Shown: positions 1 through 64,000 of the stretch, in pieces
Position numbering within the stretch: the stretch's first letter is position 1
How the letters are laid out: the number at the start of each line of letters is the position of its first letter
From: Candidatus Uhrbacteria bacterium
GTDB lineage: Bacteria; Patescibacteriota; Patescibacteriia; UBA9934
DNA length: 64,000 nt
Assembly: GCA_018673485.1 (NCBI GenBank)
Contig: JABHCP010000012.1
Coordinates: 30,393 to 94,392, forward strand
Direction of reading: 5' to 3'
Position numbers and translations under genes: made by a program
The notes under the pieces: model-generated
The model's database searches: none
Told to the model about the DNA's origin: nothing
The model's input: only the letters and a program-made list of their open reading frames with translations

Positions 1-465
1 AAGGGTGATGAGAATTTGAGTTATACAATCGTGGGTGATGGAATGATGAAGCCTGCGATTCTTAATTTTATCAAAGAACATAGCTTGGAAGATCGAGTCG
101 AGCTTTTATCAGCTGTACCTGATCGCAAGTTGCCGGACCTGTATTCAAAGTCAGATATTTTTGTAATGCCAACTACTAAGTCAGAAGGGGACAGGGAGGG
201 ATTTGGAATAGTGTACATTGAGGCTCAGCTTTTTGGTATTCCAGTTATCGCAACCAGTCATCCTGGAGTTGATGAGGCGATAAGAGATAGGGAGACGGGA
301 TATCTTATTGATGGCTCACAAGATGAGCTTAAGATGGCGATTGAAAATCTGAAGAATTCTGAAGTTCGAAAGAGGATGGGTGCGGCTGGATCAGAATTTA
401 TTAAGTCTAGCTTTATGCGAGAAAAACAATTCAAGAAATTTTATAAGATTTTAGATTGTGAATAA
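1..465 (+). CDS. Glycosyltransferase family 1 (GT4-like), C-terminal portion; 5' end lies outside the window
   Basis: EGFGIVYIEAQLFGIPVIATSHPG motif typical of the GT1 C-terminal Rossmann domain; the reading frame is open to the window start. Confidence 0.75.
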   Translation, partial: KGDENLSYTIVGDGMMKPAILNFIKEHSLEDRVELLSAVPDRKLPDLYSKSDIFVMPTTKSEGDREGFGIVYIEAQLFGIPVIATSHPGVDEAIRDRETGYLIDGSQDELKMAIENLKNSEVRKRMGAAGSEFIKSSFMREKQFKKFYKILDCE

Positions 466-1177
466 GCCACTCATTTCAGTCGTAATCCCAACGTACCAGC
501 ATGCAAGTACTCTGACGGAGTGTTTGGATTCGGTTTTAGCGCAAACCTATAAAAATATTGAGATTATTGTCGTTGACGACGGGTCAACTGATAATACGCA
601 GGAAGTACTGGCAAAGTTTAAAGATCGAGTTTCGATAATTAAACAGGAGAATCAGGGGTCAAACCTAGCGCGAAATCGAGGATGGAAAGAAGCAAAGGGT
701 GAGTATTTAATTTTTTGTGACGCTGACGTGATTATGGACTCAAGGATGTTGGAGAAGCTTCACGGTGCATTGCAGTCAAACGTAAATGCTAGCTTTGCAT
801 ATTCTTCATTTAAGTTTGGGTGGAAATCATTTAAAGGTGTTGAGTTTGATTCTGAGTTTTTAAAGAAGCGAAATTTTATTCACACATCAGCTTTAGTGCG
901 GGCAAAGGACTTTCCGGGATTTGATCCAGAGATTAAACGTCTGCAAGATTGGGATGTATGGCTTACGATGTCGCAGCGTGGATTGAGTGGTGTGTTAGTT
1001 GATGAGGTTTTATTTTCTGTGCAGATTAGTGGCGAGTCAAGAATTGGCTCATCGTGGTTGCCGTCGTTTCTATATAAAATTCCATGGCCTATTTTGGGGT
1101 GGACACCAAGGAGGATTAGAAAGTATGAAGATGCTCAAAGAATTATTTGCAAAAAACACATGATATGCGAGAAATAG
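458..1177 (+). CDS. Glycosyltransferase family 2 (GT-A fold)
   Basis: N-terminal ISVVIPTYQ...IIVVDDGSTDNT signature; GTG start overlapping the upstream stop by 8 nt. Confidence 0.75.
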   Translation: MNKPLISVVIPTYQHASTLTECLDSVLAQTYKNIEIIVVDDGSTDNTQEVLAKFKDRVSIIKQENQGSNLARNRGWKEAKGEYLIFCDADVIMDSRMLEKLHGALQSNVNASFAYSSFKFGWKSFKGVEFDSEFLKKRNFIHTSALVRAKDFPGFDPEIKRLQDWDVWLTMSQRGLSGVLVDEVLFSVQISGESRIGSSWLPSFLYKIPWPILGWTPRRIRKYEDAQRIICKKHMICEK

Positions 1178-2022
1178 ATGTATCAATTGTTGTAGTGACT
1201 TATAAAGAGAATTTGGATGTTCTCAAGGCTTGTTTTGATTCTGTTAAAAAGTCAGAAGGGGTAAGCTACGAATTGATAGCGGTCGACAACGGGCAAAGCG
1301 ATGCGACGCGTGGACTTTTGCAATCATATGAACATGCCACATACCTGCGCAACAAAGGGAACTTAGGATTCGCTGCTGCAGTGAATAGAGGTATGTCGAT
1401 TGCGCGTGGTAGATATGTTTTGCTTTTGAATCCCGATGCGCGATTCAAGCCAGACGTTTTAATTAAGATGTTGGAAAGACTCGATAAAGATACAGGTGTT
1501 GGAGTAGGAAGTTGCGTGATTAAATATCCAGACGGAACGTTGCAAGAGAGTATTCGCAGGTTTCCAAAATTTTTGGATCAGCTTTTAGTGATGCTCAAGG
1601 TTCCACATTTTGTGAAAAAGTGCCGCCCCATTGATAAATACATGATGCGTGATAAGGATCCGTATGAAACTCAAGATGTCGACTCAATTATGGGTGCTTT
1701 CATGTTTATTCGGCGTGAGGTTATTAACCAAATTGGATATCTTGATGAACGCTTTTTTATTTGGTTTGAAGAGGTCGATTATTGCAAAATGGTGCACGAC
1801 AAAGGTTGGAAGATCAGGCATTATGCTGATCTAGAGATCGAGCATCACAAGGGGCACATGTTCGATAAGCTCGCCACGATTCAAAAGCAAAAGTGGATTC
1901 GCCAGAGCATGCGAAAGTATATCAGGAAGCACGAAGGATGGTTCGCGTGGTTCGTGCTTTGGACTCTGGCACCTGTATTTATCAGCCTTGGATACCTGGC
2001 CGCGTTTATTAAGAGAAAATAA
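1147..2022 (+). CDS. Glycosyltransferase family 2
   Basis: VSIVVVTYKEN...ELIAVDNGQSD GT2 N-terminal motif; start could instead be 1165. Confidence 0.7.
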   Translation: MQKTHDMREIDVSIVVVTYKENLDVLKACFDSVKKSEGVSYELIAVDNGQSDATRGLLQSYEHATYLRNKGNLGFAAAVNRGMSIARGRYVLLLNPDARFKPDVLIKMLERLDKDTGVGVGSCVIKYPDGTLQESIRRFPKFLDQLLVMLKVPHFVKKCRPIDKYMMRDKDPYETQDVDSIMGAFMFIRREVINQIGYLDERFFIWFEEVDYCKMVHDKGWKIRHYADLEIEHHKGHMFDKLATIQKQKWIRQSMRKYIRKHEGWFAWFVLWTLAPVFISLGYLAAFIKRK

Positions 2023-2059
2023 TTTTTCACATTTGTCCCGATCGGGACAAATGTGAAAA

Positions 2060-3682
2060 ATGAATAATATGAATATTAAAAAACAATTCGTAGGTGACGC
2101 AATGTGGATTGCATTGAGTTTAATGGGCATCATGCACGCACTTGCATTTTTTGTGCGTGATACTGGATTCGAGTTGCCGATATTTATTATATTCGGCATT
2201 TTTGTTTTGATAGTTTCCTGGCGATCGCAGTTGAATGGATTACTGATCGCGTTTGCTGAGATCTTTGTAGGTGGTCACGGACATTTGTTAGACATCGAGG
2301 TCCTCGGATTTTCATTATCGATTCGAATGTTAATCTTCGCGATCGTGATGACTGTGTGGTTGATTAAATACGCTCGGATCCCCCTACTTTTCAAGGAGGG
2401 GCCAGGGGTGGTTATTTCTCGTATGATTTTTGTCCGTGATTTACCTTGGCTGGTGCTGATCGTGGCTGTAGCTGTCGGAACACTGATCGGTTTTCTACAA
2501 AATGATCCATCTGCGGCATTCGACGATATGAATGGATATGTGGTGATCGGATATTTATTACCCATACTGACTATCAAGTGGGGTCAAGAAAACAAGAGAA
2601 AGTTACTCCAAGTTTTATTTGCGTCGGTTGTATGGATTATGGGATTCACGGTTGCACTCGCATATGCATTTACTCACATCGACGGTGACAACCTGCACAA
2701 TCTTTACACATTCGTTCGCGATTCAAGATTGGCCGAGGTCACGTTGCAGGTTATTGGATCGGACGTTCCATTTTTGAATCGATTTGAGGGTGATTATTGG
2801 TATCGAATTTTCATGCCAACGCAGACCATTGTCATGTTCGGAATGTTGTTGATGTATGCCTCGGCAATGTATCTCTGGCGAAAAAGCAAAAGCCCGTGGT
2901 TCATGTGGGTTATGTTTGGACTTTCAATTTTGACCATCATATTAAGTTTGTCGCGTAGTTTTATTTTGGGTGCAGTCGCTGGCGGTTTGATTATATTTAT
3001 AACAGCTTGGATGTTTGGAAAGGGGAAGTGGTCGATTGTTGTCAGGACTCTTGGTTCTGTTGTGGTTTCGATCTTCGCGGTCTTGTCGATCATTGCGATT
3101 GTGCAAGTTCCAATACCGCAAAGACCCGACTTGAGTGATGCTGCGTTTTTTGAAACGTCATCAGACACAGGGCGATCCGAGGCGGTAGTAAGTCGCTGGA
3201 ATCTCCTTGATCCGATGATGGATGAGATAATTGAAAGCCCGATTATTGGATCGGGGTTTGGTAAAGAGGTAACGTATACATCAGAAGATCCTAGGATAAT
3301 ATCTGAGCTTGGAAATCAGGGATATACAACTTATAGATTCGAATGGGGATGGCATGATATTTGGCTTAAAATGGGTCTATTAGGGCTTGCGGGCTTCATT
3401 TGGTACATTGTGTCGATTGTGCGTGTTGGGTGGTTTACAATGCAGTCCAAGGGCCACAAATGGCTAGTTATTGGATTGGTCGCCGGGATTGTTGGGCTTT
3501 TCGTAACGCACACGTTCTCACCATATCTAAATCACCCAATCGGACTAAGTCTGATGCTATTTATCATTCCGTTTATTGATTGGGATGGGTTCGCAAAGAA
3601 GCGTAAGGAGGCGTATATAGAGGTTAGAAAAAAGAAACTGATGAAACGACCAGCGACAGTAGTTGCATCAAATATTAAATAA
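2060..3682 (+). CDS. Polytopic integral membrane protein, possibly O-antigen ligase/polymerase-like
   Basis: 540 aa with more than 10 hydrophobic helices, immediately downstream of the glycosyltransferase cluster; assignment is by context only. Confidence 0.4.
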   Translation: MNNMNIKKQFVGDAMWIALSLMGIMHALAFFVRDTGFELPIFIIFGIFVLIVSWRSQLNGLLIAFAEIFVGGHGHLLDIEVLGFSLSIRMLIFAIVMTVWLIKYARIPLLFKEGPGVVISRMIFVRDLPWLVLIVAVAVGTLIGFLQNDPSAAFDDMNGYVVIGYLLPILTIKWGQENKRKLLQVLFASVVWIMGFTVALAYAFTHIDGDNLHNLYTFVRDSRLAEVTLQVIGSDVPFLNRFEGDYWYRIFMPTQTIVMFGMLLMYASAMYLWRKSKSPWFMWVMFGLSILTIILSLSRSFILGAVAGGLIIFITAWMFGKGKWSIVVRTLGSVVVSIFAVLSIIAIVQVPIPQRPDLSDAAFFETSSDTGRSEAVVSRWNLLDPMMDEIIESPIIGSGFGKEVTYTSEDPRIISELGNQGYTTYRFEWGWHDIWLKMGLLGLAGFIWYIVSIVRVGWFTMQSKGHKWLVIGLVAGIVGLFVTHTFSPYLNHPIGLSLMLFIIPFIDWDGFAKKRKEAYIEVRKKKLMKRPATVVASNIK

Positions 3683-3685
3683 ATA

Positions 3686-3714
3686 AAAAGCCAGCTGTTA
3701 ATGCTGGTTTTTGC
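3686..3714 (+). terminator. Rho-independent terminator hairpin (aaaaagccagc-tgttaa-tgctggttttt)
   Basis: GC stem followed by a T-run directly after the stop at 3682. Confidence 0.5.
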
Positions 3715-3768
3715 AAAAAGAAACACCCCAACTAGGTGGGGCGTAACGAATGATGTGTGGGCCGCTAG

Positions 3769-3865
3769 TGGCCACGACTGCTACCGATTCAACGAATTGA
3801 TATCAGCGCTAGTTCACATCGGTCCAAATTTCAGTCTAGGTGACAGGCAGGCCGCTAGTGGCCAC
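3769..3865. repeat. Two direct copies of the 16-mer GGCCGCTAGTGGCCAC (3769-3784 and 3850-3865) at the boundary of a high-GC locus
   Basis: Exact 16-bp direct repeat read from the sequence; a CCCCA-N-TGGGG hairpin lies at 3723-3745. Confidence 0.5.
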
Positions 3866-4457
3866 AGTTCCCATCTGAACCCCGATGTTGTTGGGGTCCA
3901 CAGCGGTAGTTTCCGCTGCTTTCTTGGATTTCTTCAGTCGGATCCGGTTGGACCGACGTGACTTCAAATCCGTAGTGGCTTACCTCTACCAACCTCTTGC
4001 CGCGCCGTTTTTGCCATACGTGCCAGCGGTGAAAGTGGTGCAGGTCTTCTGGATTGTTCATCCAGATGGTGAAGTACCGAATTACCTCTTCGAGGATTTG
4101 TTCCTCATCGAGCTTTTTCGGACTCCAGAACACTAGCAGTAGTTCTCTGCCGGGCGTTCCATTGATCTCGAATGGTCCGAGATCCAGGGTCTCGAGAATT
4201 CCATTCTTCTCTGCTTGGGCGAGGACTGATATTCTCCCATCAGGTCCGCATGTGTAGAGGTAGACCCAACGCTCACTCCTCTTCGAGGACGACACGTGCA
4301 AGGTGAGATCATCTCCCATGACGAGTTGTTCATCGAAATGGAAAGTCAGCCGTTGCTCACCTCGAGTGATTGTACCGGAGACACCAGCAGCGTTTGCTGG
4401 TCTCAAGGGCAGGGCCAGGGTGAGTAGGGCGACGAGCAGGGCGAGGGTGCGCTTCAT
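3855..4457 (-). CDS. Hypothetical secreted protein encoded in a high-GC locus
   Basis: Start at MKRTLALLVALLTLALPLRPANAAG (signal peptide); GC about 58% against a roughly 38% background; hairpin (gggacaatcctgtcc) and AAAGGA precede the ATG. Confidence 0.55.
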   Translation of the reverse strand: MKRTLALLVALLTLALPLRPANAAGVSGTITRGEQRLTFHFDEQLVMGDDLTLHVSSSKRSERWVYLYTCGPDGRISVLAQAEKNGILETLDLGPFEINGTPGRELLLVFWSPKKLDEEQILEEVIRYFTIWMNNPEDLHHFHRWHVWQKRRGKRLVEVSHYGFEVTSVQPDPTEEIQESSGNYRCGPQQHRGSDGNCGH

Positions 4458-4607
4458 GGGGTCCTTTCTTGCTCTGTTGGACAGGATTGTCCCGACTGCA
4501 TTCCAAATAATTGAATTATTTTGCATTTGAAACACAGGCGGGCAGTCGAAGGCGAATCCTTCGACCACGGAGTGGTCCGTTGGGACCTGATAGAGAAGAC
4601 GGCTACA

Positions 4608-5120
4608 TCAGGGGTTGATCTTGTAGACTAGTCCCCAGAAGCCGTTGGTGCGCACCATACCATTGAGGTGATGCGTCAGTCCGATGTGGCTCGGGTTTGC
4701 GACGTGACAGGTGTTGCTCCTGTACGTCTTGTTTCCTTCGTTGCGCAGGGCGGAGACGTTTGATGTCCCTCGCGCCCAGACCACGTGATCCCAGGTCAGG
4801 TCGTAGGTCTCAGGGACTTCGAACATCGGCTGGGCGGTGTAGAACGGGTACCTTTCCAGCCGTTCACCCTTGACGAGCATCGCTCCACGGATGACGTCTC
4901 GGAAGTTGACCGTTTCGTACACTTCTTCGCTGCCAACGAAGAAGGTGGCCTCTGGGTTTTCTGCGTCGAAGCTCAGCACCATGAAGATGCTGTTGGGAGC
5001 CTCGACTTCTTCCTGCGTGCAGGCCAAGGGGCCGCCGGCGTAGGCCGGGTTGGGGTTGGACACCGCGAATGCGGCCATGATGGCCAAGATCGCGAGGACG
5101 ACAGCGTTGGTGCGCTTCAT
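4608..5120 (-). CDS. Hypothetical secreted protein encoded in a high-GC locus
   Basis: MKRTNAVVLAILAIMAAFAVSNPNPAYAGG signal peptide; leader is CCCGCAAAG, hairpin (gacgga cccct ccgtc), GAAGGCG, ATG. Confidence 0.6.
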   Translation of the reverse strand: MKRTNAVVLAILAIMAAFAVSNPNPAYAGGPLACTQEEVEAPNSIFMVLSFDAENPEATFFVGSEEVYETVNFRDVIRGAMLVKGERLERYPFYTAQPMFEVPETYDLTWDHVVWARGTSNVSALRNEGNKTYRSNTCHVANPSHIGLTHHLNGMVRTNGFWGLVYKINP

Positions 5121-5213
5121 CGTAACGCCTTCCGACGGAGGGGTCCGTCTTTGCGGGAATTAATCATCCCACCTGTATTTCAAAATAAATTGTTAAAGAA
5201 AGAGAACGAAAAA

Positions 5214-5241
5214 GAATAGCATAAAAATGCAATTCTGTCAA
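5214..5241 (-). promoter_or_regulatory. Sigma70-like promoter TTGACA-17bp-TATTCT on the minus strand, reading into the high-GC locus
   Basis: Reverse complement of 5213-5241 is ttgacagaattgcatttttatgctattct. Confidence 0.4.
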
Positions 5242-5257
5242 TAGTAATGCGCTAGTT

Positions 5258-6196
5258 TTAGCCTAATATAGTGTTGTTGAGATCCTTATGACCCTGAATG
5301 AACGCTGTAGCTGACATCTTTGAACTATTTTGTGGTTGAAGTTCAAGCACTTCAATTACCTTTGTTTTAGTCCCAATGAATAATCGGTTTTCTTCGATTT
5401 GTGCAAGTCCTGGTGCTAAGCTCTTGTCTGAGATTTGCAGGTCATGAATCTTGATAGTTGTTTTGGTCTCATTGCGCTTCCAGATTGTGAAAACCCCTGG
5501 CCATTCGATTAAAGCTCGGAATTGTGCGTAGATGGCGTCAGCTGGTTGGTTCCAGTTGATCTTGCCATCAGCCTTAGTTAGCATTTTGCAAAATGTTGCT
5601 TGTTCGTGATCTTGTTCTTGCGGCTTAACTTTATCGGCTACATATTTCTTTATCGTATCGATAAGTAGCGGCGCTCCTGTCTTTGCAGCTTTTGCACGCA
5701 GGCTTGTTGATGTTTCATCGTTGCCGATTTTCATTTTTTGTTGCGACAGAATAGGTCCATGGTCCATCTTGTCATCAACTAGCATGATCGAGACCGCTGT
5801 CTCGGATTCTTCGTTTAGTATTGTAGATTGAATTGGTGATGGTCCACGATATTTTGGAAGTAGGGAAGGGTGAACATTTACTGTGCCAAGTTTTGGAATA
5901 TCTAAAACTTCTTGTGGAATGATTTTCCCGTAAGCGATAATTACAAATAGATCAGCTTCGAGCTTCTTGAGTTCTTCAGCGATATTGGATGTTCGAAGAT
6001 TGTCAGGTTGAAAAACTGCAATGTCATTCTCTTGAGAGAAAATTTTTGTCTCAGGTGCTGTCAAAATCTTTTTTCGCCCAACAGGTTTGTCTGGTTGGCA
6101 AACTACTCCTTTAATCGAAAATACCTCATCAGCATGTAATGTAGCGAGGAATTCTTTTGCAAATTCAGGCGTTCCAAAAAAGACTGTTTTGATCAT
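5258..6196 (-). CDS. fmt: Methionyl-tRNA formyltransferase
   Basis: MIKTVFFGTPEFA...VVCQPDKPVGRKK N-terminal formyltransferase motifs; 312 aa. Confidence 0.85.
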   Translation of the reverse strand: MIKTVFFGTPEFAKEFLATLHADEVFSIKGVVCQPDKPVGRKKILTAPETKIFSQENDIAVFQPDNLRTSNIAEELKKLEADLFVIIAYGKIIPQEVLDIPKLGTVNVHPSLLPKYRGPSPIQSTILNEESETAVSIMLVDDKMDHGPILSQQKMKIGNDETSTSLRAKAAKTGAPLLIDTIKKYVADKVKPQEQDHEQATFCKMLTKADGKINWNQPADAIYAQFRALIEWPGVFTIWKRNETKTTIKIHDLQISDKSLAPGLAQIEENRLFIGTKTKVIEVLELQPQNSSKMSATAFIQGHKDLNNTILG

Positions 6197-6272
6197 ATTA
6201 ATTTCGATATTAGCAGATTTTTTGATAAGATTCAATGGTTAAGATCGATATTAAACATTTATATAAAGGTGT

Positions 6273-6809
6273 ATGGAGATCATTGTCTGCACAGAGAACA
6301 GGGCAAAAGTTCAAGCTATAACGGAAGTTTTTAGCAACTTGCACCCTGAGGCGAATATTATCAGTAAAAGCTTTTCGTCAGATATTTCCGATCAACCAAT
6401 GAGTGAAGAGGAAGGGCTCGACGGTGCTATAAATCGTGCGAATAATGCCAGACGGGAATATTTAGAAGCACATTATTGCATTGGCATGGAAGGGTTTGTT
6501 GATGTTAATAAATTCGGTATGTTCCTCGCTGGCGCTGTGGCGATTATTGATCAGCAGGGTATAATTGGCTTAGGGACGAGCGCTAAAGTTCTGTTGCCTA
6601 AGTTTATTGCAAAAGAAATTGAGGCTGGTGTCGAGTTGGGCCCACTTGTAAAAGACTTAATGGATGATGTAAAAGGTGAAATTCGTCATAGTGCAGGTAC
6701 GACAGGTGTTTTAACAAAGGGTCTTTATAATCGTGTTGATGAATTTAAGGATGCAACAAAGTGCGCATTGGCAAGATTTCAGTCACCTAAACTTTTTGAG
6801 ATTCAATAA
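6273..6809 (+). CDS. yjjX: Inosine/xanthosine triphosphatase (YjjX family, non-canonical purine NTP phosphatase)
   Basis: 178 aa; MEIIVCTEN...KVQAITEVF and EEGLDGAINRANNARREY resemble the YjjX pattern. Confidence 0.6.
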   Translation: MEIIVCTENRAKVQAITEVFSNLHPEANIISKSFSSDISDQPMSEEEGLDGAINRANNARREYLEAHYCIGMEGFVDVNKFGMFLAGAVAIIDQQGIIGLGTSAKVLLPKFIAKEIEAGVELGPLVKDLMDDVKGEIRHSAGTTGVLTKGLYNRVDEFKDATKCALARFQSPKLFEIQ

Positions 6810-7020
6810 TTCTGAAATTATTGTTTTGATCCTTGCTGAGGTTAGCGCTAACTTATATCAGGGTATGTAAGTATTTGACTTACTCAATATATCTGCTAGA
6901 CTTATTTTAGATAGATAAATATGTTTATAAATATAGCAAATAGTCAGGGATGGCGATGGAATTGCAAAGAAACTGCATGACCATTGTTTTGTTTGTAAAT
7001 TTTTAATAAAAAAATTAAAA

Positions 7021-7053
7021 CTCCACCTGGTCAGCAGGTGGAGTTTTTGTTTT
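7021..7053. terminator. Hairpin terminator ctccacctg-gtcagc-aggtggag followed by a T-run, flanked by an A-run (likely bidirectional)
   Basis: 9-bp perfect stem followed by TTTTTGTTTT. Confidence 0.5.
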
Positions 7054-7156
7054 GACGCTTGTTTCTTGTGACGTAATAATCGCCAGCACAAAACTTCTAT
7101 CATATTTGTAAATGAGGTGCGCTGGACTCATTTATAAAAACAAAAGGAGACTCGTC

Positions 7157-7369
7157 ATGAGTAATTCTTGTACCCATAAGTGGGAATATGTTGGAAGAAT
7201 ACCTGGATATTGGTGTTCTCGTGATCTGTATTGCTGCATTCATTGTGGCCATACCTGCAGAGGATCAGAATTCGATGCATTTGGATATGCATGCGGCACT
7301 GCAGGAAAACCTGAAGCTGGTGAGGGTGGCAATGAAGCTGCAACCTCTGATAAAGAGAGCAGAGATTAG
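7157..7369 (+). CDS. Small Cys-rich hypothetical protein (about 70 aa)
   Basis: AAAGGAGACTCGTC-ATG ribosome-binding site; MSNSCTHKWEY...CCIHCGHTCRG cysteine cluster; start could be 7112 instead. Confidence 0.4.
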   Translation: MSNSCTHKWEYVGRIPGYWCSRDLYCCIHCGHTCRGSEFDAFGYACGTAGKPEAGEGGNEAATSDKESRD

Positions 7370-7401
7370 ATATACGTCTTTACGTTAGGCGTATCTCAAA
7401 A

Positions 7402-7438
7402 CCCCGTGTCAATTGAATTGACACGGGGCTATTTTTTT
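7402..7438. terminator. Bidirectional rho-independent terminator (ccccgtgtcaattgaattgacacgggg then T-run)
   Basis: 11-bp perfect stem between convergent genes, with A/T runs on both sides. Confidence 0.65.
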
Positions 7439-7448
7439 CAAAATTGAA

Positions 7449-7934
7449 TTATTCTATCGGCATTATTTTCTGCGCACGGTCAGTGAATAGGATTCCGTCG
7501 AGGTGATCGATTTCGTGTTGGAAGATGATTGCGTCGAATGTGTCGGTTTCGATAGTCATATCTTCTCCGTTTCGATCGAGTGCTTTTAGTGTGATCGCCC
7601 TAGGTCTTTGCACGATTCCAGTCAAAGTTGGGACAGAGAGGCAACCTTCTTCATTCTTTACTTTTCTAAGTGATCGCTTGGTAATCTCGGGATTTGCAAA
7701 AATCTCGGGGACCCCATCTCTTGTTACAGCAATTATTCGCCAGTGCTTACCTATTTGAGGTGCAGCTAGACCGATACCACATTCTACCTGCATGGTTTCA
7801 ATCATGGTATCGCAAAATTCCTGAATCTCTTTGGATTGCAGTTGTTCTTTTGTGATTTCTTTTGATCGTTCCTTTAGAAACGGATCAGGAGTTGTTATAA
7901 CTGGAAGTATCATAGTGATTGGTAGGAAGTTCAA
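7449..7934 (-). CDS. def: Peptide deformylase
   Basis: GIGLAAPQIG, EGCLSVP and QHEIDHLDG metal-binding motifs. Confidence 0.85.
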   Translation of the reverse strand: MNFLPITMILPVITTPDPFLKERSKEITKEQLQSKEIQEFCDTMIETMQVECGIGLAAPQIGKHWRIIAVTRDGVPEIFANPEITKRSLRKVKNEEGCLSVPTLTGIVQRPRAITLKALDRNGEDMTIETDTFDAIIFQHEIDHLDGILFTDRAQKIMPIE

Positions 7935-7942
7935 AGTGGCTT

Positions 7943-8034
7943 AGAAGATCTCTCGTGGGACTCGAGATGGGGGCGGAGGTATGGTCGAGATGGTGATTGA
8001 CATTATCCATTTCGATGCATCAGAGAAATCTTCT
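7943..8034. repeat. Palindromic dispersed repeat family R2 (AGAAGATCTCTC...CGAGATGG...TTCCATTTCGA...GAGAAATCTTCT), copy 1
   Basis: Shares termini and core with the copies at 26388, 26903 and 58079. Confidence 0.6.
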
Positions 8035-9760
8035 AATAATATTTAGAATACTTGCTTAATATTGTAACATTGTCTGGAAGTTCTTTTAATCTTTTCAGGA
8101 TTTCTTTTCTTTGTTTATTGTCTGTTGTTAGTAGAAATGAGCCTTCTTGTTCAATACATTCATCGCGAATGTCACTTGGAACTAAGTCCAATTTCCCTGA
8201 CATGATGAATTGATCAGCGTATGGAGGAAGTTTATATTGTTCTCTTAGTTCATTTTCTTGTTCAAGAAACGATTCCGAATCCAGCATCGGTTTGATAACT
8301 TTCGGCATCCAGGTTTGAATGATGCATTGCGCTTTATGGTGATGTGCCATGTGCATAATTCGATGCAATCGATACGCAGTTGTGATGGAAGATTCGTAAT
8401 TGTCACCTAGTGATTTCTCCGCCATCAGTTCAACTATTAACTCGAATCTATTTTCCGGAAATGGTTTGTAGATACTTTGAAAGTAGTGCTCGGTGACGAT
8501 TGAAACATCGGCGTTCGAATCAGTTGAGTGCTCTTTGTCAATTACTTGAATTTTCGCATTCGTAAATTTCTTTTGCAGATTGTCAGCGATTTTTTTGTTG
8601 CCAATCCCTCGTGTGCTTAGTGTTTTTTTGTTGCATGCCGGGCATGCCTTTGGTATCCACATTTCCGTTGCGCAAACCGGGCATACGAGATCATCCAAAC
8701 GGACATGAGGTTTTGAGCCGCAACTACCGCACATTGGAATGTGGTGACAGGATCGACACTGTAGATGCTTGGCAACACCCTTGCAGTTGTAGGAAATTAG
8801 CACTTTTTTGCCATTTTGTAAAGCATTAGATATGGCATCGAGTGAAGTTTCAGAAATCAGAGGGATGCCAGTTTTTTCCCTTGAGTCAGCTAGGTTGATG
8901 ATTTGAGCCTCGGCTCTCGGAGTTATGTGTATCGGATCATTTGCTTGTTCTAGTCTTGAAAGCGACCCCACGGTAATGATTTGTGCTTTGTGTTGGTCGG
9001 CGAGCAACTCTGCGGCAAGTCGGGCATTGTAACGAGGGTTACGGCTGTAGCTGACATGATCGTCACTTTGCGGGTCGAATACTATGACCGTATCGATTTT
9101 TTTAGCAGGGATGAGTGAACTTTGTTTTGTACCGATTAGAATCTTTAGGTCTCCGCTTTGCCAATTTTCCATTATCCATCTGCGCCTTGCTATTGAAGTA
9201 TGACCGTGTAGCTTTGCGTGAGGTTTAGATAAAAATTGTGAAATAGTTTCAGCGTCATATTCTCGCGGGCATAAAACAAGAACCTGATTCTTGGCTTTTT
9301 TTACAGCCAAGCTCATTGCCACTATTGAACCCTCAAAGCTTGTCTCGATCGAGCCGCGATTGTCGTTAAGGGATGTTCCAATTATCTTTGCAGTTTCTTT
9401 ATCCATCGATCCTGACTTTGAACCTGACCCGTGTTGTGGCGTTGATTTGGAATGCGTGAGGCCTTGCAAGGCACTTGTAAGTACCGTACTAGGGGACTGC
9501 AGTATTTGCTCTGCGATGAGCTCGAGTCGCTTGATGTCACCTGACGTCATGAACTTTGTGTATCGAATGGATTCGATTGTTTGCAATCGCTTAAACTCAG
9601 ATGTATCGGTAATCCCACGAACAATGCCCGCCACCGATCGACCTTTGAGGGGCATATAGACAAGATCGCCGATTTGCACGTTGAGCTCTTCTGAAATTTT
9701 GTAATCAAAAAACGCAAATCTCCTTGGCAATCGCCTTAATGGAATGATTTGCGCGTACAT
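8033..9760 (-). CDS. priA: Primosomal protein N' (PriA-like) with apparently degenerate helicase ATP-binding motifs
   Basis: N-terminal 3'-DNA-binding-like domain (MYAQIIPLRRLPRRFAFFDYKI...GRSVAGIV) and a C-terminal Cys4 zinc module (CRSC...CGSC...CPVC...CPAC); the expected Walker A GxGKT reads FEGSIVAMS and Walker B reads DPQSDDH. Confidence 0.65.
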   Translation of the reverse strand: MYAQIIPLRRLPRRFAFFDYKISEELNVQIGDLVYMPLKGRSVAGIVRGITDTSEFKRLQTIESIRYTKFMTSGDIKRLELIAEQILQSPSTVLTSALQGLTHSKSTPQHGSGSKSGSMDKETAKIIGTSLNDNRGSIETSFEGSIVAMSLAVKKAKNQVLVLCPREYDAETISQFLSKPHAKLHGHTSIARRRWIMENWQSGDLKILIGTKQSSLIPAKKIDTVIVFDPQSDDHVSYSRNPRYNARLAAELLADQHKAQIITVGSLSRLEQANDPIHITPRAEAQIINLADSREKTGIPLISETSLDAISNALQNGKKVLISYNCKGVAKHLQCRSCHHIPMCGSCGSKPHVRLDDLVCPVCATEMWIPKACPACNKKTLSTRGIGNKKIADNLQKKFTNAKIQVIDKEHSTDSNADVSIVTEHYFQSIYKPFPENRFELIVELMAEKSLGDNYESSITTAYRLHRIMHMAHHHKAQCIIQTWMPKVIKPMLDSESFLEQENELREQYKLPPYADQFIMSGKLDLVPSDIRDECIEQEGSFLLTTDNKQRKEILKRLKELPDNVTILSKYSKYY

Positions 9761-9795
9761 ATATTAATAAAAAGTTAAAGGCAGAAAGTTTAAAG

Positions 9796-10587
9796 TTATT
9801 TCAAAACGAAGTTGGCGACCATGAATCCAACACCAAACGGTGCTTCATAACTTAAAATACTTGGTTTGACTGATACTCGTTCTAAAAGTCCAAAAAGAAT
9901 CAATAGTTGTTGGTAGGCGGTTTGTTGCGCATTTTCTACAAGATCACTGTCTATACTGATCAATGCGGCTGTATTTTTCTGCGATACTAATTCCTTTATT
10001 TTTTCGTCAAATAACAGCCCATCTTTGTGAAATCCAGCTGGGGATTTACTCTCGAGCGCATGTGACAGGTCACCTGATGCGATCACTGCAATGCGTTTGT
10101 CTGCATTGAATACGATGTCCTTAAGCGCTTGTCCAAACTGAAAGTGAGCTTTGGCGTCCAAACTTGAATATGTGATGGGAATGAGTTTAACGTCCGGTAG
10201 CTTTTCGGTGAGCAATCCAATCGCGACAGCCGACCCGTGGTCGAGTGCTTCGTCTGTGGTGAGCGTTACAGGCTGATCTTGATTGCGGAGATTTCGTTGT
10301 AGCCGGTCGATTGTTTCTATATCGGGGTGGAGTTTGCGATCAAACCCTAGGTCTCCAAACGCAGACATGTCAAAGGTATACGGATTGCTGATATTAATTG
10401 AAAACGCATCCTGATAAGTTGTTGGGTGCTCACTCAAAAGCAAGATAACGTCAGGATGTGACGCATATAGTTCTTCGGCTAGCTCTTCCATCGCATCGAG
10501 TGTTTTTTGAAGTTTCACACCTTTTTCCTTGTGGATCGAGGGAAGGAGTAGGGGGGAACTTGGAGTAAGTGCTGCAAATACTAACAT
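9796..10587 (-). CDS. MEMO1 / AmmeMemoRadiSam system protein B-like (class III extradiol dioxygenase fold)
   Basis: IASGDLSHALESKSPAGFHKDG and surrounding pattern resemble the MEMO1 family; family-level assignment only. Confidence 0.5.
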   Translation of the reverse strand: MLVFAALTPSSPLLLPSIHKEKGVKLQKTLDAMEELAEELYASHPDVILLLSEHPTTYQDAFSINISNPYTFDMSAFGDLGFDRKLHPDIETIDRLQRNLRNQDQPVTLTTDEALDHGSAVAIGLLTEKLPDVKLIPITYSSLDAKAHFQFGQALKDIVFNADKRIAVIASGDLSHALESKSPAGFHKDGLLFDEKIKELVSQKNTAALISIDSDLVENAQQTAYQQLLILFGLLERVSVKPSILSYEAPFGVGFMVANFVLK

Positions 10588-10597
10588 AGTAGAAGAT

Positions 10598-11941
10598 TTA
10601 TTCGATTGCGTCACCGAGTCGGTGCAATGCGAGCGTTTCGTCTGATACGTCAATTATGTCGTTCCATTGCCAACCAAATGAGTTAAATATGCTTTCTGAT
10701 CCAATCGGTAGTCTCTCACCCTCGGCAATAACGTATACGGTTGGATCGGTTGTTGTCTTAATAAGATATCCGTCAGGGATTAGTAGGTGAGCGGCCTCAG
10801 CGTATTGCTCGACCTCCACTGGTTCGATAATTCTAGATGATAATCCAAAGCGAGCGAGCGCTATATCTTGAGTTAAAACTGCGTGTCGAAGCCCACCTTG
10901 GAGATAGTAATATGCATCATTTGTAGAGAGCTGAACTAGTTCACCGGTAACGCTTGCGGTGGACGCTGTGATTGTTGCACCTTGCTCGTAAAGCTCCACG
11001 TCGTCACTGTCTATTTCATTTAATTCATCATCTTTAAATCCAAGTGTGTAAAATGAATCAACAGAATCAAACGGCCTTAGTGAATCATCAACTAGTAAAT
11101 AGATGTTCTCATCGTCATCATGGAGAAGGGAATAGTTCGGGAAATCAATTGCCCGCCCGTCGGAATAATTATCAAGTGTTTCAGGATTAACCTCTATGAT
11201 TAGATCGGAGTTAAAGCGTGATAATAGGGCGGACCAACTATTAATCGGTCGCTTGAATCCATATTCAATGTAGTAAACTCCGCTTTCGCCTGCAGCCTGC
11301 AATAGCGAGCCGGTGGGGTAGTTAGTGCTAAACCATCTGTCCCAAATCGTGACAAAGTTTTCATTTCCATGCAGGTGCGGCGTGTAGGCATAGAGTGCTG
11401 CCGTCGCTGCATTGATTGGTGTAACGGTGGTGTCATCGATCTCTACATCAACACCTGGACCGTACACACCTTGGGTGGTTCCGTAATTATCTATGTCTTC
11501 TAAGTATCCTTCCGAGAGTTGCATTGCAGCCGAGTTGACTTGTTTTCCAAATCCTTTCCAGCGCTGTATTGCCTCGTCCTGCTTGGAGCAGTCATCGCAA
11601 ACCGCATAACCCATAGCCCAGTCCAACTGACTATCAGACGGGTCATCATCCTCAACTAGTGATTGTTCTTTTTGCAACATCACCAAAAGTACTTTTGGAC
11701 TGATGCCTCTAGTCTGTGCAGTTTCCCAAATTATATTGGTTGCATAGGTATCGTCACCTTCCCAGTCTTCAGTTAAATAATCACCAAGAAACCCTCTGTT
11801 TAAGTAATGCTGAATTTGATTGAAGTCCAGAGCAAAAGGATCAGTAAAGTCCCAGTCAGAAATCAGGTAATTTGGGTCAAAAGCAAATACCTGAGCAGGG
11901 AACAGTAAAGACAGGAATATAAACATGACAAGCTTTCTCAT
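10598..11941 (-). CDS. Hypothetical secreted protein
   Basis: MRKLVMFIFLSLLFPAQVFA signal peptide; acidic, Tyr/Asp-rich mature part. Confidence 0.5.
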   Translation of the reverse strand: MRKLVMFIFLSLLFPAQVFAFDPNYLISDWDFTDPFALDFNQIQHYLNRGFLGDYLTEDWEGDDTYATNIIWETAQTRGISPKVLLVMLQKEQSLVEDDDPSDSQLDWAMGYAVCDDCSKQDEAIQRWKGFGKQVNSAAMQLSEGYLEDIDNYGTTQGVYGPGVDVEIDDTTVTPINAATAALYAYTPHLHGNENFVTIWDRWFSTNYPTGSLLQAAGESGVYYIEYGFKRPINSWSALLSRFNSDLIIEVNPETLDNYSDGRAIDFPNYSLLHDDDENIYLLVDDSLRPFDSVDSFYTLGFKDDELNEIDSDDVELYEQGATITASTASVTGELVQLSTNDAYYYLQGGLRHAVLTQDIALARFGLSSRIIEPVEVEQYAEAAHLLIPDGYLIKTTTDPTVYVIAEGERLPIGSESIFNSFGWQWNDIIDVSDETLALHRLGDAIE

Positions 11942-12090
11942 AGTGGAGTTATTATAGCAGTTATCAGGGCTCAATGCACAGCGCTCAGTGTATGATTTTG
12001 GTGCCTATTAGTGCTCTAAAACTGTGAACTGAGTACTGTAAACTGTGTACTTTTATTGCCTAAAATTAGCCCCAAATCCACGGTTAGCTA

Positions 12091-12119
12091 TTGACAAACT
12101 TGTCATTTTGTGCTATAGT
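12091..12119 (+). promoter_or_regulatory. Sigma70-like promoter TTGACA-17bp-TATAGT reading into a high-GC locus
   Basis: ttgacaaacttgtcattttgtgctatagt; exact consensus -35 with a 17-bp spacer. Confidence 0.45.
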
Positions 12120-12363
12120 ACTTCTTGTAAGATCAAGCAATTGATCCCTTGCAAACAACTTGAGAGAGCCCTAACTTCTGGGTAAAAGAAGTATCCATCA
12201 ACATCGCTATTGTGGCGTGTTGGTAGAAAGCCGGTTATCTCTCTTAATTAAGAAAGGTAGCCGGTTTTCTTTATAGGTGAGGTAGTCAGACCTGAATAGA
12301 CAATGTCTAAGTAGATCTGACCACCTCGACCACCACCACAAGCCCACCCGGGCTGGAGCCACC

Positions 12364-12444
12364 ATGAACACCATCCTCTCCCTGATCGCCGCCTTCACTT
12401 GCACCGCCGGCCCCGTCGCGCTGATCGCCAGCGTGATGATGTAG
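12364..12444 (+). CDS. Putative 26-aa hydrophobic peptide (MNTILSLIAAFTCTAGPVALIASVMM)
   Basis: Hairpin (agcccacccgggct), GGAGCCACC, ATG; followed by the hairpin cacctgattcgtcaggtg; resembles the signal peptide of the lipoprotein at 12681. Confidence 0.3.
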   Translation: MNTILSLIAAFTCTAGPVALIASVMM

Positions 12445-12680
12445 TCCTCGTGCTACATCGGCCATCTTCTCACCTGATTCGTCAGGTGAGCTACCCCCAA
12501 CCTTTGATCAAGTATCGAAGTTTGAGAGTAGCTCATAGCACTCCTCGAGCATAGGAAAGAGCGCACCTTACATATCTCTCACTCCACTTTTTCCTTTGCT
12601 CAAGGAGCGTATGCGAGTCGAATTTCTCGACCAACACGCAAGAATGACCCCCATCGCCTTCGGGCGAGAGTGAGAACATC

Positions 12681-13196
12681 ATGAACATGACCAACATCCT
12701 GCGCGTCGCCCTGTACTCCCTGATCGCCGCCCTGAGCCTGACCACCACCGGTTGCTTCGACCTGTCGAACGCTGGTGTGGACTGCTACTGGGACAGTGAG
12801 TCCGGCGCCCCCATCTGCGATGTGGGTGTGGGTACCGGCTACGGCAGTGGCAGCGGCAGCTACGAAGACACCGTCTGGGTGATGTGGGAGTCCTCCAAGC
12901 CAGAGCGTTTGACGGACTTCACCATGACGTGCACGTTCGATGACCGTGAGAACGAGAAGTTCTCCATCATCGCTGACGTCTATATCACCGACAGTTACTA
13001 CGTGGATGCCTATTTTCCGGGCGTGCCCAGCCACTTCGATGCAGTGTGCAGTGGTATGGCATACTTCAACGGAGTGGAGATCCCGTTGTTCTCCGGTGAG
13101 GTCCCGACCGGCGACGTCCTAGTCGTTCAGTGGGAAGATGAGCAAGTTGACAATTTCTGGGCTCGTAACAACGAGCTGGATATTGACTACAACTAG
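12681..13196 (+). CDS. Hypothetical lipoprotein encoded in a high-GC locus
   Basis: MNMTNILRVALYSLIAALSLTTTGC lipobox-like signal; hairpin (cgccttcgggcg) about 20 nt upstream of the ATG; GC about 58%. Confidence 0.55.
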   Translation: MNMTNILRVALYSLIAALSLTTTGCFDLSNAGVDCYWDSESGAPICDVGVGTGYGSGSGSYEDTVWVMWESSKPERLTDFTMTCTFDDRENEKFSIIADVYITDSYYVDAYFPGVPSHFDAVCSGMAYFNGVEIPLFSGEVPTGDVLVVQWEDEQVDNFWARNNELDIDYN

Positions 13197-13263
13197 CCTC
13201 ACCATCCAACCCCTCCTTCTCGACCCCCGCATGCCTAGCATCGCGGGGGTTCGACACGTCTAG

Positions 13264-13300
13264 GAAATGTTTAAGTTGTTGAAAATGTTTAAAGTGTTTA
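13264..13300. repeat. AT-rich dispersed repeat family R4 (GTTTAAGTTGTTGAAAATGTTTAAAGTGTTTAC)
   Basis: Related copies at 17021-17100, 18858-18895 (inverted), 22705-22742 and 43421-43510. Confidence 0.5.
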
Positions 13301-13480
13301 CTTTGAGATAAAAAATTATCCATGATATGAGCGATCGCTCACATCATGGATAATTTGTATGCATAACTATTTTGCAAAACAGGATGGCTGCGCCAGCCGA
13401 AGCCAACATCTGTATAGCTGTGAATCTATCTCCGCAGAACAATCTTTGATATACCACGGTGATAGTAAAACAGCGAAGGC

Positions 13481-13557
13481 TGGTGGACCCTACCGGGCTC
13501 GAACCGGTGACCTCTTGCCTGCCAGGCAAGCGCTCTAGCCAACTGAGCTAAGGGCCC
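13481..13557 (-). tRNA. tRNA-Ala (anticodon GGC), CCA encoded
   Basis: Manual fold: acceptor GGGCCCT/AGGGTCC with a G3:U70 pair; D arm GCTC/GAGC; anticodon loop CUGGCAG; T arm ACCGG-TTCGAGC-CCGGT; discriminator A. Confidence 0.85.
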
Positions 13558-13566
13558 ATGAACACG

Positions 13567-13575
13567 ATTATATCA
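13567..13575 (-). promoter_or_regulatory. Extended -10 element TGATATAAT upstream of tRNA-Ala
   Basis: Minus strand reads TGATATAAT about 11 nt before the tRNA 5' end, preceded by the perfect palindrome CAGGCTTAGCC-N5-GGCTAAGCCTG (13574-13600). Confidence 0.35.
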
Positions 13576-13639
13576 GGCTTAGCCATTTAGGCTAAGCCTG
13601 ATTGACTAGGTCTGTGAATCTCAGTTTTGTATTTATATG

Positions 13640-14260
13640 ATATAGCAAAGAGCCGCCTGGCAGAGATTGCGAGGAGGCTCAAGGGTGCTCACACCGGCCG
13701 AGTAGGTCATGGCGCACGGCGATCGGTTTGGTGACCGATGTGGGCAGGGCGAACGTGTAGAATATGACCCGTACCAGGCCTTTTCGAAGTCCCACTCCCG
13801 GTTGGGTGTGATTTTTCAAGGCACAGGTCATAAGAGGGTGGCTGCGGAGCGGGTCATGGCCCTCGCTCACACACCTCCACGGCACTTGCAGTACGTCGCA
13901 TCGTTCGATTGCTCCCGGCCCGCACTAATGTTATGGGCTTTGGCGTCGATCGCGTCGTTTGGTAGCGTGGCCTGTTGAGGTGCTTAGGCTGGAGCTCACC
14001 GCTCCGCAGCCTGGTTTGAAAGAGGGGGTTCTCACGCGACGCGCTTCCTCCCTAGTGACTGCTCAGCGTGATTGCTGTGGTGGTACGACAGTTGCCGGAT
14101 CGTCGATCACCCGCCCCGAAAGCCCGGGACTTGCATTTGGACTCTTTCTAACCAAGATTGGTGGCCGTGAAAAGCAGCGTCGACCTGGCAGTCGATACAG
14201 TCCGAATTGCTCGAACCACACTGCGGACGGTCTGTCGCCCTCACGGCCATAGAATGAACT
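13640..14260. other. About 620 bp high-GC segment without a convincing ORF: candidate structured non-coding RNA or decayed foreign cassette
   Basis: GC about 60%, yet only short out-of-phase ORFs of 100 aa or less on either strand; RNase P and tmRNA hallmark motifs were looked for and not found. Confidence 0.3.
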
Positions 14261-14305
14261 TGAGATAATTAAAGCATTGCGCCAGTGAATTGTCAAGAAT
14301 AAGCA

Positions 14306-14327
14306 AAAACCCACATTGTGGGTTTTT
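14306..14327. terminator. Bidirectional terminator aaaacccacattgtgggttttt, plus a second hairpin at 14334-14358
   Basis: Perfect stem with A/T runs on both sides, immediately downstream of clpB. Confidence 0.55.
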
Positions 14328-14363
14328 GTTGATGGATTCCTGCTTTCGCAGGAATGACAAGTT

Positions 14364-17003
14364 TTATCGAACAGTGATTTTTACTGCGTCTTGTATGACG
14401 TCGATTGTTACGGTGCTTTCTTCTGGGACTTCGCCTTGCACTATCTTCATGGCTAGTGGGTCCAGGATTTTGTGTTGGATGATTCTCTTGAGCGGACGAG
14501 CGCCGTATTGAGGATCATAGCCTTCCTTTGCTAGATACTTTTTGGCACGCTCAGTAACCTTCACTATAATCTGTTTTTGACTGCTTAGGCGCTGTGCCAC
14601 TAAGTCAACTTGGAGTTGAACAATGTCGGCGATGTGACTTTCTGAAAGTGCGTGGAAGAAGATTATTTCATCCACTCGGTTTAGGAACTCTGGTTTGAAT
14701 TGTTCGCGCATCATTTCCATCACGCGGTCTTTAACTCCGTTGGATTCATTGTGCTCGCGGACAGAGTCATCATCAAAACCAATGTTTCCAGCTTTTTCGG
14801 AATTGAGTATAAACTCAGAGCCGATATTGGATGTCATTATAATGATTGTGTTTTTGAAGTTCACACGTCGACCCTTGGCGTCAGTTAGGTGGCCGTCATC
14901 CAAAACCTGCAAAAGCATGTTGAAAATGTCTGGGTGTGCTTTTTCGATTTCATCAAAGAGAATGACAGAGTAGGGGCGTCGTCTCACTTTTTCTGTAAGT
15001 TGTCCGGCCTCATCGTGGCCGATGTATCCAGGAGGGGATCCGATCATTTTGCTTACACTATGCTTTTCCATATACTCTGACATGTCCACGCGGATGAGTG
15101 CTTCCTCGTCGTCAAACATGAAGTCTGCCAATACCTTTGCCAGCTCTGTTTTACCAACTCCAGTTGGACCCAAGAATATAAATGATCCGATCGGTTGCTT
15201 TTCCTCACTGATTCCAGCGCGTGATCGTCGCAGGGCATTGCTCACCGCAGTAATCGCTTCGTCTTGCCCGATAACTTGAGATTTCAAATCATCTTCCATG
15301 GTGGCAAGTTTTTCCATTTCACCCTGGAGCATCTTGCTCATTGGAATGTGTGTCCAGCGCGAAACGATTGATGCGATTTCTTCTGGCCCGATTTCTTCTT
15401 TTAATAGCCCACGTTCTTCTTGGAAGTTTTTAAGTTCAGTCTGAGCATCCTCCAGGTTTTCTCGTTTTTCAGGAATTACGCTGTAACGGATCTCTGCAAC
15501 TTTTTGCAAATCACCTTTACGCTCTTCAATGTCTGATTCGTTCGTAAGTTTGTCGATTTCATCCTTTAGATTTCTAATCTTCTGGATAATTGCTTTTTCG
15601 TTTTTCCAACGCAGCTCAAGCTCTGAGGATTGCTCTTTTGAGTCACCAATTGATTTTTCGATTTGCTTCAGTCTTTGCTTTGACTGCTTGTCTTTTTCTT
15701 TGAGTAGTGATTGCTTTTCAATCTCCAAGCGCATTTCTTCACGCTTGAGCCGATCAAGCTCCTCAGGCATTGAGTCGATTTGCATTCTAAGTGCTGCCGC
15801 TGACTCATCCATCAAGTCGATCGCCTTGTCTGGCAAGAATCGCTCAGTAATGTAGCGACTTGAAAGCTCAGCTGCTGCAACAAGTGCTGCGTCACTAATC
15901 CGCACTCCGTGGTGAATCTCGTATTTTTCCTTAATACCACGCAGGATCGCAATGGTATCAGGCACAGATGGTTCCTCAACTATCACGGGTTGGAATCTAC
16001 GTTCAAGCGCTGCGTCTTTCTCAATGTACTTTTGATATTCTTTAAGTGTTGTTGCACCAATCACACGCATCTCACCACGAGCAAGAGCAGGCTTTAGCAT
16101 GTTACTCGCATCCATGGGGCTTTCTTCACCTTTACCAGCACCAACTAAGTTATGTAGCTCATCGATGAATAAAATCATCTTACCGTCTGACTGTTCAATT
16201 TCCTTTACCACCGCTTTTAGACGTTCTTCAAACTCACCGCGGAATTTTGTTCCAGCAACGAGTGCTCCTAGGTCAAGTGAGATAATCTCGCGGTTCTTTA
16301 GCATTTCAGGAACATCTTCGGCAACAATTCTCTGGGCTAGTCCTTCAGCTATTGCAGTCTTACCAACTCCAGCTTCTCCAATGAGCACTGGGTTGTTCTT
16401 TTTGCGGCGAACTAATACTTGCATCAGCCGTCGAATTTCTTCGTCTCGTCCAATGACTGGGTCGAGTTTTCCAAGGCGTGCATATTCAGTTAGGTTTATG
16501 CTGTATTTTTCCAGCGCCTGGAACTTTGCTTCCGGATCAGCCGAATCCACCTTTTGATTTCCACGCACATCTTTGAGCGCTTCAAGGGTTGGTTTTACTT
16601 CAATTCCTTGACCAGTTAAGAACTGAGCGACTTGTTTATTTTGCAAGAGCGCTAAAAACAAATGTTCTGTTGAGATAAAATCATCACCAAATTGTTTAGC
16701 TTGGTTTGCGCTGTTTTGCATTGTCTTAGCTAGGGCAGGGGAGAGAAGAACCTGTCCCATTCCACTTTGATTAAAACCAAAGTTTTTTGGAAGAGATTGC
16801 AGTATTTGATCGACCTGCGAAATAAGTCGATTCACGTTGATCTTCATTTTTTGCAAGAGTGACGGAATAATTCCAGCGTCTTGATTTATAAGACTAGCAA
16901 GAAGATGAATCGGGTCAACCGCCTGCTGACCATTTTCATTAGCCAGCATCTGAGCCACCTGAATGGCTTCCTGAGATTTAGAAGTAAAGTTATTGGGTAT
17001 CAT
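14364..17003 (-). CDS. clpB: ATP-dependent chaperone ClpB (AAA+ disaggregase)
   Basis: 879 aa; two AAA+ modules ([18 protein letters not shown] and [15 protein letters not shown]) separated by a coiled-coil M domain. Confidence 0.9.
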
Positions 17004-17020
17004 AATGATTGTTGAAAGTG

Positions 17021-17100
17021 ATGAAGATGTTTGAAATATTTACTTCGAAATAAACACTTTAAACAAGTGAGGCCAGAGGCCAAACGATTGGACATTTTAA
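17021..17100. repeat. Repeat family R4, long copy (about 75% identical to 43426-43510)
   Basis: gtttgaaatatttacttcgaaataaacactttaaacaagtgaggccagaggccaaacgattggacattttaaac aligned by eye to 43430-43510. Confidence 0.55.
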
Positions 17101-17148
17101 ACATTATTAGCACTCCCAAGTATAGAGTGCTAATTCGAATTCGTCAAA

Positions 17149-17343
17149 CTGTGGACAGAGGTTCAACCTCTGTCCACAGGTAGGAGTCGAACTCTCAGAG
17201 GATAAGCTTCCTGTGGATAACAGTTAAACTGCTGTCCACAGCGGATGCGAGAAACCCACCGGCGCGAGGCGGCGGTGGGTAGAAGGCTAGCAGTCCGACT
17301 CTCGGGAGCCGGACTCTCAGATGGGGAACTTCCTGTGGATAAG
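17149..17343. promoter_or_regulatory. Cluster of five DnaA-box-like 9-mers with a 13-bp perfect inverted repeat and a roughly 31-bp direct repeat, in the clpB upstream intergenic region
   Basis: TTATCCACA, the exact consensus, on the minus strand at 17212-17220 and 17335-17343; CTGTCCACA variants at 17150-17158 (minus strand), 17170-17178 and 17232-17240; palindrome ctgtggacagagg-ttcaa-cctctgtccacag at 17149-17179. Confidence 0.45.
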
Positions 17344-17391
17344 TGGCAGAACATTGTGAATAAGGGGGATTTATCGTAGGATATAGTCATT

Positions 17392-17802
17392 ATGACTTTA
17401 AAGAAAGCTTTTTTAATCATTGCGATTGTATTGGTTTTTCATTTTGTTGGTTTGGCCTTTGATGCCTATGGAGTGTTTGAGTGGTACGACATTCCAATGC
17501 ACATTGGTGGTGGATTCGCTATGGCCGCATTAGGGCTGGCGATTTGGATTGAGGGTGTTGAAGATGTAACTTTCAAAGGTTGGTTTCAAAAGCACTTGAA
17601 ATGGTGGCTTGTTCCTGGAATAGTTCTCGGATTCGTTTCATTGATCGGGATACTTTGGGAATTGCATGAGTTCATTCTTGATGAGATTTTTCCACGTGCA
17701 CTGGAGTTGAAGCATCAGCCAGGTTTGGCAGACACCATGATGGATTTTGTAATGGATTTACTTGGCGGTGTTATCGCCTTGATCGTATTTTGGCGACGTT
17801 AG
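17392..17802 (+). CDS. Hypothetical small membrane protein (4 predicted helices)
   Basis: 136 aa, hydrophobic segments throughout. Confidence 0.5.
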   Translation: MTLKKAFLIIAIVLVFHFVGLAFDAYGVFEWYDIPMHIGGGFAMAALGLAIWIEGVEDVTFKGWFQKHLKWWLVPGIVLGFVSLIGILWELHEFILDEIFPRALELKHQPGLADTMMDFVMDLLGGVIALIVFWRR

Positions 17803-17803
17803 T

Positions 17804-18766
17804 ATGAAACATGAACTATTTAAAATTTCGATAGATGATTTAAACGACGCGGAGCTTGAGACTGAGCTTGTTTCTTTTTTATATTCAAATTCAACAAAAC
17901 TCATTGCGACACCAAATGCCGAGATGCTTGTTGATGCAATTCAGGATAATGGCAACCCCCCTGAATCCCCCCTTGCCCATTCGACAGGCTCAGGGCACCC
18001 TGAGGAATCGAAGGGTGGGAAGAGGGGAGGCGCATTTCGTGATGCGCTTTCGAATACAGATCTGAACTTGCCCGACACAGTCTCGATTCGGTTTGCGGTA
18101 TCTGCTTTGACTGATAATAGACTTAAGAATCGACACACGGGCGTTGATACACTGCAGAGCTTGATAGAACTTTGTGCAAGGGAAGGGAAGAGTGTTTTAT
18201 TCTTTGGAGGAAATGTCGAGACTCTAAAGCTTGCAAAAAAGAAAGTTGAAGGTAGTCTTCCGCAGACCCTCCTTCGTGAGGAGATGGGGCCAGTGATTAC
18301 ATCTACTCAGTATCAAGGAAGAGATAGAGACGGTTTTAGTATTTCGATTCTGGATCCTGGCGCTGTTGAGCTAGTTGACGATGGGGTTGTCATCGAAAGC
18401 TCGATGATGAATAGAATCAACAAAATCAAGCCAGACGTCATTGCGATCGCTTTGCCTCATAAAAAGCAGTTGGCATTCATGCGTCAATTTAAGGATGAGT
18501 TTCCAAGCGTAAAGATTATGATCGGTGTAGGGGGTGCGCTTGATATGATCAGTGGCAGATTAAAAAGGGCGCCAAAATGGATGCGTAGGACTGGCTTGGA
18601 ATGGCTGTGGCGTGTGTTGATAGAACCAAGCAGGATTGGTAGGATTCTAAAGGCGAGCGTTGCCTTTCCCGCACTGGTCACGATTGAAACAATCAAGCGC
18701 GGCAGGTTCATTAAGGCAGTTAAGAACACAGCTCCTGAGATCATTCGGCAGTTGAGTGGAAAGTAG
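17804..18766 (+). CDS. tagA: WecB/TagA/CpsF-family glycosyltransferase carrying an in-frame repeat-derived insertion
   Basis: C-terminal GGALDMISGRLKRAPKWMRRTGLEWLWRVLIEPSRIGR family signature; residues GNPPESPLAHSTGSGHPEESKGGKRGG are encoded by repeat R1 at 17951-18030. Confidence 0.75.
   Translation: MKHELFKISIDDLNDAELETELVSFLYSNSTKLIATPNAEMLVDAIQDNGNPPESPLAHSTGSGHPEESKGGKRGGAFRDALSNTDLNLPDTVSIRFAVSALTDNRLKNRHTGVDTLQSLIELCAREGKSVLFFGGNVETLKLAKKKVEGSLPQTLLREEMGPVITSTQYQGRDRDGFSISILDPGAVELVDDGVVIESSMMNRINKIKPDVIAIALPHKKQLAFMRQFKDEFPSVKIMIGVGGALDMISGRLKRAPKWMRRTGLEWLWRVLIEPSRIGRILKASVAFPALVTIETIKRGRFIKAVKNTAPEIIRQLSGK
17951..18030 (+). repeat. RPE-like palindromic repeat R1 (GGCAACCCCCC...CTCAGGGCACCCTGAG...GGGAAG.GGGAGG), intragenic in-frame copy
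   Basis: Near-identical copies at 18772-18851, 36417-36495 (reverse) and 38839-38920 (reverse). Confidence 0.8.
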
Positions 18767-18771
18767 TCAAC

Positions 18772-18851
18772 GGCAACCCCCTGTCGTCCCCCTTTGCCCA
18801 TTCGACAGGCTCAGGGCACCCTGAGTTATATCGAGGGGTGGGAAGGGGGAT
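18772..18851 (+). repeat. Repeat R1, intergenic copy
   Basis: ggcaaccccctgtcgtccccctttgcccattcgacaggctcagggcaccctgag...gggaaggggga. Confidence 0.8.
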
Positions 18852-18857
18852 ATGAGA

Positions 18858-18895
18858 GAAAACATTTTAAATAACTTCAACATCTTAAACATCAT
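18858..18895. repeat. Repeat family R4, inverted copy directly upstream of gltX
   Basis: aacattttaaataacttcaacatcttaaacat is the reverse complement of an R4-like sequence. Confidence 0.4.
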
Positions 18896-20359
18896 ATGAC
18901 TCCAGCACGAACGCGTTTGGCACCTAGTCCGACAGGTTTTATTCACATCGGAACATTGCGTACGGCACTCTTTGATTATTTTTTAGCAAAGCAAACTGGC
19001 GGTCAGTTTGTTTTAAGAATCGAGGACACTGATCAGAGTAGGCTTGTGGAAGGTTCTTTGGAAAATTTACTCGAGACATTCAAGTCAGTCGGAATTGAGC
19101 CTGACGAGGGTCCGGTTTTGCAAGACGACGGATCAACTATCGAGAAAGGTGAATACGGTCCTTATGTTCAGTCAAAGCGATTGGATATTTACAAGCCATA
19201 CGTTGAGAAGCTAATTGAGCAAGGCGACGCGTACCAGTGTTTTTGTACAAAGGAACGACTTGATGAAATGAGAGAAAAGCAGCGAGCTACGAAGCAGACT
19301 CCAAAGTATGACCGAAAGTGTTGCGCACTAACTGCGGAAGAAGTGAAGGCAAAGATTGATGCAGGAGAATCATATGTAGTACGAATGAAGGTGCCAGAAG
19401 GTGAAACTATTTTTGAAGATATTGTTCGAAATTCGGTTAAGTTTCAAAATTTAGATGTAGACGATCAGGTAATTCTGAAGTCTGACGGTTTTCCGACTTA
19501 TCATTTGGCCGTCGTTGTTGACGATGCGCTCATGAAAATCTCGCACATCGTGCGTGGTGAGGAGTGGCTTTCATCAACTCCAAAGCATATTATGCTCTAC
19601 AAGATGTTGGGGTTTGAAATGCCGACTTTTGCTCACGTTCCGTTGCTTTTGAATCCAGACAAGACAAAGCTTTCTAAACGTCAGGGTGACGTTGCGGTTG
19701 AGGATTATCTTAAGAAGGGCTACCTCGTAGAAGCGCTGCTCAACTTTATCGGCACACTCGGATTTAATCCAACTGGAGACCGAGAGATTTATTCTTTCGA
19801 TGAGTTGGTGGAGATGTTTGATTTATCAAAGGTAAAAAAGAGTGGCGCGGTAATGAACATCGAAAAGCTCGACTGGATGAATAATCAGTATTTGAAAAAA
19901 ATGGAGGCCAAAGACCTAATTGAGGTTGCAAAGCCATTTGTGAGTATCGATCTTGAAAATGAAACGGTCGGCCGTGCTTTGATAATTGAACGCGATCGAA
20001 TCAATCGACTAGACGAGTTGCAAGAAAAACTCGAGCCTTATGTAGCTGAGTTTGCATACGACTCTGAACTCTTGATCTGGAAAAAGGCAGACGCAGCTGA
20101 CGCTAAGGCACAACTCGAAGGCGTTAAGAAGTTCGTTGAAACGTTAGAAGACGCAGCCTTTGTGAATGTTGAAGCGCTCGAGAGGGAAGTGCGCGCATAC
20201 ATCGAATCCAACGATCTGCAAAACGGAAACGTACTCTGGCCACTACGCGTAGCACTATCAGGTGCCGCAAAATCAGCCTCACCATTTGAGTTATTGTGGG
20301 TGTTTGGAAAAGAGAAGGGGATTGAGAAGATCGATAAAGCGATTGGGTTGCTCGCATAA
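18896..20359 (+). CDS. gltX: Glutamyl-tRNA synthetase
   Basis: RLAPSPTGFIHIGTLRTALFDY class I HIGH region and KLSKRQ (KMSKS-type) motif. Confidence 0.9.
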   Translation: MTPARTRLAPSPTGFIHIGTLRTALFDYFLAKQTGGQFVLRIEDTDQSRLVEGSLENLLETFKSVGIEPDEGPVLQDDGSTIEKGEYGPYVQSKRLDIYKPYVEKLIEQGDAYQCFCTKERLDEMREKQRATKQTPKYDRKCCALTAEEVKAKIDAGESYVVRMKVPEGETIFEDIVRNSVKFQNLDVDDQVILKSDGFPTYHLAVVVDDALMKISHIVRGEEWLSSTPKHIMLYKMLGFEMPTFAHVPLLLNPDKTKLSKRQGDVAVEDYLKKGYLVEALLNFIGTLGFNPTGDREIYSFDELVEMFDLSKVKKSGAVMNIEKLDWMNNQYLKKMEAKDLIEVAKPFVSIDLENETVGRALIIERDRINRLDELQEKLEPYVAEFAYDSELLIWKKADAADAKAQLEGVKKFVETLEDAAFVNVEALEREVRAYIESNDLQNGNVLWPLRVALSGAAKSASPFELLWVFGKEKGIEKIDKAIGLLA

Positions 20360-20411
20360 CTGACTTGAAAATAAAAAAAAGACAAGGCCGCCTTCACGGG
20401 CGGTCTTTGGG

Positions 20412-20440
20412 TTGACAGGTATTGATTTATACGCTATATT
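20412..20440 (+). promoter_or_regulatory. Sigma70-like promoter TTGACA-17bp-TATATT reading into a small high-GC gene
   Basis: ttgacaggtattgatttatacgctatatt, followed by hairpin (ctggcatgttgccag), then AAAGGAGG. Confidence 0.45.
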
Positions 20441-20482
20441 CCGAGGCTAATTTCCCTGGCATGTTGCCAGAAAGGAGGAAAA

Positions 20483-20737
20483 TTGGCTCAGTATCAAGAG
20501 ATCAGAACCGTGGCTGGAACTACCCTCCGCATTGGTGGGGTCGGCGGCAGTTACCTGTCTTTCGTTGAGACCGTGACAGAAGGGAATCTCAACGGACTCA
20601 TTACCAAGGGCTGGGAGCTCATCAAGGTCATCACACATTGCTCGGTCGAACACGACATGACTGCGGTTGCCTACGTCGTCGGCCGACCCCCCGGCGTTGA
20701 CCCTGACGGGGACAAAGCTCAAGGGGTCGAAGAATAA
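20483..20737 (+). CDS. Hypothetical 84-aa protein in a high-GC cassette (TTG start)
   Basis: AAAGGAGGA 7 nt upstream of the TTG start; GC about 58%; product MAQYQEIRTVAGTTLRIGGVGG... with no family recognised. Confidence 0.5.
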   Translation: MAQYQEIRTVAGTTLRIGGVGGSYLSFVETVTEGNLNGLITKGWELIKVITHCSVEHDMTAVAYVVGRPPGVDPDGDKAQGVEE

Positions 20738-20759
20738 GGGGTACCCCAACCCCGATCAC

Positions 20760-20795
20760 TGGACGCTCGCGCGTAACGCGGCGTCCTTTTTGCTT
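20760..20795 (+). terminator. GC-rich hairpin terminator (ggacgctcgcgcgtaacgcggcgtcc then TTTTT)
   Basis: Stem-loop plus T-run ending the high-GC cassette. Confidence 0.55.
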
Positions 20796-20800
20796 TGATA

Positions 20801-20832
20801 CTACATTCTACTTTCTACATTCTACCTTCTGC
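20801..20832. repeat. Heptad tandem repeat family R3 (CTACNTT)n / (GTAGAAN)n, copy upstream of the M23 peptidase gene
   Basis: ctacattctactttctacattctaccttctgc, followed by GCGATATAAT; inverted partner at 22110-22141. Confidence 0.65.
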
Positions 20833-20873
20833 GATATAATAAACTAAGACTTATTATAAAAAGCTACTTCAAT

Positions 20874-20911
20874 GGCAACCCTCTCCAGCTCCCCCCTGGG
20901 AAGGGGGAGGG
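20874..20911 (+). repeat. Short form of repeat R1 (GGCAACC-N-CTCCCCC-loop-GGGGGAGGG hairpin), which supplies the GGAGG ribosome-binding site of the next gene
   Basis: ggcaaccctctccagctcccccctgggaagggggaggg, then tagaact-ATG. Confidence 0.7.
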
Positions 20912-20918
20912 TAGAACT

Positions 20919-22103
20919 ATGAATTTATATAAACGCATCACATCTGCGATGTTGGTTTTAACTACCGTGCTGAGCTTGTCGGGTGCGGGTTTTGTTTTTG
21001 CGCAGACGGAAGACCTAAACGAGTTGCAAGATCAGATCAGTGTTAGGAAGACGCAGATTGATCAAATTAATGACAAGATCGATGGATATCGTGAAAAGGT
21101 GAATCAGTATGCTTCGGAGGCGGCTAGTTTAGAGACTGACATTGCGATGATCGAGAACCAGGTTGCACTGACTGAGCTTGATATTGAGGCAACGCAGATC
21201 GAGATTGAGGCGCAGGAACTTCAAGTTCAATTGTTGGATCAACAAATCAAGGAACAAGAGGTAGAGATCGCGGTTCAGAAAGAAATTTTGAAGGAAATGG
21301 TATTTGAGTTGAATAAGAATGATGAGGTTGGATTTATTGAGGTGCTGTTTAGCTCGAGTGACTTTAATGAGCTTTTCGCTGAAGTTGAAAATTTGGAAAC
21401 AATAAATGCGGATCTTCAGGATGCATTGGATCAAACCAAGGCTACAAAGGACCGTTTAGAGAATAATAAAGCAGATCAGGAAGATAGGCTGGAAGACCTT
21501 GTGTTACTTGAGGGCGAGCTTGAGTCACAGATGGCTACATACGAGCAACAAGCAAATGCCAAGGATGTTTTACTTGCCTACACAGAAGAGTCAGAGGCGC
21601 AGTATAAGGTTCTGTTAAGCGAGATGCGACAAGAGCAACAGTATATCTCAACACAGATTGCAGCATTGCAGTCTGAGATGGATAGCGCTATAACGTCGAG
21701 TGATGAATATGGAGGCGAGACAATTTTCACTTGGCCAATGGATGGTGTGATAACCGCGACTTTCCATGACCCGACATATCCGTTTCGACATCTGTGGGAG
21801 CACAGTGGGCTTGATATTGCGACGACTGCTGGCACACCGATAGTTGCAGCGGCGCCAGGTTACGTGGCATGGAGCAGATACGGCTCTTCATACGGAAATT
21901 ACGTTATGATCATTCACACTAATGGCTACGCAACACTTTACGCACACATGAGTAGTGCTGCGGTCAGTGCTGATCAGTATGTGAGTAGGGGAGACGTCAT
22001 TGGTTACGAGGGAACAACTGGATTTTCAACTGGACCTCACCTGCACTTTGAGATTCGAGAGAATGGAATCCCAGTCGATCCACAATTGTATTTAGTTAAT
22101 TAA
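20919..22103 (+). CDS. M23 family metallopeptidase with N-terminal coiled coil (EnvC-like)
   Basis: Signal peptide, a long Q/E-rich coiled coil, and C-terminal HSGLDIA...GNYVMIIHTNGYATLYAHM...GPHLHFEI M23 motifs. Confidence 0.8.
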   Translation: MNLYKRITSAMLVLTTVLSLSGAGFVFAQTEDLNELQDQISVRKTQIDQINDKIDGYREKVNQYASEAASLETDIAMIENQVALTELDIEATQIEIEAQELQVQLLDQQIKEQEVEIAVQKEILKEMVFELNKNDEVGFIEVLFSSSDFNELFAEVENLETINADLQDALDQTKATKDRLENNKADQEDRLEDLVLLEGELESQMATYEQQANAKDVLLAYTEESEAQYKVLLSEMRQEQQYISTQIAALQSEMDSAITSSDEYGGETIFTWPMDGVITATFHDPTYPFRHLWEHSGLDIATTAGTPIVAAAPGYVAWSRYGSSYGNYVMIIHTNGYATLYAHMSSAAVSADQYVSRGDVIGYEGTTGFSTGPHLHFEIRENGIPVDPQLYLVN

Positions 22104-22109
22104 TGAAAT

Positions 22110-22141
22110 GCAGAAGGTAGAAAGTAGAAGGTAGAATGTAG
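22110..22141. repeat. R3 heptad repeat, inverted partner of 20801-20832
   Basis: gcagaaggtagaaagtagaaggtagaatgtag is the reverse complement of the upstream copy with 2 mismatches. Confidence 0.65.
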
Positions 22142-22149
22142 ATTTTACG

Positions 22150-22955
22150 CCGTCATCCTGCCTGTCCTTCCTAAACTCCATGTGGAGCGAAGGCGGGAGC
22201 AACATTGTATTGTCGCCATGCGAAGCCTGGCCCGGCTTCGCCGGGAAGGATCTATTGATTGGTGGGGAAGATCGATAGGTGAGAATAGAAGATTTCTCCC
22301 GTGGGTCGAAATGGCAACCTTGAGGTTTAAGTGGGATTTATAGATTAGATATTTGAAAAGGCAAGATAGAGTTATTTCGTTTTACGACACAAGAGAGAGG
22401 GGGAGTGACACCACCGGAGAAGGGGGTGTTTTTGGTCTCATGAGACCCCTATATGATTAGTGTAATTCACACAATGACACGATGAATTTACAATTTCTAA
22501 TAAAATTTTATATAGACAGAAATTTTTTAATTATATTTGTACTATAGTAGATAATCACCATAAATCTGCTAAAGTTAGTTACCTTTTTAAACTATACCTG
22601 TACCCTGCATCACGTGAAATATACGGTGGTGTCGTATAAGATATATTGTGCGACACATAGTATTTAACAAAATGCGCTAGCGCCTTTATGCCCTGTTGTG
22701 TGAAGTTTAAGTTGTTGAAGATGTTTGAAATGTTTATATCGAAAGGGTGGTTTCCCCTGTGTCATCCTGAGTGGAGCGAAGGATCTACTCATTGAACTCA
22801 ACTCGACTCGAGTGGATTCTTCGCAAAGCCTCAGAATAACAATTATTTGAGTTCGATCGAAGTGGGTTAATATGCAATTATTTACTCCAACAAAAAAGCG
22901 TCGCATTCTAATTTTACGACACTCCCCTTTCTCCTTCGATACGCTCAGGATCTTC
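22150..22955. repeat. About 800 bp repeat-rich non-coding region: GTCATCCTG...GTGGAGCGAAGG direct repeats (22151-22200 and 22762-22790), an R4 copy (22705-22742), and a candidate MITE bounded by an inverted G-rich terminal repeat (22380-22408 and 22905-22930)
   Basis: GAGAGGGGGAGTGAC at 22392 against the reverse complement of cactcccctttctcc at 22913; direct TTTTACGACAC at 22377 and 22907; AT-rich interior with no ORF longer than 80 aa. Confidence 0.45.
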
Positions 22956-22957
22956 GG

Positions 22958-23839
22958 CTACTTTACGTAAACTCGATTACCAAATCTCAAATCGATATAT
23001 TCAAGTTCATGTACTGTCTCACCATACTCGTCGATTATGAGCTGTAAGTTATCAAATTGTTCTTGTGAGTCCCCTACCCCGTTGATATAGATGTCAACAC
23101 CAAGGGTCGATCTAACTGTAAGCCAGACTTCATCCTTGTGATCAATGATATAAGAAATAGGTGTGATAGATGTTTGGCGCAGCATCAGATCGAATTCCTC
23201 GATGGTTGATAGTAGTATCGGAGTTACGATTTGCGTTTCTAGCTCGATAGCATGGTTCTCAAGGTCCCAGATTGTGAAAACAGTAGACTGTAAGCTTTGA
23301 GATGGTGCAACCTGAGTGTTGATTTGTTGCTCAACTTCAGCGTGCTCTAGCTCGGATAACTCACGGATTGCAATTCCATCAGAGTCTAGGAAGAACATTC
23401 TATTGTTCGTGACCCATACAGCGCGCGTGATGCGCTCAGAGGCTTGTATGCTGAGCGTTCTACCACTACGCGATACATCTATCATCTTGAGCTGGAAGTC
23501 ATCTTTGAGAGCCTCTTGGAGCTTTTCGGTACGCACAAACCATATGTGTTTACCGGGCAGTACACCTAGGACTGGATTGCTGACAAACTGCCAAGTTGAT
23601 TGCTCTATAGCATCGGGATAAATAGTAACCAAGCCTTCAATCTCAATCGTTTTGATCTGCAGCCAAGGAATCACCATTAGCCCCCAAGTGATGAGAATTA
23701 AAATAAATATCGCCACCGGAGCAATCAAATACTTTTTCCACGAAGACTTATTTTTTTTATGCGCAAACAGCGGATTCTCATATTGAGATCTTTTGTATCT
23801 GGTAGCCTGATGAGATTTAAGAAAGTTACGCTTTTTCAT
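22958..23839 (-). CDS. ftsQ: Cell-division protein FtsQ/DivIB-like (single transmembrane helix, POTRA-like domain)
   Basis: Basic N-terminal tail, one helix (LIAPVAIFILILITWGLMVI), periplasmic beta-rich domain; topology-based call. Confidence 0.45.
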   Translation of the reverse strand: MKKRNFLKSHQATRYKRSQYENPLFAHKKNKSSWKKYLIAPVAIFILILITWGLMVIPWLQIKTIEIEGLVTIYPDAIEQSTWQFVSNPVLGVLPGKHIWFVRTEKLQEALKDDFQLKMIDVSRSGRTLSIQASERITRAVWVTNNRMFFLDSDGIAIRELSELEHAEVEQQINTQVAPSQSLQSTVFTIWDLENHAIELETQIVTPILLSTIEEFDLMLRQTSITPISYIIDHKDEVWLTVRSTLGVDIYINGVGDSQEQFDNLQLIIDEYGETVHELEYIDLRFGNRVYVK

Positions 23840-23846
23840 AGTTCGG

Positions 23847-23954
23847 TCCCCCTCCTTCCCAAGGAGGGGTTAGGGGTGGTTGCCGTTTGATCTAATTCGA
23901 TCGAATTCAGTTCACCGGCAACCCCCTCCAGCTCCCCCTTGGGAAGTGGGAGGG
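23847..23954. repeat. Inverted pair of short R1 elements (23847-23884 reverse, 23917-23954 forward) flanking a 32-bp spacer that contains the AATTCGATCGAATT palindrome
   Basis: Read on the minus strand, the left copy supplies GGAGGGGG 8 nt upstream of the ftsQ-like ATG. Confidence 0.7.
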
Positions 23955-23955
23955 T

Positions 23956-25104
23956 TTAGATGATAATTCTTGGTAACAGCGGGTTGATACGCGTTGTTAC
24001 TTCGTAGTTGATTGTGTTTGACCAGCGGGCATGGTCTTCGGCTGTGATTTCGTGCATGCCATCGCGGCCGATTAATGTGACTGTGTCACCTGGTTTTACT
24101 TGTGGTAGCACAGAAATGTCCACAATGAACATATTCATGCAGATGTTGCCCAAGATTCGACATTTTTGTCCTTTAACGATCACATGCGCTTTATCGGAGA
24201 GTGATCTGACTAATCCGTCGTAGTATCCAACTGGTAATACCGCAATACGCATCGGCCGGTCGCTGATAAATGTTTGATCATATCCAACCGGTGTTCCACT
24301 TGCAATGTCTTTAACTTGAGCGACACGTGTTTTCCAGGTAATTATCGATCTTAGTTTGAAAGATGGCTGCTTGTTTGATTTTTGAGTTTTAATTCCGTCT
24401 GACGGCCACATGCCATATTGAGACAGTCCAACACGCACCATTGAGTGGTGAGTTTCAGGATAGATAAGAGTTGAGGCTGAGCACGAGATGTGTGTAAGGC
24501 TCGGCTTGAGTCCGAATGTTTTGCAGACTTCGATCAGCTCGTTGAATTTTTGGTTTTGCTCTAGTGTTATGTGTGGCTTTGTTACTTCCTCTGAGGATGA
24601 AAAGTGAGATGCCAGACTAACTAACTCGACACTTCCCTTTTGTTTTTCGATTGATGCCAACAAGTGCTTGAAGTCGCGTTCCAAAACTCCTTGCCGTTGC
24701 GTTCCGGTTTCGATCTTTACATTTACATACGCTTGTCGCTGTTGCTTTAAAGCTTCGGCGCCGAGCAATCCCACAGTTCGTTCGTCATAAACTGTTTGTA
24801 CGCAACCAAGCGCTACAACGTCCGTAATGCGATCCTCGACTGTATATCCAAGTATGAAGATTGTTGCATCAGGCGCAAGCGCGCGAAGTTCTTGAGCTTC
24901 ATCGATTGAATCAACTGCAAAGTGCTCTACATTGTTTTGTAGGGCAATCTTTGTGATTTGCTCAAGACCGTGGCCGTAGGCATTGGCTTTTACAACAGAG
25001 CAAAAGGCCACTTCAGGATCTAGAAGTGACCGAATTGCTTGAATGTTATTTTTATATGACTCTGCGTTTATCTCAACCCAGGTTTTTGCTCGCATTGAGC
25101 TCAT
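23956..25104 (-). CDS. alr: Alanine racemase
   Basis: AFCSVVKANAYGHGLEQI PLP-binding lysine motif; 382 aa. Confidence 0.85.
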   Translation of the reverse strand: MSSMRAKTWVEINAESYKNNIQAIRSLLDPEVAFCSVVKANAYGHGLEQITKIALQNNVEHFAVDSIDEAQELRALAPDATIFILGYTVEDRITDVVALGCVQTVYDERTVGLLGAEALKQQRQAYVNVKIETGTQRQGVLERDFKHLLASIEKQKGSVELVSLASHFSSSEEVTKPHITLEQNQKFNELIEVCKTFGLKPSLTHISCSASTLIYPETHHSMVRVGLSQYGMWPSDGIKTQKSNKQPSFKLRSIITWKTRVAQVKDIASGTPVGYDQTFISDRPMRIAVLPVGYYDGLVRSLSDKAHVIVKGQKCRILGNICMNMFIVDISVLPQVKPGDTVTLIGRDGMHEITAEDHARWSNTINYEVTTRINPLLPRIII

Positions 25105-25105
25105 A

Positions 25106-26377
25106 CTATTTTAGGGTTGTGAGTCGTTCTTTGCCGCCCATGTATCCGCGCAACGCTTCTGGAATGATTACAGACCCATCTTCTTGCTGGAAGTTCTCCA
25201 AGATAGAAATCATTGTTCGTCCAATTGCAAATGCTGTTCCGTTTAATGTATGAACGAACTGCGGCTTCCCTTCTTCATCTTTGAATCTTGTGTTTAGTCG
25301 TCTTGCTTGGAAATCAGTACATGTTGAGCATGAATGAGTCTCTCTGTATTTTTCCTGTGAAGGAAGCCAAGCTTCAATATCGTATTTGCGTGCCGCTGGA
25401 AGCCCAAGATCACCAGTTACCATCTTTAGCACTTGATATGGAACGCCGAGCCCGTTCATAAGCTTTTCTTCAATCTCCAAGATCATGTTGTGTTCAGCGT
25501 CTGAGTCCTCTGGCTTGCAGAAGCTAAACATCTCAATTTTATCAAATTGATGAACACGTAGAATTCCTTTTGTATCTTTTCCGTACGTTCCAGCTTCGCG
25601 ACGGTAGCAAGGTGAGAAACCAGCGTAACGCATTGCTCCTTTGCCTAGGTCGAGAATTTCGTCCATGTGCATTGGTCCAACAGATTGCTCTGAAGTTCCG
25701 ATGAGGTACATGTTATCTTTTGGTAGGTAGTAGATTTCATCGTGTCCGCCGTGCTCTAAATATCCCATGGCTCGCATTGATCGTGCGTTTACCATGTGTG
25801 GCGTTGTGACTGGAGTGAAGCCGTATTTCATCACCGTATCGAGTGCGTACTGGATTAGTGCGAACTCAAGCATCACACCATCACCTTTAAGATAAGAGAA
25901 TCTTGCCCCGGATACTTTCGCAGCGCGCTCAGTGTCGATGATTCCAAGCGCTTGACCGATTTCCATGTGATCCTTGGGAGTAAAGCTAAACTCTGGAATT
26001 TCACCAACAGTTCTAAGTACTTCGTTTTCACTTTCGTTTGATGCTACTTTAACGTCGCTCAGTGCTGGGTTTGGAATTTTGTGTAGAAGGTCGTCAAGCT
26101 CTTGCTCTAATGGTTGAAGTTCAGCCTTGAGTTCATCTCCTTTTCTGTCCACTTGTTTCATCTCAGTCAGTATCGCTTCTTTTTCAGCTTCATCTGCTTG
26201 TGGGATTCTTTTTGAAGCCTCATTTTTTTGAGTGGCAATTTGTTGAATGTCTTGTTGCAAAGCTCGAACTAGTTTGTCTAGCTCCAAGACTCGCGTAAAG
26301 TCTATCTCAACGTTCTTGGCTTTTGCTGCCTCGCGAATTATGCTTGTATTTTCACGTAGTTTTTTTAAGTCGATCAT
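25106..26377 (-). CDS. serS: Seryl-tRNA synthetase
   Basis: N-terminal coiled coil MIDLKKLREN...; class II motifs (RREAGTYGKDTKGILRVHQF, GSGLAIGRT-like); start could be 26410. Confidence 0.9.
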   Translation of the reverse strand: MIDLKKLRENTSIIREAAKAKNVEIDFTRVLELDKLVRALQQDIQQIATQKNEASKRIPQADEAEKEAILTEMKQVDRKGDELKAELQPLEQELDDLLHKIPNPALSDVKVASNESENEVLRTVGEIPEFSFTPKDHMEIGQALGIIDTERAAKVSGARFSYLKGDGVMLEFALIQYALDTVMKYGFTPVTTPHMVNARSMRAMGYLEHGGHDEIYYLPKDNMYLIGTSEQSVGPMHMDEILDLGKGAMRYAGFSPCYRREAGTYGKDTKGILRVHQFDKIEMFSFCKPEDSDAEHNMILEIEEKLMNGLGVPYQVLKMVTGDLGLPAARKYDIEAWLPSQEKYRETHSCSTCTDFQARRLNTRFKDEEGKPQFVHTLNGTAFAIGRTMISILENFQQEDGSVIIPEALRGYMGGKERLTTLK

Positions 26378-26387
26378 ATTTATTTCG

Positions 26388-26476
26388 AGAAGATCTCTCC
26401 CCTTCGACAAGCTCAGGATCTGTGACTGGGCGTCGAGATGGTGAAAATTCCATTTCGAACGAAGTGAGAAATCTGC
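26388..26476. repeat. Repeat family R2, copy 2 (upstream of serS)
   Basis: agaagatctctcc...gggcgtcgagatggtgaaaattccatttcgaac...gagaaatctgct. Confidence 0.6.
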
Positions 26477-26479
26477 TAG

Positions 26480-26884
26480 TTATTTTCTTAACAGTGATGA
26501 TTTGTATGTGTCTGGTTTAAAAGGCCTGAGTTGGATTACTGGAATATCACCGTTGTATTTATCCAGCCATACCGTGATTGCTTTTTCTAGTTCATCTTGG
26601 TCATAGCCAATTGCAATGATGTCTGGTTGGACGATGCTTATTGCTCTAAATGCTCCGATGTCCAAATCACCTGGGATGATTTGAGATATTTGAGACTGCT
26701 TTTTAAGAGCTTCCTTTCTTTGCTCGAACGGTTCAATCGGATCTTTACCCTTGAGCTCACGGACAACCTTGTCTTGAGTTAGGCAGACAACTATGTTGTC
26801 ACCGAGCTCTTTCACTTGATCAAAGAAGTCGTCGTGTCCTGGGTGAAGTCCATCAAATGTACCAAAGACAAGTACGGTTTTCAT
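26480..26884 (-). CDS. Cytidylyltransferase-like nucleotidyltransferase, RibL-like FAD synthetase candidate
   Basis: MKTVLVFGTFDGLHPGHDDFF (HxGH nucleotidyltransferase motif) and overall pattern resembling the archaeal-type FMN adenylyltransferase RibL. Confidence 0.55.
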   Translation of the reverse strand: MKTVLVFGTFDGLHPGHDDFFDQVKELGDNIVVCLTQDKVVRELKGKDPIEPFEQRKEALKKQSQISQIIPGDLDIGAFRAISIVQPDIIAIGYDQDELEKAITVWLDKYNGDIPVIQLRPFKPDTYKSSLLRK

Positions 26885-26902
26885 ATTTATCGCTTTTAAG
26901 TT

Positions 26903-26966
26903 AGAAGATCTCTCCTGGGCGTCGAGATGGAATTTATTTCCATTTCGACCCATGGGAGAAATCTTC
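26903..26966. repeat. Repeat family R2, copy 3 (short form)
   Basis: agaagatctctcctgggcgtcgagatggaatttatttccatttcgacccatgggagaaatcttct. Confidence 0.6.
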
Positions 26967-26984
26967 TAACGTCGAAGATTTGAT

Positions 26985-28505
26985 TTATCCCTGTTTATCC
27001 TCAGGCTGCGTAGAAGGTGCGCTCGACTCGGACGAGTCTGACGAATCGTGTCTTGGTTTTAGCGCTGGGAACAATATTACATCCTTGATAGTTTTCGATG
27101 CTGTTAGAAGCATAACCAGTCTATCGATCCCAATTCCATATCCGGCCGTCGGTGGCATTCCGTGTTTTAGAGCGGTCAGATAGTCATCATCGATTCGTTG
27201 AGCTTCCTCACTTCCCTGCTCTCGCAAAGTTTCTTGTTCACGGAAGCGATCTTCTTGCTCGAGTGGGTCGTTTAACTCGTTAAATGCGTTACACATTTCC
27301 ATTCCAAGCACTACTAGTTGCGCACTGGCACTATAATGTGGGTTGTTCTCCCGACGCTTTGCAAGTGGCTTCATAGCCGCTGGGTAGTCTGTTACAAAAG
27401 TTGGTTGAATCACTTTAGGTCGGGCGCCATGCTTGTACAGAGCGTCAACAAGTTCTCCATAGCCATAAACTCCTTCGGTCTTAACACCAGTCTCGTCCAT
27501 TACATTGCGTAGTCCAGATTCATCAGTGTAAGCGTCAAGGTCGATTTGAGTGTGCTCAATAATTACCTCGCGGAATGTTTTACGCGGAATGTTTTTAAAT
27601 GACAGTACTGTATCGTCAATCACGACTTCATCCTTTCCATCTGTGATTGCGTGCAGTGCAGCGAGCACTAGACCTTCAAGATGATCGATGAGCTCTTCGA
27701 TTGTGGCATATGCCCAGTAAGCTTCGATTTGAGTGAATTCAGGATTGTGTTGTGGGCTGATGCCTTCGTTGCGGAAGCAGCGTGCAAATTCATAAACCTT
27801 TTCCATTCCACCAACAACTAATCGCTTAAGATAAAGCTCTGGCGCGATTCTTAAGTACAAGTCTGTATGAAGTGTATTGTGATGAGTTGTGAATGGTTTT
27901 GCGTTTGCTCCTCCTGGAATTGGCTGAAGTATTGGGGTCTCGACTTCCATGAATCCATTGCCTTCCAAGAATTCTCGCATTGCACGAACCATTTTTGCGC
28001 GAGAGAGCGCAAGTTTCATTGAATCCTCGTTTGCAATTAGGTCCAAGTATCGCTGACGGTATCGAGTTTCTAAATCAGTGAGTCCATGAAATTTTTCCGG
28101 AAGTGGTAGCAGACTTTTAGTAAGTATGCGAATGGTTTCAGCTTTGAGTGATTCCTCTCCCTTCTTAGTTGTAAACACAGCTCCAAAAAATTCAAAGAAG
28201 TCTCCGACGTCTGATGTTTCAAAAAAGTTATTATAATCATTTTCACCCAAGGTCTGCTTGTGAAGAACAACCTGCATTTTTCCTGAGCTGTCTTGCAGTA
28301 CTACAAATGCAATTCCGCCGTGTTTTCGAATAGCACGAATTCGACCACAGACTGTGATCTTTTCCTGTGACGATTCTAACTCTTCAAAGTTTTCAAAAAA
28401 ATCTTTGGCAGTGTGCGATCGGTGAGCACGAGCAGGATATGGATTTGTCCCACCATCTTGCAATGCTTTAAGTCGATCACGTCGAATTTGTTCTTCTTCA
28501 ATCAT
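26985..28505 (-). CDS. lysS: Lysyl-tRNA synthetase, class II
   Basis: OB-fold N-terminal domain (GGIAFVVLQDSSGKMQVVL) and class II core (FRNEG, GGANAKPF, GIGIDRLVM). Confidence 0.9.
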   Translation of the reverse strand: MIEEEQIRRDRLKALQDGGTNPYPARAHRSHTAKDFFENFEELESSQEKITVCGRIRAIRKHGGIAFVVLQDSSGKMQVVLHKQTLGENDYNNFFETSDVGDFFEFFGAVFTTKKGEESLKAETIRILTKSLLPLPEKFHGLTDLETRYRQRYLDLIANEDSMKLALSRAKMVRAMREFLEGNGFMEVETPILQPIPGGANAKPFTTHHNTLHTDLYLRIAPELYLKRLVVGGMEKVYEFARCFRNEGISPQHNPEFTQIEAYWAYATIEELIDHLEGLVLAALHAITDGKDEVVIDDTVLSFKNIPRKTFREVIIEHTQIDLDAYTDESGLRNVMDETGVKTEGVYGYGELVDALYKHGARPKVIQPTFVTDYPAAMKPLAKRRENNPHYSASAQLVVLGMEMCNAFNELNDPLEQEDRFREQETLREQGSEEAQRIDDDYLTALKHGMPPTAGYGIGIDRLVMLLTASKTIKDVILFPALKPRHDSSDSSESSAPSTQPEDKQG

Positions 28506-28510
28506 AGAAA

Positions 28511-28548
28511 TAGGTAGTAGTAAGTACGAAGTAGCTAGTAGAAAATAG
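28511..28548. repeat. R3 heptad repeat directly upstream of the lysS start codon
   Basis: taggtagtagtaagtacgaagtagctagtagaaaatag; the minus strand reads CTAC...CTTACTACTACCTATTTCT-ATG. Confidence 0.6.
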
Positions 28549-28645
28549 CCTTTTTACAGACGTATTCTACTCTGTGCGCTTTACCGTGTCAAAATTTTCT
28601 AAATAGGTCCTATGGGTCCAATAGGACTTATACGACCCATTCTAA

Positions 28646-28682
28646 AAGCCGGTCGATCGACCGGCTTTTCTGTTTTTTTACA
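28646..28682. terminator. Bidirectional terminator built on the agccggtcgatcgaccggct palindrome flanked by A/T runs
   Basis: 10-bp perfect palindromic stem, then TTTTCTGTTTTTTT. Confidence 0.6.
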
Positions 28683-28713
28683 CTGCGAACTGAGTACTGC
28701 GTACTGCGCACTG

Positions 28714-29175
28714 TTATTCTATCGAAATTACTTTGTACTCTGCTTCACCGGCTGGGGTTTGGAGTTTTGCTGACTCTCCGACGCTAAGGCCGAGGAATGC
28801 GTTTCCTAGTGGTGATTCGTTGCTAATTTTTCCGGCCATTGGGTCTGACTCAGATGCGCCAACGATTTCGAAATCTTTTTTATTTCCGTTAATTTCAGCT
28901 CCAAAACGTACTCCAAGGCTGATGCTAGATTCGCCTGACTTCGAGTCAACTATTACGGCATTGCGAATCATGTCCTCGATTTCGATGATCCGGGACTCGT
29001 TTTGTCCTTGGCGATCCTTTGCATCGTGATACTCAAAATTCTCAGAGAGATCTCCAAGTTCCTTAGCTGATCCGATTTGCTCGGATAATTCCTTACGGTT
29101 TACGGTCTTTCGCGTACGAAGCTCTTCTTTGATTGATTCAAGAGCATCTTGCGATAAATACTGTGGTCCTGACAT
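28714..29175 (-). CDS. greA: Transcription elongation factor GreA
   Basis: LSQDALESIKEELRTRK...LGDLSENFEYHDAKDRQ coiled-coil finger, then an FKBP-like C-terminal domain. Confidence 0.85.
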   Translation of the reverse strand: MSGPQYLSQDALESIKEELRTRKTVNRKELSEQIGSAKELGDLSENFEYHDAKDRQGQNESRIIEIEDMIRNAVIVDSKSGESSISLGVRFGAEINGNKKDFEIVGASESDPMAGKISNESPLGNAFLGLSVGESAKLQTPAGEAEYKVISIE

Positions 29176-29184
29176 ATTAAGATA

Positions 29185-29210
29185 TGAAACACCGCCCTTT
29201 GGGCGGTTTA
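29185..29210. terminator. Hairpin terminator aaacaccgccc-tttg-ggcggtttatt
   Basis: Perfect stem followed by a T-rich tract. Confidence 0.5.
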
Positions 29211-29270
29211 TTGATTACTGTAATGCTAATAGTAGCCCAATTTTGCAAATATGTCAATGTGGCTGTGGAT

Positions 29271-30068
29271 TTAAATCCATCCCATATTTTTATACCGTTC
29301 TTCTTGTTTATCTGGGTCCCATGATATCCAACCATCGATTATCTTTTTTGTGTGTGACTTTTTGATGAGAGGTATGGCCATTGTGCCAAATTCAGTAATA
29401 GCGCAATGTTCAACCTCTTCAGGCAGAAGGCCGTTTGGTGACATGAAGAATGTAAAAAGATATTCTCCAATAAGGAAATAATAGATAGTACCATCTCTTC
29501 TTGATTTATGCTTTTGTGGTTGCATTATGACATCATCGAGGTGTTTATATCCATTTAATTTATATATTACGCATGGAAAATCGTCACTTTTCAGTTCAAT
29601 CTCACCATTTAAATATCCCCTGAATTTTTTTTCGTGCAGTCCGAGTTCTATGTCTTTGTATTCATTTTTTATGGATATATTCATTTTCCATAAAATGGAA
29701 ATCAAAAAACTTTTGAATTTATTGTAATCAACTTTTATATTTCTAATGTTTTCGAACTTGAAATTTTCATATTGATTCATAAGTTCATAGTTGCCGGTCA
29801 AATCTTCTTTAGCTGGGTATAGCAATTTTTTTGCATAAGCTTCGAATTTTCCTATCCGACCCTCACATGTATCGCAGAGAATATGATTATCAAAAATACC
29901 AGTTTGTACTGTGCGTAGTCTATTTCTGGTTCTTGCGTTGAAGTGTAGCATTTTGTAATTTTCATCCAGCGCATGAATTTTATACAAAAAATTTGGAATG
30001 ATATGCGATTTATATACAAGCATCTTGGTCACAAGACAAAGTTTGCATTCCCCCATTTTCATCTTCAT
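29271..30068 (-). CDS. Hypothetical AT-rich protein with two CxxC pairs, translationally coupled to pbp2
   Basis: 265 aa, CKLC...CDTC; the start overlaps the pbp2 stop by 4 nt; GC visibly lower than its neighbours. Confidence 0.5.
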   Translation of the reverse strand: MKMKMGECKLCLVTKMLVYKSHIIPNFLYKIHALDENYKMLHFNARTRNRLRTVQTGIFDNHILCDTCEGRIGKFEAYAKKLLYPAKEDLTGNYELMNQYENFKFENIRNIKVDYNKFKSFLISILWKMNISIKNEYKDIELGLHEKKFRGYLNGEIELKSDDFPCVIYKLNGYKHLDDVIMQPQKHKSRRDGTIYYFLIGEYLFTFFMSPNGLLPEEVEHCAITEFGTMAIPLIKKSHTKKIIDGWISWDPDKQEERYKNMGWI

Positions 30069-31975
30069 AAGCTTTCATTAGAAAACCAGTAATTCAAAAT
30101 ATCGAGCGTAATTGGAACGGCGATGTAGTAGTCCCCTCCTCCTTCTTCGATTAGTACTGTTATTACAATCTCGGCGTTATCATATGGGGCGAAGCCGGTG
30201 AACCAGGAGTGCGGGACGCCAGCTGTGGACCATTGGGCGGTTCCGGTTTTTCCAGCGACTGTAACTGGTGCGGATTGCAGTGCAGTGGCACTTCCGTCTG
30301 TTACAGTTTGGCGCATTGCGTCTTGGATGATTGTTGCGGTGCTTTCGTCGATAATTACTTTTGATTCAACTTCAAGTTCCGAATTTATATGTGGAGTTAC
30401 TAGCGATCCGCCATTTGCAAAAACTGCGGTTGATTGAGCAATCTGCAGTGGAGTTGTGAGTAAGTCACCCTGCCCTATTGCTACGTGGTAGGTGTCTCCG
30501 ATGTACCATTGCTCGCCCTTCACCTCCTCTTTCCATTCCATACTAGGTAAAAATCCATCAGCCTCGCCAGGCAAGTCGATCCCTGTTGTATCACCAAACC
30601 CAAACAACGAAGCGTATTGCATCATTCTGTCGAGCCCAAGTCCTTCAAAGGTCTCGCTTCCACCACCGATGTAGTAGAAAAATGTGTTAACAGAGTCGGC
30701 TATCGCGTGATAGACGTTTGTAAGACCGTGCCCTCCTGCGCGCCAATCTGGGAAAAACCAAATACTTACCCATATACCACCGGTTGACGTGAATGTTGTG
30801 TATGGTGTGATGACTTCTTCGATGAGAGCGGCGGCGGCAAATACTGGTTTAATGGTTGACCCTGACGGGAATTCTCCCGAAGTAGCACGCGGGTACAGTG
30901 GCTGGTCTTCATCATTTACGAGTTCGATATAGCTTTCTTCATCTATCCCCGAGGCGAATAGATTTGCGTCATATGCGGGCCACGAGACAAGCGAGAGTAT
31001 TGATCCGTCTTGCGCATCCATCACGATCACAGAACCGCGTGAGGCTCCGGTGCCCTCCATCCTCGCCGTTAAGGTGTCTTCAATATAGCTCTGCAGATTT
31101 GCGTCGAGCGTGGTGTAAAGATTGGTGCCGTTTTCAGGTTCGACTTTTGATATGATTCTTTCGATATTTCCTCGAGCATCAACTTCAAGCAGTTCTTCGC
31201 CGTAGGATCCTCGTAATTGTTTTTCATATTCCTTTTCAAGCCCTTGTTTTCCAATGTGATCGAATTGTCTGTAGCCAGTTCCTTTTACAAGATCGTATTC
31301 TTGTTCACTGATACCAGATGTGTAACCTAGAATGTGAGAGAGCGTTGGAATCTCATCGGTTATGTATTGCCGCAGTGCGTTTGTCTCGACAGAAAGCCAT
31401 GGGTATTGCGATTCATATGACATGCAAAACAGCGCTTGATCGTACGATATATATTCAGCCAATAGAATGTCGGTATCAGGATCTTCGTCGTATTGAGTGG
31501 TAATTTCGTTAACATCAATCTTTAGATGGTTTGCGATGGTGTAAATATCATCATGATATTCAGTATCAAAAAGCGTATATGACGGTACGATGATGTTGAA
31601 TGTAGGTATATTTTCAGCAAGAACAATTCCATTGCGGTCATATATCACACCGCGTTGTGCAGGTAGTGTTTTGTGTAGAATTCTGTTCTCCTCAGCCAGC
31701 ATTCTGTACTCTTCCCCATTCACGATTTGTAAATACGCAGTCTTTACGACAAAGATTGAAAACACTAAGCACACCATTAATATAGCGCTTGTGAATCTAG
31801 CCTTGGGGACTATCGAGCCCATGAATGATCGATTCGGATCGCTATTTGATGTTGATCTATTTGAAAAAGCTTCTTCAAAGAAAACATTGTCATCGTACTC
31901 TCCACCCAAATTCAAATCCCCACCATCAAATGATGGGAATGGATTGTGTTTTGGTTGATTTGATTGAGGGCTCAT
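30065..31975 (-). CDS. mrdA: Penicillin-binding protein 2 (elongasome transpeptidase)
   Basis: SGSTIKP (SxxK), SxN and KTGTAQ motifs; lies downstream of mreBCD. Confidence 0.8.
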   Translation of the reverse strand: MSPQSNQPKHNPFPSFDGGDLNLGGEYDDNVFFEEAFSNRSTSNSDPNRSFMGSIVPKARFTSAILMVCLVFSIFVVKTAYLQIVNGEEYRMLAEENRILHKTLPAQRGVIYDRNGIVLAENIPTFNIIVPSYTLFDTEYHDDIYTIANHLKIDVNEITTQYDEDPDTDILLAEYISYDQALFCMSYESQYPWLSVETNALRQYITDEIPTLSHILGYTSGISEQEYDLVKGTGYRQFDHIGKQGLEKEYEKQLRGSYGEELLEVDARGNIERIISKVEPENGTNLYTTLDANLQSYIEDTLTARMEGTGASRGSVIVMDAQDGSILSLVSWPAYDANLFASGIDEESYIELVNDEDQPLYPRATSGEFPSGSTIKPVFAAAALIEEVITPYTTFTSTGGIWVSIWFFPDWRAGGHGLTNVYHAIADSVNTFFYYIGGGSETFEGLGLDRMMQYASLFGFGDTTGIDLPGEADGFLPSMEWKEEVKGEQWYIGDTYHVAIGQGDLLTTPLQIAQSTAVFANGGSLVTPHINSELEVESKVIIDESTATIIQDAMRQTVTDGSATALQSAPVTVAGKTGTAQWSTAGVPHSWFTGFAPYDNAEIVITVLIEEGGGDYYIAVPITLDILNYWFSNESL

Positions 31976-32466
31976 GTTTTGCGCGGAATTTTAAATAGTG
32001 AGCCAACAGGCCTAAATCTTTGGATAAGTATAAAGCCAATAATGAGCAAGATCGTCATTTCAAAAATTATATAGCCTAATGATTTGAGATATGGGTGGCC
32101 TGAGAATATATCTATTCCAAGGATTCCGCTCGTAAATGTAAAGGTTGATATGAGGATTATCCCAAGCCCGATAAGCGCGTATACTGACCTTCTTGTAAAT
32201 ACTCGCATCGTTAAAGCAGTACCAACGATGACAACGAGAATGTATGGAATGATATTCATCGATTCCGCTCCAAGCATTGAGAGTAGCATTGGGGACAGAA
32301 GCAACCACATTATTCCAAATGTTATTGGGAGCATGTGGAGCATTAGTACGCCAATGGAAAGCGTTAATGGAAAAAGAAAGATTGGATATCCAAACGTGTT
32401 AATGATGCTGAGCTCTACCACTGTCGAGACGATGAGAAGGATTGTAAATACAATGCTATTCCTCAT
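31972..32466 (-). CDS. mreD: Rod shape-determining protein MreD
   Basis: 164 aa, 5 hydrophobic helices, position between mreC and pbp2. Confidence 0.6.
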   Translation of the reverse strand: MRNSIVFTILLIVSTVVELSIINTFGYPIFLFPLTLSIGVLMLHMLPITFGIMWLLLSPMLLSMLGAESMNIIPYILVVIVGTALTMRVFTRRSVYALIGLGIILISTFTFTSGILGIDIFSGHPYLKSLGYIIFEMTILLIIGFILIQRFRPVGSLFKIPRKT

Positions 32467-33286
32467 ATATCCGTACGCTGGTTGTGTCGATGATCAGAAC
32501 GTTTGAGTAGCTTGTAGACTGGTATATTGGCTCGATCATTGCCTGCTGGAACGATGCGGTTTCTTCTTTAATGATCTCGTAGATCGTACCAATCACAAGG
32601 CCGTCAGGAATTCTTTCATGTAAGTTTGAGGTTATGATCGCGTCGCCGATGTTTAGCTCTCTATCTTGAGGGATGTATTCCATTGAAAGTAAGAATCCAC
32701 TTTCACCTACGAGCAACCCACTGGTGTCAGATTGTCCTAAAATACTGACTGGGATTCTGGTGCTGTTGTCTTCGAGTAGTCTTATTGTTGAAGTGTATTC
32801 AGACACTGAGTCAACTACTCCTATCAAGTGCCCATCACCGACCACTGCTGGTAGACCAGTTTTTATTCCGTCGTGTGACCCTTGGTCGATCAGTAACGTA
32901 TATGATTGTGAAGGTGAGCGGGACAGGATTCTGGCGGCGATTGTTTTGTAGTCGACTGATTGGGAGTACCCGATGAGCTTCTCGAGGTCATAAACTCTCT
33001 TTTCGAGTTCATCAAGATATGATGACTCAACTAAGTATTCAGAACTGAGATTTTTATAGGTCTCGAGCTGGCTTTTTAGGGATTCAGAAGATGAGAATGT
33101 TTGAACAATATAAGTGTTCAACCCTGAACTAATTTTGTAAAACTGTGCTTGTGTGTTGTGCAAGATTGTTGATGCTGGTGTCCATTTCGCAATTCCAATA
33201 AAAACTAAAATGGCTACAAAAATAATTGCAGCCGTTTTAAATGGGTGCAGAATTGCAGACCCAGATTTTCGTTTTATTATTGACAT
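32456..33286 (-). CDS. mreC: Rod shape-determining protein MreC
   Basis: N-terminal helix, coiled coil, then beta domains with the GLPAVVGDGHLIGVVDSV pattern. Confidence 0.75.
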   Translation of the reverse strand: MSIIKRKSGSAILHPFKTAAIIFVAILVFIGIAKWTPASTILHNTQAQFYKISSGLNTYIVQTFSSSESLKSQLETYKNLSSEYLVESSYLDELEKRVYDLEKLIGYSQSVDYKTIAARILSRSPSQSYTLLIDQGSHDGIKTGLPAVVGDGHLIGVVDSVSEYTSTIRLLEDNSTRIPVSILGQSDTSGLLVGESGFLLSMEYIPQDRELNIGDAIITSNLHERIPDGLVIGTIYEIIKEETASFQQAMIEPIYQSTSYSNVLIIDTTSVRIYEE

Positions 33287-33289
33287 GTG

Positions 33290-34342
33290 TTATGCGTATG
33301 GTTCATCTGACGTTGATGGTAGAGCGATTTCTCCAAGCAACTTTTGATCTTCAAGCAACGATCCAGTTCCTCGAGCTACGGTAGTTAACGGGTCCTCAGC
33401 AATGTGCACAGGCACCTCGGTTTCCTTAGCAATAATTTGATCAAGTCCGGTGAGCAATGCCCCACCACCACAGAGTGTGATGCCGCGTTCGTAAATGTCG
33501 GCAACAAGCTCAGGGGGAGTCGACTCAAGTGTTGTTTTAATATTTTCAATTATGACCTTGATGGACTTTTGCAGAGCCTCTCTAATCTGACCATCGTTTA
33601 CAATTACTTCTTTTGGAAGACCAGTCATAAGGTCTCGTCCACGCATTTCGATGTCCATTGGTTCCATTCGCGAGACCGCACTTCCAATGCGACACTTCGC
33701 CTGCTCGGAAACCTTATCACCTACTAAAAGGTTGAATACGTCCCGTGTATATTGGGTTATATTCTTTGTCATCTCCTCACCCGCAACCGTTAGTGACTTC
33801 CAAGTTACAATTCCGTTTAGTGATATGACGGCAATCTCAGTTGTACCTCCACCAATATCTACAACCATATTCCCTACCGATTCCGAGATTGGCAACCGTG
33901 CTCCGATTGCAGCGGCCATAGGTTCCTCGATGAGTATTACTTCACGAGCTCCGGCATTGATTACCGCATCCTCTACAGCCTTGCGCTCGACCTCTGTGAT
34001 CTCCAGTGGCACTCCGATAATTATTCGTGGTCGAGGGACAAGAGTAAATGTTTCATCGTGAATTTTATCGATGAAGTACTTGAGCATTTTCTCTGTTACT
34101 TCAAAGTCAGATACCACACCTTTGGTAAGTGGTTTTGATGTACGAATGTGTGGAGGAGTTTTCCCAAGCATGTCTTTAGCGGAATGGCCGACAGCAACTA
34201 TCTGGTTTGTTCGATCATTGATGGCAACGATCGATGGCTCATTAATAACAACACCCTTTCCTTTAACAAAAAGAAGGGTATTTTCTGTTCCCAAATCAAT
34301 ACCAATATCCTCCGAAAATCGACCAAAAAATTTGTTCAACAT
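33290..34342 (-). CDS. mreB: Rod shape-determining actin homologue MreB
   Basis: IGIDLGTENTLLFVKGKGVVINEPSIVAI phosphate-1 motif; 350 aa. Confidence 0.9.
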   Translation of the reverse strand: MLNKFFGRFSEDIGIDLGTENTLLFVKGKGVVINEPSIVAINDRTNQIVAVGHSAKDMLGKTPPHIRTSKPLTKGVVSDFEVTEKMLKYFIDKIHDETFTLVPRPRIIIGVPLEITEVERKAVEDAVINAGAREVILIEEPMAAAIGARLPISESVGNMVVDIGGGTTEIAVISLNGIVTWKSLTVAGEEMTKNITQYTRDVFNLLVGDKVSEQAKCRIGSAVSRMEPMDIEMRGRDLMTGLPKEVIVNDGQIREALQKSIKVIIENIKTTLESTPPELVADIYERGITLCGGGALLTGLDQIIAKETEVPVHIAEDPLTTVARGTGSLLEDQKLLGEIALPSTSDEPYA

Positions 34343-34407
34343 AAGGGCTTACTGAGTCTTTATCTTACTCGATGCCTCATAGTCCTTCAAGGGATCCTGT
34401 GGAATTA

Positions 34408-34815
34408 TTATTCCCCGTGTCTGTGCGCGCTACCCTCAATGGATAGAAAGATGAATTCTAGAATAGAAATCGCTAATATAAATATCAAAAGTGTCACAGT
34501 TGTTAGGTATCCAAGTGCTAGGAGTATGAGCGCCCCTTCAACCAATATTGAAAGAAAAACACCCTGCCTTAGCGAAACCTTGATCACAGACTCAACAGTT
34601 GAGTGCTTTTTTCGCTTCATTCGCACCAAAGTCGCAAGGGATGCAAATATTCCGATCAAAGCCACGAATAGTGTGATGTAGAAAGCTAAGAAGCCAAAAA
34701 GTCCGGCGGTGACTGGATTTATACTAATTAGCACAATTAACCATGCGCATACCGCAATCGCAGTTCCTGAGCAAAGAAATAGTAGATATTGTTTTACTGA
34801 CATAAAATGGTTCAC
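34408..34815 (-). CDS. Hypothetical small membrane protein
   Basis: 135 aa, 3-4 hydrophobic helices. Confidence 0.45.
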   Translation of the reverse strand: MNHFMSVKQYLLFLCSGTAIAVCAWLIVLISINPVTAGLFGFLAFYITLFVALIGIFASLATLVRMKRKKHSTVESVIKVSLRQGVFLSILVEGALILLALGYLTTVTLLIFILAISILEFIFLSIEGSAHRHGE

Positions 34816-34821
34816 TTATTT

Positions 34822-35364
34822 TCACGACCCCATCGTTTCAATTATTGAATTATAATCAATTTTATCGAAGTCACTGGTCTCGATTTTAATTACAGAACCT
34901 GGTAGTTCTAGTGGAGAGAATGATGCCTCACCCGAATAGTCGTTTGATTTTAAGCTTTGTTTGGCTTTTTCAAGATACTGTTCATCACCATGACCAGAGT
35001 GGCGTTCACCTGATTCCAAGCGTTGGATGAATCGTTCGGCCAGAACTTTTGGTTCAGCGTGAAGATATATTTGGATCAGATCGGCTCTGTTATGCTGAGA
35101 TATCTTAATCAAACGTTGAACTTGCTGATCATCGATAAAGTCACTCTCGACGATGCAAGATTGGTCTTCATTTAAAGCTTCCTTAAGATTCTCAAATAGG
35201 TCATCGTAACTTTCTTGAATAAGTGAACCTCTTTCATCCTGATCAAATCGTTTTTCCTTATAGTGATCCAAAGAAAAAATCTGCCAATCTAATAGCTCTG
35301 ATAATTTCTTAGCCACGCCAGTTTTTCCAGTGCACCAGGCCCCGGATATCACAATTATTTTCAT
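34822..35364 (-). CDS. P-loop NTPase, kinase-like
   Basis: Walker A motif ISGAWCTGKTGVA at the N-terminus; 180 aa. Confidence 0.5.
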   Translation of the reverse strand: MKIIVISGAWCTGKTGVAKKLSELLDWQIFSLDHYKEKRFDQDERGSLIQESYDDLFENLKEALNEDQSCIVESDFIDDQQVQRLIKISQHNRADLIQIYLHAEPKVLAERFIQRLESGERHSGHGDEQYLEKAKQSLKSNDYSGEASFSPLELPGSVIKIETSDFDKIDYNSIIETMGS

Positions 35365-35435
35365 ACACCTTTATCATATAAGTGTACCTTGAACAAAATT
35401 CCTATTATAGATTCTATATTCAATATTCAATTCCA

Positions 35436-35834
35436 TTATACCAACGTATCGGCAGAATGATCGAGTGCGTGTGGATCAATCCGAACGTATACCTTTTCAA
35501 TTATTGCGTCAGGTATGCTTTCCTCGATCAATTTTTGAAGTTCTAACCGCATTGAATTGGCTAAGTGCGCCGCGGCTGAGTGTCTGCAAACTATATTCAA
35601 AGTCCTGTGAACACACGAAAGTACTCTGAGGTCTTTACGAAATTTAGCCTCGATTATTTGATCTAAAATAAGGTTTCCTTCGCGAACAACCATAGCAGCC
35701 TTAACTTGTGACCCAATCCCATGTCTTTTCAAAGTAGCAGAAACAAGCGTTCCCATCGGAATCGCATGCTTACGAAACGCCCGATTAGCACGCTGCGGCC
35801 GCCGATACTTATATGTGGATTTGTCCCAGGTCAT
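35436..35834 (-). CDS. DUF721 (DciA-like) family protein
   Basis: C-terminal pattern VLSCVHRTLNIVCRHSAAAHLANSMRLELQKLIEE...KVYVRI resembles DUF721/DciA. Confidence 0.4.
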   Translation of the reverse strand: MTWDKSTYKYRRPQRANRAFRKHAIPMGTLVSATLKRHGIGSQVKAAMVVREGNLILDQIIEAKFRKDLRVLSCVHRTLNIVCRHSAAAHLANSMRLELQKLIEESIPDAIIEKVYVRIDPHALDHSADTLV

Positions 35835-35852
35835 AATTAGATATGGATTGAA

Positions 35853-38828
35853 TTAAAACGAGCTGTCTTCGCAGATGTCTTTGAAGTCGCAGTATTGGCA
35901 GTGGAATCCGGGGGTTGGGCTGAAGTCACTGGCTTGCATCTTCTCTACTGCTTTAATTACTTCATCGATTAGTTTTTGCTTTTCTTTATCTGTTGGTTCA
36001 AAACTCACTGAAGAGTTGTCTTCCAGATAGTGGTAGGTTGCTTTCGTGATCTTGAGTGGTGGATCGAAACACCGTTCACACGCTAGCGCATAAAGCACGA
36101 GTTGCTTGCGTTCAGGCCAGCTGAGCTTATCCTTTGGTTTTCCAGTTTTATAGTCTACGATCTCATATCCATCATCTAGCTTATCGATCCGATCGATTCT
36201 TCCCTTGGTGGAGATGTCACCAATTTTGAGGGTGAAGTCCTTTTCGATGAATGCGATCTTTGGTTTTGTTTCGGTAAGAATATGGTAGTACTCAGACATC
36301 GTGTCCTTACCCTTTTGATGATACTCAACACGTGTCTCAGCGTCAGGATACCACTCATCAATCCAAGCGCTTTCATAAAGCTCAAGTAATCGACTCTCTG
36401 GCGGAATCTCATCTAATCCTCCCTCCTTCCCACCCTTCGATTCCTCAGGGTGCCCTGAGCTTGTCGAATGGGCAAGGGGGGATAGAGGGGGGTTGCCTTC
36501 CACATACTCACGGGCGAATTGTTCGAGTGCGTTGTGCATTGTCTTACCAAAACTCATTTGATAGCGACCAAACACAGGTACGCGCAAGATGTGGGCATAT
36601 TTGTATTGTAATGGACAGCTTGAGAATGCAGCAATCTGCGTGAAGCTGATGTTGCTCGGTAGCTGATGGTCTACTGTAGCTTTCTCATCGATTGGATCGG
36701 CCTGAGGCTCAAGCGATTTGTTTTGACCAGAATCTTGCGCTTCAATCTCAAGTTCTTTAACAAACCGTGATGGTTTGCGTTTGCGGGTACCACCATAGTC
36801 GTCAGCTGAGAAAAGATAGAGATGTTCTTTGGCTCGAGTCATGGCAACATAGAGCAGTCGTCGTTCTTCCTCGATATGTTCATCACGATCTGCGTCGATT
36901 TGAGTGTTGATGAGTCCCTCTGGAATTCCGATTGGACTACTGCGACGTTGTGTTGGGAATCGTTGCTCAACCATGTTTACTAAAAAGACGAATCGAAATT
37001 CTAATCCCTTTGATGCGTGAATAGTCATTATCTGAACCACGTCAGGGCCAGCGGTTGGATCCCCTGAGAGCGCACCGGATTCGCCACTTGATCGCTCATG
37101 TTCGAATTCTTCTAAAAAGTGATGAAGAGTTTTGTCGTCATTTGAATATTCAAAGCGCTTAACGCGTTCAAAGAACTTTTGCAAAAGTCCGTTCTCTTCA
37201 ATTTGTTGTGGTTCTGGCAGTTGCTGTGCCGTGGCGATGATCCCAGTTTGTTTTACGATCTCTACAAATAATTCACTACTTGGTTTTCGTTTTGATAGAG
37301 CCCGCAGTTCTGTCAGCGCTTCGATTATCTCGGTGATTCTTTCGCGACTTGCATCAGATATATCATCGGTTTGCTCTAAAACTTCAAAAAGCGAGAGGCC
37401 CTTCTTTTTACTGTGCATTGAAAGCTTGGCAATGTCGATTTCTGAAATTCCAAGCTCTGGATGGCTTAGAATTCTGTAAATCGAAGGACTGTCATACGGG
37501 AGGTCAATTACGCGCATCCAAGCCAAGCAATCAAGTATTACCGGCTTTGTGTATAGCCCTGAGAGGGCCAGGAAGCGGTATGGCATGCGAATCTGGTCCA
37601 TGATCTCTACAAATGGCTCAGCATGCGAATTTGCGCGAACTAGAATGGCAAAGTCACTCCAATTGCACTCGTGTTCTTTTTGCAGATCAACAATTCTTGA
37701 GATTACTCCATGAAGCTCACTTTGCAGATCATCGGCATGGATATGGTCGACTTTCCCCTCTATTCCAAGGTTTGGCAACAGCTCCTTATTGATTTGCTCG
37801 CGATGTTCAAGTCTGTGTGGATTATTGTTCTGGATTACGTTATACGCGTGGTGCAATACTTTTTCTGAGCTTCTGTAGTTTTGATTGAGAACAATCTGCT
37901 TTGCGTCTGAAAAGTCTTTTGAGAAATTCAAGATATTGGAAAGTGATGCTCCGCGGAATTTGTAAATTGATTGATCGTCGTCCCCCACTACCGTGATATT
38001 GAAAGGTTCTTTAAGCAAGAGTTTGATGAGTTCGTATTGTGCAGAGTTAGTATCCTGAAATTCATCAACAAGCACGAACTTAAATTGTTCCTGATACTGC
38101 CTAGCAATCCGAGGACGCGATCGAAGAAGCTCAATCGTATAACTAACAAGATCTGCAAAATCAAGCGCACTATTTTCAAGCAAGATTTGTTGGTAGGTGT
38201 GATACGCATTAGCGAGCTCATTGATACGCGCATTTTCCTGCTCTTGTTCTTCCGGACTAATCTCATCTCCCTCCTTCCCAAGGGGGGATTCAGGGGGGTT
38301 GCCGTCATTCAAATCAAGATCCTCAGCAAATTTCAAATACTGCTCTGGCGTGATCATCTCATCTTTAATTCGTGAGAAGTGCTGCAAGAGCGCGCGGATA
38401 AACTTAGTTGGATTTGATTTTGGTTTGTAGTAATCAAGTTCAAAACGATCAAAGTTTTTCCTGATCAATAAGTAGGTATCAATCTCATCGAGAAGCGTAA
38501 ATTCATGCGGCACGCCAATATCAAGCGCATGCTGGCGCAAAATCCGCTCACAAAATGCATGAAAGGTTGAGATCCACATGTCCACGTAGCCGATTGGGAG
38601 TAATTGATCGACTCGCTCTTCCATCTCCGTTGCCGCTTTCTCTGTAAAAGTGAGTGCCAAAATCTCCTCAGGCTTCGCCTTCCCCTGCTCAATCAACCAG
38701 GCAATCCGCTGCGTTATAGCAGTAGTCTTCCCAGTCCCCGCCCCCGCAATAATCATAAGCGGCCCCCGATCATGCGTAACAGCCTCCAACTGCGCCTCAT
38801 TTAGATTTTCGAGTAGGTTTTGATTCAT
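35853..38828 (-). CDS. UvrD/PcrA-family helicase fused to a C-terminal PD-(D/E)XK Cas4/AddB-like nuclease with a 4-Cys cluster; carries two in-frame repeat-derived insertions
   Basis: Walker A IIAGAGTGKTTAI; C-terminal CPLQYKY...DRIDKLDDGYEIVDYKTGK...CQYCDFKDIC; encoded peptides GNPPLSPLAHSTSSGHPEESKGGKEGG and GNPPESPLGKEGDE come from repeat R1. Confidence 0.8.
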   Translation of the reverse strand: MNQNLLENLNEAQLEAVTHDRGPLMIIAGAGTGKTTAITQRIAWLIEQGKAKPEEILALTFTEKAATEMEERVDQLLPIGYVDMWISTFHAFCERILRQHALDIGVPHEFTLLDEIDTYLLIRKNFDRFELDYYKPKSNPTKFIRALLQHFSRIKDEMITPEQYLKFAEDLDLNDGNPPESPLGKEGDEISPEEQEQENARINELANAYHTYQQILLENSALDFADLVSYTIELLRSRPRIARQYQEQFKFVLVDEFQDTNSAQYELIKLLLKEPFNITVVGDDDQSIYKFRGASLSNILNFSKDFSDAKQIVLNQNYRSSEKVLHHAYNVIQNNNPHRLEHREQINKELLPNLGIEGKVDHIHADDLQSELHGVISRIVDLQKEHECNWSDFAILVRANSHAEPFVEIMDQIRMPYRFLALSGLYTKPVILDCLAWMRVIDLPYDSPSIYRILSHPELGISEIDIAKLSMHSKKKGLSLFEVLEQTDDISDASRERITEIIEALTELRALSKRKPSSELFVEIVKQTGIIATAQQLPEPQQIEENGLLQKFFERVKRFEYSNDDKTLHHFLEEFEHERSSGESGALSGDPTAGPDVVQIMTIHASKGLEFRFVFLVNMVEQRFPTQRRSSPIGIPEGLINTQIDADRDEHIEEERRLLYVAMTRAKEHLYLFSADDYGGTRKRKPSRFVKELEIEAQDSGQNKSLEPQADPIDEKATVDHQLPSNISFTQIAAFSSCPLQYKYAHILRVPVFGRYQMSFGKTMHNALEQFAREYVEGNPPLSPLAHSTSSGHPEESKGGKEGGLDEIPPESRLLELYESAWIDEWYPDAETRVEYHQKGKDTMSEYYHILTETKPKIAFIEKDFTLKIGDISTKGRIDRIDKLDDGYEIVDYKTGKPKDKLSWPERKQLVLYALACERCFDPPLKITKATYHYLEDNSSVSFEPTDKEKQKLIDEVIKAVEKMQASDFSPTPGFHCQYCDFKDICEDSSF
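36417..36495 (-). repeat. Repeat R1, in-frame intragenic copy (reverse orientation on the window plus strand)
   Basis: Its reverse complement is nearly identical to 17951-18030. Confidence 0.8.
38268..38304 (-). repeat. Short form of R1 (termini only), in-frame intragenic copy
   Basis: Reverse complement is ggcaacccccctgaatccccccttgggaaggaggg. Confidence 0.7.
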
Positions 38829-38838
38829 ATGCTTATAT

Positions 38839-38920
38839 CCTCCCCCTTCCCACCCATCGATATAACTCAGGGTGCCCTGAGCGGAGTCGAATGGGCAAGG
38901 GGGAGTTAGAGGGGGTTGCC
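38839..38920 (-). repeat. Repeat R1, intergenic copy that supplies the GGAGG ribosome-binding site of the helicase gene
   Basis: Minus strand reads ...gggaagggggaggatataagcat-ATG. Confidence 0.8.
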
Positions 38921-38962
38921 TTTAATCTCATTCGATCGAATTATTGGTCTCATTTTACCATA

Positions 38963-38991
38963 ATTGACAAAAGGCCTTTTTAATGATAGAT
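38963..38991 (+). promoter_or_regulatory. Sigma70-like promoter TTGACA-17bp-TAGATT for high-GC cassette A
   Basis: ttgacaaaaggcctttttaatgatagatt. Confidence 0.45.
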
Positions 38992-39057
38992 TTAATCGTC
39001 TTCCAGATACCAACTCGCCCGCAAGGGCATGGGCTTAAAGCCCGAAGGAGGCGTAAG

Positions 39058-39729
39058 ATGCCTCAGTGTACCCCCGAAGGTGCGATCGATCTCGTGGACT
39101 TTATTGGCCACACTCACAAGATGCTCGGTCTCATCGACCCAGTCGGGTTGCCCGAGACCGCCTCGCGTATCGATGACGTTGCACATATCCTGGCTGAGAA
39201 CGGCTGGGAGAATGTGACAGAGATGTTCGAGCGTGCTGTCTTGGATCCAAGTGTGCGTCCGATCGCGCATAATATCGAGATGATGAATACGCACATCGGC
39301 CACAATGGCTACAGTGGCACCTACATGCGGTTGACCAGCGGTGATGGCCGATTCCGTGTGGTGATCGCTCCAAGTGACGTATGTGGTATCGAGACCGGAC
39401 AATGGTGGCTCGCTACTGTGACCATGTACGATGTGTCGGGTCCCTCCAGGTCGGCTGCCGCGTACGCTCACTGTTTCGGCGCCCACTACTGGTACGGCCC
39501 TACACCGCATCAGGTCCGTTGCGAAGCCAATCCTGGTTGCATGGCGATGAAGCTTGAGATCTCGCCGTGGCATACCGATGTGGTCATAGGTAGTGAGGGG
39601 CTCTTCGACCGATTGCGCTCCGACAACTATGGCCGCGAGATTCGCATCATGGCCCGCTGTCTCGGCCGCAACCACTTCGCTCGCAACGGGCCGAATTTCG
39701 ACTTCCTCAGGAATATCGAGTTCGAGTAG
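39058..39729 (+). CDS. Hypothetical protein, high-GC cassette paralogue A (224 aa)
   Basis: Leader is CCCGCAAGG, hairpin (gggcttaaagccc), GAAGGAGGCG, ATG; paralogous to 39930-40577 (shared YMRLTSGDGRFRV / YLRIDSADGRIRV and PHQVRCEANPG / PHQVHCEPNPG). Confidence 0.55.
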   Translation: MPQCTPEGAIDLVDFIGHTHKMLGLIDPVGLPETASRIDDVAHILAENGWENVTEMFERAVLDPSVRPIAHNIEMMNTHIGHNGYSGTYMRLTSGDGRFRVVIAPSDVCGIETGQWWLATVTMYDVSGPSRSAAAYAHCFGAHYWYGPTPHQVRCEANPGCMAMKLEISPWHTDVVIGSEGLFDRLRSDNYGREIRIMARCLGRNHFARNGPNFDFLRNIEFE

Positions 39730-39824
39730 TGATCGCGACTCGCCCCCCCCCGTACGTCTCGAACCCCCACCTCGTGGGGGTTCTTCGTTTTCAGCAAAAA
39801 CATTGCTAATTCTGGCCAAAAGCC

Positions 39825-39853
39825 TTGACAAAAGGGCTTTTTTCTGCTATTGT
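39825..39853 (+). promoter_or_regulatory. Sigma70-like promoter TTGACA-17bp-TATTGT for cassette B (a duplicated copy of the cassette A promoter context)
   Basis: ttgacaaaagggcttttttctgctattgt. Confidence 0.45.
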
Positions 39854-39929
39854 TAGCAGTTCAAAAAGAACACCTGTGTGTGAAACTTCGCCCGTAAGGG
39901 TATGGGCCTAAAGCCCAAAGGAGGCTGTA

Positions 39930-40577
39930 ATGCCTCAGACCGAAGAAAGTCAGGAGTGCATGGGCGTGAGCGAGTTCGTCAACGCTGTTCACATCATGCT
40001 CGCTCTCCCCAAGCTCGATCTGCCTGAGGACGCCAAGAGCGTCGGTGAGATCCAGGAGGTCCTGCTGGAGAACGGCTGGATGGATATCGCGAAACGCCTC
40101 CGACTCACCGTACGTAAGCACGGTGAGTCGGAGCCCGACTACCGGGGTCCGTACCTGCGTATCGACAGCGCCGATGGGCGTATCCGCGTCACGATCAGTG
40201 ACCGGTGCCCTCGCCCGGAAACCAATGACTGGCAGAGGTGGTACGGTGATGTGATGCTGTTCGATATCTCCGACAGCCACCCGTGGCGCCATGATGACCA
40301 GATCCGCAAGTTCGGTTGTCACATGTGGCAGGACGGCCAGCACCCTCACCAGGTCCACTGCGAGCCCAACCCGGGCCAGCGGATCATGTACCTGAGCTTC
40401 TGGCCCAGTAACGTCGTGGCCGTGCCCGACCATGATGTGCAGGATCACTTCAAGTGGGCCCGCTTCCGCAGTCAGTGGGGGCTCTACATGGACCGAATTG
40501 TGAACGTTGTGGGTGAGTACTTCAACGAAGGTGACTCCTACACCGAGGCGTTCCTGAAGTGCACCTCGGTCGAGTAG
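39930..40577 (+). CDS. Hypothetical protein, high-GC cassette paralogue B (215 aa)
   Basis: Leader is CCCGTAAGG, hairpin (gggcctaaagccc), AAAGGAGGC, ATG; followed by hairpin gaacccccacctcgtgggggttc, the same hairpin found after paralogue A. Confidence 0.55.
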   Translation: MPQTEESQECMGVSEFVNAVHIMLALPKLDLPEDAKSVGEIQEVLLENGWMDIAKRLRLTVRKHGESEPDYRGPYLRIDSADGRIRVTISDRCPRPETNDWQRWYGDVMLFDISDSHPWRHDDQIRKFGCHMWQDGQHPHQVHCEPNPGQRIMYLSFWPSNVVAVPDHDVQDHFKWARFRSQWGLYMDRIVNVVGEYFNEGDSYTEAFLKCTSVE

Positions 40578-40636
40578 CTTGCCTCTGACCGATCTTATCT
40601 TGAACCCCCACCTCGTGGGGGTTCTGTGCATCCAAA

Positions 40637-40669
40637 AGAAAACAACCGCCTTGCGACGGTTGTTTTTTG
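40637..40669. terminator. Bidirectional terminator aaaacaaccgcc-ttgcga-cggttgtttttt
   Basis: Stem with A/T runs on both sides, between convergent genes. Confidence 0.6.
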
Positions 40670-40685
40670 TATCAATTAGTGAGCG

Positions 40686-42797
40686 TTACTCGCTTAGTTG
40701 GAATCTGGTTTTCATCATTGCTTTGTCAACGAAATCAGATGTTGCCATATTGTTTCCAATTGAGAATCTGGCAAAGGTTGAAGCGTCTAGGTCGATCACA
40801 TAATCTGCCCAACTAAGTCCGTAGACATTATTGGCTGTGTCCTCGTCTGGTACCCATCGTAAAACATTTCCTTCATCAATTGCGTATACCTTTGGATCTG
40901 ACTGAATTTTCACTAAGACTGATCCTGGCTGTGGAAGCATTGGGTCACCCATTTCGAGCGTAGAGAGTGTTGCATCAGTTACCCAGCTTACCTCGTCAAA
41001 TGAATCAGCGTAGGAGAAAAATGCATTCGTGTCCCAGAAAGGTCGTCGTTTTCCGTCTTCATCAACAAAGTAGATTGAGTTGAATGAGCTTGATCGGATG
41101 AATTGACCTTTAGTGATAGTTGAGATATCTTCCTCTTCCCCTGTGACTGGGGAGAACCCTTTATCACCCGTGTATTCTGCAAAGTTTGGCCCCGATGCCG
41201 AATCTTCACTTGTTGATTCTTCCGCACCGTCAGGAGAAAATACTCCCTCAAGACAATTGTCCGTTTCATCACTTTCGGTAACGGTTTCATTTGCATCAAC
41301 GCAAACCTTGATTGTAGAAGTCTCTGTGAGTCGCTGTGGTGTGATTACGAATTCGCCACCCGCGATTGTAGCTCCAGCAGTTGGTAATGTAGCTGTAGAG
41401 TAGTGCCATTCGCGTATGCCATTTATCCAAAAAGTGATATCAAATTCAGATACATTTGCACTTCCCGTGTTTGTAACCGTTGCTTTAATAAGGTCTGTAT
41501 AAGGATTGTTTCCTGGATCATCGCCAATTTCCAAGCTACTCAAGGTGAGGTTCGTGTCAGATTCTGAGCCTGTCGTTGTTTCTTCAGCTTCTGTTGCAGT
41601 TCCCTCTGTGTATTTATAAAGCCCCATGTAGCCAATTTCACCTTCTCGACATACCGCGTAAAGCTCGTCATCTGCAAATATAATAGAATAATACATTGAG
41701 CTTGGCTCTGTGAATTCTGAAGATCCTACAGTGTTCCAGTCTGATCCGTCATACATTTCGACCGTTGAGCTATATTCTGAACCCGTTCCTGTGTCTCCGT
41801 AGATTAAGAAAAGCTCATTGTCAGAATTTCTTGCAAATTGCGTGCCTGTATTTCCAGAGGTGTAGTGATTTTCAATGGAACCATTTCCAAGAGTTTCCCA
41901 TGTATCTGTTGATCTTGTGTACCGATATAGTTCCATTCCATACGCGTAAAGATCAAATCCATCCTGATTTGCCGACATGTAATAGTCGTTGAGCGTTGAC
42001 TCAAATGGCCCATAAAGTAGTGAGCTCCATCCGCTTTCACCTAGAACATATGCGCTGGTGTTGTATTCCACCGTGCAGCTGCCAGTTGTGCACTCCCCGT
42101 CTCCTGCGATATTCATGATTAGATATATTTCACCATTATCATCGATATCAAACTGCATCTCTCCAATGCTTGAGTAATACGGCCAAAGTGCATATTCCCA
42201 GCCGTCATTTTCGTTTCCATCAACATCTGTTGAGGTGTTGCCTGTATAGGCATGAATCATCGTGGACGGAGTGTCTGAGGTATGTCCTCCGTTTGCATCG
42301 TCAATATAGACAAGATAAACCGTATCATCTGGCGCTATCGCGAATTGTAGGTTTACGGGGTATTCGTCTTCTATTGCAACACCATAGCTTCCAAGGTTTC
42401 CAACATCGTCCCAAGAGCTCCCATTGTATTTTTGAACATAGACTCCCCCCTCGTGATAATAGCTAATATAAAGCTCATCACTTGAATTTACAGCGAGTTT
42501 AATATCATCATATCCGCCATCTAGATCAATATTTTGCAGTGACGTGACAGCGCCGTCTTCATATTTCTCAATACTAATCCACATATCATGAACTACATAG
42601 TCCGCAATCGATGTACCGGTTCGGTCATACTCGATAAAGGATGTGTAGATGACCCCTTCGCTGTCGGTCACGATAGATGAGTGGGTCGATGGATTGCTAG
42701 ACAGTGTTTCCATTTTTTGCCAATCTGATGTGGCATTAGCCATCCCCGGCCCTAGCACGAGGGTTAGGAGCGAAAGAAAGAATATTTTTTTCATCAT
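40686..42797 (-). CDS. Large hypothetical secreted protein (703 aa)
   Basis: MMKKIFFLSLLTLVLGPGMANA signal peptide; Asp/Tyr/Gly-rich repetitive beta-type composition. Confidence 0.55.
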   Translation of the reverse strand: MMKKIFFLSLLTLVLGPGMANATSDWQKMETLSSNPSTHSSIVTDSEGVIYTSFIEYDRTGTSIADYVVHDMWISIEKYEDGAVTSLQNIDLDGGYDDIKLAVNSSDELYISYYHEGGVYVQKYNGSSWDDVGNLGSYGVAIEDEYPVNLQFAIAPDDTVYLVYIDDANGGHTSDTPSTMIHAYTGNTSTDVDGNENDGWEYALWPYYSSIGEMQFDIDDNGEIYLIMNIAGDGECTTGSCTVEYNTSAYVLGESGWSSLLYGPFESTLNDYYMSANQDGFDLYAYGMELYRYTRSTDTWETLGNGSIENHYTSGNTGTQFARNSDNELFLIYGDTGTGSEYSSTVEMYDGSDWNTVGSSEFTEPSSMYYSIIFADDELYAVCREGEIGYMGLYKYTEGTATEAEETTTGSESDTNLTLSSLEIGDDPGNNPYTDLIKATVTNTGSANVSEFDITFWINGIREWHYSTATLPTAGATIAGGEFVITPQRLTETSTIKVCVDANETVTESDETDNCLEGVFSPDGAEESTSEDSASGPNFAEYTGDKGFSPVTGEEEDISTITKGQFIRSSSFNSIYFVDEDGKRRPFWDTNAFFSYADSFDEVSWVTDATLSTLEMGDPMLPQPGSVLVKIQSDPKVYAIDEGNVLRWVPDEDTANNVYGLSWADYVIDLDASTFARFSIGNNMATSDFVDKAMMKTRFQLSE

Positions 42798-43007
42798 ACT
42801 GTTTATTTAATTATAATAATTATTTGTTTTTTTAGAAGATCTCAGATGATCTGAGGCCTTTGCGTACAACCATCATACCAGCAATGATATTTTTTAAATA
42901 TATAGTTTTCCACAGATCATTCTAATAAAAAAAACAACCGCTGATTAATCCAGTAGATCCCTCGACGTTGCTCGGGATGACGGATTAGTTGGCGGTTGTT
43001 TTTTTGT

Positions 43008-43415
43008 TTATTCGATTTCTGCGATTGTTACTATGTTGTTCTCGTCAATCTCTGCGAGAGCCATTACAACTTTCAATCCATTGTACTTACCTTCCAAAAT
43101 TACTTTTGACTTCTCCATCTGTTCGATCTGGAACGCGTGCTCAGCCTCTATTCCAGCAAATGCTGAATGTCCGCCGTATCCTCCGCAATCCATGTGATGC
43201 ATGATAATCAGTGTATCGATTAAGTGCAGTCGTTTTGAAATGTCGATCTGTGTTGCGACGAATCCCTCGGGATCTTCTATGAGATCTTTGGTAGCTCCGG
43301 CAACAGAGATGATATCGCAATTGTTAACGATTCCATTATTTTCTAAATACTCTTCGATGGCTGACTCTAGACGAAAGTCCATGCAACGGACGAGAGCGTG
43401 TGTACATTGGCTCAT
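43008..43415 (-). CDS. Minimal beta-class carbonic anhydrase-like protein (tentative)
   Basis: CxDxR (RCMDFR) and HxxCG (HHMDCGG) zinc-ligand motifs in the expected order, but only 135 aa. Confidence 0.35.
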   Translation of the reverse strand: MSQCTHALVRCMDFRLESAIEEYLENNGIVNNCDIISVAGATKDLIEDPEGFVATQIDISKRLHLIDTLIIMHHMDCGGYGGHSAFAGIEAEHAFQIEQMEKSKVILEGKYNGLKVVMALAEIDENNIVTIAEIE

Positions 43416-43420
43416 ATGAT

Positions 43421-43510
43421 TGTTTAATTTGTTTAAATGTTTAAAGTGTTTACTTCGAAGTAAACAATTTCAACAAGTGAGGGCAGCGCCCGAACGATTA
43501 GACACTTTAA
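43421..43510. repeat. Repeat family R4, long copy
   Basis: gtttaaatgtttaaagtgtttacttcgaagtaaacaatttcaacaagtgagggcagcgcccgaacgattagacactttaaacc. Confidence 0.55.
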
Positions 43511-43944
43511 ACCTTCCTTCCTACATCGCGATACTTTCCTTTGGAAGCAACTTTGTGTCGCGCCATTTCACGTTCCAGGTGAACGAGTGCGTCGGCGTAG
43601 GCGACGTCACTTTGATCGCGCGCTTCTTCTAGTCGTTTTTGAGCAAGATCTCTTGCTTTCTCGATCTCCTCAATCGCTAGCTCGTCAGAACGCTCAGCAG
43701 TATCTGCTAGAATTATCACTTCGTTGTTAGGTCGAACCTCTATCAATCCGGTCGAAACCGCGAGCAATGATTGGTCTTTACCGTCTTTGAGCCGCATCTC
43801 ACCAGCACGTAGGAGTGAGACTAGTGGAATGTGGTTTGATAGAATTGTGATTTCTCCATTTTCTGTCATTACAGAAATCGAATCAACCGAGTCCTCAAAA
43901 ACGACACGCTCTGGAGTTACAATTTTTAGGTTTATTTTTATCAT
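43507..43944 (-). CDS. atpC: F-type ATP synthase subunit epsilon
   Basis: MIKINLKIVTPERVVFEDSVDSISVMTENGEITILSNHIPL... epsilon fold; last gene of the atp operon. Confidence 0.8.
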   Translation of the reverse strand: MIKINLKIVTPERVVFEDSVDSISVMTENGEITILSNHIPLVSLLRAGEMRLKDGKDQSLLAVSTGLIEVRPNNEVIILADTAERSDELAIEEIEKARDLAQKRLEEARDQSDVAYADALVHLEREMARHKVASKGKYRDVGRKV

Positions 43945-44088
43945 AGTGATTGCTTTGGAATGTATACGCTCAACACACACACCATCTCGAAGGCCGGAGG
44001 CCGAGAGATCCCGTTGTTTGAGCGATGTCCACAGTTATACTGCGGGATCCTTCGGTAGGACCTCAGGATGACGGCTGATGGAACAAAA

Positions 44089-45477
<1,389 letters not shown>

Positions 45478-46377
45478 TTATTCAATTGCCGCTTTACCAC
45501 TTGAGATCTCAGCGATTTCCTGAGTGATTGAAGCTTGGCGGATACGGTTGTAAGTGAAGGTTAGTTCTTTGAGCATGTCCTCTGCACTGTCGGTTGCGTT
45601 TCTCATTGCCATCATTCGTGCGGAGTGCTCGGAAGCTGCGGACTCGAGAAGTGCCTGGTAGAGCATCGTTTCAATGAGCCTTGGCAACATTCGCTCGAGC
45701 ACTCTGCTTGGACTTGGTTCAAATATGTATTCATTGGCGAGTTCGAGCTTTTCCGGTTCTTCTTTTTTATCTACCTTACCGAGCTCGTCGTCAGGTTTTC
45801 CTAGTGGCAGTAGTTCAAATACTCTAGGTTTTTGTGTCAGGCTTGATACGAAGTCCGTATAGCCAACGATCACTCGTTTGTATTCCTTTTTGTAGTACGC
45901 TTCCATTATCATGTTTCCGATCGGCAGGATGTCAGAAAATGTTGGTTTATTTGATAGATCTTCAAATCGGGCAATGACTTCTATATTGTTTCGTGAAAGC
46001 GCGTCGCCACCACGCCGCCCTACTGCAATTGCCTCGACTGTTGTACCATCGTCGATCTTTTTGATCTCTGACAATGCCTCTTTCACCATGTTGGCGTTGA
46101 ATCCACCGGCCAATCCGCGATCAGCAGTAAAGAGTATGAATAGCGTCTTGTTGGCGTCCGCGTTTTCCTCAAGCAGAGGATGCGACACATTCTCAGTTGC
46201 GCGACCAATCATGTTTATTGTGTCCCAAGAATTCTGAGAAAATGGACGTGTACCAATAACTGCCTGCGTTGCTCGACGCATTTTGCTCGCAGCAACAAGC
46301 TCCATTGCCTTTGTGATTTTCATCGTGTTAGCAATGGATTTGATTCGTCGCTTTACTGTTTTGGTAGAAGCAGCCAC
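45478..46377 (-). CDS. atpG: F-type ATP synthase subunit gamma
   Basis: 299 aa; MAASTKTVKRRIKSIANTMKITKAMELVAASKMRRA N-terminal helix. Confidence 0.85.
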   Translation of the reverse strand: MAASTKTVKRRIKSIANTMKITKAMELVAASKMRRATQAVIGTRPFSQNSWDTINMIGRATENVSHPLLEENADANKTLFILFTADRGLAGGFNANMVKEALSEIKKIDDGTTVEAIAVGRRGGDALSRNNIEVIARFEDLSNKPTFSDILPIGNMIMEAYYKKEYKRVIVGYTDFVSSLTQKPRVFELLPLGKPDDELGKVDKKEEPEKLELANEYIFEPSPSRVLERMLPRLIETMLYQALLESAASEHSARMMAMRNATDSAEDMLKELTFTYNRIRQASITQEIAEISSGKAAIE

Positions 46378-46380
46378 AGA

Positions 46381-47922
46381 TTAATCTTTATCTTCTTCTG
46401 ATTTATCTTTGATTTGCTCCGGAGCGAATCCCTTTACAAAATCATCAGCAAGTTTTTTGATTTGTGTTTTTGTGTCGTCTGAGATTTCCTTGTCGTCAGT
46501 AACTTTCTTTAGAATTGCAGACCCTGCAGTTTCAAGATAGTTTAGGAATTTGTCTTCAAACTCTAGAATTTTATCTACCTCAATGACATCAAGATAACCT
46601 TCGTTTAGAAGTGTGATCAAGATTGATTGTGCAGCAAATGAAATCGGTCGGTATTGACCTTGCTTCATAAGTTCCATTGATCGCTTTCCACGCTCAAGTT
46701 GTGCCTTTGTTGCTTCATCAAGATCGGTTGCAAACTGTGCGAAAGCTTCCAACTCACGGAACTGTGCTAGGTCAACCTTTAGAGTCTTAGCAACTGATTT
46801 CATCGCTTTTGTTTGCGCTGATGATCCTACACGTGAAACTGAAAGTCCAACGTTAAGTGCTGGTCGCTGTCCTTTGTAGAAGAGATCGCTCTCCAAAAAG
46901 ATCTGACCGTCGGTAATTGAAATAACGTTTGTAGGAATGTACGCCGAAACGTCACCACCTTGAGTTTCAATAATTGGAAGTGCAGTGATTGATCCGCCAC
47001 CTTGCTCTTCACTCAGTCGAGCTGATCGCTCCAACAGGCGTGAGTGCAAGTAGAAAACATCTCCAGGATAAGCTTCTCGTCCTGGTGGTCGACGCAGAAG
47101 TAGTGAAATCTCTCGATACGCCCATGCGTGCTTGGAAAGGTCATCATAAATCACAAGTATGTCCTCTCCCTTGTCCATGAAATACTCAGCAATTGCACAT
47201 CCGGCATATGGCGCGATATATGAAAGTGATGCTGGGTCGGACGCTCCGGCGAGCACGATAGTTGTGTATTCCATCGCTCCCTCTTTTTCCAGTCGAGCTG
47301 TGATGTTTGCAATTTTTGATTCTTTCTGACCAATTGCTACATAGATACATTTAACACCTTCACCTTTTTGGTTGATGATTGTGTCAATTGCGATTGCAGT
47401 TTTTCCAGTTTGTCGGTCTCCAATGATCAACTCACGCTGACCACGTCCAATCGGGATCAATGAATCAATAGCTTTCAATCCAGTATGCAAAGGAACTGAT
47501 ACGGATTGACGTGAGATAACTCCAGGTGCAATTTTTTCGATTGGCTGGTAGTTGTCTGATGTAATTTCACCCTTACCGTCCAATGCTTTACCAAGTGGGT
47601 TTACTACTCGACCAACTACTTGTTCATTAACTGGAATTGAAAGAATTCGTCCAGTTGATTTTACTGTGTCGCCTTCATTGATGTTTTGTGCATTTCCCAA
47701 AACAATAGCTCCGATGCTTTCTTCCTCAATGTTAAGTGCTACTCCCATAACGCCACCTTTGAACTCCAAGAGCTCCATAGATTTTGCTTCAGAAAGTCCA
47801 CTTAGCCGAACTACACCGTCGGCAACAGACAAAACTGTTCCAACTGATTCAACTTGTGCTTGTGATTTGAATTGCTCAACGGTCTTGCGCAATTCGTCAA
47901 TTATTTGTTGTTTTTGTGCCAT
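46381..47922 (-). CDS. atpA: F-type ATP synthase subunit alpha
   Basis: [19 protein letters not shown]-loop; 513 aa. Confidence 0.95.
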
Positions 47923-47927
47923 ACACC

Positions 47928-48311
47928 TTATTTACTTAAAGTCATTTTTAGTTTTTGAAGCGTGCCCGCTATCGATCCGTCTATACGCTTATCATCGATT
48001 CTTATTACTGATCCACCGATTAATCGCTCATCAACTCGCCGTACGATGTCTGCTCCTTTGGCGAGCTTCTCGATCTCTTCGTTTGCCAATTCTGTTAATG
48101 GGTGAGCAGATACCACTGTGATCTTTGATACTCCGTATTTTTCCTTCCATGCTTTGTGGATGTGCATTTCTATTTCGCGCCAACTTCCCAGTAGTTTGTT
48201 CTCTGCCAGGAATGCTACGAATTCTTTCATTACATCCGGAACTGCTTCGTACTCTAGGTCTTCGAGTTGGTCTACTAAAACACGTGCTATGGTTTTTGCA
48301 TTAGTATCCAT
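47928..48311 (-). CDS. atpH: F-type ATP synthase subunit delta (OSCP), short form
   Basis: 127 aa, operon position between atpF and atpA. Confidence 0.6.
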
Positions 48312-48314
48312 AGA

Positions 48315-48950
48315 CTAGGTTAGTTTTCGTACAACCTCTTCTGCTATTGATTTAGACTTTGTTTCATCAATTTGATCTTGCAAAATTCTAGTTGCTGATT
48401 TTACCGCAATGTCAATTATGTCTTTTCGCACTTCTTTAATCATCGCAGTTCTTTCTTCAGTTAGTTGATCCTTACCTTTAGCAATCACTCGTTCGACTTC
48501 GCGTTTTGCAGCGCCGATGATTTCTTCTTGGCGCGCTTTACCTGAGTCATGTGCTTTCTCAATGATCTCTTGAGCTTGTTTTTGCGCATTGATGATCATT
48601 TCCTCTTTTTCGTTTTCGATCTCAGTAACTCGCTTTTCGATGTCGTCAGCTTGCTTCATGCTCTTTTCGATTTTTTCTGAGCGTTCATCGAGCATTTTTA
48701 CAATCGGCTTGTAAACAAACTTCCACAAAACAATCAACACGATTAAGAAGTTGATAAGTTGCGCTGCAAAGATTTGTCCGTTTAATCCAAACTGACCAGC
48801 AACGGCCGCGATTGGATTATCACTTTCAGTTTCGTGACCTACAGATTCTTGGAGTTCACCAACTTCTGCTTGATCCTCACATTCATGACCTTGGCATTCT
48901 TCAATACCTTCATCGTGAACCTCGTTAGTATTTGTTTCTTCTTGACTCAT
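48315..48950 (-). CDS. atpF: F-type ATP synthase subunit b with an acidic His/Glu/Cys-rich N-terminal extension
   Basis: Single transmembrane helix then a long charged helix; operon position. Confidence 0.65.
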   Translation of the reverse strand: MSQEETNTNEVHDEGIEECQGHECEDQAEVGELQESVGHETESDNPIAAVAGQFGLNGQIFAAQLINFLIVLIVLWKFVYKPIVKMLDERSEKIEKSMKQADDIEKRVTEIENEKEEMIINAQKQAQEIIEKAHDSGKARQEEIIGAAKREVERVIAKGKDQLTEERTAMIKEVRKDIIDIAVKSATRILQDQIDETKSKSIAEEVVRKLT

Positions 48951-49071
48951 AGTTTTTATAATAGTCTCAATTCCACCGAGCTAAATTATTTGCTTTAGCG
49001 AAGCTCGATGGTCAAAGATCATTAATAGAGTTTTTCCAGTTCGACACAATTATGCGCCGACTGGGAAAGTT

Positions 49072-49314
<243 letters not shown>

Positions 49315-49376
49315 TTAGTAACAGATCTCTAATGAGATTTGATCCATTTAGAATAATCTAAACAGATCGAATCACA

Positions 49377-50267
49377 CTAGGCGTGTGCCTCAACTTTTTC
49401 TTCTTCATGTTCTTCATCGTGACCATGGCTCATCGTTGCTACTACTAGGAATGCAAGAGTTAACATCGCAAACACTGTTGCCTGAATTACTCCTACAAGG
49501 AGCTCCAAGAACATGAATGGAATTGGAAGAACGTATGAGAATAGTCCGAGCATTACTGTCATCAATACTTCACCGGCAAAAATGTTTCCAAACAATCGTA
49601 GTGAGAGTGAGAGAGTTTTTGCAAATTCCCCAATAATCTCGATTAATCCGATGAAGAACTCAACACATGCAATGACTACAGCCATTGGACCATGTTTAAA
49701 AGCCTTGAAGATTCCTTTGAAGTTTAGGAACTTACTAAAGTGATTGAAAACTCCAAGTGAGCGCATTCCTGCAAAGTGAGTTGTCAAAATTGCGATCATT
49801 GCAATACCAAGGGTCAAGTTAAGGTCACTTGTTGCTGGGCGCAATAGTGGAATCAACTCAAAGTGGCCGTGTAAATATCCGTAAACTCCAATTGATCCAG
49901 TTCCTGGGAGTTGTCCAAGCCAGTTAGAGAAAAGTATAAAGAAGAAGATTGTTGCAACCAGTGGTAGGAACGCTCGGGCTTTCTTTTTATCTTCTGTAAC
50001 TTTTTCAATTTCGTTTAATGCGAACTCGATCAGTGTCTCAACTAGGTTGTAAAGTCCTTTTGGAATAATGCTAATTTTTTTTGTCACTAAGACTGCTACC
50101 AAAACAAAAAACGCGACTGCTATATACGCGTTTAACATGGAATTGGTGATTGTAAAGTTTCCGATCTCAAAAATAGGTTCTGCAGCAAGTGGAATGCTCG
50201 CGTACGCAAGTTTATTTACTATCCCCTTTTTCGTATAGCTCTCCATAGTACTTTGCCTTTTTGGCAA
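49377..50267 (-). CDS. atpB: F-type ATP synthase subunit a
   Basis: LSLRLFGNIFAGE motif carrying the conserved Arg. Confidence 0.8.
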   Translation of the reverse strand: MPKRQSTMESYTKKGIVNKLAYASIPLAAEPIFEIGNFTITNSMLNAYIAVAFFVLVAVLVTKKISIIPKGLYNLVETLIEFALNEIEKVTEDKKKARAFLPLVATIFFFILFSNWLGQLPGTGSIGVYGYLHGHFELIPLLRPATSDLNLTLGIAMIAILTTHFAGMRSLGVFNHFSKFLNFKGIFKAFKHGPMAVVIACVEFFIGLIEIIGEFAKTLSLSLRLFGNIFAGEVLMTVMLGLFSYVLPIPFMFLELLVGVIQATVFAMLTLAFLVVATMSHGHDEEHEEEKVEAHA

Positions 50268-50481
50268 TGATTACAACTGTAATTGTGAGTGCTGCTATCA
50301 GCAGTCCGCCTAATATCCATGGCTCTGTTCCAAATTTTTCATCAAGTCTTTTACCGGCCATCACGGCAAGCAGTGCAGGAACTGCAATTGTTACCCCGAA
50401 GTCGGCGGCAACGCGAAATGCGAGCACGTAATAGTAGCGATCTGACGCTTGATTTGATTGCTTTTTTGGCAAATCTACCAT
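50212..50481 (-). CDS. AtpI/AtpZ-like small membrane protein heading the atp operon
   Basis: 89 aa, 2 transmembrane helices, position immediately upstream of atpB. Confidence 0.4.
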   Translation of the reverse strand: MVDLPKKQSNQASDRYYYVLAFRVAADFGVTIAVPALLAVMAGKRLDEKFGTEPWILGGLLIAALTITVVIIAKKAKYYGELYEKGDSK

Positions 50482-50570
50482 GTGAAAAATTCGGCCATAG
50501 TATAGCTCGGGAATTCAAATGGGTCAAGCGGTCAATTTTTTGGCTTTTTACTTCACCAATCTAAAAGAAT

Positions 50571-50590
50571 AAACCCCTTTTCAGGGGTTT
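50571..50590. terminator. Bidirectional hairpin aaacccctt-ttca-ggggttt
   Basis: Perfect stem between divergent transcription units. Confidence 0.5.
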
Positions 50591-50610
50591 ATTCTCGCAC
50601 TCCGCTTAAT

Positions 50611-51699
50611 ATGCGGTTGCCGTTTAAAATCGGCTGCTTTGAACTCTTTCGAGCTCTAGCTATGCTTTCCATGTCACTGCAAAAATGCAGTCGCTGTTTA
50701 ATATCAGCTGCTCTTTCGAGCTCTGGATATTGTTACCATAGCATAGGTGCAGGAAAATGCAAGCACTGCAGTATGGGCCGGGAAGGTTTTTATAATAGCG
50801 GATATTCAAGTAGTATGAATCATATGCACTGCCCATCATGTCAAAAAAAGGATTTCATATGTTTTTTAAAGAAGATAAGAAAGGCAAAGATTTTTGTTTG
50901 CAAAAATTGTGATCTACATTTTTCAAAATCCGCAAAGCTATCGAGCAGAAAATGGTATGAGAAGTCCTTAAAAGATAAAACCGCAATGACTTTGCCAGAG
51001 GTCTGGCTTAAATGGCAGAAGAAAATTTATGCACAATTTTTGAGGCGCTCAGGCGAGGGGTTGAGCTTGCTTGATGTGGGTTGTGGAGATGGTAAGTTTT
51101 TAAAGCAGGCTCAAGATCGCGGATATCACGTGACTGGAATTGACTTGAACAGTATCCTGGTCAATCAAGCAAGAAAAGAGAAAAAGATTGAATATCATGC
51201 AATGGATTTTAAACAGTTCAGGAAGGAGTTCTCCAAGCAGCGCTTTAATGTCATCACTTTTTTTCAGGTGCTTGAGCATATGAAGAATCCGAATAGTTTC
51301 ATCAATATGGTGCGAGGTGCACTTAATCCTGGCGGATATATCGCATTCAGTGTGCCAAATAGAGATCGTTTTCGTTTTGCTACAAGCGTAGTTCCTCAAT
51401 GGGATTCACCTCCTCATCACAGAACCTGGTGGAATAAGGTGGCTATAAAACATCTGCTCAAGCGTAAAGGATTTCGCATTTTACAGTTAAAAGAATACAA
51501 AAAACAAGTTAAAATCCCTGTGAGAAGAGGTTGGAGTAAACAGGATGCCACGATTGTTCATCAGCTCTCATATTATTCGAAGTTTAAATACTATATTTTG
51601 AAAAATACTGCATTAAAGCTGTCTCGAAAGAAATTCATCAACATGCGTGCGAATGTTAAGGGGCCTTACTTGTATGTTTATGCGCGCTTGGAGAAATGA
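50611..51699 (+). CDS. Class I SAM-dependent methyltransferase with Cys-rich (zinc-ribbon-like) N-terminal region
   Basis: LLDVGCGDGKFLKQAQDRGYHVTGIDLN SAM-binding motif I; N-terminal CxxC...CxxC pairs; start uncertain, and direct nucleotide repeats lie in the first about 150 nt. Confidence 0.6.
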   Translation: MRLPFKIGCFELFRALAMLSMSLQKCSRCLISAALSSSGYCYHSIGAGKCKHCSMGREGFYNSGYSSSMNHMHCPSCQKKDFICFLKKIRKAKIFVCKNCDLHFSKSAKLSSRKWYEKSLKDKTAMTLPEVWLKWQKKIYAQFLRRSGEGLSLLDVGCGDGKFLKQAQDRGYHVTGIDLNSILVNQARKEKKIEYHAMDFKQFRKEFSKQRFNVITFFQVLEHMKNPNSFINMVRGALNPGGYIAFSVPNRDRFRFATSVVPQWDSPPHHRTWWNKVAIKHLLKRKGFRILQLKEYKKQVKIPVRRGWSKQDATIVHQLSYYSKFKYYILKNTALKLSRKKFINMRANVKGPYLYVYARLEK

Positions 51700-51783
51700 T
51701 GATTAATGACGTGAGAATGAGCTGAAAAGCAAAGATCACCAATCTGGAGACTGGTGATCAAGACGACAGCGGGAGCTGTAAGG

Positions 51784-51857
51784 TGGCGCCGATGGCAGGA
51801 ATTGAACCTGCGACCCCCTGCTCGACGGCAGGTGCTCTATCACTGAGCTACATCGGC
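51784..51857 (-). tRNA. tRNA-Asp(GUC)-like gene with an apparent 6-nt anticodon loop
   Basis: Acceptor GCCGATG/CATCGGC, D arm GCTC/GAGC, T arm GCAGG-TTCAATT-CCTGC, discriminator G, CCA encoded; anticodon stem CCTGC/GCAGG encloses CGTCGA. Confidence 0.55.
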
Positions 51858-51871
51858 TAAGGAGTGAGAAA

Positions 51872-51984
51872 TGGCTCTGGGGGCTGGATTTGAACCAACG
51901 ACTTCCTGCGTGATGGTAGGTGAACTAACCAGTTGTTCTACCGGCTTGGCAAACAGGCGAGCTAACCAACTGCTCTACCCCAGA
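51872..51984 (-). tRNA. 113-nt tRNA-like gene: canonical acceptor, D and T arms, with about 36 extra nt in the anticodon region (candidate tRNA-Gly(GCC) carrying an insertion or intron, or a disrupted tRNA)
   Basis: 5' TCTGGGG-TA-GAGC-AGTTGGTTA-GCTC-G-CCTGT-TTGCCA[36 nt]C-GCAGG-AAGTC-GTTGG-TTCAAAT-CCAGC-CCCCAGA-G-CCA; removing 51911-51946 gives a 77-nt cloverleaf with loop UUGCCAC. Confidence 0.45.
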
Positions 51985-52080
51985 TCACGAATATGATAAT
52001 ATATAACGCAAAAGTACATGTCAAGAAAACAGCACTTACGTGCTGTTTTTTTAGTGTAGTTCCAATAGGTCTTATAAGAC

Positions 52081-52929
52081 CTACATATCTAATTGGAAAA
52101 ACTCAATTGCGTTTTTTGTGGTTTGTTCTGCGACTTCTTTGTAACTCATTCCTTTTATGTCTGCGAGAACGTGAGCGATGTGTTTTACAAAAGATGGCTC
52201 GTTTCTTTTTCCGCGATTTGGCGCCGGTGATAGGTACGGAGCATCTGTTTCGATCATTATTGATTCCATTGGTAGTTCCTTGGCAATGCGTTGAATCTCA
52301 TCGGAAAACGTTAGAATTCCAGTAAACGAGATCATGAATCCAAGTTCGATGTATCTTCTTGCATCTTCAAGCGATCCTGTAAAGCAGTGCACTACACCAC
52401 GGCGTGGGAGTTTCCCCTCATCTACCGCTCGTTTAAGAACTTCATATTGCAAATCGTGAGCGTCCCGACAATGCACAACTATCGGCTTATTAAACTCAGT
52501 TGCAAAATCAATTTGTAAGTTTGTTGCTGCTGTTTGATCTTCGATGACTTTACTTTCCTCAACGTTTCGTGGCTTGTGATAAAAGTCCAAACCAAACTCC
52601 CCCACCGCAACGACCTTAGGATGTGAAACCAATTCTCGATAATACTCAGGATCAAATTCCTCAGTTCGAGTTTTTATCTTCCCAGGATCAAATTCGTTAT
52701 CATCATTAAACTCCTGTTTATGTAAATGAGACGGATGCAATCCCACAGTAGCCCAAACACCATCATACTTTTCCGCCACCTCAATCGCCTTCTTACTCGT
52801 ACTTGACTGCGTCCCAACCGTAATCATCCCAATCCCCTCATCAAGCGATCGTTTTATCACCTCATCCATGTCACCCTTGTACGCCGCGAAATGGACGTGG
52901 GTGTGCGTGTCGATTAGTTGAGGATACAT
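52081..52929 (-). CDS. tatD: TatD-family metal-dependent hydrolase (DNase)
   Basis: MYPQLIDTHTHVHF N-terminal metal-binding motif; 282 aa TIM-barrel hydrolase pattern. Confidence 0.8.
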   Translation of the reverse strand: MYPQLIDTHTHVHFAAYKGDMDEVIKRSLDEGIGMITVGTQSSTSKKAIEVAEKYDGVWATVGLHPSHLHKQEFNDDNEFDPGKIKTRTEEFDPEYYRELVSHPKVVAVGEFGLDFYHKPRNVEESKVIEDQTAATNLQIDFATEFNKPIVVHCRDAHDLQYEVLKRAVDEGKLPRRGVVHCFTGSLEDARRYIELGFMISFTGILTFSDEIQRIAKELPMESIMIETDAPYLSPAPNRGKRNEPSFVKHIAHVLADIKGMSYKEVAEQTTKNAIEFFQLDM

Positions 52930-52996
52930 AATATTGATAAAACCCCCATGTTGCTATGGCATAGGGGTCTCATTGTAATTAACGTATAAATATGGA

Positions 52997-53338
52997 CTAA
53001 TAAGGCAATTTTATTCCCCATTCTTTTGCCTCTTCTCTTGGGTCAGGAGAGACTGGGCATTCTTGGTCTGATTCCGCAGCCTCCATAGCCTGCTCCAATC
53101 TCTCCATGGAGCCATGTGCGCCACTGATTCCATTAATTGGATCATTTTGATATGCGCACCAGTGATAGCGCAGGGCATCCAAATTGCCAGAATTTTGAAG
53201 TACTTTTCCTGGTTCGGTTTCAACTGTAAACAATCCGTCTTCAAGAGTGGGTGCAAAAGTTCCAAATTTTGTTTCTTCAATTGGAAGTTTCTCATTTGTA
53301 TTTTCTGGATTTGTAGGTGTCTCTGACATATAATTCAT
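52997..53338 (-). CDS. Hypothetical protein
   Basis: Start placed at MNYMSETP to avoid overlap with the upstream gene; no family recognised. Confidence 0.35.
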   Translation of the reverse strand: MNYMSETPTNPENTNEKLPIEETKFGTFAPTLEDGLFTVETEPGKVLQNSGNLDALRYHWCAYQNDPINGISGAHGSMERLEQAMEAAESDQECPVSPDPREEAKEWGIKLPY

Positions 53339-53430
53339 TTTTTTAATTATTATACTTAAATTATTATATAATACCGTCCAACTATAAGTCAATATAATAC
53401 AATGTTTGTAACGTTGAAGTGAGTGTGAGC

Positions 53431-53919
53431 TTAGATAAACAGCCCAACGATCCACATTATCCAACCTCCTGTCCAAGACAGCCATTCTACGACTTGGGAG
53501 TCCAGGATTGCGGATTTAAGCCAGCCGTCAGTTAGTTGGTTTGTTGCGTAGTAGATGACGCCTGATAGGACCACAAAGGCTTCGAGAACGCCTAAAATAC
53601 CACCTAGGAGCTTGTTGATTCCTGCAACGAATGGAATTATGGTTAAAAGTTTGTAGGCGCGATCTAGGAGTTCAAATAGCCAAGCAATGAGTTGGCTTGC
53701 GACTGCCAATATTAGAACAAAAGCTATTACTTGGACGACTTGATAGTCACTTATCGGCCAGAGCGTATCAAGCCATTGTATTGCAAATATTGCTAGGAAC
53801 ATTCCACCCAAAAGTCCGACAAGACTTCCAAGTGTTCTAATGAAGCCATGGTAAAGCCCAGCGATTATAAAAAGTCCAGCAATCGCGATGAGTACTAAGT
53901 CAGCGAGTGTGAAGGTCAT
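53431..53919 (-). CDS. CvpA-family membrane protein
   Basis: 162 aa, 4 transmembrane helices, MTFTLADLVLIAIAGLFIIAGLYHGFIRTL N-terminal pattern typical of CvpA. Confidence 0.55.
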   Translation of the reverse strand: MTFTLADLVLIAIAGLFIIAGLYHGFIRTLGSLVGLLGGMFLAIFAIQWLDTLWPISDYQVVQVIAFVLILAVASQLIAWLFELLDRAYKLLTIIPFVAGINKLLGGILGVLEAFVVLSGVIYYATNQLTDGWLKSAILDSQVVEWLSWTGGWIMWIVGLFI

Positions 53920-53927
53920 AGGAGATA

Positions 53928-53965
53928 TAGGTAGTAGTAAGTAGAAAGTAGAGAGTAGAATGTAG
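53928..53965. repeat. R3 heptad repeat directly upstream of the cvpA-like start codon
   Basis: taggtagtagtaagtagaaagtagagagtagaatgtag. Confidence 0.6.
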
Positions 53966-53969
53966 TGGT

Positions 53970-54017
53970 GAGTTCGATCGAATCCCCCTCCTTTTTAAGG
54001 AGGGGTTAGGGGTGGTT
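53970..54017. repeat. Short R1-like hairpin element (ccccctcctttttaaggaggggttaggggtggtt) with TTCGATCGAA flank
   Basis: Variant of 23847-23884. Confidence 0.55.
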
Positions 54018-54041
54018 ATGTAATAGTTCCCAATTTTCGAT

Positions 54042-55472
54042 CTAATTGTCTCTTCGTGGAAATAGCGGATCGCCGGTTAGTATTTTGTCACCATCGTAGC
54101 GTTTGATGATCTCATCAGCTGCTTCGGGGATTATCGGCTTAAGAGATTGTCCAATGAATCGGATGTTTTCGGCTAGTTCGCTCAGTACTTCTTTTGCTGC
54201 AGCTTCATCTTCTTTGACGAGCTTAAATGGAGCTTTGATTTCGATTAGTTCGTTTGATTCTGAAACGATCTCAAAAACAAGATCGATATATTTTTTGAAA
54301 TCATAGTCTTTCATCGAAATTTCTAATTGAGTTTTTAACTCGCCCCAGTTCTTTTCGATCTTGTCTAGTTTCCCGTCAAAATACTTGTCAGACATAGCCG
54401 CAACTCGGCTAACAAGATTTCCAAGTTGGTTTGCAAGTTCTGCGTAGCGTTCTTCCATTCTTGGCATTGCAAAGTCGCCATCGTCGTGTGAAGGAATCTC
54501 ACGAAGTAAGTAATATCGCACAGCGTCAGTTCCGAACTCTTTTACGAGCTCAAATGGGTCAACGACGTTGCCTAAACTCTTACTCATCTTTTTTCCGTCG
54601 GAAGTGATGAACCCATGAATGAAAACTTGTGTTGATGGTTTCAATCCGGCTGACATTAGCATTGCCTGCCACATTGCAGTTTGCTGTCGCAGATTGTCCT
54701 TTCCTGCCACTTGTACTCCTGGCCAGAACTTAAAGTCACCAGACTCATCTGGCCAACCTAGAGTTGAGACGTAGTTCACAAGTGCATCAAACCATACATA
54801 CATTACGTGGTCCTCGTCTCCGGGAACTGAAACACCCCAAGGCATTTTTTCCTTCATTCGTGAAATGCTGAAGTCGCGAAGACCAGCGTCGACGAAATTC
54901 TTTATCTCGTTAAAGCGATATTCTGGCACAACAAAGTCTGGTTGCGCCGCATAAAGCTCTTGCAATGGTTTTTGATATTTTGAAAATGCAAAGAAGTAGT
55001 TTTCTTCATCGCGTAATTCAAGCTCCATGTTTGGATGGACTGGACACTTGCCTTCCTCGAGCTCTGAGTCTTGTTTTTCAAGCTCACAACCAATACAGTA
55101 TTTTGTTTGGTACCGATCTTTGTAAATGTCTCCACTTGATAGACATCGGTTCCAGAATTCTTGCGCTGCTTTTTTGTGATCAGCATTGCTGGTGCGAATG
55201 AAGTTTGTGTAAGTAAGATTCAATGCATCTTTGAGATTATCAAATCGTGCCGCATATTCATCAACGTAAGCTTGTGTGTCCTTTCCTTCTGTTGCTGCTT
55301 TTTCGAAAATCTTCTGCCCGTGCTCATCAGTCCCAGTATTAAATAGCACCTCGTGCCCACTAAGCGCATGAAAACGAGCAAGCGTATCTGCTTGAATAAT
55401 CTCGAGTGCGAATCCGATATGAGGGTCGGAGTTTACGTATGGGAGTGTCGTTGTGATGTAGTATTTTGGCAT
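54042..55472 (-). CDS. metG: Methionyl-tRNA synthetase
   Basis: YITTTLPYVNSDPHIGFALE (HIGH-region variant) and KMSKSLGNVV; start taken at MPKYY. Confidence 0.9.
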   Translation of the reverse strand: MPKYYITTTLPYVNSDPHIGFALEIIQADTLARFHALSGHEVLFNTGTDEHGQKIFEKAATEGKDTQAYVDEYAARFDNLKDALNLTYTNFIRTSNADHKKAAQEFWNRCLSSGDIYKDRYQTKYCIGCELEKQDSELEEGKCPVHPNMELELRDEENYFFAFSKYQKPLQELYAAQPDFVVPEYRFNEIKNFVDAGLRDFSISRMKEKMPWGVSVPGDEDHVMYVWFDALVNYVSTLGWPDESGDFKFWPGVQVAGKDNLRQQTAMWQAMLMSAGLKPSTQVFIHGFITSDGKKMSKSLGNVVDPFELVKEFGTDAVRYYLLREIPSHDDGDFAMPRMEERYAELANQLGNLVSRVAAMSDKYFDGKLDKIEKNWGELKTQLEISMKDYDFKKYIDLVFEIVSESNELIEIKAPFKLVKEDEAAAKEVLSELAENIRFIGQSLKPIIPEAADEIIKRYDGDKILTGDPLFPRRDN

Positions 55473-55478
55473 ATCGCA

Positions 55479-55510
55479 GGTAGTAGTAAGTAGGGAGTAG
55501 ATAGTAGATG
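55479..55510. repeat. R3 heptad repeat directly upstream of the metG start codon
   Basis: ggtagtagtaagtagggagtagatagtagatg; the minus strand reads ...CTTACTACTACCTGCGAT-ATG. Confidence 0.6.
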
Positions 55511-55522
55511 AGGCCTTCGATA

Positions 55523-56188
55523 TCATCGCGGAGCGATAACTATCACGAATTCGCCCTTAGTTGATGTTTGGTTTAGTTGCTCGATAACTTCTGGTGCAGT
55601 CCCACGGTAAATATGCTCGTGCATTTTTGTTAGTTCCCTGCCAACAATAAGCGTTCTGTCTTGTGGAAGTTGCTCGAGTGTTTTAATGATTCTGTGTTTT
55701 GATTCGTAGAGTGCGACAGTTTGCTTGATAGTTTCGATGTTTTCAAAATATGTCTTTCTTCCTTTTTTGTTTGGTGGGAATCCCAAAAATGTAAACTTAT
55801 CAGTTGGAAATCCGCACACGCTCAGTGCAGCAGCGATCGCTGAAGCTCCTGGGATCGGTACTACCGTGACATCTGCTTTGATCGCGACTTCAACCAATTT
55901 GCCTCCCGGGTCAGAGATTCCTGGAGTTCCAGCGTCAGTTACGAGTGCTACTGATGCTCCGTCAACTAGTTTGCTTACGATGTGACCAGCCTTTTCGTCA
56001 GTTGAGTGCTGATGATAGGAAATCGTTGGTGTATCGATTGAATAGTTTGAAAGTAGTTTTTTTGTTACTCGCGTGTCTTCGCAGGCGATAAGGTCAACGG
56101 TTTTAAGAGTCTCAAGCGCGCGCTCAGTTATATCACTGAGGTTTCCGATGGGTGTTCCAACAACGTATAGTGTTCCTTTACTCTGCAT
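55523..56188 (-). CDS. rsmI: 16S rRNA (cytidine1402-2'-O)-methyltransferase RsmI
   Basis: LYVVGTPIGNLSDITERALETLKTVDLIACEDTR tetrapyrrole-methylase-fold signature of RsmI. Confidence 0.8.
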   Translation of the reverse strand: MQSKGTLYVVGTPIGNLSDITERALETLKTVDLIACEDTRVTKKLLSNYSIDTPTISYHQHSTDEKAGHIVSKLVDGASVALVTDAGTPGISDPGGKLVEVAIKADVTVVPIPGASAIAAALSVCGFPTDKFTFLGFPPNKKGRKTYFENIETIKQTVALYESKHRIIKTLEQLPQDRTLIVGRELTKMHEHIYRGTAPEVIEQLNQTSTKGEFVIVIAPR

Positions 56189-57347
56189 CTTCTGGGGTTG
56201 TTTCCTCGGGTTCGATGTCTGAAGTATCTATAACTTCAACAAAAGCTACCGCTGAGTCAGTGTACTGCGCGTACCAGCACATCCAAAAACTTGGTTTTGT
56301 TTGTACGCGACTTAGTTGAGTGCCAGCGAGTTCGCCATCAATTGCGCGACCACTAACGTCCCATAATGATCCAGTTTGATCGTCGGTCATTGTTTTAGCA
56401 GTCCAGTCGTATGTGAATGTAAGTGTCTGATCGTTAACGTCTGCAAGATATGCAAGAGTTGTGCCGAGCGCTTCGTAGTAGAATCCCACGATGTTGATTC
56501 CACCAACAACCTCGTTGGCAACCATCTTTCCAAGCATTATTTGATCTGCAAATGCAATTGCATCGCCATTAATTTCCAAACCTTCAACTGCCCATTTTGT
56601 GCCAAGCATGTTGGTGGTTTGAGATACTGGGTAGTAAATGATTGTTGCATTGTCGTAATTCTGGTAAGGGTGCATGCCGTAGTCACGTACAAAACCAGTG
56701 TCACTAGAAAGCGCATAGCCATCTGGGTATTGCTCGCTCCAAATATCCCAGCTCATTACTTGGAATGGATATTCAGTTAGTTGTTCTCCGACATGTTTTC
56801 CAGAGATTGCGGTTCCGCGAAGTTGCAACCACAGTGATCCGTCTTTCGACTCGAGAAGTTGGTTGTTGTTGTAAATTTTCCCTGAGTTTGCTAGTTCAAG
56901 ATCTTTTCCGTCGAGCTCTGCCTCGTAAACTGCTGAGCTTTTGCAAAGTGCGCAATGAGTGATCGCTAAGTCAACACCATTGAATGAGTCATTCACCACT
57001 TCGTGCCAGTTTAAAATTTGATATGAGTAAAACCTATGCTCACCGTTGATCTCAATATCAATTCCCAGTACGTCGTCAGCTAGGTACGAGTCAGCTGTGT
57101 AAACGTCATCGAACTTTGGATCGGTTAGCGCTGGAAGCTCGGCAGAGTCATAAATGTCTGTTGGTGGAACTAGATATTTTTCACCGTCGTATGAGATGAC
57201 CTCGGGTAGTAGTCCATTATCAAGCTCAGCAGTTTCTAAATAGCTTTCGACACTCGCCATCCTCCAGGCACGAATGCCAAAAAGTGCAGCTAGGGCTACC
57301 ACGAAGATAATTACTGAAATGATGATCTGTTGATGTTGCTTTTTCAT
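56178..57347 (-). CDS. Hypothetical membrane-anchored exported protein
   Basis: N-terminal transmembrane helix (IIISVIIFVVALAALFGI), 389 aa, acidic. Confidence 0.45.
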   Translation of the reverse strand: MKKQHQQIIISVIIFVVALAALFGIRAWRMASVESYLETAELDNGLLPEVISYDGEKYLVPPTDIYDSAELPALTDPKFDDVYTADSYLADDVLGIDIEINGEHRFYSYQILNWHEVVNDSFNGVDLAITHCALCKSSAVYEAELDGKDLELANSGKIYNNNQLLESKDGSLWLQLRGTAISGKHVGEQLTEYPFQVMSWDIWSEQYPDGYALSSDTGFVRDYGMHPYQNYDNATIIYYPVSQTTNMLGTKWAVEGLEINGDAIAFADQIMLGKMVANEVVGGINIVGFYYEALGTTLAYLADVNDQTLTFTYDWTAKTMTDDQTGSLWDVSGRAIDGELAGTQLSRVQTKPSFWMCWYAQYTDSAVAFVEVIDTSDIEPEETTPEDAE

Positions 57348-57452
57348 ATTGTTGATAAGTCAATTTTTTGCCATTTTTACTTACTTTTAATGATTTGGCA
57401 AGTTAATCCGTCCTTAGTATACTACAGTCTTAACATAATCGTGAATACAAAT

Positions 57453-58076
57453 ATGAGCAGAATTAAAGATTATAATCCGCAGAGTTTGCCCTTTTCTGGT
57501 GAGCTTGAAGGGATGAGTGAGAAAACCATTCAGATACACCATGACAAGCTATATGTTGGCTACGTGAATAAGATGAATGAGATTGATGAAAAGCTGGCAG
57601 AAATAGCACATGGCGAACGTGAGGTACTAGGAAATCAGACATACTCTGAACTGCGAGCCTTGCGTCGCGGTGAGACATTTGCAACTAATGGCACGTATCT
57701 TCATGAGTATTACTTTAATGTGCTCGGCGGTGATGGATCGATTCCAGAGAATGAGCTTATGAGTGCGATCATTGAAAAGTGGGATTCTTTTGAAAATTTC
57801 AAAAAGTATTTTTCAGAAAGCGCGATGGCTGTGCGTGGCTGGCTGGTACTTTCTTGGGATGTGCAGCTTGGACGTCTTAAAGTTTACGGATGCGATACTC
57901 ACGATGAAGGTGGAGTTTGGGGATGCTTGCCAATTTTTGCACTTGATGTTTTTGAGCACGCATACTTCATTGACCATGGATCTGACAGAAAGGCTTACAT
58001 CGAAGCATTTTGGAAAAACATGGATTGGAATAAAGCCAATGAGATATTTGTGAAGTGGAATGGTATAAAAAGATAA
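57453..58076 (+). CDS. sod: Fe/Mn superoxide dismutase
   Basis: IQIHHDKLYVGYVNKMN (metal-binding His region) and DVFEHAYFIDHG (D-x-W-E-H-A-Y-Y equivalent); start at MSRIKDY. Confidence 0.75.
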   Translation: MSRIKDYNPQSLPFSGELEGMSEKTIQIHHDKLYVGYVNKMNEIDEKLAEIAHGEREVLGNQTYSELRALRRGETFATNGTYLHEYYFNVLGGDGSIPENELMSAIIEKWDSFENFKKYFSESAMAVRGWLVLSWDVQLGRLKVYGCDTHDEGGVWGCLPIFALDVFEHAYFIDHGSDRKAYIEAFWKNMDWNKANEIFVKWNGIKR

Positions 58077-58078
58077 TA

Positions 58079-58150
58079 AGAAGATCTCTCGTCGCCTACT
58101 CCTCGAGATGGGAATTAATTTTCCATTTCGAACAGAGTGAGAAATCTTCT
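58079..58150. repeat. Repeat family R2, copy 4
   Basis: agaagatctctcgtcgcctactcctcgagatgggaattaattttccatttcgaacagagtgagaaatcttct. Confidence 0.6.
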
Positions 58151-58240
58151 TGAATACTAAATCAACTCGCCACGTCGGTCGCAGCTAGTGTGATTTGACG
58201 TGGCGGAAGTACAACGGATAATTAATTAAAGAAAATATAT

Positions 58241-58765
58241 ATGATTCAATTAGAATCCAATGCGCCAGAATTTAGTGGTGTCATGTCCTATCATCAAGGT
58301 GAGTTTAAAAAGATCAGCCTAGCTGATTATAAAGGAAAATGGGTGGCGCTATTCTTTTACCCACGTGATTTTACTTTTGTGTGCCCTACTGAGTTGAAGG
58401 GGTTTGCTAAGCATGCGCAAGAGTTTGCAGATTTGGATTGTGAGATTATTGCAGTCTCAACTGACTCTGAGTGGTCGCATAAAGCATGGTTTGAAAAAGA
58501 TTTGCCAGACGTCAAGTATCCAGCGTTGGCAGATGTTACACATCAGATATCAAAAGACTATCAAGTCTATAACGAAGCTGAAGGTTTAGCTGAGCGTGGA
58601 TTGTTCTTGATTAGCCCTGAGGGGATAGTTAAATACATCGTTATTTCAGCTGGAAATGTCGGACGATCGTCTGCAGAAACTCTTCGAGTTCTAAAAGCCC
58701 TCCAGACTGGAGACCTGTGTCCGATGGAATGGGAAACTGGTCAGGAAACTCTCGGTAAGGCTTAA
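58241..58765 (+). CDS. Peroxiredoxin (AhpC/TSA family, typical 2-Cys)
   Basis: FFYPRDFTFVCPTEL peroxidatic Cys motif and C-terminal resolving Cys (GDLCP). Confidence 0.85.
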   Translation: MIQLESNAPEFSGVMSYHQGEFKKISLADYKGKWVALFFYPRDFTFVCPTELKGFAKHAQEFADLDCEIIAVSTDSEWSHKAWFEKDLPDVKYPALADVTHQISKDYQVYNEAEGLAERGLFLISPEGIVKYIVISAGNVGRSSAETLRVLKALQTGDLCPMEWETGQETLGKA

Positions 58766-58766
58766 T

Positions 58767-59129
58767 ATGGTAATCCGAGGGGAAAGAATAGTTGAGACTC
58801 AGGAGGATAGGGATATAAAGATATATGGCAAGCATATAGAGTTAGCGATTGATTTTGCGTTGCATAAAATAAACGACGAGCGTTATCAAGTGCAACAAGC
58901 AGTTTACTCTGCCATGCAAGCACGTAAGATTCCAGAGCGCGCTGTGTTTAATAGATTGAGAAAGATTGTGGAAAAACGTGTGAAGGAGGAGCTAAGAGAT
59001 ATGAAGATTTCTCAAGAACTTGCGAACACTGTCGCTGAGATCGAGAACGATGAAATGATGACCGACGCTGCTCGACTTGAAACAGAGAATACATCAGAGC
59101 GAGATAGAATTGACGCCGAGGCAGCTTAA
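58767..59129 (+). CDS. Hypothetical protein
   Basis: 120 aa, charged helical composition, starts 2 nt after the peroxiredoxin stop. Confidence 0.4.
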   Translation: MVIRGERIVETQEDRDIKIYGKHIELAIDFALHKINDERYQVQQAVYSAMQARKIPERAVFNRLRKIVEKRVKEELRDMKISQELANTVAEIENDEMMTDAARLETENTSERDRIDAEAA

Positions 59130-59134
59130 TATGA

Positions 59135-59159
59135 AAACCGAGTCGCAAGGCTCGGTTTT
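59135..59159 (+). terminator. Terminator aaaaccgag-tcgcaagg-ctcggtttt
   Basis: Perfect 9-bp stem followed by a T-run. Confidence 0.6.
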
Positions 59160-59216
59160 CAGTTTGTTGAGTATTGTGATAAAACAAGTAGGAACCGTGG
59201 AGCAAGGAGTTTTCCC

Positions 59217-59537
59217 ATGGCGCATATTTTCTCTCGATTGAGTCTGCGATATGATGAGTGTGGAAATTGGATCCCACTTGTAATTCGAGGCGTTGTGGTC
59301 GCGAGCGACAAGGAGGTGAATTTGCGCTGGGATGGAGGTGCTCGTTTGAATGTGCTACCACCTCGGTGTGTACAGCATCGTGGTAAGTCAGTTCGTTGTT
59401 TTCGTCAGAATCAATTCGTCGTCATGGTGGATGATGAGTCTGATGAAGAGCTTGATCACTTCAACCATCCTTTGCAGAGGGACAAGCCCACTGCATCATT
59501 GAAGCGCAAACGCCGCAAAAAACGTTCCAGCCGCTAA
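59217..59537 (+). CDS. Hypothetical protein with basic C-terminal tail
   Basis: 106 aa ending KRKRRKKRSSR. Confidence 0.35.
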   Translation: MAHIFSRLSLRYDECGNWIPLVIRGVVVASDKEVNLRWDGGARLNVLPPRCVQHRGKSVRCFRQNQFVVMVDDESDEELDHFNHPLQRDKPTASLKRKRRKKRSSR

Positions 59538-59561
59538 CCACCCTCTTACCACCCGAAACGA

Positions 59562-59597
59562 GAAACACCACCTCGTCCGGGTGGTGTTTCGTTTTTT
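59562..59597. terminator. Terminator gaaacaccacc-tcgtccg-ggtggtgtttc followed by TTTTTT
   Basis: 11-bp stem followed by a T-run. Confidence 0.6.
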
Positions 59598-60471
59598 AGT
59601 ATGCGTTAACAGTTATTGGCTTCATTGGCTTTGGTTCTTCTTCTTTGAGTATGACATAGTCTTCCATTCCTGGAGGAATGACTAGGCCCTCATATGACTC
59701 AAGGCCAGTCAGCATAATTCGAGCTCCATATGATTTTGTGGGAAGTTCCAAGCCCTTTGCGCTTTTTAGACCACTCAAATCAATTAGTCCTGAAATGTCA
59801 TTATTTAGTTTTAAGCCTTCTGGTGATGTAAGGCCGCTAAGATACAGCCCGTCCAATCTGCTTGGTAGTATTAGGCCCACAGCTGTTGTTAAAGAGCTCA
59901 TATCAAGTAAGCCTAGAACTTCCTCTGGCAACTTCAGACCTTCTGCGGATGTAATACCACTGATTTCAACATCACCGTTAACTACTTTGGGAAATGTTGC
60001 TGATTCTAGATCTTTTATGTCTATTTTTAAGTCACCGTGGTGAAATTCTATATTACCACTCATTGCAGTTTCTTGATCGGTGCTAATTTTGCCTTGTTCT
60101 ATACCAAGCGCAGTTGATAGATCAGTTTTAACATCTCTTTCGAGTCCTTTCTTGATTTGAAATCCTGCATGTACCATTGGTCTTACAACGTCATAGTATG
60201 TGTCCTCAGTTACAAGCCCTAAGGGTCTCAAGTCCTGAGGTAAATAAATCATTTTTAATTCTTCCGGATTGAGGTCCTCGCCTTGATCTATTTTTGCCTG
60301 TATTGCATCAAAATCTTCGATCCTTTTTTCTACATATTTACTGATGTATTCAGTGTCCTCCTCGATTGTATTTTCAGGTACTTCTGAGTTATTTGTTTTA
60401 TTTTCGAGCTTAGCGAGCTTTGATTCATCAAGGTCAACTGGTGGTCGACCCAACTCTGGTGAAATTGGCAT
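59596..60471 (-). CDS. Hypothetical protein with tandem roughly 11-residue LSGL(T/K)S.EGL.L repeats
   Basis: Internal periodic repeats visible in the translation (LSGLTSPEGLKLN, LSGLKSAKGLELP, LTGLESYEGLVIP). Confidence 0.45.
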   Translation of the reverse strand: MPISPELGRPPVDLDESKLAKLENKTNNSEVPENTIEEDTEYISKYVEKRIEDFDAIQAKIDQGEDLNPEELKMIYLPQDLRPLGLVTEDTYYDVVRPMVHAGFQIKKGLERDVKTDLSTALGIEQGKISTDQETAMSGNIEFHHGDLKIDIKDLESATFPKVVNGDVEISGITSAEGLKLPEEVLGLLDMSSLTTAVGLILPSRLDGLYLSGLTSPEGLKLNNDISGLIDLSGLKSAKGLELPTKSYGARIMLTGLESYEGLVIPPGMEDYVILKEEEPKPMKPITVNAY

Positions 60472-60484
60472 AGAATATTTTATA

Positions 60485-60715
60485 TTAAATATTTAATAAT
60501 TCTTTAAGCTTTGGTTTATCAAATCCGATCACTATATCTTCCCCGATTGCTGTTACAGGCACTCCCATTTGGCCTGATTTGTGAATCATCTCTTGGGCTT
60601 GTTCGTGACTAGCTGATACGTCTATTTCTTCGAACTCAACATTGTGTTTGTTCAAGAATTCTTTCACCAGTTTGCAGTACGGGCAAGTTGGAGTTGAGTA
60701 GACGGTGATTTTCAT
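60485..60715 (-). CDS. Glutaredoxin-like protein (thioredoxin fold, CPYC active site)
   Basis: MKITVYSTPTCPYCKLVKEFL; 76 aa. Confidence 0.7.
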   Translation of the reverse strand: MKITVYSTPTCPYCKLVKEFLNKHNVEFEEIDVSASHEQAQEMIHKSGQMGVPVTAIGEDIVIGFDKPKLKELLNI

Positions 60716-60723
60716 AGTGAATG

Positions 60724-60755
60724 AATTATATCGCAGAAGGTAGAATGTAGAAAGT
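60724..60755. repeat. R3 heptad repeat upstream of the glutaredoxin-like gene
   Basis: gcagaaggtagaatgtagaaagtagaatgtag; the minus strand reads CTACATTCTACTTTCTACATTCTACCTTCTGCGATATAAT..ATG, identical in register to the 20801 copy. Confidence 0.65.
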
Positions 60756-60798
60756 AGAATGTAGCTCGATTTCGTTCAAAACTGCCTACCGCCCCCCC

Positions 60799-62349
60799 CT
60801 ACAACGTTTCAATCCAACCGAGAAGTGTGCGTACTCCGAATCCTGTTCCGCCTTTACCTAGGTATGACGCCATTGGTTTTTCCGCAAATGCAGGTCCGGC
60901 AATGTCGATGTGCGCCCACTTTTGATCTTCATTTATAAATTCTTTTAGAAACAGTCCTGCTGTCAATGTTCCGCCATAACGTGAGCTTGAAATATTTCGC
61001 AAGTCAGCAATGTCAGATTCGATCAATTTCGCATACTTTCCATAAAGTGGCATTTCCCACATTTGCTCATCTGATTTTTCTGCGGCCGCCATTAGTGATT
61101 TTGATAAATCTGAGTCATTACCCATTACTGCACTAATTTCCTCGCCGAGTGCCACAACGCATGCGCCTGTCAAAGTCGCAAGATCGACAACATAGTCTGG
61201 TTTTTGTTTTTGTGCGTAAACAAGCGCGTCAGCCAGTGTCAGTCTTCCCTCTGCGTCAGTGTTCAAAATCTCGATAGTTTTATCGTTTGCGGCTCGAACG
61301 ATATCTCCTGGCCGAATAGCCTTTCCAGAAGGCATATTCTCTGTTGCGGCAATGATTCCGTGAACTTCGATATTTGGATTTGTCCTAGCGAGTGCTGCAA
61401 ACAATCCAAGCACTGCGGCCGATCCTGCCATATCGCATTTCATTGTTTCCATGTACTGCGCTGGTTTAATGGATAGTCCGCCTGAGTCAAATGTTACGCC
61501 CTTACCAACAACGGCAACTATTTTCTTTGCTTTTTCTGGCTTGTAGGTTAAGTGGATGAGTCTTGGTTCGGAATCTGCTCCCTGGGCAACAGCAAGATAT
61601 GCATTCATTTTTTTCTTCTCGATCTGCTCGCGGTTGTAAACTCGAACTTTGATGTTGGGTGACATCTTAGCGATCTTCTCTGCGGTTTGTGCTAGCCGTG
61701 TTGGTTTCATGTCCTGCGCTGGAGTGTTTACCAAGTCACGTGCCACTGTCACGCCATCAATGAGCATTTCAGCTTTCTCAATTCCCTTCTGTGCTTTATT
61801 CGCATCACGTCCATCCTCGGCGATCAAATAGATTTCTTCAAGAATGTTTTTTTGCTTTGGTTTTTTGTAAGTATCGAATTGATATGAGGCAAGCAGTAGG
61901 GCTTCGGCTATCTTCTGACCGGTGATTTTAGCATCGAACTTAACATCGTCTTCACCAAAGAGCTCGATGGCAACACTTGTCACTGGAAGTCCTTGTAGAA
62001 ATCCGTAAATAGATCCTGATACCTCACGAAGTGATGCACTGAGATTTGTTTGTTTGCCCAGCCCAACAATTAGTAAGTCCGAAAAGTTAAGCATTTGACC
62101 AGCCTTACCTTCGAATTCTTTTTTCTTAGCGTTTACTTTTAATTTACCGCCAGTTTCCTCACCAAGTCGCAGAATAAAATCATTTTCCCAATTCTCACCC
62201 TCGTAAATTCCAACAATGCGGATATCCACATCCTGAGTTAATATATCTCCTTTTTTTGCTGTGATGTTCACAAAGTCTTGTTTATATAAAGGTTTTACCG
62301 ATTTTTGTACGTTTTGTCCAGGAAAAAGATTGGTTCTTAATTTTGACAA
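60799..62349 (-). CDS. pepA: Leucyl aminopeptidase (M17 family)
   Basis: NTDAEGRLTLADAL signature plus upstream VGKGVTFDSGG motif. Confidence 0.9.
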   Translation of the reverse strand: MSKLRTNLFPGQNVQKSVKPLYKQDFVNITAKKGDILTQDVDIRIVGIYEGENWENDFILRLGEETGGKLKVNAKKKEFEGKAGQMLNFSDLLIVGLGKQTNLSASLREVSGSIYGFLQGLPVTSVAIELFGEDDVKFDAKITGQKIAEALLLASYQFDTYKKPKQKNILEEIYLIAEDGRDANKAQKGIEKAEMLIDGVTVARDLVNTPAQDMKPTRLAQTAEKIAKMSPNIKVRVYNREQIEKKKMNAYLAVAQGADSEPRLIHLTYKPEKAKKIVAVVGKGVTFDSGGLSIKPAQYMETMKCDMAGSAAVLGLFAALARTNPNIEVHGIIAATENMPSGKAIRPGDIVRAANDKTIEILNTDAEGRLTLADALVYAQKQKPDYVVDLATLTGACVVALGEEISAVMGNDSDLSKSLMAAAEKSDEQMWEMPLYGKYAKLIESDIADLRNISSSRYGGTLTAGLFLKEFINEDQKWAHIDIAGPAFAEKPMASYLGKGGTGFGVRTLLGWIETL

Positions 62350-62409
62350 GTGTATAAGATCTTGACTATATTGCTATATTTAGCTATTATTCTCGCGAAC
62401 TAAAAGATA

Positions 62410-62541
62410 TGCCACATTGTACACAAATGAAGCGCAAGAAGGCACGGGCGATTGAAGCCGATAAACGTGTTGTAGCTGCAAGAAAGCGACGAAGAGCTAA
62501 GGCGATTCGTTTGTCAAAGGCAGAAGACGCTGCAAAATAAA
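62410..62541 (+). CDS. Putative 43-aa highly basic peptide (MPHCTQMKRKKARAIEADKRVVAARKRRRAKAIRLSKAEDAAK)
   Basis: Not in the supplied ORF track because it is under 60 aa; followed by the same terminator sequence as the next gene. Confidence 0.3.
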
Positions 62542-62544
62542 AAT

Positions 62545-62576
62545 ACCCTTTCGATTCGTTCGAGAGGGTGTTTTTT
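62545..62576 (+). terminator. Terminator accctttcgattcgttcgagagggtg then TTTTTT (copy 1 of 2)
   Basis: Near-identical to 63344-63375. Confidence 0.6.
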
Positions 62577-62650
62577 ATCCCCAATGTTGTTGTTTGAGTT
62601 ACCGTTCTCATATAAAATAAAAATATAAAAAAATATTTAAATATTTCAAT

Positions 62651-63322
62651 ATGGGCGAACAAATACAGAAAAATCCTGAAGAGACTGTAGATCCAGCGGA
62701 AAGTGGTGAGATTAACTCGTCAGAGAAATCCGATGGTGAGCAGGAAGCCGATAGCCTGAAAAATGAATTGAAGGGTCTTTTGGGCGATGAAGATAGTAGC
62801 TTTGGGAAGCGAAGAGCTCGGGTTGATGCCATGGATAGATTAAAAGGTGAAGTCGGTGTAGAGGGTATGTTCCAGGAGATTATTTCTGCAAACGAAGAAG
62901 GTATGTTGGAGGATTCATTGATGTACGATCTTATTGGAAGGTATGTAAGAGAACATCTTCTCGGTACCGCAAAGATTCAGGCAAGAGGTAAGTTTTTCAG
63001 GCGTCAATATGAAAAATCACCATTGATTAAAGATGCGCCATTACGGGAAATGATTCAAGCAGTTCTTGATGAACTATTGTCAATAACTTCCTTTGACAAA
63101 GATATTCAAAATATTGCATTACAAGAGTTTGTTAATGAATATGATTCCCGGGTTATTGAGGAGGAGCGTAATGTGGAGGATGGTCAATGGAGGGCAAATG
63201 AAGCCAACTCAGAAGAAGATCGTCAAATGTGGCTTCGTAGAAAGAAGCATAGTGAGGCAGAAGTTATCAAGCGGCAAGCTAATAGAGATGAAGTTGAGGA
63301 AATGATCGCAGCGCTTAAATAA
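62651..63322 (+). CDS. Hypothetical acidic protein
   Basis: 223 aa, Glu/Asp-rich, no recognised motif. Confidence 0.45.
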   Translation: MGEQIQKNPEETVDPAESGEINSSEKSDGEQEADSLKNELKGLLGDEDSSFGKRRARVDAMDRLKGEVGVEGMFQEIISANEEGMLEDSLMYDLIGRYVREHLLGTAKIQARGKFFRRQYEKSPLIKDAPLREMIQAVLDELLSITSFDKDIQNIALQEFVNEYDSRVIEEERNVEDGQWRANEANSEEDRQMWLRRKKHSEAEVIKRQANRDEVEEMIAALK

Positions 63323-63343
63323 ATTTCACGTAAAATAAAAGTA

Positions 63344-63375
63344 CCCTTTCGATTCGTTCGAGAGGGTGTTTTTTT
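63344..63375 (+). terminator. Terminator accctttcgattcgttcgagagggtg then TTTTTTT (copy 2 of 2)
   Basis: Duplicate of the 62545 terminator. Confidence 0.6.
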
Positions 63376-63389
63376 ATACATAGATTGGA

Positions 63390-63418
63390 TTGACATATTG
63401 TACTGAGGTTGCTAATCT
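63390..63418 (+). promoter_or_regulatory. Sigma70-like promoter TTGACA-17bp-TAATCT upstream of a high-GC H+-PPase gene
   Basis: ttgacatattgtactgaggttgctaatct. Confidence 0.45.
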
Positions 63419-63504
63419 TTCCGCGCCTTTCGCAGAAATGAAGCGGAGGGGGAATGAACCCATGAATGTCTAACCTTCCTGGTAGACAAGAGGAGAAGTA
63501 CGTT

Positions 63505-64000
63505 ATGCAGAACTTTGCATACCTTGTGCCCGCAGCGGGTATCTTGGCGTTGATCTACGCCTTCATCAAGACCCAGTGGATCAACAGGCAAGATCCGGGT
63601 GACGCGAAGATGCAGGAGATCGGTCTGGCTATCCGTGAAGGAGCCATGGCCTTCCTGGCCACTGAGTACAAGGTCCTCGCGATCTTCGTCGCGGTGGTCG
63701 CGGTCCTCCTGGGCGTCGTCAACTTCATGCAGATCGGTCCGTCGGCATCGTTCGTTTCGTTGTCCTTTGTCGTCGGTGCAGGCTGCTCTGGCTTGGCTGG
63801 CTTCATCGGGATGCGAGTGGCTACTGCCGCCAACGTTCGTACCACGGCTGCAGCTCGCACCAGCCTTCCCGACGCTCTCCAGGTCGCCTTCTCCGGCGGC
63901 GCTGTCATGGGCATGTCCGTGGTCGGTTTGGCACTGCTCGGGCTCGGTGGTCTCTACCTGCTCTACATCGCCATGTTCGGTGGTGGTCCCGAGGCCGATC
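63505..64000 (+). CDS. hppA: Membrane-bound proton-translocating pyrophosphatase (H+-PPase), 5' part; continues beyond the window
   Basis: AGGAGAAG ribosome-binding site; translation [67 protein letters not shown]... matches the HppA N-terminus; GC about 62%; reading frame open to the window end; the minus-strand ORF 63555-63914 is its antisense artefact. Confidence 0.75.

Follow-up and report, generated by a model that had tools for sequence, protein, structure and literature searches.

A GC-rich 84-codon gene with its own expression signals, probably acquired horizontally, in the gltX-M23 spacer of an Uhrbacteria-like genome

The window analysed here, that is the whole stretch of 64,000 nucleotides from a Candidatus Uhrbacteria bacterium (GCA_018673485.1, JABHCP010000012.1:30393-94392), carries a compact GC-rich locus between gltX and the gene for an M23 peptidase. 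A previous inspection of the DNA (the sequence-only reading) had proposed that a promoter, a hairpin, a ribosome-binding site, an ORF with a TTG start and a terminator follow one another in this interval, and each of these elements is indeed found there. The locus and its neighbours comprise the following features:

18896-20359, plus strand: gltX (glutamyl-tRNA synthetase), a 487-aa ORF and the native upstream neighbour
20385-20406, plus strand: hairpin terminator of gltX, AGGCCGCC-TTCA-CGGGCGGTCT, preceded by an A-run and followed by TTTGGG (z = -2.55, -14.6 kcal/mol)
20412-20440, plus strand: probable sigma-70-type promoter, TTGACA-17-TATATT, agreeing with the consensus at 11/12 positions
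20456-20470, plus strand: 5' UTR stem-loop CTGGCA-TGT-TGCCAG, with a 6-bp stem (-7.1 kcal/mol)
20471-20479, plus strand: ribosome-binding site AAAGGAGGA, with the Shine-Dalgarno (SD) core AGGAGG at 20473-20478
20483-20737, plus strand: 84-codon ORF, with TTG start at 20483 and TAA stop at 20735-20737
20761-20791, plus strand: intrinsic terminator, GGACGCTCGCGCGTAACGCGGCGTCC then TTTTTGCTTT, with a 10-bp GC-rich stem (20761-20786) and T5 (20787-20791)
20801-20840, plus strand: native M23 promoter region, with CTACATTCTAC repeats (repeat I5/I9), then CTGCGATATAAT at 20830-20840
20919-22103, plus strand: M23 peptidase gene (PcsB-like), the native downstream neighbour

The site at 20412 is the top promoter-like site of the interval 19500-22000. 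Across both strands of the 64-kb window, 8 sites match the consensus at 11 or more of the 12 positions, as against 1.28 +/- 1.0 in simulations under a dinucleotide model. Given this six-fold enrichment over chance, the promoter at 20412-20440 is probably real, and transcription is predicted to start at about 20447. At the other end of the unit, a stem energy of -16.8 kcal/mol is predicted for the terminator, and the fold of the 3' region has z = -3.26. With the 17-nt-spaced promoter upstream and the GC-rich hairpin followed by T5 downstream, the arrangement is, as far as the sequence can tell, that of a monocistronic unit. Beyond it lies the native M23 promoter region, whose -10 box is at 20835-20840; the counterpart of this region in one of the related loci (L010) is CTTCTGCGCTATAAT, with CTGCGCTATAAT in place of the CTGCGATATAAT seen here.

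The AGGAGG core of the ribosome-binding site ends 4 nt 5' of the TTG start. The stem-loop that precedes it is, on its own, within the range of chance: the 5' UTR folds with z = -1.1, and we estimate that roughly 6% of stretches of about 40 nt would contain a perfect 6-bp stem. In the minimum-free-energy fold the 5' end of the leader also pairs with the region of the start codon, a pairing that is without statistical support. The only perfect copy of TGGCA-N3-TGCCA in the window is that in the leader of the 84-aa gene, and the motif is not enriched there when up to one mismatch is admitted (3 matches versus 1.85 expected). We also considered this motif as a sigma-54 promoter and dropped that reading because its GG and GC elements are not spaced by 10 nt. 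A single homologous locus, that of the closest homologue (L074, encoding P0002; the homologues are described below), shares GGGTTGACAGG between its -35 region and the 20412 promoter, and has in its 5' UTR a stem-loop, CAGTGGCA-TGG-TGCCATTG, with the same TGGCA-N3-TGCCA core in the same relative position. The genomic context of that locus is different, as the homologue adjoins a HigB/HTH pair instead of gltX. Since these features are common to just this homologue, the leader stem-loop being found at 1 of 8 homologue loci, they are suggestive, rather than proof, of the promoter and leader travelling together with the gene.

The TTG at 20483 is the first available start after an upstream in-frame stop. 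A longer ATG-initiated ORF in another frame, which the sequence-only reading had named as the possible real gene, is absent from every frame of the locus, and the sole longer ORF is an antisense one of 100 aa with a TTG start (20447-20749, minus strand). The GC content of the 84-codon ORF is 56.5%, as against 43.9% for the window, with values of 0.64/0.42/0.64 at the three codon positions. From 29 confident native genes we took 1070 windows of 85 codons, and both the GC content of the ORF and its GC3 (63.5%) exceed those of every native window, the maxima being 53.7% and 60.0% respectively. A JGI contig of 262 kb, whose gene order is that of the window and whose gltX matches the Pfam models tRNA-synt_1c and Anticodon_2, also encodes the identical protein, as do short contigs from other samples. 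In independent metagenome assemblies the DNA of the locus is 100% identical across both junctions, and one further exact copy was found; these identical junctions rule out a chimeric assembly. The three environmental copies are free of substitutions and thus carry no signal of selection.

An exhaustive phmmer search of 1.84 billion cluster representatives recovered 10 distant homologues, all of 61-111 aa, with e-values ranging from 6e-8 to 8e-5. With 11 clusters at the 50% identity level in a collection of this size, the family is very rare. The aligned members have in common the N-terminus M-x-x-Y-x-x-I-x-x-V-A-G, evidence in favour of the TTG start, and a core of the form LN..L..GWELI.IITH.S..HD.TA.A.V.G.P. 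Within the family, G43, S54 and D58 are invariant and N37, W44, H52 and T60 nearly so. The late start of one member (P0003) is only apparent, as an upstream ATG restores MPQYKMVAG, and a 66-aa member of its cluster agrees with this upstream start. Given that the homologues keep the frame, the N-terminus and the core motif, the 84-aa ORF is by all indications genuinely protein-coding, as had been proposed. Furthermore, the sense frame is open in 9 of 9 loci despite gene GC values ranging from 32% to 61% (GC3 0.25 to 0.77), while the antisense frame contains stops in 7 of the 8 homologue loci, which points to selection acting on the protein and neither on an RNA nor on the complementary strand.

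All the contigs bearing homologues are Patescibacteria-like, and two are labelled Candidatus Paceibacterota. At these loci the gene stands alone among housekeeping genes, in neighbourhoods that are all different, and has a terminator hairpin as well as a promoter-like site; no gene neighbour is conserved across the homologue loci examined. A word-indexed protein search returned the identical protein alone, and a profile search recovered the family members and no annotated relative. No relatives of the 84-aa protein were found in phage or plasmid records, in IMG/VR viral contigs or in any GTDB species representative, and a scan of metagenome contigs added just two more distant loci and extra exact copies. 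The family is apparently specific to Patescibacteria, judging from the collections searched. We hold the gene-level conclusions on the 84-aa locus, taken as a group, with good confidence.

Comparison of the gltX-M23 junction across genomes revealed the unusual situation of the gene in the window. GltX is 85% identical to that of the closest relative (L009) and 78% identical to that of a Candidatus Uhrbacteria MAG, with the next best matches coming from MAGs of Uhrbacteria and the Patescibacteria group. Several relatives bear the depositor's label 'uncultured Gammaproteobacteria'; GltX identity and gene order group them with Uhrbacteria. The order DUF2238-WecG-gltX-M23 is kept in 17 related loci, and in 16 of these the spacer between gltX and the M23 gene measures 0 to about 110 bp, as against 559 bp in the window. 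The short spacers of the 16 relatives hold little beyond a CTGnTATAAT-like -10 box, and the hairpin at 20385-20406 is missing in relatives without the insertion. The added block spans approximately 20360-20800 (about 440 bp), including the gltX terminator and the complete 84-aa unit; its end is placed at about 20800 because the native M23 promoter box persists at 20830-20840. By this comparison the locus is an insertion relative to the 16 related genomes, which bears out the earlier description of a self-contained unit set between gltX and the M23 gene. The closest relative has a different insert, of 3.4 kb, at the same junction; the products of this insert are an ECF-type sigma factor and a proline-rich, GC-rich protein of 786 aa without a Pfam match.

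As in genomic islets, an atypical composition is combined at this locus with the interruption of conserved synteny. A mobility signature is lacking: there is no integrase, transposase or tRNA target at the locus, flanked as it is by gltX and the M23 peptidase gene, and searches for flanking direct or inverted repeats, terminal repeats and target-site duplications yielded nothing beyond chance matches of 8-14 nt. The interrupted synteny, the lack of a homologue in GTDB, phage, plasmid and IMG/VR records and the anomalous GC3 together support a recent horizontal acquisition, probably from a Patescibacterium of higher GC content.

The sequence-only reading had further held that the locus has the same syntax as the other foreign loci. 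We compared it with further loci that their composition had singled out as GC-rich and whose promoters are at 38964, 39825 and 5241 (minus strand). The order of elements is common to the loci checked, namely a promoter, a stem-loop adjoining the ribosome-binding site, an ORF and a hairpin terminator, but their sequences are not homologous except for the paralogues at 39058 and 39930. This paralogous pair (39058-39729 and 39930-40577) has TTGACA-17-(TAGATT or TATTGT), two small stem-loops abutting AGGAGG, an ATG start and an identical terminator, GAACCCCCACCTCGTGGGGGTTC. For the gene at 4608-5120, on the minus strand, the corresponding elements are TTGACA-17-TATTCT, the stem-loop GACGGACCCCTCCGTC, GGAAGG and an ATG start. 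None of the products of these other loci has a Pfam match. As a mark of foreign origin, the promoter does not discriminate, since the native aspS, greA and one tRNA gene have sigma-70-type promoters that are equally good. The ribosome-binding sites do differ: 40 of 49 native ORF starts are without an SD-like motif, and in three native genes with GGAGG the motif comes from a repeated GGGAAGGGGGAGG element, whereas AGGAGG is perfect in the 84-aa gene and in both paralogues. In other genomes, the surroundings of several homologues show a like contrast. Hence, on the evidence of these comparisons, it is the strong ribosome-binding site and high GC, and not the promoter type, that set the GC-rich loci apart.

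The predicted product is an acidic protein of 8.9 kDa with a pI of 4.8. It has neither a signal peptide nor a transmembrane segment, the maximum 19-residue hydropathy being 0.97, and the low pI and the lack of a hydrophobic segment suggest that it is cytoplasmic. An AlphaFold2 model built from the 11-sequence alignment is confident (mean pLDDT 83.7) and predicts a beta-beta-alpha-beta-beta domain over residues 5-68, with strands at 6-20 and 23-29, a helix at 34-41 and strands at 45-54 and 59-68, which is followed by a low-confidence acidic tail, predicted to be disordered.

Remote-homology searches with this protein and its relatives pointed to DUF4177, at levels below the Pfam threshold. The window protein itself matches no Pfam model at E <= 10. 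PF13783 (DUF4177) is matched by 3 of the 11 family members, none of which reaches the gathering threshold of 25 bits: P0010 scores 21.0 bits over the full length of the model (E = 4e-4; residues 3-66 against 2-65 of 65), and two other members score 15.6-15.7 bits. In an hhalign comparison the family profile aligns with the DUF4177 protein PEG 446 with 68% probability over the LN..GWEL core; the DUF4177 core motif LN..G..GWELV is found in the window protein as LNGLITKGWELIKV, which aligns with LNNYGKNGWELVGV of PEG 446. Finally, a Foldseek search of BFVD returned a phage DUF4177 protein (A0A8S5LRN8; probability 1.00, TMt 0.70, TMq 0.48, rmsd 2.0 A, E = 0.05), the sole meaningful match from the two structure libraries, BFVD and PDB. 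These three weak, independent signals suggest that the 84-aa protein is a remote relative, and not a member, of DUF4177. Used as a query, P0010, the member nearest to DUF4177, recovered only itself and provided no transitive bridge. Against the PDB, Foldseek produced no significant match (at best E = 0.14, with weak ACT-domain or KCTD-like noise), and when PDB sequences were searched with a profile no E-value was lower than 0.25; PHROGs contained no usable match for the window protein. PADLOC-DB had no match to the window protein, and two isolated matches to other members were at chance level (E = 0.015 and 0.057). The NCBIfam model Sp36 (NF053529) scores the window protein at 14.3 bits (E = 0.029) and is weakly matched by 5 of the 11 family members over the same core (best E = 1.3e-4). 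As the score falls far under the cut-off of 50 bits, the protein, judged by this model, is not an Sp36 member. Among proteins with DUF4177, YjzH of B. subtilis is a match in an RNA interactome (bioRxiv 10.1101/2025.03.21.644579), and Streptomyces versions show synteny with whiB-type genes (PMC13118837).

Several other accounts of the locus have to be weighed against that of a horizontally acquired protein-coding gene. GC-rich intergenic regions of AT-rich genomes are often structured non-coding RNAs, and the 84-codon ORF might be a mere by-product of the high GC of such an RNA, since at high GC both strands are left with long ORFs; for 20447-20795, the minus strand does fold with z = -3.0. Much of that score, however, is supplied by the terminator palindromes, while the plus strand (z = -1.5) folds no better than shuffled sequences and there is no Rfam match either at the gathering threshold or at E <= 10. 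We consider this account very improbable, as the protein homologues keep their residues and frame across the entire range of gene GC, the GC1/2/3 pattern is of the coding type and the protein model is confident. Still less credible is the proposal that the antisense 100-aa TTG ORF is the true gene. It exceeds the sense ORF in length, is free of stops in the window and has its frame open in one homologue locus (L003) as well, but the same frame is broken by 1-11 stops in each of the 7 other homologue loci, throughout which the sense frame is open. Moreover, it lacks a promoter and an SD upstream, it starts immediately downstream of the terminator hairpin of the sense gene, and every homologue came from a search with the sense product.

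Given that no family member is known outside Patescibacteria-like genomes, that the promoter resembles native ones in type and that a mobility signature is lacking, the gene could instead be native, vertically inherited and lost from the junction in the relatives, with its high GC arising from amino-acid content or selection. The GC of the gene is, in fact, native-like in some of the genomes with a homologue (38% versus 39% in L076 and 53% versus 50% in L007). Nevertheless, 16 relatives with 51-78% GltX identity have the short spacer without any remnant, the sister genome holds unrelated cargo at the site, and no GTDB species representative has a homologue. Amino-acid content also cannot account for a GC3 of 0.64, outside all the native windows, and the same anomaly recurs at the other GC-rich ORFan loci of the window; vertical inheritance with loss thus appears unlikely. 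As for the product, it might be a secreted bacteriocin-like peptide, as has been claimed for PEG 446 (Clostridium tyrobutyricum, 66 aa, DUF4177), with which the window protein aligns over the LN..GWEL core and whose recombinant product showed antibacterial activity (PMC11322243). The 84-aa protein, as noted above, lacks a signal peptide and a transmembrane segment, and its Gly-Gly at residues 18-19 falls within the predicted beta-hairpin turn and is unconserved. Furthermore, transporter, immunity and processing genes are absent nearby, both here and at the homologue loci. Typical bacteriocins are cationic, as opposed to the acidic product of this gene, and we regard a role of this type as very unlikely. 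Toxin-antitoxin systems, in turn, have two adjacent co-transcribed small genes; at this locus a single ORF lies between its own promoter and terminator, and the HigB/HTH pair at L074 is divergently oriented with respect to the homologue and is not conserved at other loci.

Having weighed these alternatives, we think it likely that 20412-20791 is a complete monocistronic unit that was acquired horizontally by an uncultured, Uhrbacteria-like Patescibacterium and inserted in the normally very short gltX-M23 spacer. In such a unit the near-consensus promoter would start a monocistronic mRNA of about 345 nt near 20447, with a 36-nt leader that places the small stem-loop directly before the canonical AGGAGG. 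The TTG start combined with the strong SD would allow moderate translation of the 84-residue protein, and the hairpin and T-run would end the transcript at about 20791, with the native M23 promoter staying intact downstream; at the sequence level the insertion leaves the expression signals of both neighbours, gltX and M23, undisturbed. The leader stem-loop may stabilise the mRNA or modulate access to the ribosome-binding site. Alternatively, the TGGCA-N3-TGCCA palindrome could equally well act at the DNA level as a repressor operator, bound by a dimeric protein.

The product is presumably non-enzymatic, as it is too small and has too few catalytic features. It would then be a small adaptor or regulator, perhaps oligomeric, whose action consists in binding some other macromolecule; the putative binding surface is the cluster of polar residues specific to the family (His52, Ser54, Asp58 and Thr60), located on the beta3-beta4 hairpin. 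The polar residues on one hairpin, the acidic tail and the weak kinship with sP36 and DUF4177 lead us to offer a binding or adaptor protein, possibly oligomeric, as a tentative guess at its function.

Overall, the 84-aa gene is a fairly ordinary horizontally acquired small gene and not a new kind of system. Nevertheless, it represents a clean, datable gene gain in a reduced Patescibacteria genome, with 16 'empty sites' and a different insert in the sister genome. The contrast in SD sequences between accessory and native genes bears on translation initiation and on the expressibility of arriving foreign genes. A small-protein family with a confident predicted fold and a link to DUF4177 also provides a handle for annotating sequences that are now unnamed. 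In a wider reading, to which we give only a small chance, the locus would be a minimal example of portable, self-sufficient modules that move among Patescibacteria and settle in short spacers between housekeeping genes, each with a consensus sigma-70 promoter, a leader stem-loop, AGGAGG, a GC-rich ORFan and an intrinsic terminator, in host genomes whose own genes mostly lack Shine-Dalgarno sequences. The product, a DUF4177-related adaptor, would perhaps serve the episymbiotic lifestyle or act against phages. Co-inheritance of the promoter and leader hairpin with the ORF in the different context of L074, and the gltX-M23 junction as a recurrent landing site, would fit such modules.

Among known systems, the locus most resembles small horizontally acquired islets that carry ORFan genes: its composition and codon usage are atypical, it is confined to a single species, and the sister genome bears different cargo at the same junction. 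It differs from them in that a unit of about 440 bp brings a complete set of expression signals. We also considered an integron gene cassette and rejected it, as the gene has its own 11/12 promoter, its 3' end is a hairpin with a T-run and not an attC-like imperfect palindrome, and there is no integrase nearby. The ompA and aprE leaders have 5' stem-loops that stabilise the mRNA and adjoin the ribosome-binding site. The 84-aa gene likewise has a short stable stem-loop directly 5' of a strong SD, although here it begins about 9 nt from the predicted 5' end and not at the 5' end itself.

With regard to the product, DUF4177 proteins (PF13783; YjzH-like) are of similar size (55-110 aa), are encoded by standalone genes and have in common with it the helix-to-strand motif LN..(G/L)..GWEL(V/I).(V/I). 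However, the N-terminal part of DUF4177 has been described as a single strand and a long helix (PMC11322243), whereas that of the 84-aa protein is predicted to be a long beta-hairpin (residues 6-29). Additional differences are the family-specific conserved polar cluster TH.S..HD.T in the last two strands and the occurrence of the 84-aa family on Patescibacteria-like contigs only. The Sp36 family, on the other hand, is archaeal and actinobacterial, and near the homologues of the 84-aa gene there is no evidence of amtB or glnK. The sP36 protein of Methanosarcina mazei forms hexamers and works purely via binding AmtB1 and GlnK1 (PMC10714827); as a small cytoplasmic protein of about 60 aa, it offers a working model for how a domain such as that of the 84-aa protein could function.

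Across the whole window, no Shine-Dalgarno-like motif lies within 20 nt of the start in 40 of the 49 native genes (49 native ORF starts), and a few native genes use AAGGTGT, whereas AGGAGG is present at the GC-rich ORFan genes. The same contrast between native and GC-rich ORFan genes is seen in the surroundings of the loci that encode distant family members of the 84-aa protein in other Patescibacteria. The sole strong GGAGG motifs upstream of native genes, namely the M23 peptidase gene and the genes at 22958-23839 and 35853-38828, come from a repeat family, GGCAACCCCC...CCCC(T/C)TGGGAAGGGGGAGGG, that recurs in intergenic leaders of the window. Short tandem repeats of the type GTAGAA(A/T)GTAGAA are likewise recurrent in its intergenic regions; the copy at 20801-20840 (CTACATTCTAC, + strand) adjoins the -10 box CTGCGATATAAT, and these repeats may constitute a lineage-specific promoter-upstream element. 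The repeats and the ORFs concerned are as follows:

2371-2415, 20868-20912, 23839-23883, 23911-23955, 38258-38302, 38886-38922, 53975-54019: GGCAACCCCC...CCCC(T/C)TGGGAAGGGGGAGGG repeat
20801-20840, 22110-22141, 28506-28548, 53923-53965, 55472-55514, 60719-60764: GTAGAA-type tandem repeats
17951-18030, 36418-36497: 80-nt repeat within ORFs
17804-18766: WecG, with an 80-nt copy
35853-38828: 991-aa ORF, with an 80-nt copy

Two tandem paralogous GC-rich ORFan genes (223 and 215 aa) occupy 38964-40625, with near-identical leaders, CGCCCG(C/T)AAGGG(C/T)ATGGGC(T/C)TAAAGCCC(G/A)AAGGAGG, and identical terminators; neither product has a match in Pfam. A further GC-rich locus, at 12091-13260, opens with an 11/12 promoter and a leader of approximately 245 nt, and closes with a terminator:

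12091-12119: promoter
12365-12445: hydrophobic mini-ORF, 26 aa, MNTILSLIAAFTCTAGPVALIASVMM
12681-13196: predicted lipoprotein, 171 aa, containing ...LTTTGC..., 3' of the mini-ORF and followed by the terminator

Between tRNA-Ala (13481-13557, minus strand) and clpB (minus strand) lies a stretch of about 620 bp and about 59% GC (13640-14260), for which there was neither a gene call on the identical JGI metagenome contig nor a match in the Rfam search. It folds with z = -4.0 on the minus strand, as against z = -0.6 on the plus strand; a structured non-coding RNA is one possible identity of this stretch, a decayed foreign gene another. At the gltX|M23 junction of the closest relative (L009, 5466-8702), an ECF-type sigma factor of 291 aa precedes a proline-rich 786-aa protein of up to 65% GC, which is without a Pfam match and may be an anti-sigma-like partner.

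Rfam called a 110-nt tRNA at 51875-51984 that ARAGORN missed, and this tRNA may therefore contain an intron; for the adjoining tRNA (51784-51857) ARAGORN returned an ambiguous, two-base anticodon, 'tc'.

The two copies of the 80-nt repeat, which are 94% complementary, both fall within protein-coding ORFs. Given that the WecG proteins of relatives are about 40 aa shorter than that of the window, this suggests that a repeat element was inserted in-frame into genes, in a manner that recalls the Rickettsia palindromic elements.

Follow-up and report, generated by a model that had tools for sequence, protein, structure and literature searches.

Most genes of this CPR genome start without a Shine-Dalgarno (SD) motif, as do those of many phyla, and how ribosomes find such starts is at issue. 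Heptamer repeats that abut start codons have been noted since 2015, and the 64-kb stretch of Candidatus Uhrbacteria (Patescibacteria) DNA analysed here, referred to as the window, holds six tandem arrays of a CTAC heptad in its intergenic spacers. The locus raises the question of what these arrays are, and whether they serve the ribosome, a DNA-binding regulator or no function at all. We are confident that they are imperfect tandem repeats of a heptanucleotide, forming a family specific to this genome, and an instance of an already described class of heptamer repeats. They are neither a new ribosome-binding signal nor a mobile gene cassette.

The array family in the window

Each array consists of four to six tandem heptads of the form CTACNTT or CTACTNN, is 32-42 nt long and lies between called genes. 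The motif CTACNNNCTAC occurred 19 times in the window compared with 0.71 matches expected, and CTACNTTCTACNTT, with up to two mismatches allowed, 22 times compared with 4.1; only two isolated CTACNNNCTAC doublets were found outside the six arrays. TRF independently recovered all six sites at period 7 with 4.1-4.7 copies, and this is also the dominant tandem-repeat period in the window. The six arrays listed by the first-pass annotation are thus real and far beyond chance, and its gene names hold as well: lysS, metG, cvpA and the M23 peptidase (PF01551) by Pfam, and glutaredoxin by a separate analysis. The features are as follows.

20801..20835, plus strand: E1, heptads CTACATT CTACTTT CTACATT CTACCTT and a degenerate CTGCGAT; overlaps TATAAT; spans roughly -13 to -47 relative to the inferred M23 promoter
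20835..20840, plus strand: TATAAT -10 box of the M23 gene, ancestral by comparison with relatives
20878..20912, plus strand: hairpin 'R1' with the GGGGGAGGG SD, GGAGG at 20906-20910; MFE -28.1 kcal/mol, z -2.3
20919..22103, plus strand: M23 peptidase gene, 394 aa, PF01551, bracketed by E1 and E2
22107..22141, minus strand: E2, heptads CTACATT CTACCTT CTACTTT CTACCTT CTGCATT; GTAG-type on the M23 sense strand, 3 nt past the stop
28507..28548, minus strand: E6, heptads CTATTTT CTACTAG CTACTTC GTACTTA CTACTAC CTATTTC, then T and the lysS ATG (28505)
28564..28592, minus strand: lysS promoter TTGACA-17-TAGAAT, 11/12; conserved with L246 including the first ~10 nt of the leader
53924..53965, minus strand: E3, heptads CTACATT CTACTCT CTACTTT CTACTTA CTACTAC CTATATC, then TCCT and the cvpA ATG (53919); metG-cvpA intergenic
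55473..55507, minus strand: E4, heptads CTACTAT CTACTCC CTACTTA CTACTAC CTGCGAT, then the metG ATG (55472), the annotated 476-aa start
60725..60764, minus strand: E5 module, 40 nt, four heptads and CTGCGAT overlapping TATAAT (60730-60725), then 9 nt and the glutaredoxin ATG (60715)
60730..60764, minus strand: E5 heptads alone, the module without the rest of TATAAT
28682..28713, plus strand: second heptad family, ACTGNNN x4.6; on the minus strand, the sense strand of greA, CAGTNNN heptads directly follow the greA stop
12019..12051, plus strand: second copy of the ACTGNNN family, ~85% identical to 28682-28713; divergent promoter region
35411-35431 and 60474-60498: other period-7 arrays found by TRF

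The ACTGNNN family and the other period-7 arrays do not appear in the first-pass annotation. No further array was present in the 8 kb to the right of the window (L249). In a search with Rfam covariance models, only tRNAs reached the gathering score in the window, and nothing credible was found at E <= 1 in 20700-22960.

Within the CTAC family the phase is strictly 7 nt across arrays and the first four positions of the unit are conserved in 83 of 84 cells, compared with 40 of 63 for positions 5-7. At the edges of the arrays, CTGC and CTAT variants have the appearance of decay. Two further relations noted in the first pass are borne out: E1 and E5 are identical over 40 nt, from the first CTAC through TATAAT (20801-20840 and 60764-60725), and E1 and E2 are inverted copies of each other over 32 nt, with 94% complementarity, and stand 1277 nt apart around the M23 gene. 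Within the genome, copying or gene conversion has both dispersed the copies and homogenised them. They are placed in gene-proximal spacer with a fixed polarity, CTAC being the sense strand before starts and GTAG after a stop; E2 is the only one of the six with GTAG as the sense strand of the adjoining gene. As regards phase variation, E5, E6 and the array at 28682 are unchanged, with their imperfect units, in contigs of at least five other samples, which are 99.97-100% identical overall, so that these same-species contigs have no power to reveal variation in array length.

Arrays before lysS, metG and cvpA

The arrays that come closest to a start codon lie upstream of lysS (E6, 1 nt from the last heptad to the ATG), metG (E4, 0 nt) and cvpA (E3, 4 nt). 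A spacing of 0-20 nt had been claimed for five genes; it applies to these three, is loosely kept at glutaredoxin (14 or 21 nt) and fails at the M23 gene (83-90 nt). Between array and start we found no GGAG, GAGG or AGGA before lysS, metG, cvpA or glutaredoxin, E1 being the exception (GGAGG at 20906-20910). The idea that the array replaces an SD has nevertheless to be given up, since SD-like motifs mark no more than about 6 of the window's 49 presumed starts; with SD motifs scarce throughout, absence is the norm and nothing was replaced. CUAC has no complement in the canonical CCUCC tail of 16S rRNA.

The lysS leader offers comparative leverage. Judged by comparison with relatives, E6 is positioned inside the lysS 5' UTR, where it spans roughly +13 to +52 relative to a strong promoter that is conserved with the relative L246. 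Beyond the conserved part, the leader of L246 contains an SD-bearing hairpin of -25.8 kcal/mol, whereas the leader here has the array in the place of that hairpin and a predicted fold of -8.1 kcal/mol in which the array stays unpaired. E3 and E4, on the other hand, are intercistronic, with metG and cvpA in one operon. E4 fills a 50-nt gap between the rsmI stop (55523) and metG; in L001 and L005 rsmI and metG overlap by 8 nt, and the array was gained between two formerly overlapping genes of an essential operon. In every minimum-free-energy leader fold, the arrays of lysS, metG, cvpA and glutaredoxin have no predicted base pairs. Leaderless promoters inside the lysS, metG and cvpA arrays were considered and rejected, as there is no TAnnnT 5-9 nt before the ATG and lysS has its conserved upstream promoter. 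A general reading as arms of terminator hairpins was rejected too, since in greA-lysS and in L255 the purine array does not complement the pyrimidine array.

The reading that we put forward, as a model and at somewhat less than an even chance, is that the arrays provide G-free, unstructured leaders for SD-independent initiation. A transcribed array would yield 30-40 nt of G-free, pyrimidine-rich RNA that is unable to fold, contains neither start nor stop codon and ends 0-14 nt before the AUG. With SD pairing rare, the 30S subunit could use it as a structure-free standby site. An S1-type or cold-shock-type OB-fold protein might coat the array, and the protein's footprint of about 7 nt would explain the heptad period. 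In this way, initiation de novo might take place at lysS, metG, cvpA and, in read-through transcripts, glutaredoxin. Lack of structure by itself, however, leaves the invariant CTAC unexplained. HutP/TRAP-like binding to a (UAG-N4)n pattern is a further conceivable reading. The unstructured pyrimidine-rich site suggested in the first pass fits the lysS, metG and cvpA copies and, in part, the glutaredoxin copy. It does not fit the M23 copy or the sixth copy, which follows a stop in the opposite polarity; nor does it fit glutaredoxin as regards the gene's own promoter, since there, as at M23, the array is upstream of a conserved -10 box.

Promoter copies, relatives and other phyla

At the M23 locus the last CTAC heptad of E1 ends 90 nt before the ATG (83-84 nt if the degenerate CTGCGAT is counted). 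Next come TATAAT, a hairpin of 35 nt and, 8 nt ahead of the ATG, GGAGG. In relatives the M23 start reads (G/C)(A/T)TATAAT-N8-ATG, which is a leaderless arrangement; the R1 hairpin sits between -10 box and ATG in this genome only and is separate from the heptad family. An intrinsic terminator precedes E1. E1 is probably absent from the M23 mRNA, given its distance of 84 nt to the ATG, its position before the -10 box and after this terminator, and the SD that the gene itself has. E2 has both the wrong position and the wrong polarity for a leader function, being past the M23 stop with GTAG as the sense strand.

E5 ends 14 nt before the glutaredoxin ATG if CTGCGAT is included and 21 nt before it if only CTAC heptads are, with TATAAT in between. 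From this place upstream of the -10 box, it would be transcribed only by read-through from pepA. Orthologous -10 boxes stand N8 or N9 from the ATG in L246, L247, L248 and L256, and the boxes that follow E1 and E5 are thus ancestral. As a sigma-70-type promoter, the E1/E5 module has its TATAAT at 20835-20840 and 60730-60725. No TTGACA was found at 16-18 bp, the best -35 candidate being TTTCTA (3/6, at 17 bp), the TG is 2 nt too far upstream for TGnTATAAT, and the promoter scan did not list the module. A 40-bp unit of array and TATAAT may have been copied from one promoter to the other, and the sequence would double as the upstream half of a promoter with an ancestral -10 box.

Sister species carry heptad arrays at corresponding sites with different units: L248 after the M23 stop, and L255 and L256 both behind the pepA stop and ahead of glutaredoxin, the array of L256 keeping the same register. 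Arrays persist in this manner at three matching sites across 11-16% protein divergence in streamlined genomes, conserved by site and not by sequence. Turnover between relatives is rapid, and orthologous sites at 75-86% amino-acid identity are often array-free, which indicates that arrays are dispensable.

Beyond the relatives, a genome-contig scan and a metagenome scan, with at least 120 matches each, returned CTAC-type arrays of many unrelated phyla together with telomere-like repeats, and no Uhrbacteria among the matches listed; two viral-contig scans gave only unrelated perfect arrays or chance 15-mers. In these diverse genomes, a sample picked by the CTAC pattern and scored with crude ORF calls, 43 of the 160 CTAC arrays listed end no more than 20 nt upstream of a same-strand start, compared with 14 in the opposite orientation. 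After stops, 43 arrays of the same set have GTAG as the sense strand versus 6 otherwise. Non-CTAC heptads follow the same trend, pyrimidine-rich before starts and purine-rich after stops, and in SD-using genomes the arrays stand just 5' of the SD (L025, L029, L043, L053, L092, L102). CTAC as a universally special core was rejected: at least 120 loci of heptad-rich genomes hold 271 period-7 rows with many different units, including 124 arrays without CTAC, and the NNN positions are broad, with TGN over-represented in CTAC arrays (40 of the 160 listed). Arrays of other phyla often contain G, as in CTACTGA and CTACCGG.

These observations bear on several other explanations. The heptads could be iterated sites of a dedicated DNA-binding regulator (cf. 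ribbon-helix-helix proteins of the omega type) that co-regulates M23, glutaredoxin, lysS, metG and cvpA by occluding promoters or by blocking RNA polymerase just past the start site. This operator reading would account for an invariant 4-bp core in strict 7-bp phase with loose spacers, for the coverage by E1 and E5 of the -35 and spacer regions of promoters with a weak -35 (3/6), for the placement of E6 downstream of a strong promoter, for the presence of both orientations (E2) and for a genome-specific unit at conserved sites, as expected under co-evolution with a trans-acting factor. We nevertheless consider it rather unlikely. In heptad-rich genomes there are dozens of unrelated units, with 124 non-CTAC arrays in the loci listed, for which one dedicated protein per unit is implausible, and a double-stranded site predicts no gene-relative strand polarity, which is yet seen both here and across phyla. 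Moreover, the heptad is unlike the omega consensus WATCACW, and there is no linked ribbon-helix-helix gene among the scanned genes of the window.

A similarly low probability is given to arrays without function. Replication slippage, which affects 7-nt units especially, would have produced them, gene conversion would have spread and homogenised them, and they would be tolerated only at places and in orientations that do no harm, bringing no start codons, structure or SD mimicry into leaders. The dominance of period 7 in the window and in the heptad-rich loci, the rapid turnover with several array-free orthologous sites and the decayed look of the array edges all agree with this reading, as does Mrazek et al. 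2007 to the extent that it is cited in PMC4679880. It is at odds with substitutions that avoid the CTAC core (1 of 84 cells compared with 23 of 63 at the loose positions), with arrays kept at three sites between diverged, streamlined genomes, with the gain of an array between rsmI and metG, and with the strong polarity. If the arrays are inert, they would still document how heptanucleotide slippage and gene conversion shape promoters and leaders in a streamlined genome, although the value of this finding would be smaller.

We regard as distinctly improbable the much broader proposal that heptad arrays are a phylum-spanning cis signal marking gene boundaries for a ubiquitous single-strand OB-fold reader (S1/cold-shock, footprint ~7 nt), in which ribosomes are loaded by pyrimidine-rich arrays wherever a start has no SD or a weak one, purine-rich arrays follow stops, and the 'dialects' of different genomes co-evolve with the protein. 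If it were true, the Uhrbacteria arrays in place of SD hairpins would be a clean natural experiment.

A transcriptional insulator with Rho loading is very unlikely. Here the C/U-rich, G-free strand would face into the gene, and incoming polymerases, by read-through or antisense, would make Rho-loadable RNA, with M23 insulated on both sides. A single mechanism would then cover the mirror-symmetric polarity together with E1 and E2, and the arrays are indeed G-free and unpaired. However, 32-42 nt is short compared with typical rut sites of 60-80 nt, the G-containing arrays of other phyla do not fit, and lysS and metG would have their own mRNA attenuated by such a site.

The chances are slimmer still for RNA-RNA pairing. 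On this reading, GUAG RNA from E2, either within the M23 3' UTR or as a small RNA derived from it, would bind the CUAC leaders of lysS, metG, cvpA and glutaredoxin, or the two ends of the M23 transcript would be closed by 5'-3' pairing. Predicted duplexes of E2 with the five CUAC arrays reach -52 to -28 kcal/mol compared with -16 +/- 3.5 for shuffles, and E1 and E2 are 94% complementary, but complementarity is automatic for inverted copies. In addition, there is a single GUAG copy in 64 kb, E1 probably lies upstream of the M23 transcription start, and the other intergenic purine/pyrimidine arrays (greA-lysS, L255) do not pair.

Finally, a mobilised M23 cassette or composite transposon, suggested in the first pass by the 32-bp inverted pair, has practically no probability left: the segment is not missing in relatives, as M23 orthologues (80-86% identity) are kept in the same gene order (clpB, DUF2238, wecG, gltX ... 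M23 ... alr, serS ... lysS, greA) in L246 and L247, where repeats are absent altogether, and in L248, whose sole heptad array, a different one, follows the stop. No target-site duplication is present at E1-M23-E2, where the flanks (tgctttgata to the left, ttttacgcc to the right) share nothing, and the 3' end of E1 is the ancestral -10 region of the gene. The bracket around M23 follows from the general polarity of the arrays, before the start and after the stop, and not from a transposon structure.

Comparison with known repeat systems

REP/BIME elements are imperfect palindromes of about 35 bp that are mobilised by RAYT, often follow stop codons, contain a GTAG/CTAC tetranucleotide and are species-specific. 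The arrays resemble them as small dispersed intergenic repeats with GTAG/CTAC, but are tandem heptads without an internal palindrome. The omega repressor of inc18 plasmids, a ribbon-helix-helix protein of plasmid partition and copy control, binds contiguous 7-bp units (WATCACW) in direct or inverted orientation that overlap promoters. E1 and E5, contiguous heptads at about -13 to -47, are comparable, whereas the consensus and the lack of a linked ribbon-helix-helix gene among the genes scanned set them apart and the gene-relative polarity is left unexplained.

Heptamers have also been described in Nostoc PCC 7120 near promoters and start codons, where their deletion changed reporter output (bioRxiv 10.1101/2022.06.06.494920). 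Contiguous heptamers between or over promoter elements and adjoining start codons are common to both cases, while the Nostoc units are TTTTGAA/TTCAAAA and the host is a cyanobacterium. Long simple sequence repeats with 5-11 bp units, of which heptanucleotides are the most abundant in prokaryotes (Mrazek et al. 2007, as reported in PMC4679880; see also PMC4692102), likewise share a dominant period 7, an intergenic location and a sporadic occurrence across phyla. As far as these accounts convey it, their treatment was statistical, with no gene-relative polarity or function, and the arrays here are short, imperfect and copied between loci.

The closest precedent of the CTAC arrays is the TAACTGA direct repeats described from marine Beggiatoaceae and present as well in some Cyanobacteria and Bacteroidetes (MacGregor 2015; PMC4679880). 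Those sets contain 2-6 copies of the 7-nt unit, sometimes interrupted by related heptads, and are nearly all intergenic; most are 'forward' and end a few nucleotides from a start codon without a canonical RBS, with a minority 'toward stop codon' and some distant cases. They were found upstream of essential genes, and translational regulation via a binder of the S1, Csp or CsrA type was proposed (PMC4679880). Tandem 7-nt units in intergenic spacer with the forward end near a start are equally seen in E4, E6 and E3 (0, 1 and 4 nt) and more loosely in E5 (14 nt), whereas E1 (84 nt) and E2 (after a stop) depart from this pattern. The CTAC arrays also differ in their CTACNTT/CTACTNN unit, which is imperfect with a fixed 4-nt core, in their small-genome CPR host, and in two copies that lie upstream of -10 boxes and not in leaders. 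While TAACTGA has stop codons on its sense strand, CTACNTT has them on the antisense strand only. The ACTGNNN family of the window comes nearer, sharing ACTG(A) with TAACTGA. As the unit is not TAACTGA, the CTAC arrays represent the same kind of element in a different sequence family.

Heptad arrays and start signals in the window

The six heptad arrays (E1 to E6) described by the first-pass annotation of this small-genome Patescibacteria (CPR) bacterium (G+C ~44%) are borne out by motif counts far above expectation. The window's MetG protein (55472-54042) shares 100% identity with a protein from Candidatus Uhrbacteria, and by its PepA locus the window belongs to contig JABGPN010000006.1 of assembly GCA_018644925.1. 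The motif CTACNNNCTAC has 19 matches in the window against 0.71 expected, all except two inside the arrays, a 14-mer search with ≤2 mismatches gave 22 matches against 4.1, and TRF called period-7 tandem repeats at each of the six. Conservation within the heptad is 83 of 84 cells at positions 1-4; positions 5-7 follow the consensus in just 40 of 63.

Heptad arrays in the window (position, strand, array, units)
20801, +, E1 before the M23 peptidase gene: CTACATT CTACTTT CTACATT CTACCTT CTGCGAT-ATAAT
22141, -, E2 after the M23 stop: CTACATT CTACCTT CTACTTT CTACCTT CTGCATT
28548, -, E6 before lysS: CTATTTT CTACTAG CTACTTC GTACTTA CTACTAC CTATTTC T-ATG
53965, -, E3 before cvpA: CTACATT CTACTCT CTACTTT CTACTTA CTACTAC CTATATC TCCT-ATG
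55507, -, E4 before metG (55472-54042): CTACTAT CTACTCC CTACTTA CTACTAC CTGCGAT-ATG
60764, -, E5 before the glutaredoxin gene: same 40 nt as E1, then TCATTCACT, then ATG

The reported identity of E1 and E5 thus holds over 40 nt, and this shared block of array plus TATAAT seems to have been copied between two promoters that resemble each other in the -10 region. In three cases transcription almost certainly runs through the array as far as an AUG; E1 and E5 precede -10 boxes, although pepA read-through would also transcribe E5, and the remaining array comes after a stop codon.

That the array replaces a Shine-Dalgarno (SD) sequence is no special trait, as an SD-like motif precedes only 6 of 49 presumed starts window-wide (~12% of genes). 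At another 6 of the 49, a strong -10 box lies 5-9 nt upstream of the ATG, a signature of leaderless mRNAs, and these start regions suggest that leaderless or SD-independent initiation is widespread in this Uhrbacteria genome. A TATAAT-like box at this distance together with a CT-ATG context is seen in many genes, e.g. at 11941, 35364, 45468, 48950, 60471 and 60715 (all -). Within the window, strong SD sequences are carried only by R1, a second repeat family with a G/C-rich hairpin (CCCCTCC...GGGAAGGGGGAGG), often preceded by ATGGCAACC.

R1 copies (also found in the M23 and lysS leaders of the related locus L246)
20872-20922
23870-23840, -
38860-38829, -
54012-53985, -

Besides, ACTGNNN heptads form a second family with two copies ~85% identical, one in a divergent promoter region (12019-12051, +) and one directly after the greA stop (28682-28713, +; CAGTNNN on the greA sense strand); the unit is similar to the TAACTGA and CTACTGN heptads of other phyla. 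Short period-7 arrays, (ATTCAAT)3 at 35411-35431 and (AATATTT)3.6 at 60474-60498, occupy stop-to-next-start spacers. Elsewhere, at 12093-12445 (+) and within a local G+C peak (0.52), a strong promoter (TTGACA-17-TATAGT with TG) precedes a GC-rich leader of ~240 nt and a hydrophobic ORF of 26 codons (MNTILSLIAAFTCTAGPVALIASVMM). An Rfam tRNA spanning 110 nt (51875-51984, -), which ARAGORN does not call, is possibly an intron- or insert-containing tRNA; for the neighbouring tRNA (51784-51857, -), ARAGORN reports the anticodon as undetermined.

The M23 locus and other array sites in relatives

E1 and E2 do bracket the M23 gene as an inverted repeat (32 nt, 94%). E1 is not directly before the start as had been stated, since TATAAT (20835-20840) and 78 nt with a strong hairpin (20878-20912, -28.1 kcal/mol, z -2.3) and GGAGG 8 nt 5' of the ATG separate it from the ATG at 20919. 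In relatives, found via MetG, M23 and PepA homologues and their contigs, M23 orthologues with 80-86% identity lie at the same place at all three M23 loci (L246, L247, L248), in unchanged gene order (clpB, DUF2238, wecG, gltX ... M23 ... alr, serS ... lysS, greA). At L246 and L247 there is no heptad array, and L248 has none 5' of M23, only ACAGTAT ACAGTAG GCAGTAT GCAGTAG GCGGTAG directly 3' of its stop, matching E2 in site and polarity. Because M23 keeps its gene order without the arrays, the proposal of a mobilised E1-M23-E2 cassette is refuted.

Each of the three relatives has (G/C)(A/T)TATAAT-N8-ATG at its M23 start, which identifies CTGCGATATAAT at the E1 end as the ancestral -10 region of the gene. 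By this comparison, the SD-bearing R1 hairpin is an insertion between -10 box and M23 ATG in the window genome. It creates a 16-codon uORF (ATG 20872) whose TGA overlaps the M23 ATG; the likeness of the R1-flanking CTTATTATAAAAAGC to the gene start AATTTATATAAACGC suggests that a small mobile element duplicated its target. In the gltX-M23 interval, the relatives L246 (6628-9864) and L248 (675-2530) carry a sigma-70-family gene and an ORF, of 759 aa in L246 and 300 aa in L248, whereas window positions 20360-20800 contain an 84-codon ORF (20483-20737) that has a promoter of its own (TTGACA-17-TATATT) and an intrinsic terminator. The gene-free stretch 3' of M23 (580-815 nt; window 22360-22660; also L246, L247, L248) contains promoter-like TTCACA-17-TACAAT (22466-22494) and blocks shared by every relative, namely TTTTACGACACAAG and a hairpin, GTGTCGTATAAGATATATTGTGCGACAC (22629-22656). 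It gave no Rfam match and may encode a small RNA that escaped annotation, or act as a regulatory region.

At the lysS site, the promoter TTGACA-17-TAGAAT and first leader bases (GTCTGTAAA) are kept in L246, which places E6 in the 5' UTR of lysS, an essential gene; further on, L246 has an SD-containing hairpin (-25.8 kcal/mol), the window genome E6 (-8.1 kcal/mol, array predicted unpaired). The rsmI and metG genes overlap by 8 nt in two relatives (L001, L005), while a 50-nt gap filled by E4 separates them in the window; E3 lies in the metG-cvpA spacer, 3' of a hairpin without T-run. Other units occupy the pepA-glutaredoxin sites. L256 (PepA 84% identity) has ACAGTAG GCAGTAT GCAGTAG after the pepA stop and, before glutaredoxin, CTACTGC ATACTGT ATACTGC ATACTAC TCACTTT CATCCTT in the same 7-nt register, followed by CCTTCTGCGTTATAAT-N9-ATG; L255 (PepA 89%) has AAAGTAG AGAGTAG AGAGTAA after the stop, then CTTTCAA CTTTAAT CTTTCAA CTTTAAA CT-ATG. 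Therefore, arrays persist at these sites, with a genome-specific unit.

Heptads across phyla and possible roles

Matches listed in (CTACNNN)4 scans come from Acidobacteriota, Bacteroidota, Cyanobacteria, Planctomycetota, Chloroflexota, Proteobacteria and CPR groups. Among the tandem repeats of the genome loci listed (at least 120), a period of 7 predominates, and at least 124 arrays there have no CTAC at all; CTAC is therefore a single dialect out of many and was rejected as a universal core. The matches listed agree in polarity: 43 of 160 CTAC arrays end ≤20 nt before a start on their own strand versus 14 in reverse sense, 43 lie ≤20 nt after stops in GTAG sense versus 6 in CTAC sense, and non-CTAC heptads at the loci listed are purine-rich in sense after stops (26 versus 5) and pyrimidine-rich before starts (24 versus 17), counts that are indicative only, since ORFs were called crudely and the sample was selected by pattern. 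Where genomes among the loci listed use an SD, the arrays lie immediately 5' of it. Divergent inverted pairs, a purine-rich arm followed 20-100 nt later by a pyrimidine-rich arm, occur in several phyla (GTDB loci L030, L045, L055, L071, L073, L074, L090, L106, L114); their variable positions co-vary, so that they would form long heptad-built hairpins, and successive pairs bracket genes or operons.

For the 5'-side arrays we tentatively favour a role at the RNA level, with a probability short of even. The G-free 30-40 nt stretch, predicted to be unfoldable and without start or stop codon in the sense strand, would provide a standby site at which initiation can proceed without an SD, possibly recognised by an OB-fold protein whose footprint is ~7 nt. 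The steps of this model that the analysis shows are the position of the arrays in the transcript (by comparison with relatives), the predicted lack of structure, SD rarity and polarity. The earlier idea of an SD-independent unstructured translation site is thus partly right: it fits the three arrays running up to an AUG and, in part, E5, but the model does not explain E1, E2 or the invariant CTAC. A heptad-binding DNA regulator would account for the fixed core and the promoter overlap, but is rather unlikely in view of the polarity and the multitude of units. Slippage with gene conversion and no function, to which we give equally little credence, explains turnover and period-7 dominance but neither core conservation nor site persistence. 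Rho-loading insulators facing into genes would explain the mirror symmetry, yet seem improbable; so does antisense pairing via the E2 GUAG array, whose predicted duplexes (-52 to -28 kcal/mol) are an automatic outcome of inverted copies. The mobile cassette, contradicted by M23 synteny, is hardly credible.

The E1-E6 locus offers clean natural comparisons for testing the mechanism of heptad arrays, which are not without precedent. One Beggiatoaceae genome has 169 TAACTGA repeat sets, which are mostly forward-oriented, end at most a few nt from a start codon and lack an RBS, with a minority oriented toward stop codons and S1, Csp or CsrA as candidate binders (MacGregor, 2015; PMC4679880). As summarised there, no class of long simple-sequence repeats is more abundant in prokaryotes than heptanucleotides (Mrazek, 2007). 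In Nostoc, deletion of heptamer repeats altered reporter output, the mechanism being left unsettled (preprint, 10.1101/2022.06.06.494920). The window arrays are thus an addition to this already known, unexplained kind of heptamer repeat.

Follow-up and report, generated by a model that had tools for sequence, protein, structure and literature searches.

The closest described systems are the morons of phages, the gene cassettes of integrons and the accessory genes acquired by Patescibacteria. Phage morons, a concept of Hendrix and Juhala, carry their own promoter and terminator, are inserted between genes that are adjacent in relatives, and have a differing G+C content (criteria in PMC2920897). 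Gene transfers into Patescibacteria are reported to stem mostly from other Patescibacteria (PMC12455944). Integron cassettes are tandem single-gene units, mostly without promoters, that have a conserved hairpin-forming repeat at the end. Acquired genes and orphan genes are usually AT-richer than the genome in which they reside.

The locus described here lies in a stretch of 64,000 nucleotides (the window) from one narrow clade of Uhrbacteria (Patescibacteria). It consists of two genes, A and B, in a slot that is bordered on one side by a divergently oriented uvrD/PD-(D/E)XK helicase gene and on the other side by a Pro_CA_2 / F-ATP-synthase operon. As with morons, the cassette sits between genes that are adjacent in relatives (the outgroup genomes L016, L017 and L032), differs in G+C content from its surroundings (57% and 60% vs 43.6%), and lies at an insertion point that behaves like a hot spot, with different ORFs in different genomes. 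Its single genes may likewise have a promoter and terminator of their own, for which both show consensus matches (the hairpin of copy B being without a T-run). Unlike morons, it is part of a housekeeping chromosome (uvrD-like helicase, ATP synthase, MreB/PBP2) and not of a prophage, has neither viral relatives nor a PHROG match, is GC-richer and not AT-richer than its surroundings, and occurs as two tandem copies whose regulatory blocks are conserved. With orphan accessory genes and acquired genes of Patescibacteria it shares the narrow clade, the atypical composition, the rapid divergence and the variable neighborhood; it differs from both in being much GC-richer than the genome.

The earlier note, made from the sequence, had likened the cassette to a mobile or host-derived one; mobility was not borne out by the follow-up. 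The signature of a classical genomic island is missing: the syntenic gene tables list no integrase or recombinase gene within about 10 kb, no tRNA gene is present within 11 kb of the cassette, and no direct repeats were found flanking it. The tandem single-gene units, each with a conserved hairpin-forming repeat at its end, are reminiscent of integron cassettes. However, each unit has a promoter-like site, no intI or attI is located nearby, and direct reading of the two hairpins, which have the form (T/C)GAAC...GTTCT(T/G), AAC being preceded by G and GTT followed by pyrimidines, revealed no RYYYAAC / GTTRRRY cores as in attC. No relatives were detected in phages and plasmids by tblastn, and viral contigs contained no protein relatives, no hairpin and no leader core.

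Gene A (39058..39729, plus strand, NCBI HN358_00925) encodes an orphan protein of 223 aa and gene B (39930..40577, plus strand, NCBI HN358_00930) a more diverged paralogue of 215 aa. Both ORFs are present as the earlier note had them, and its statements that the proteins are paralogous, rich in His, Trp and Cys, and without a recognized family were upheld. BLASTP aligned A and B with 34% identity over 183 aa (E 3e-21), which settles the paralogy. The products are acidic, of about 220 aa and without signal peptide, and are predicted to be cytoplasmic; His, Trp and Cys reach 2- to 3.5-fold their average level in the window, Arg is enriched and Lys depleted. Searches of Pfam, NCBIfam, PHROGs and PADLOC yielded only sub-threshold noise, and PDB, searched by sequence and by profile, gave no match at E<=10. 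AlphaFold models from 2- and 3-sequence alignments had a pLDDT of 37 and 34, values too low to place any constraint on function or for a fold comparison to carry meaning. The pair does not have the make-up of a type II toxin-antitoxin system; A and B are paralogous, and the 200 nt that separate them hold a terminator and a second promoter.

An exhaustive profile search of 1.84 billion representatives retrieved three proteins at E<=1e-3, namely A, B and P0003, and the same three were the only members among 5.8 billion clusters, which makes a family of three among about 15 billion public proteins. Word-indexed searches likewise returned no other member. P0003 is the orthologue of A and occupies the same slot, between uvrD-like and Pro_CA_2/ATP synthase, in the sister Uhrbacteria genome L001, whose flanking genes have 73-79% nucleotide identity to the window. 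A and P0003 have the N-terminus and the position in common and are 33% identical (E 2e-33), with undetectable DNA similarity; B is 25% identical to P0003. UvrD is 85-86% identical among the window and the sister genomes L001 and L015, and 75-77% identical to L016 and L032. Divergence of the A family far outpaces that of its neighbors (33% vs 86% identity for UvrD). Codon-position identity decreases from position 2 (0.57) over position 1 (0.48) to position 3 (0.30), an order that confirms the coding status of the region. The long antisense ORFs at 38992-39831 and 39861-40631 were rejected as real genes; they are absent from the orthologue, and are by-products of the high GC3.

The earlier note had further proposed that promoter, leader, ORF and hairpin were repeated as one module, and these blocks do recur as a unit in both copies. 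Its claim that each copy has a TTGACA-17bp-TAnnnT promoter of its own agrees with the matches found, as far as consensus prediction goes. Predicted promoter A (38964..38992, plus strand) reads TTGACA-17-TAGATT and predicted promoter B (39825..39853, plus strand) TTGACA-17-TATTGT; both have a TG extended -10, match the consensus at 10 of 12 positions, and are 84% identical to each other over 25 nt. The divergent uvrD-like gene has a putative extended -10 of its own, back-to-back with promoter A, in the reverse complement of 38951-38962. Both promoters of the cassette are AT-rich and native-looking, an observation that speaks against acquisition.

A 23-nt hairpin, GAACCCCCACCTCGTGGGGGTTC, is located downstream of each gene (39761-39783 and 40602-40624), identical at 23/23 positions with 0 such matches expected by chance. 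In copy A the 10-bp GC-rich hairpin is followed by TTCGTTTTCA, and the two together form a predicted intrinsic terminator (39761..39793, plus strand). In copy B (40602..40624, plus strand) the T-run is missing, and a separate bidirectional terminator, AAAACAACCGcCTTGCGaCGGTTGTTTT (40639..40666, either strand), follows. The statement that the same hairpin ends both copies thus stands for its identity, and as a terminator with T-run for copy A only. The bidirectional terminator, common to the slot and a convergent gene of 703 aa, bounds the slot on the right; L001 has an orthologous one, and L015 a partly orthologous one.

The leaders were reported as near-identical, and they are: segments 39016-39052 and 39889-39925 agree at 33/37 positions, and are the only two matches in the whole 64 kb at <=3 mismatches (0 expected). 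Leader A (39016..39064, plus strand; 82 bits with the covariance model) comprises three predicted hairpins and a Shine-Dalgarno sequence: P1 GCCC-GCAA-GGGC (39017-39028, plus), P2 GGGCU-UAA-AGCCC (39031-39043, plus), the Shine-Dalgarno AAGGAGG (39045-39051, plus), and P3, in which GAGGCGU is paired with AUGCCUC across the start codon (39048-39064, plus). Leader B (39889..39936, plus strand; 77 bits) has P1 GCCC-GUAA-GGGU, P2 GGGC-CUAAA-GCCC, the same Shine-Dalgarno AAGGAGG and P3 GAGGC/GCCUC. Such an arrangement resembles 5' UTR elements that occlude the Shine-Dalgarno: the leader is short and structured, and in its last hairpin the Shine-Dalgarno region is paired with that of the start codon. 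It differs in that the predicted occlusion in A and B is no stronger than in the native genes of the window. Unusually tight translational gating was dropped for this reason, since the predicted Shine-Dalgarno accessibility is no outlier. RNA thermometers and small translational riboswitches differ from this leader, which has no Rfam match and only three examples. Rfam gave no match overlapping the P1-P2 hairpins of either copy; its weak matches were a sub-threshold CRISPR-DR16 over the Shine-Dalgarno and start codon of B (39921-39936, E 7.1), and others on terminators. In L015 a compensatory change from C-G to U-A preserves one leader pair, but covariation over three sequences amounts to this single compensatory pair, and 142/500 shuffles equal the real value. 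A riboswitch or thermometer was likewise dropped, given the lack of an Rfam match and the thin covariation. A search of 548 kb of related DNA with the three-leader covariance model yielded no additional copy, and a leader/hairpin scan of genome contigs gave 0 matches. In metagenomes the leader pattern occurred only in the same strain and in three chance matches from gut Firmicutes, which fall on the CtsR/McsA coding junction and were rejected as non-homologous.

Across the lineage, a comparison proposed in the earlier note, the slot is filled in the window genome and in L001 and L015, and empty in the outgroups L016, L017 and L032, where Pro_CA_2 directly adjoins uvrD. The locus itself is inherited; both boundaries are orthologous in the three sister genomes. 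In L015 the slot has retained a promoter (TTGACA-17-TATAAT), a GGGGGTTC hairpin and a homologous leader, which scores 68.9 bits and is 85% identical over 41 nt. The slot encloses an ORF of 145 aa that is unrelated to A and B, is a singleton in a word-indexed protein search, and belongs to a frame that stays open in just 0.3% of shuffled sequences. A hidden, frameshifted or antisense homologue in this ORF was rejected (hhalign probability 0.1; tblastx and blastn negative). The vicinity varies as well: among the sister loci compared, the 703-aa gene is present in the window genome only, and L015 carries a V-type ATPase operon in place of the F-type operon. One short contig of 911 bp, L008, has a different sequence upstream of gene B.

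The G+C content of the region is 56.6% (gene A 57.3%, gene B 60.2%) vs 43.6% in the rest of the window. The high value of about 60% given in the earlier note was confirmed, and its background of about 38% was not. GC3 is 0.69 in A and 0.80 in B vs 0.41 +/- 0.09 in the window (z +3.2 and +4.4), and codon adaptation to the neighbors is low (z -2.7 for A and -3.4 for B). By composition, A and B clearly stand out as foreign to the chromosome. In each of the three sister genomes the slot ORFs are GC3-enriched, with z values against the neighbors in their own genome of +3.5 for P0003 (GC3 0.45 in L001) and +3.1 for the L015 ORF. GC2 and the usage of Lys and Arg are shifted too, also in P0003, whose GC3 has mostly decayed; this shift points to a GC-rich ancestry. 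The cassette is not the only such unit: TTGAC[AT]..TGnTAnnnT occurs at six sites in the 64 kb, promoters A and B included, and at five of these perfect extended -10 matches a GC-rich unit lies behind the promoter. One such unit codes for an H+-PPase (PF03030, E 8e-42, GC3 0.76). Related loci include GC-rich relatives with up to 57-67% G+C.

We read A and B as old tandem duplicates of an acquired, moron-like, lineage-restricted cassette of foreign composition with conserved regulatory blocks, and give this reading about an even chance. The common ancestor would have acquired one self-contained transcription unit in the slot, equipped with a strong extended -10 promoter of the sigma-70 type, a 5' UTR of 60-70 nt with three hairpins that ends in a strong Shine-Dalgarno sequence, an ORF, and a GC-rich hairpin terminator. 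Its source may have been a pool of GC-richer genes, with other Patescibacteria or unsampled mobile elements of theirs as the most plausible candidates. The unit would then have been duplicated in the window lineage. Judged by the sequences, the duplication is not recent: the coding sequences of A and B are about 49% identical at the nucleotide level and no alignment is possible any longer for the spacers that separate the conserved blocks, so that the promoter, leader and hairpin blocks look conserved or homogenized, not freshly copied. Selection and/or short-tract gene conversion may have held these blocks constant while the proteins diversified. Each gene would be expressed alone, as a predicted monocistronic, moron-like accessory unit. 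As to its role, our guess is that conflict or interaction (immunity- or defense-like) is the most likely class, favored by the rapid divergence, the duplication, the taxonomic restriction and the plastic locus. Against acquisition, neither a donor lineage nor a homologue outside the clade was found among the searched proteins. Moreover, if the unit dates back to the three-way split, a GC3 of 0.7-0.8 should by now have been lost to neutral drift in the window lineage, as has partly happened in L001 (0.45). Its retention would require later replacement or a local GC-maintaining force.

In a different and unlikely reading, the conserved promoter-leader (5') and the GGGGGTTC hairpin (3') are the ends of mobile moron-like cassettes with varying cargo. 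A and B would have been inserted separately and not duplicated in place, and the same hot spot would receive deliveries repeatedly and independently in each lineage. Ends of the same type do flank an unrelated ORF in L015, slot ORFs are GC3-enriched in 3/3 genomes whatever their homology, the high GC3 of A and B would fit a recent arrival, L008 has B behind a different upstream sequence, and the neighborhood is plastic (703-aa gene only here; ATPase swap from F-type to V-type in L015). However, the absence of a recombinase within about 10 kb, of flanking direct repeats and of attC-like cores speaks against exchange, as do the failure of the leader model to detect another copy in the related DNA searched (548 kb), the restriction of metagenome leader matches to the same strain and chance coding matches, and the lack of viral relatives in viral contig scans. 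A and P0003 share N-terminus and position as expected of orthologues, and the 911-bp L008 may be chimeric.

In a further, fairly improbable reading the family is native and fast-evolving, and arose in the clade or has long resided there. Its high G+C content would be produced locally, possibly by GC-biased gene conversion (at a recombination hot spot or between the tandem copies) or by selection on the mRNA, and would not stem from foreign ancestry. In keeping with this, the GC3 excess belongs to the slot in 3/3 genomes, the unrelated L015 ORF included, and is largest in the genome with two tandem copies; recombination acts next door (ATPase operon swap, insertion of the 703-aa gene); the profile search of 1.84 billion representatives found no donor; and hairpins identical at 23/23 positions within the genome vs divergent orthologous hairpins suggest gene conversion. 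Against it, GC2 and the Lys-poor, Arg-rich usage are shifted, P0003 included, which points to GC-rich ancestry, the same composition is found in unrelated single-copy units of the window such as the H+-PPase gene, and the coding sequences of A and B are now too diverged for mutual recombination.

A long shot is an integrase-free "expression socket", a scaffold of conserved promoter, leader RNA and 3' hairpin in which unrelated GC-rich ORFs are swapped between Patescibacteria. Swapping would proceed by recombination through the conserved ends, and the leader would be a new three-hairpin cis-regulatory RNA. If true, the several GC-rich units of the genome with the same promoter would all be products of one cassette-exchange system.

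The other option of the earlier note was a host-derived cassette. Capture from the bacterial host of this episymbiont is very improbable; high G+C content and atypical codon usage favor it and nothing else does, whereas no homologue in other organisms exists among about 15 billion predicted proteins, the profile searches (1.84 billion representatives, 5.8 billion clusters) having found only A, B and the orthologue at the syntenic position in the sister Uhrbacteria genome. An artefact, either a chimeric assembly or non-coding GC-rich DNA with ORFs open by chance, has next to no chance and was rejected: high-GC DNA does have long ORFs on both strands and the strand of B differs between gene callers, but the junctions recur in at least 8 independent assemblies with 99.97-100% identity, P0003 is homologous at E 2e-33 although DNA similarity is undetectable, the codon-position pattern is of the coding type, and the antisense ORFs are not conserved. 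One of these assemblies spans the whole cassette, and all other contigs that carry the locus are the same clone (99.97-100% identity), which leaves no strain-level polymorphism for an estimate of dN/dS.

The locus is a lead and not a discovery. In the Candidate Phyla Radiation genomes are tiny, and close relatives differ largely by uncharacterized accessory genes. The locus is a clean, well-bounded example of such a difference, with an identifiable insertion slot whose contents differ in three sister genomes, a protein family confined to it among the proteins searched, and regulatory blocks whose conservation far exceeds that of the protein under their control. The presence of at least five GC-rich units with strong predicted promoters in 64 kb offers a handle for cataloguing acquired genes, and this set allows donors, recombination-driven GC bias and selection to be tested against each other.

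The two adjacent plus-strand genes lie where the earlier note had placed them, in a metagenome-assembled genome of Candidatus Uhrbacteria (Patescibacteria/CPR): gene A (NCBI HN358_00925) at 39058-39729, encoding 223 aa, and gene B at 39930-40577, encoding 215 aa. Their products are paralogous, as had been claimed, with 34% identity across 183 residues (E 3e-21). On the evidence of the sequence the plus strand is the coding strand of both genes, because the A-type protein resembles that of a relative without detectable DNA similarity, identity by codon position falls in the order second > first > third, and the long antisense ORFs are not conserved in the relative. A start of gene A at 39058 rather than at the upstream ATG 38983 is supported by a strong putative Shine-Dalgarno sequence and by the N-terminal MPQ common to all three family members. 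Automatic gene callers in some assemblies give gene A as a 248-aa form (38983-39729) with its ATG inside the promoter, and in some annotate a 256-aa antisense ORF (39861-40631) in place of gene B, which explains why the 223-aa product of A gave no exact match on look-up. An assembly artefact was ruled out: at least eight independent metagenome assemblies carry the locus at 99.97-100% identity. One of these covers 33973-44792 in one piece. A 911-bp metagenome contig (L008, ENA ERZ23491648) carries gene B at 100% identity, with 138 nt of unrelated AT-rich DNA (1-138), which had no match among the sequences compared, replacing the sequence upstream of the -10 box; either the contig is chimeric or gene B has a different context in another strain. 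The coding sequence of gene B also contains a 14-bp inverted repeat without mismatch, its arms separated by an 8-nt loop (40098-40133, CTCCGACTCACCGT ... ACGGTGAGTCGGAG). Such a repeat is unexpected for a sequence of ~650 nt, and it lies in the stretch over which B is the shorter of the two genes.

No match to either protein was found in Pfam, NCBIfam, PHROGs, PADLOC or PDB, in line with the earlier failure to recognise a family. Across 1.84 billion cluster representatives, searched exhaustively with an HMM, only three proteins were detected: A and B themselves and P0003 (229 aa, E 5e-19), from a sister Uhrbacteria genome. Word-indexed protein searches agree with a three-member family. Searches of phages, plasmids and viral contigs gave no relatives. 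Two AlphaFold attempts reached pLDDT values of 37 and 34, too low for fold comparison. A, B and P0003 constitute a new orphan family.

Each gene has its own predicted plus-strand promoter of the form TTGACA-17-TAnnnT with a TG extended -10, matched at 38964-38992 for A and 39825-39853 for B. The 37-nt leaders are identical at 33 positions, with no further copy in the window at up to three mismatches, and an identical 23-nt hairpin, GAACCCCCACCTCGTGGGGGTTC, follows both genes. All three features agree with the earlier note, whose account of the anatomy is correct. The leaders of A, B and the sister-genome locus L015 are predicted to fold into three common hairpins, P1, P2 and P3. The P1 loop is GNRA-type in A and B; P3 would pair GAGG(C/UC) with the start-codon region and is retained in L015 via a C-G to U-A change. 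A fold derived from three sequences is indistinguishable from chance here (142 of 500 shuffles score as well), an Rfam search of the leader gave no match, and the predicted Shine-Dalgarno accessibility of A and B falls inside the native-gene range. The leader is therefore regarded as a conserved element of the 5' UTR rather than as a demonstrated translational switch.

Alignment of the two units is confined to four blocks: the promoter, with 84% identity over 25 nt; the leader together with the first codons, with 85% over 52 nt; the hairpin, with 27 of 28 nt identical; and weak patches of coding sequence (64-70%). This bears out the suggestion that promoter, leader, ORF and hairpin were duplicated as a module. 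The spacers from -10 to P1 and from stop codon to hairpin are no longer alignable and the aligned codons are ~49% identical, from which the duplication is judged to be old. Protein A is 33% identical to P0003, and B, the more diverged copy, 25%; the neighbouring UvrD is 86% identical. The hairpin is the same within the window genome and different in the sister-genome loci L001 and L015, which hints at gene conversion.

P0003 was found on contigs L001-L005, where the flanking genes show 73-79% DNA identity to the window. It occupies the same slot as A and B, where it is transcribed divergently from a uvrD/PD-(D/E)XK helicase gene and lies upstream of both Pro_CA_2 and the operon for the F-type ATP synthase. 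UvrD identity is 85-86% among the window, L001 and L015, and 75-77% to the next relatives, L016 and L032. The slot is filled in the window, L001 and L015, and empty in five other loci (L016, L017, L019, L020 and L032), where Pro_CA_2 directly adjoins uvrD. The three sister genomes share orthologous slot boundaries: on the uvrD side a ATTTTACCA(C/T)A block, the reverse complement of a putative extended -10 for uvrD, and on the other side an AAAACA..CG..TGTTTT bidirectional terminator. The slot holds A, B and a CARDB surface protein in the window, and P0003 alone in L001. In L015 it contains a predicted TTGACA-17-TATAAT promoter, a leader homologous to that of the window (85% over 41 nt; 68.9 bits with a covariance model), a 145-aa ORF without similarity to the A family, and the hairpin GGGGGTTC. 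Only 0.3% of shuffled sequences keep the frame of this ORF open by chance, and its product is a singleton in the protein collection.

The CARDB gene (40686-42797, minus strand; domain E 3e-9) lies between B and Pro_CA_2, encodes a 703-aa secreted protein and has normal GC. Neither L001 nor L015 has it; the gains of the slot thus include a gene whose composition is native-like. In L015 (CAYVLY010000001) a complete V/A-type ATPase operon at 750-9281 replaces the Pro_CA_2 and F-type ATP synthase operon of the window and L001, with the breakpoint inside the bidirectional terminator of the slot. L015, L019, L020, L021, L027, L030, L031 and L034 are labelled 'uncultured Gammaproteobacteria bacterium'; these labels look wrong, as UvrD is up to 86% identical to that of the window and the synteny is of Patescibacteria type.

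Gene A has a G+C content of 57.3% and gene B one of 60.2%. The 38% given earlier for the background was too low, the remainder of the window having 43.6%. GC3 is 0.69 and 0.80, respectively, versus 0.41 +/- 0.09, and the codons are poorly adapted to those of the neighbours (z -2.7 and -3.4), so the proposed foreign composition is supported. His, Trp and Cys reach 2 to 3.5 times the window mean, confirming the reported richness; Lys is depleted and Arg enriched. Every slot ORF is GC3-enriched against the neighbours in its own genome (z +3.2 for A, +4.4 for B, +3.5 for P0003 and +3.1 for the L015 ORF). GC2 and Lys/Arg usage are shifted as well, which speaks for descent from GC-rich DNA rather than for an effect on synonymous sites alone. 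The GC3 excess varies greatly by lineage, from the very high values that persist in the window (0.69-0.80) to 0.45 in L001. Neutral drift after one old acquisition fails to account for this difference.

Five of the six TTGAC[AT]-N13-16-TGnTAnnnT sites in the 64 kb head GC-rich units, namely A, B and three others. Hairpins of a similar CCCC...GGGG(G)TT type lie at the ends of these units. The first of the three (5241 to ~3700, minus strand) has a promoter TTGACA-17-TATTCT with TG at 5241-5213, a hairpin-rich leader, two orphan ORFs with signal-peptide-like N-termini, both beginning MKRT (4608-5120, GC3 0.80; 3855-4457, GC3 0.59), and, near 3740, a terminal hairpin CCCCACCTAGTTGGGG; no Pfam family was matched above its threshold by either ORF. 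The second (12091-13260, plus strand) has a promoter TTGACA-17-TATAGT with TG, a long leader, a hydrophobic 26-aa mini-ORF (12365-12445), a 171-aa lipoprotein-like orphan (12681-13196, GC3 0.79) and a hairpin at 13222-13252, and adjoins tRNA-Ala (13481-13557). The third (63390-64000, plus strand) carries a H+-translocating pyrophosphatase gene that starts at 63505 and runs off the window end (PF03030, E 8e-42; GC 61%, GC3 0.76); it is a recognisable gene among these units and offers a good way to trace the lineage of the donor. Such mixed functions fit an acquired accessory gene pool better than one system. A GC-rich donor pool within the Patescibacteria is plausible, since related loci range from 34% to 67% GC and published work (PMC12455944) reports other Patescibacteria as the source of most transfers detectable in this group.

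Beside the tRNA-Ala lie ~650 nt of GC-rich DNA (13640-14285) in which no ORF exceeds 97 aa and Rfam gives no hit. Folding of its minus strand is better than that of shuffled sequence (z -3.2, 0/20 shuffles equal; plus strand z -1.7), and the segment could encode a structured RNA not yet described or be what is left of a GC-rich unit after decay. On the minus strand at 51784-51984, Rfam gives two adjacent tRNA hits, 51787-51857 and an unusually long one of 110 nt at 51875-51984; ARAGORN calls only the former, with an undetermined two-base anticodon. These tRNAs may be intron-containing or otherwise atypical.

Among known systems, morons are summarised (PMC2920897) as insertions between adjacent genes with deviant GC and their own promoter and terminator. 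Units A and B are inserted between otherwise adjacent genes and deviate in GC, and their promoters and terminators are consensus predictions. Neither a surrounding prophage nor any viral relative was found for them; they thus work in the manner of morons yet are not members of that class. The marks of a classical island are missing at the locus. Integron cassettes are ruled out by the missing attC cores and integrase and by the promoter of each unit, and a toxin-antitoxin pair by paralogy and separate transcription signals. The earlier descriptions 'mobile' and 'host-derived' were not supported.

A and B are best read as copies of an acquired accessory gene that is restricted to one lineage and diverges rapidly; it sits in a plastic slot of the chromosome, was duplicated long ago and has conserved regulatory blocks. 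The most parsimonious history would give the common ancestor of the three genomes the leader and an A-type gene, L001 later replacing the leader and L015 the ORF; selection, short-tract gene conversion or both may have kept the regulatory blocks. For the function, a role in conflict or interaction is the best guess. The locus is a neat evolutionary case but demonstrates no new mechanism.

Follow-up and report, generated by a model that had tools for sequence, protein, structure and literature searches.

A tRNA-like gene carrying a tandem copy of its own D and anticodon arms in an Uhrbacteria-like CPR bacterium

Can a gene that has every arm of a tRNA, and 43 nt between the two strands of its anticodon stem, still give rise to a tRNA that reads codons? 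The question is raised by gene A, a minus-strand gene in the stretch of DNA analysed here (64,000 nt, hereafter the window), for which the first-pass annotation had offered three readings: an intron-containing tRNA-Gly, a tRNA gene disrupted by a small insertion, and a tRNA with a very long variable arm. The window is ordinary chromosomal DNA of an Uhrbacteria-like CPR bacterium, with the gene order rsmI-metG-cvpA-tatD, promoter, gene A, gene B, terminator, a methyltransferase gene and the atp operon (Table 1). Its TatD shares 100% identity with NCBI proteins that bear the name Candidatus Uhrbacteria bacterium; MBT3230349.1 and MBT7717462.1 are TatD proteins of this organism. On balance, we lean towards the view that gene A specifies an unspliced, tRNA-derived RNA that is unable to decode and that belongs, together with gene B, to a lineage set constrained in its tRNA body. 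This view builds on the anatomy of the gene, the duplication inside it, its lack of splice motifs and the pattern of conservation among its relatives.

Table 1. Features of the tRNA-like operon in the window, anticodon-loop lengths in the two gene slots of seven lineages, and the associated intergenic element.
Feature	Locus	Position	Strand	Detail or basis
Promoter TTGACA-17-TATTAT, sigma-70-type, about 12 nt upstream of gene A	window	51996..52024	-	11/12 matches
Gene A, 113-nt tRNA-like, encoded CCA	window	51872..51984	-	Rfam tRNA 50.9 bits; ARAGORN intron mode; manual parse
Anticodon-stem 5′ strand CCUGU	window	51953..51957	-	pairs with 51905-51909; Rfam and folding
Anticodon-stem 3′ strand GCAGG	window	51905..51909	-	Rfam and folding
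T arm GUUGG-UUCAAAU-CCAGC	window	51883..51899	-	Rfam and parse
Repeat copy 1, gene positions 6-30, GG UA GAGC-AGUUGGUUA-GCUC G CCU	window	51955..51979	-	true D arm and start of anticodon stem
Repeat copy 2, gene positions 43-67, GG UA GAAC-AACUGGUUA-GUUC A CCU	window	51918..51942	-	second D-arm-like hairpin inside insert
Proposed duplication unit 1, gene positions 8-44	window	51941..51977	-	D arm and CCUGU-UUGCCAA-GCCGG, one U.C mismatch
Proposed duplication unit 2, gene positions 45-80	window	51905..51940	-	D-like arm and CCUAC-CAUCAC-GCAGG, 6-nt loop, one A.C mismatch
Insert hairpin GGUA-GAAC...GUUC-ACC-UACC, gene positions 43-70	window	51915..51942	-	nested-fold energy evaluation
Gene B, tRNA-Asp-like, 6-nt loop CGUCGA (U33 missing), D loop without GG	window	51784..51857	-	Rfam 62 bits
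Intrinsic-terminator hairpin and T tract, end of A-B operon	window	51734..51759	-	terminator scan
First-slot loop	window (gene A)			43 nt
First-slot loop	L095			7 nt, GCA
First-slot loop	L097			7 nt, GAC
First-slot loop	L211			7 nt, CAC
First-slot loop	L093			5 nt
First-slot loop	L011			6 nt
First-slot loop	L008			degenerate arm
Second-slot loop	window (gene B)			6 nt
Second-slot loop	L095			3 nt
Second-slot loop	L011			19 nt
Second-slot loop	L097			7 nt, CCA
Second-slot loop	L093			74 nt
Second-slot loop	L211			7 nt with A33
Intergenic element with CAGCCGAGTAWTAACCGGCAACC	L011	3487-3509
Intergenic element with CAGCCGAGTAWTAACCGGCAACC	L093	4848-4870
Intergenic element with CAGCCGAGTAWTAACCGGCAACC	L095	3818-3840
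Intergenic element, variant	L210	near 3514
Intergenic element, variant	L211	near 4747

The coordinates and sequence of the 113-nt gene were verified, as were its intact acceptor, D and T arms and its CCA. In the 5′-to-3′ direction it reads UCUGGGG UA GAGC-AGUUGGUUA-GCUC G CCUGU (43 nt) GCAGG AAGUC GUUGG-UUCAAAU-CCAGC CCCCAGA G CCA, with 7/7 acceptor, 4/4 D-stem and 5/5 T-stem pairs formed (one U.G included). It has the features of the RF00005 cloverleaf, namely: the 7-bp acceptor, D, anticodon and T stems, and a UUCRANN T loop. The Rfam tRNA model (RF00005) gives it 50.9 bits, where the gathering score is 29 (E=5.7e-8 in the 64-kb window), in an alignment that covers 51984-51875 end to end and places a 38-nt insert in the anticodon loop. 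ARAGORN does not call the gene in its default mode; when run in intron mode, it calls a tRNA-Gly(gcc) of 77 nt interrupted by a 36-nt intron. Since the sequence is base-for-base the same in four independent metagenome assemblies, gene A is not an assembly artefact.

The first-pass annotation had described CCUGU and GCAGG as perfect and exclusive partners separated by about 36 nt too many. The pairing and the extra length are borne out; the stem includes one U.G wobble, however, and a nearer GCCGG (gene positions 40-44) also pairs with CCUGU, with a single mismatch. In a decoding tRNA the anticodon loop is 7 nt long, has U33 and carries a purine at position 37. Gene A has 43 nt between its stem strands, and a 7-nt loop can be obtained from it solely by a hypothetical excision. 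The reading as a long-variable-arm tRNA does not hold, given a variable region of 5 nt (AAGUC) and an insert that Rfam places inside the anticodon loop; class II tRNAs are defined by an extra arm of 10-24 nt that separates the anticodon and T stems, and gene A was rejected as a member of that class.

What gene A contains in excess is its own D arm and anticodon arm, copied in tandem and since diverged. Copy 1 (GGUAGAGCAGUUGGUUAGCUCGCCU) and copy 2 (GGUAGAACAACUGGUUAGUUCACCU) are identical at 20/25 positions, and their local alignment score of 25 compares with 12.3±1.9 for shuffled sequences (maximum 18; 0/200 as good). All five differences between them are transitions, and two of the five together replace a G-C pair of the hairpin stem with an A-U pair; this compensatory change within the insert is no more than suggestive of selection after the duplication (p ~0.03-0.09). 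Both copies have an A11-U24 pair in the D stem that is absent from every orthologous gene, and they were therefore copied from each other and not imported from another tRNA gene. None of the sister lineages examined carries the duplication.

Read with a 37-nt period, the gene consists of the acceptor 5′ strand, unit 1, unit 2, the variable loop, the T arm and the acceptor 3′ strand, where each unit begins with UA and continues with a D or D-like arm and then an anticodon arm. The two units are identical at 24/37 positions in a global alignment. Their 3′ halves alone are not significantly alike (p ~0.07), so the unit boundary and the exact extent of the duplication are placed by inference. A GG stands before both duplication junctions, which would fit a microhomology-mediated origin: a tandem duplication of about 37 nt (tRNA positions 8-43), probably via this GG, would have given gene A an additional D-like hairpin and an additional anticodon arm. 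The earlier reading that comes closest is that of a small insertion into a tRNA gene, in that some 36 extra nucleotides do lie in the anticodon region; the inserted material is the gene's own.

Gene B follows gene A after a spacer of 14 nt. Its anticodon stem is CCUGC/GCAGG, its variable loop GGGUC and its discriminator G73, and its anticodon loop reads C-GUC-GA. We take it to be tRNA-Asp-like from its likeness to the tRNA-Asp of E. coli and B. subtilis; ARAGORN labels it ‘tRNA-?(Asp|Arg)(tc)’ in both its default and intron modes. The D loop, AGUGAUA, has no G18G19, a loss that resembles the non-proteinogenic tRNAs of S. aureus. As their anticodon loops vary in length from one relative to another, genes A and B probably no longer read codons. 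By eye, a terminator hairpin of tatD (ACAGCAC-GUAA-GUGCUGU and a U tract; window 52020-52050, minus strand) and the -35 box in the promoter of the pair appear to overlap, and likewise in L095 and L097; the terminator scan does not list the hairpin at 52020-52050.

The relatives of the locus were sought as loci encoding TatD homologs. Seven lineages, the window included, have tRNA-like genes in such loci (TatD 66-100% identical), and in all seven the tatD-atp interval contains a promoter followed by the tRNA-like genes: a pair in six lineages and an array of seven tRNAs in L008. A scan of GTDB representative genomes with TatD gave two distant matches only (35-38% identity) and no close relative. 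A metagenome scan with the TatD alignment, whose patterns are too generic for finding relatives, gave 80 loci of 34-59% identity with no linked tRNAs, and these served as a control: none of about 57 tRNAs in unrelated loci has an aberrant loop. The other 7 tRNAs observed in this lineage, one tRNA-Ala from the window and six tRNAs from L008, are normal and uninterrupted.

The anticodon loops of the 13 slot genes differ widely (Table 1). Four of these genes have ordinary 7-nt loops (GCA, GAC, CAC and CCA) and may be ordinary tRNAs. The L095 ortholog of gene A lacks the insert and has the leader, acceptor, T arm and G73-CCA in common with it. In the second slot, three genes keep GUC and the 2 nt 3′ of it in the loop, with 1, 14 or 69 nt on the 5′ side; in the L095 gene even the GUC is lost.

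Such a pattern could be explained if gene A were a decaying surplus isoacceptor, knocked out by the tandem duplication and without present function. This is the best placed of the competing explanations, and we regard it as improbable. It would account for the small loop indels that have knocked out the neighbour and orthologs of gene A, with lesions that differ in nearly every lineage, and for the absence of the tRNA-like genes from at least five relatives (L010, L099, L100, L101 and L210), which indicates that they are dispensable. In addition, the first-slot genes of L097 and L211 have 1-72 mismatches, that of L095 has a G27.A43 mismatch and that of L008 a degenerate anticodon arm, the D and T loops of gene B and of the second L095 gene are without G18G19 or C56, and the genes of the locus turn over.

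The state of the helices speaks against decay. In each of the ten genes that were parsed, all four stems are intact and no more than one mismatch occurs. In a loop-free alignment of these genes, drawn from a small sample of 7 lineages, 98.6% of 210 pair cells are paired, compared with 34-47% in slid registers, and 17/21 stem pairs have changed on both sides in a compensatory manner (0/500 shuffles as good). Furthermore, gene B and the second gene of L095, both with unusable loops, differ at 6/23 unpaired sites and at 2/42 stem sites (Fisher p=0.019), and the two stem differences form one compensatory pair. Because these two genes vary less in their stems, the structure appears to have stayed under selection after decoding was lost.

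The expression signals also argue against decay. The promoter scan covered the window, L093, L011 and L095, and in the window, L093 and L095 a scanned terminator follows the genes. In L093, L011 and L095, too, the orthologous pairs are preceded by a TTGACA-17-TAnnnT promoter, the promoters match the consensus at 10-11/12 positions, and promoters and terminators persist where both genes of the operon are aberrant (window, L093 and L011). CPR genomes are small and rarely retain dead genes. By the usual signs of a pseudogene (lost signals and random decay of helices), gene A would not be classed as one, as its sequence retains the 11/12 promoter, the terminator and all of its helices.

The two remaining explanations are both unlikely. 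In the first, gene A would decode GGY in a tandem fold, with unit 1 as its anticodon arm and unit 2 as a giant variable region of 41 nt. Each of the two local anticodon hairpins contains a mismatch (U30.C42 in unit 1 and A68.C77 in unit 2), whereas the long-range stem 28-32/76-80 is fully paired, and a cloverleaf with the nested hairpin is evaluated at -30.1 kcal/mol compared with -27.2 kcal/mol for the fold with two anticodon arms. The unconstrained free-energy fold of the 113-mer has no significant advantage over shuffled sequence (z = -1.2), and thermodynamics by itself therefore cannot choose between the folds. What commends the tandem fold is that it is just ~3 kcal/mol less stable, that the extra domain sits where class II variable arms emerge, and that the unit-1 loop UUGCCAA is the same as the canonical Gly-GCC loop of a relative's tRNA-Gly. 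Against this, the unit-1 stem has a U.G pair besides its central U.C mismatch and competes with the outer stem, Rfam favours the alignment with the insert in the loop, and 41 nt far exceeds any variable arm that we know of. The acceptor and discriminator are not Gly-like either. Bacterial tRNA-Gly identity consists of G1-C72, C2-G71, G3-C70, U73, C35 and C36, and the relative's tRNA-Gly(GCC) carries the full set (GCGGGAG...U-CCA). Gene A has U1-A72, C2-G71, U3-A70 and G73, with C35 and C36 in unit 1 only, and a bacterial tRNA-Gly identity was rejected on these grounds. Decoding through unit 1 is thus very unlikely.

The least probable explanation is the one that the first-pass annotation had named first, a true intron-bearing pre-tRNA from which a bacterial activity would excise 36 nt at or next to position 37/38, leaving a 77-nt tRNA with anticodon GCC. 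Its observations are sound: deletion of 51911-51946 does leave 77 nt that at minimum energy fold into a perfect cloverleaf (loop UUGCCAC with U33 and a purine at 37, -27.1 kcal/mol), and the GGUAG/CUACC hairpin is present in the insert at gene positions 43-47/66-70. This flawless cloverleaf and the UUGCCAA match are what an intron would predict, and they count against our preferred reading, as does the exact call by ARAGORN in intron mode. Introns are also known in the rRNA genes of CPR bacteria (PMC10714607); rRNA introns were the only relevant item that a literature search on tRNA introns and tRNA-like RNAs in CPR/Patescibacteria returned.

The first-pass annotation had called for a search for a bulge-helix-bulge motif and an RtcB-type ligase. 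A brute-force search of gene A (3-nt bulges, 4-bp helix) gave 7 candidate motifs and none with both bulges flanking the insert; in the sole candidate with a bulge in the anticodon loop, the second bulge falls in the T stem. About 60 ORFs of the 64-kb window were scanned with Pfam, and neither RtcB nor a tRNA-intron endonuclease (EndA) was among them. Rfam found no group I intron or self-cleaving ribozyme in gene A, either at the gathering score or at E<=10. The catalytic core of a group I intron (P3-P9) is a few hundred nucleotides long; the insert, at 36-38 nt, is too short for it and has no Intron_gpI match, and this candidate was rejected. A spliced gene A would be without Gly identity elements, splicing could not repair the 3-, 5- and 6-nt loops of gene B and the orthologs, and the ‘spliced’ second genes of L093 and L011 would be without U33. 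With an insert that copies the gene's own arms, an L095 ortholog without insert and 7 other lineage tRNAs without interruption, the intron-containing tRNA-Gly is not supported and is largely put aside.

The sole match to the Bacterial Y RNA (YrlA) family, at 20.6 bits against a gathering score of 69, was rejected because it falls far short of the threshold and extends over two genes across the A-B junction. A custom scan of the window revealed no further tRNA-like genes with inserts. In viral contigs, a D arm of the gene B type is absent, and a viral and phage search with the gene A T-arm pattern and BLAST found ordinary tRNAs only.

If gene A is read as an unspliced tRNA-derived RNA, the first 5′ strand of the anticodon stem would pair with the last 3′ strand into an intact 5-bp stem and the intervening segment would form a hairpin of its own. 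The product would then be a normal tRNA body (acceptor, D, T and CCA) with an elongated, branched anticodon arm. Genes A and B would be co-transcribed from the near-consensus sigma-70 promoter to the terminator, and maturation is presumably tRNA-like, by RNase P and 3′ trimming. They would form part of a lineage-specific tRNA-like set, usually a pair, found in marine Uhrbacteria-like CPR bacteria, in which selection would retain the four cloverleaf helices and not the anticodon loop.

From a constrained cloverleaf body and an unconstrained anticodon loop it would follow that the role of A and B does not involve codon reading. It would rest on the tRNA body, perhaps with the retained GUC and the discriminator. 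Genes A and B might serve as a non-ribosomal aminoacyl carrier, as a decoy or regulator that acts on tRNA-binding proteins, or as a stable scaffold. A wider proposal, which is possible if rather doubtful, is that the tatD-linked genes are an undescribed CPR class of natural tRNA-scaffold RNAs whose anticodon loop, at 3-74 nt, is a free site for indels, the structured 74-nt module of L093 included. Some members keep GUC and G73, so they might still be charged, for example by AspRS, and have a non-ribosomal use, or they might be decoys for anticodon-directed nucleases.

Several known systems share some of these properties. Archaeal and eukaryal tRNA introns have a bulge-helix-bulge that is cut by an EndA-type splicing endonuclease, with the ends joined by RtcB. 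Gene A is like them in the 36-nt size of its insert, the location at anticodon-loop position 37/38, the cloverleaf that removal restores and the hairpin in the insert. It differs from them in its CPR bacterial host, in having no bulge-helix-bulge and no such enzymes among the scanned ORFs of the window, in an insert that duplicates its own arms, and in relatives whose loop defects are insert-free. To our knowledge, the group I intron is the sole established interruption of bacterial tRNA anticodon loops. Compared with those that one preprint places in such loops (bioRxiv 10.1101/2020.01.27.920355), the insert here is only 36-38 nt long and matches no intron or ribozyme family.

In working, non-proteinogenic tRNAs and tRNA-like RNAs would be most like genes A and B, which the lost 7-nt loop sets apart from them. 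One report describes Staphylococcus aureus tRNA-Gly isoacceptors that serve cell-wall pentaglycine synthesis (PMC4574755). The non-proteinogenic tRNAs of S. aureus are, like genes A and B, extra paralogs that keep the tRNA body and are plausibly off the ribosome. The known ones keep a 7-nt loop and synthetase identity, however, whereas the loops here run from 3 to 74 nt. Unlike in the pentaglycine system, the window does not encode a tRNA-dependent FemAB-type transferase; Pfam found neither such a transferase nor a reverse transcriptase among its ~60 ORFs, and housekeeping genes only.

Allo-tRNA-like genes, for which possible five-stem junctions unusable in translation are described (Mukai et al. 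2017, via PMC7609411), are likewise metagenomic and tRNA-shaped, have extra stems and diverse anticodons, and are thought to lie outside ordinary translation. In that account they are tRNA-Sec-like (8/4 or 9/3), with long variable arms and transposon-related neighbours; the genes here have a standard 7/5 cloverleaf, a 5-nt variable loop and a CPR housekeeping locus. The tRNA fragments of integrative elements are typically 3′ pieces at element borders. In contrast, gene A contains an internal 5′-side segment (8-43) in tandem within one intact gene, and no integrase was found near it. What it has in common with the tRNA gene fragments and partial duplications that integrative elements are reported to create (PMC9897764) is the presence of repeated tRNA pieces inside or beside tRNA genes. 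Unlike gene A, the fragments reported there are partial, non-canonical tRNA genes.

If the set is functional, some ultra-small bacteria would express tRNA-shaped RNAs outside translation, and annotation pipelines would mislabel them as ‘tRNA with intron’, ‘tRNA-Gly’, ‘tRNA-SeC’ or ‘undetermined’, which would in turn distort the tRNA sets and genetic-code calls for CPR genomes. It would also be a natural case of the tRNA body as a stable scaffold that tolerates large insertions. As a caution for intron searches, a removable insert that leaves a perfect cloverleaf can come from simple tandem duplication, and that property alone is therefore no evidence of splicing.

The relatives offer some further observations. 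The second-slot gene of L093 (4508-4650), missed by Rfam and by ARAGORN in default mode, has a perfect tRNA body with a 74-nt insert that replaces loop nucleotides 32-33 and is strongly structured (MFE -61.9 kcal/mol, z = -3.6). A tRNA-derived origin was rejected for this insert and for that of the second L011 gene, as neither has significant similarity to tRNA parts. The first-slot genes of L097 (3448-3524) and L211 (4961-5035), with GAC and CAC anticodons and A73, have the non-Watson-Crick 1-72 pairs U.U and G.A, respectively; the remaining first-slot genes have U-A or A-U there. In initiator tRNA, a 1-72 mismatch weakens EF-Tu binding.

The tatD-atp interval is a hotspot of gene turnover (L008, L010, L093, L099, L101, L211 and the window). 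Besides the seven-tRNA array of L008, it contains NUDIX and pyrophosphatase genes in L093, an FAD oxidoreductase in L010, L099 and L211, and a GATase in L101. In the window, the gene that separates the tRNA pair from the atp operon encodes a class I SAM methyltransferase (50611-51699, plus strand); of the loci examined, the window lineage is the only one to have it, and its N-terminal ~140 aa are without a family. It received no tRNA-specific assignment, the matches being to generic class I families only. Finally, a conserved intergenic element of about 150 nt (by eye) adjoins the tRNA pair and ends in a terminator. It is absent from the window and has no Rfam match at E<0.1 in L093, L210 and L211. 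It contains the invariant motif CAGCCGAGTAWTAACCGGCAACC and may be an undescribed small RNA of the lineage.
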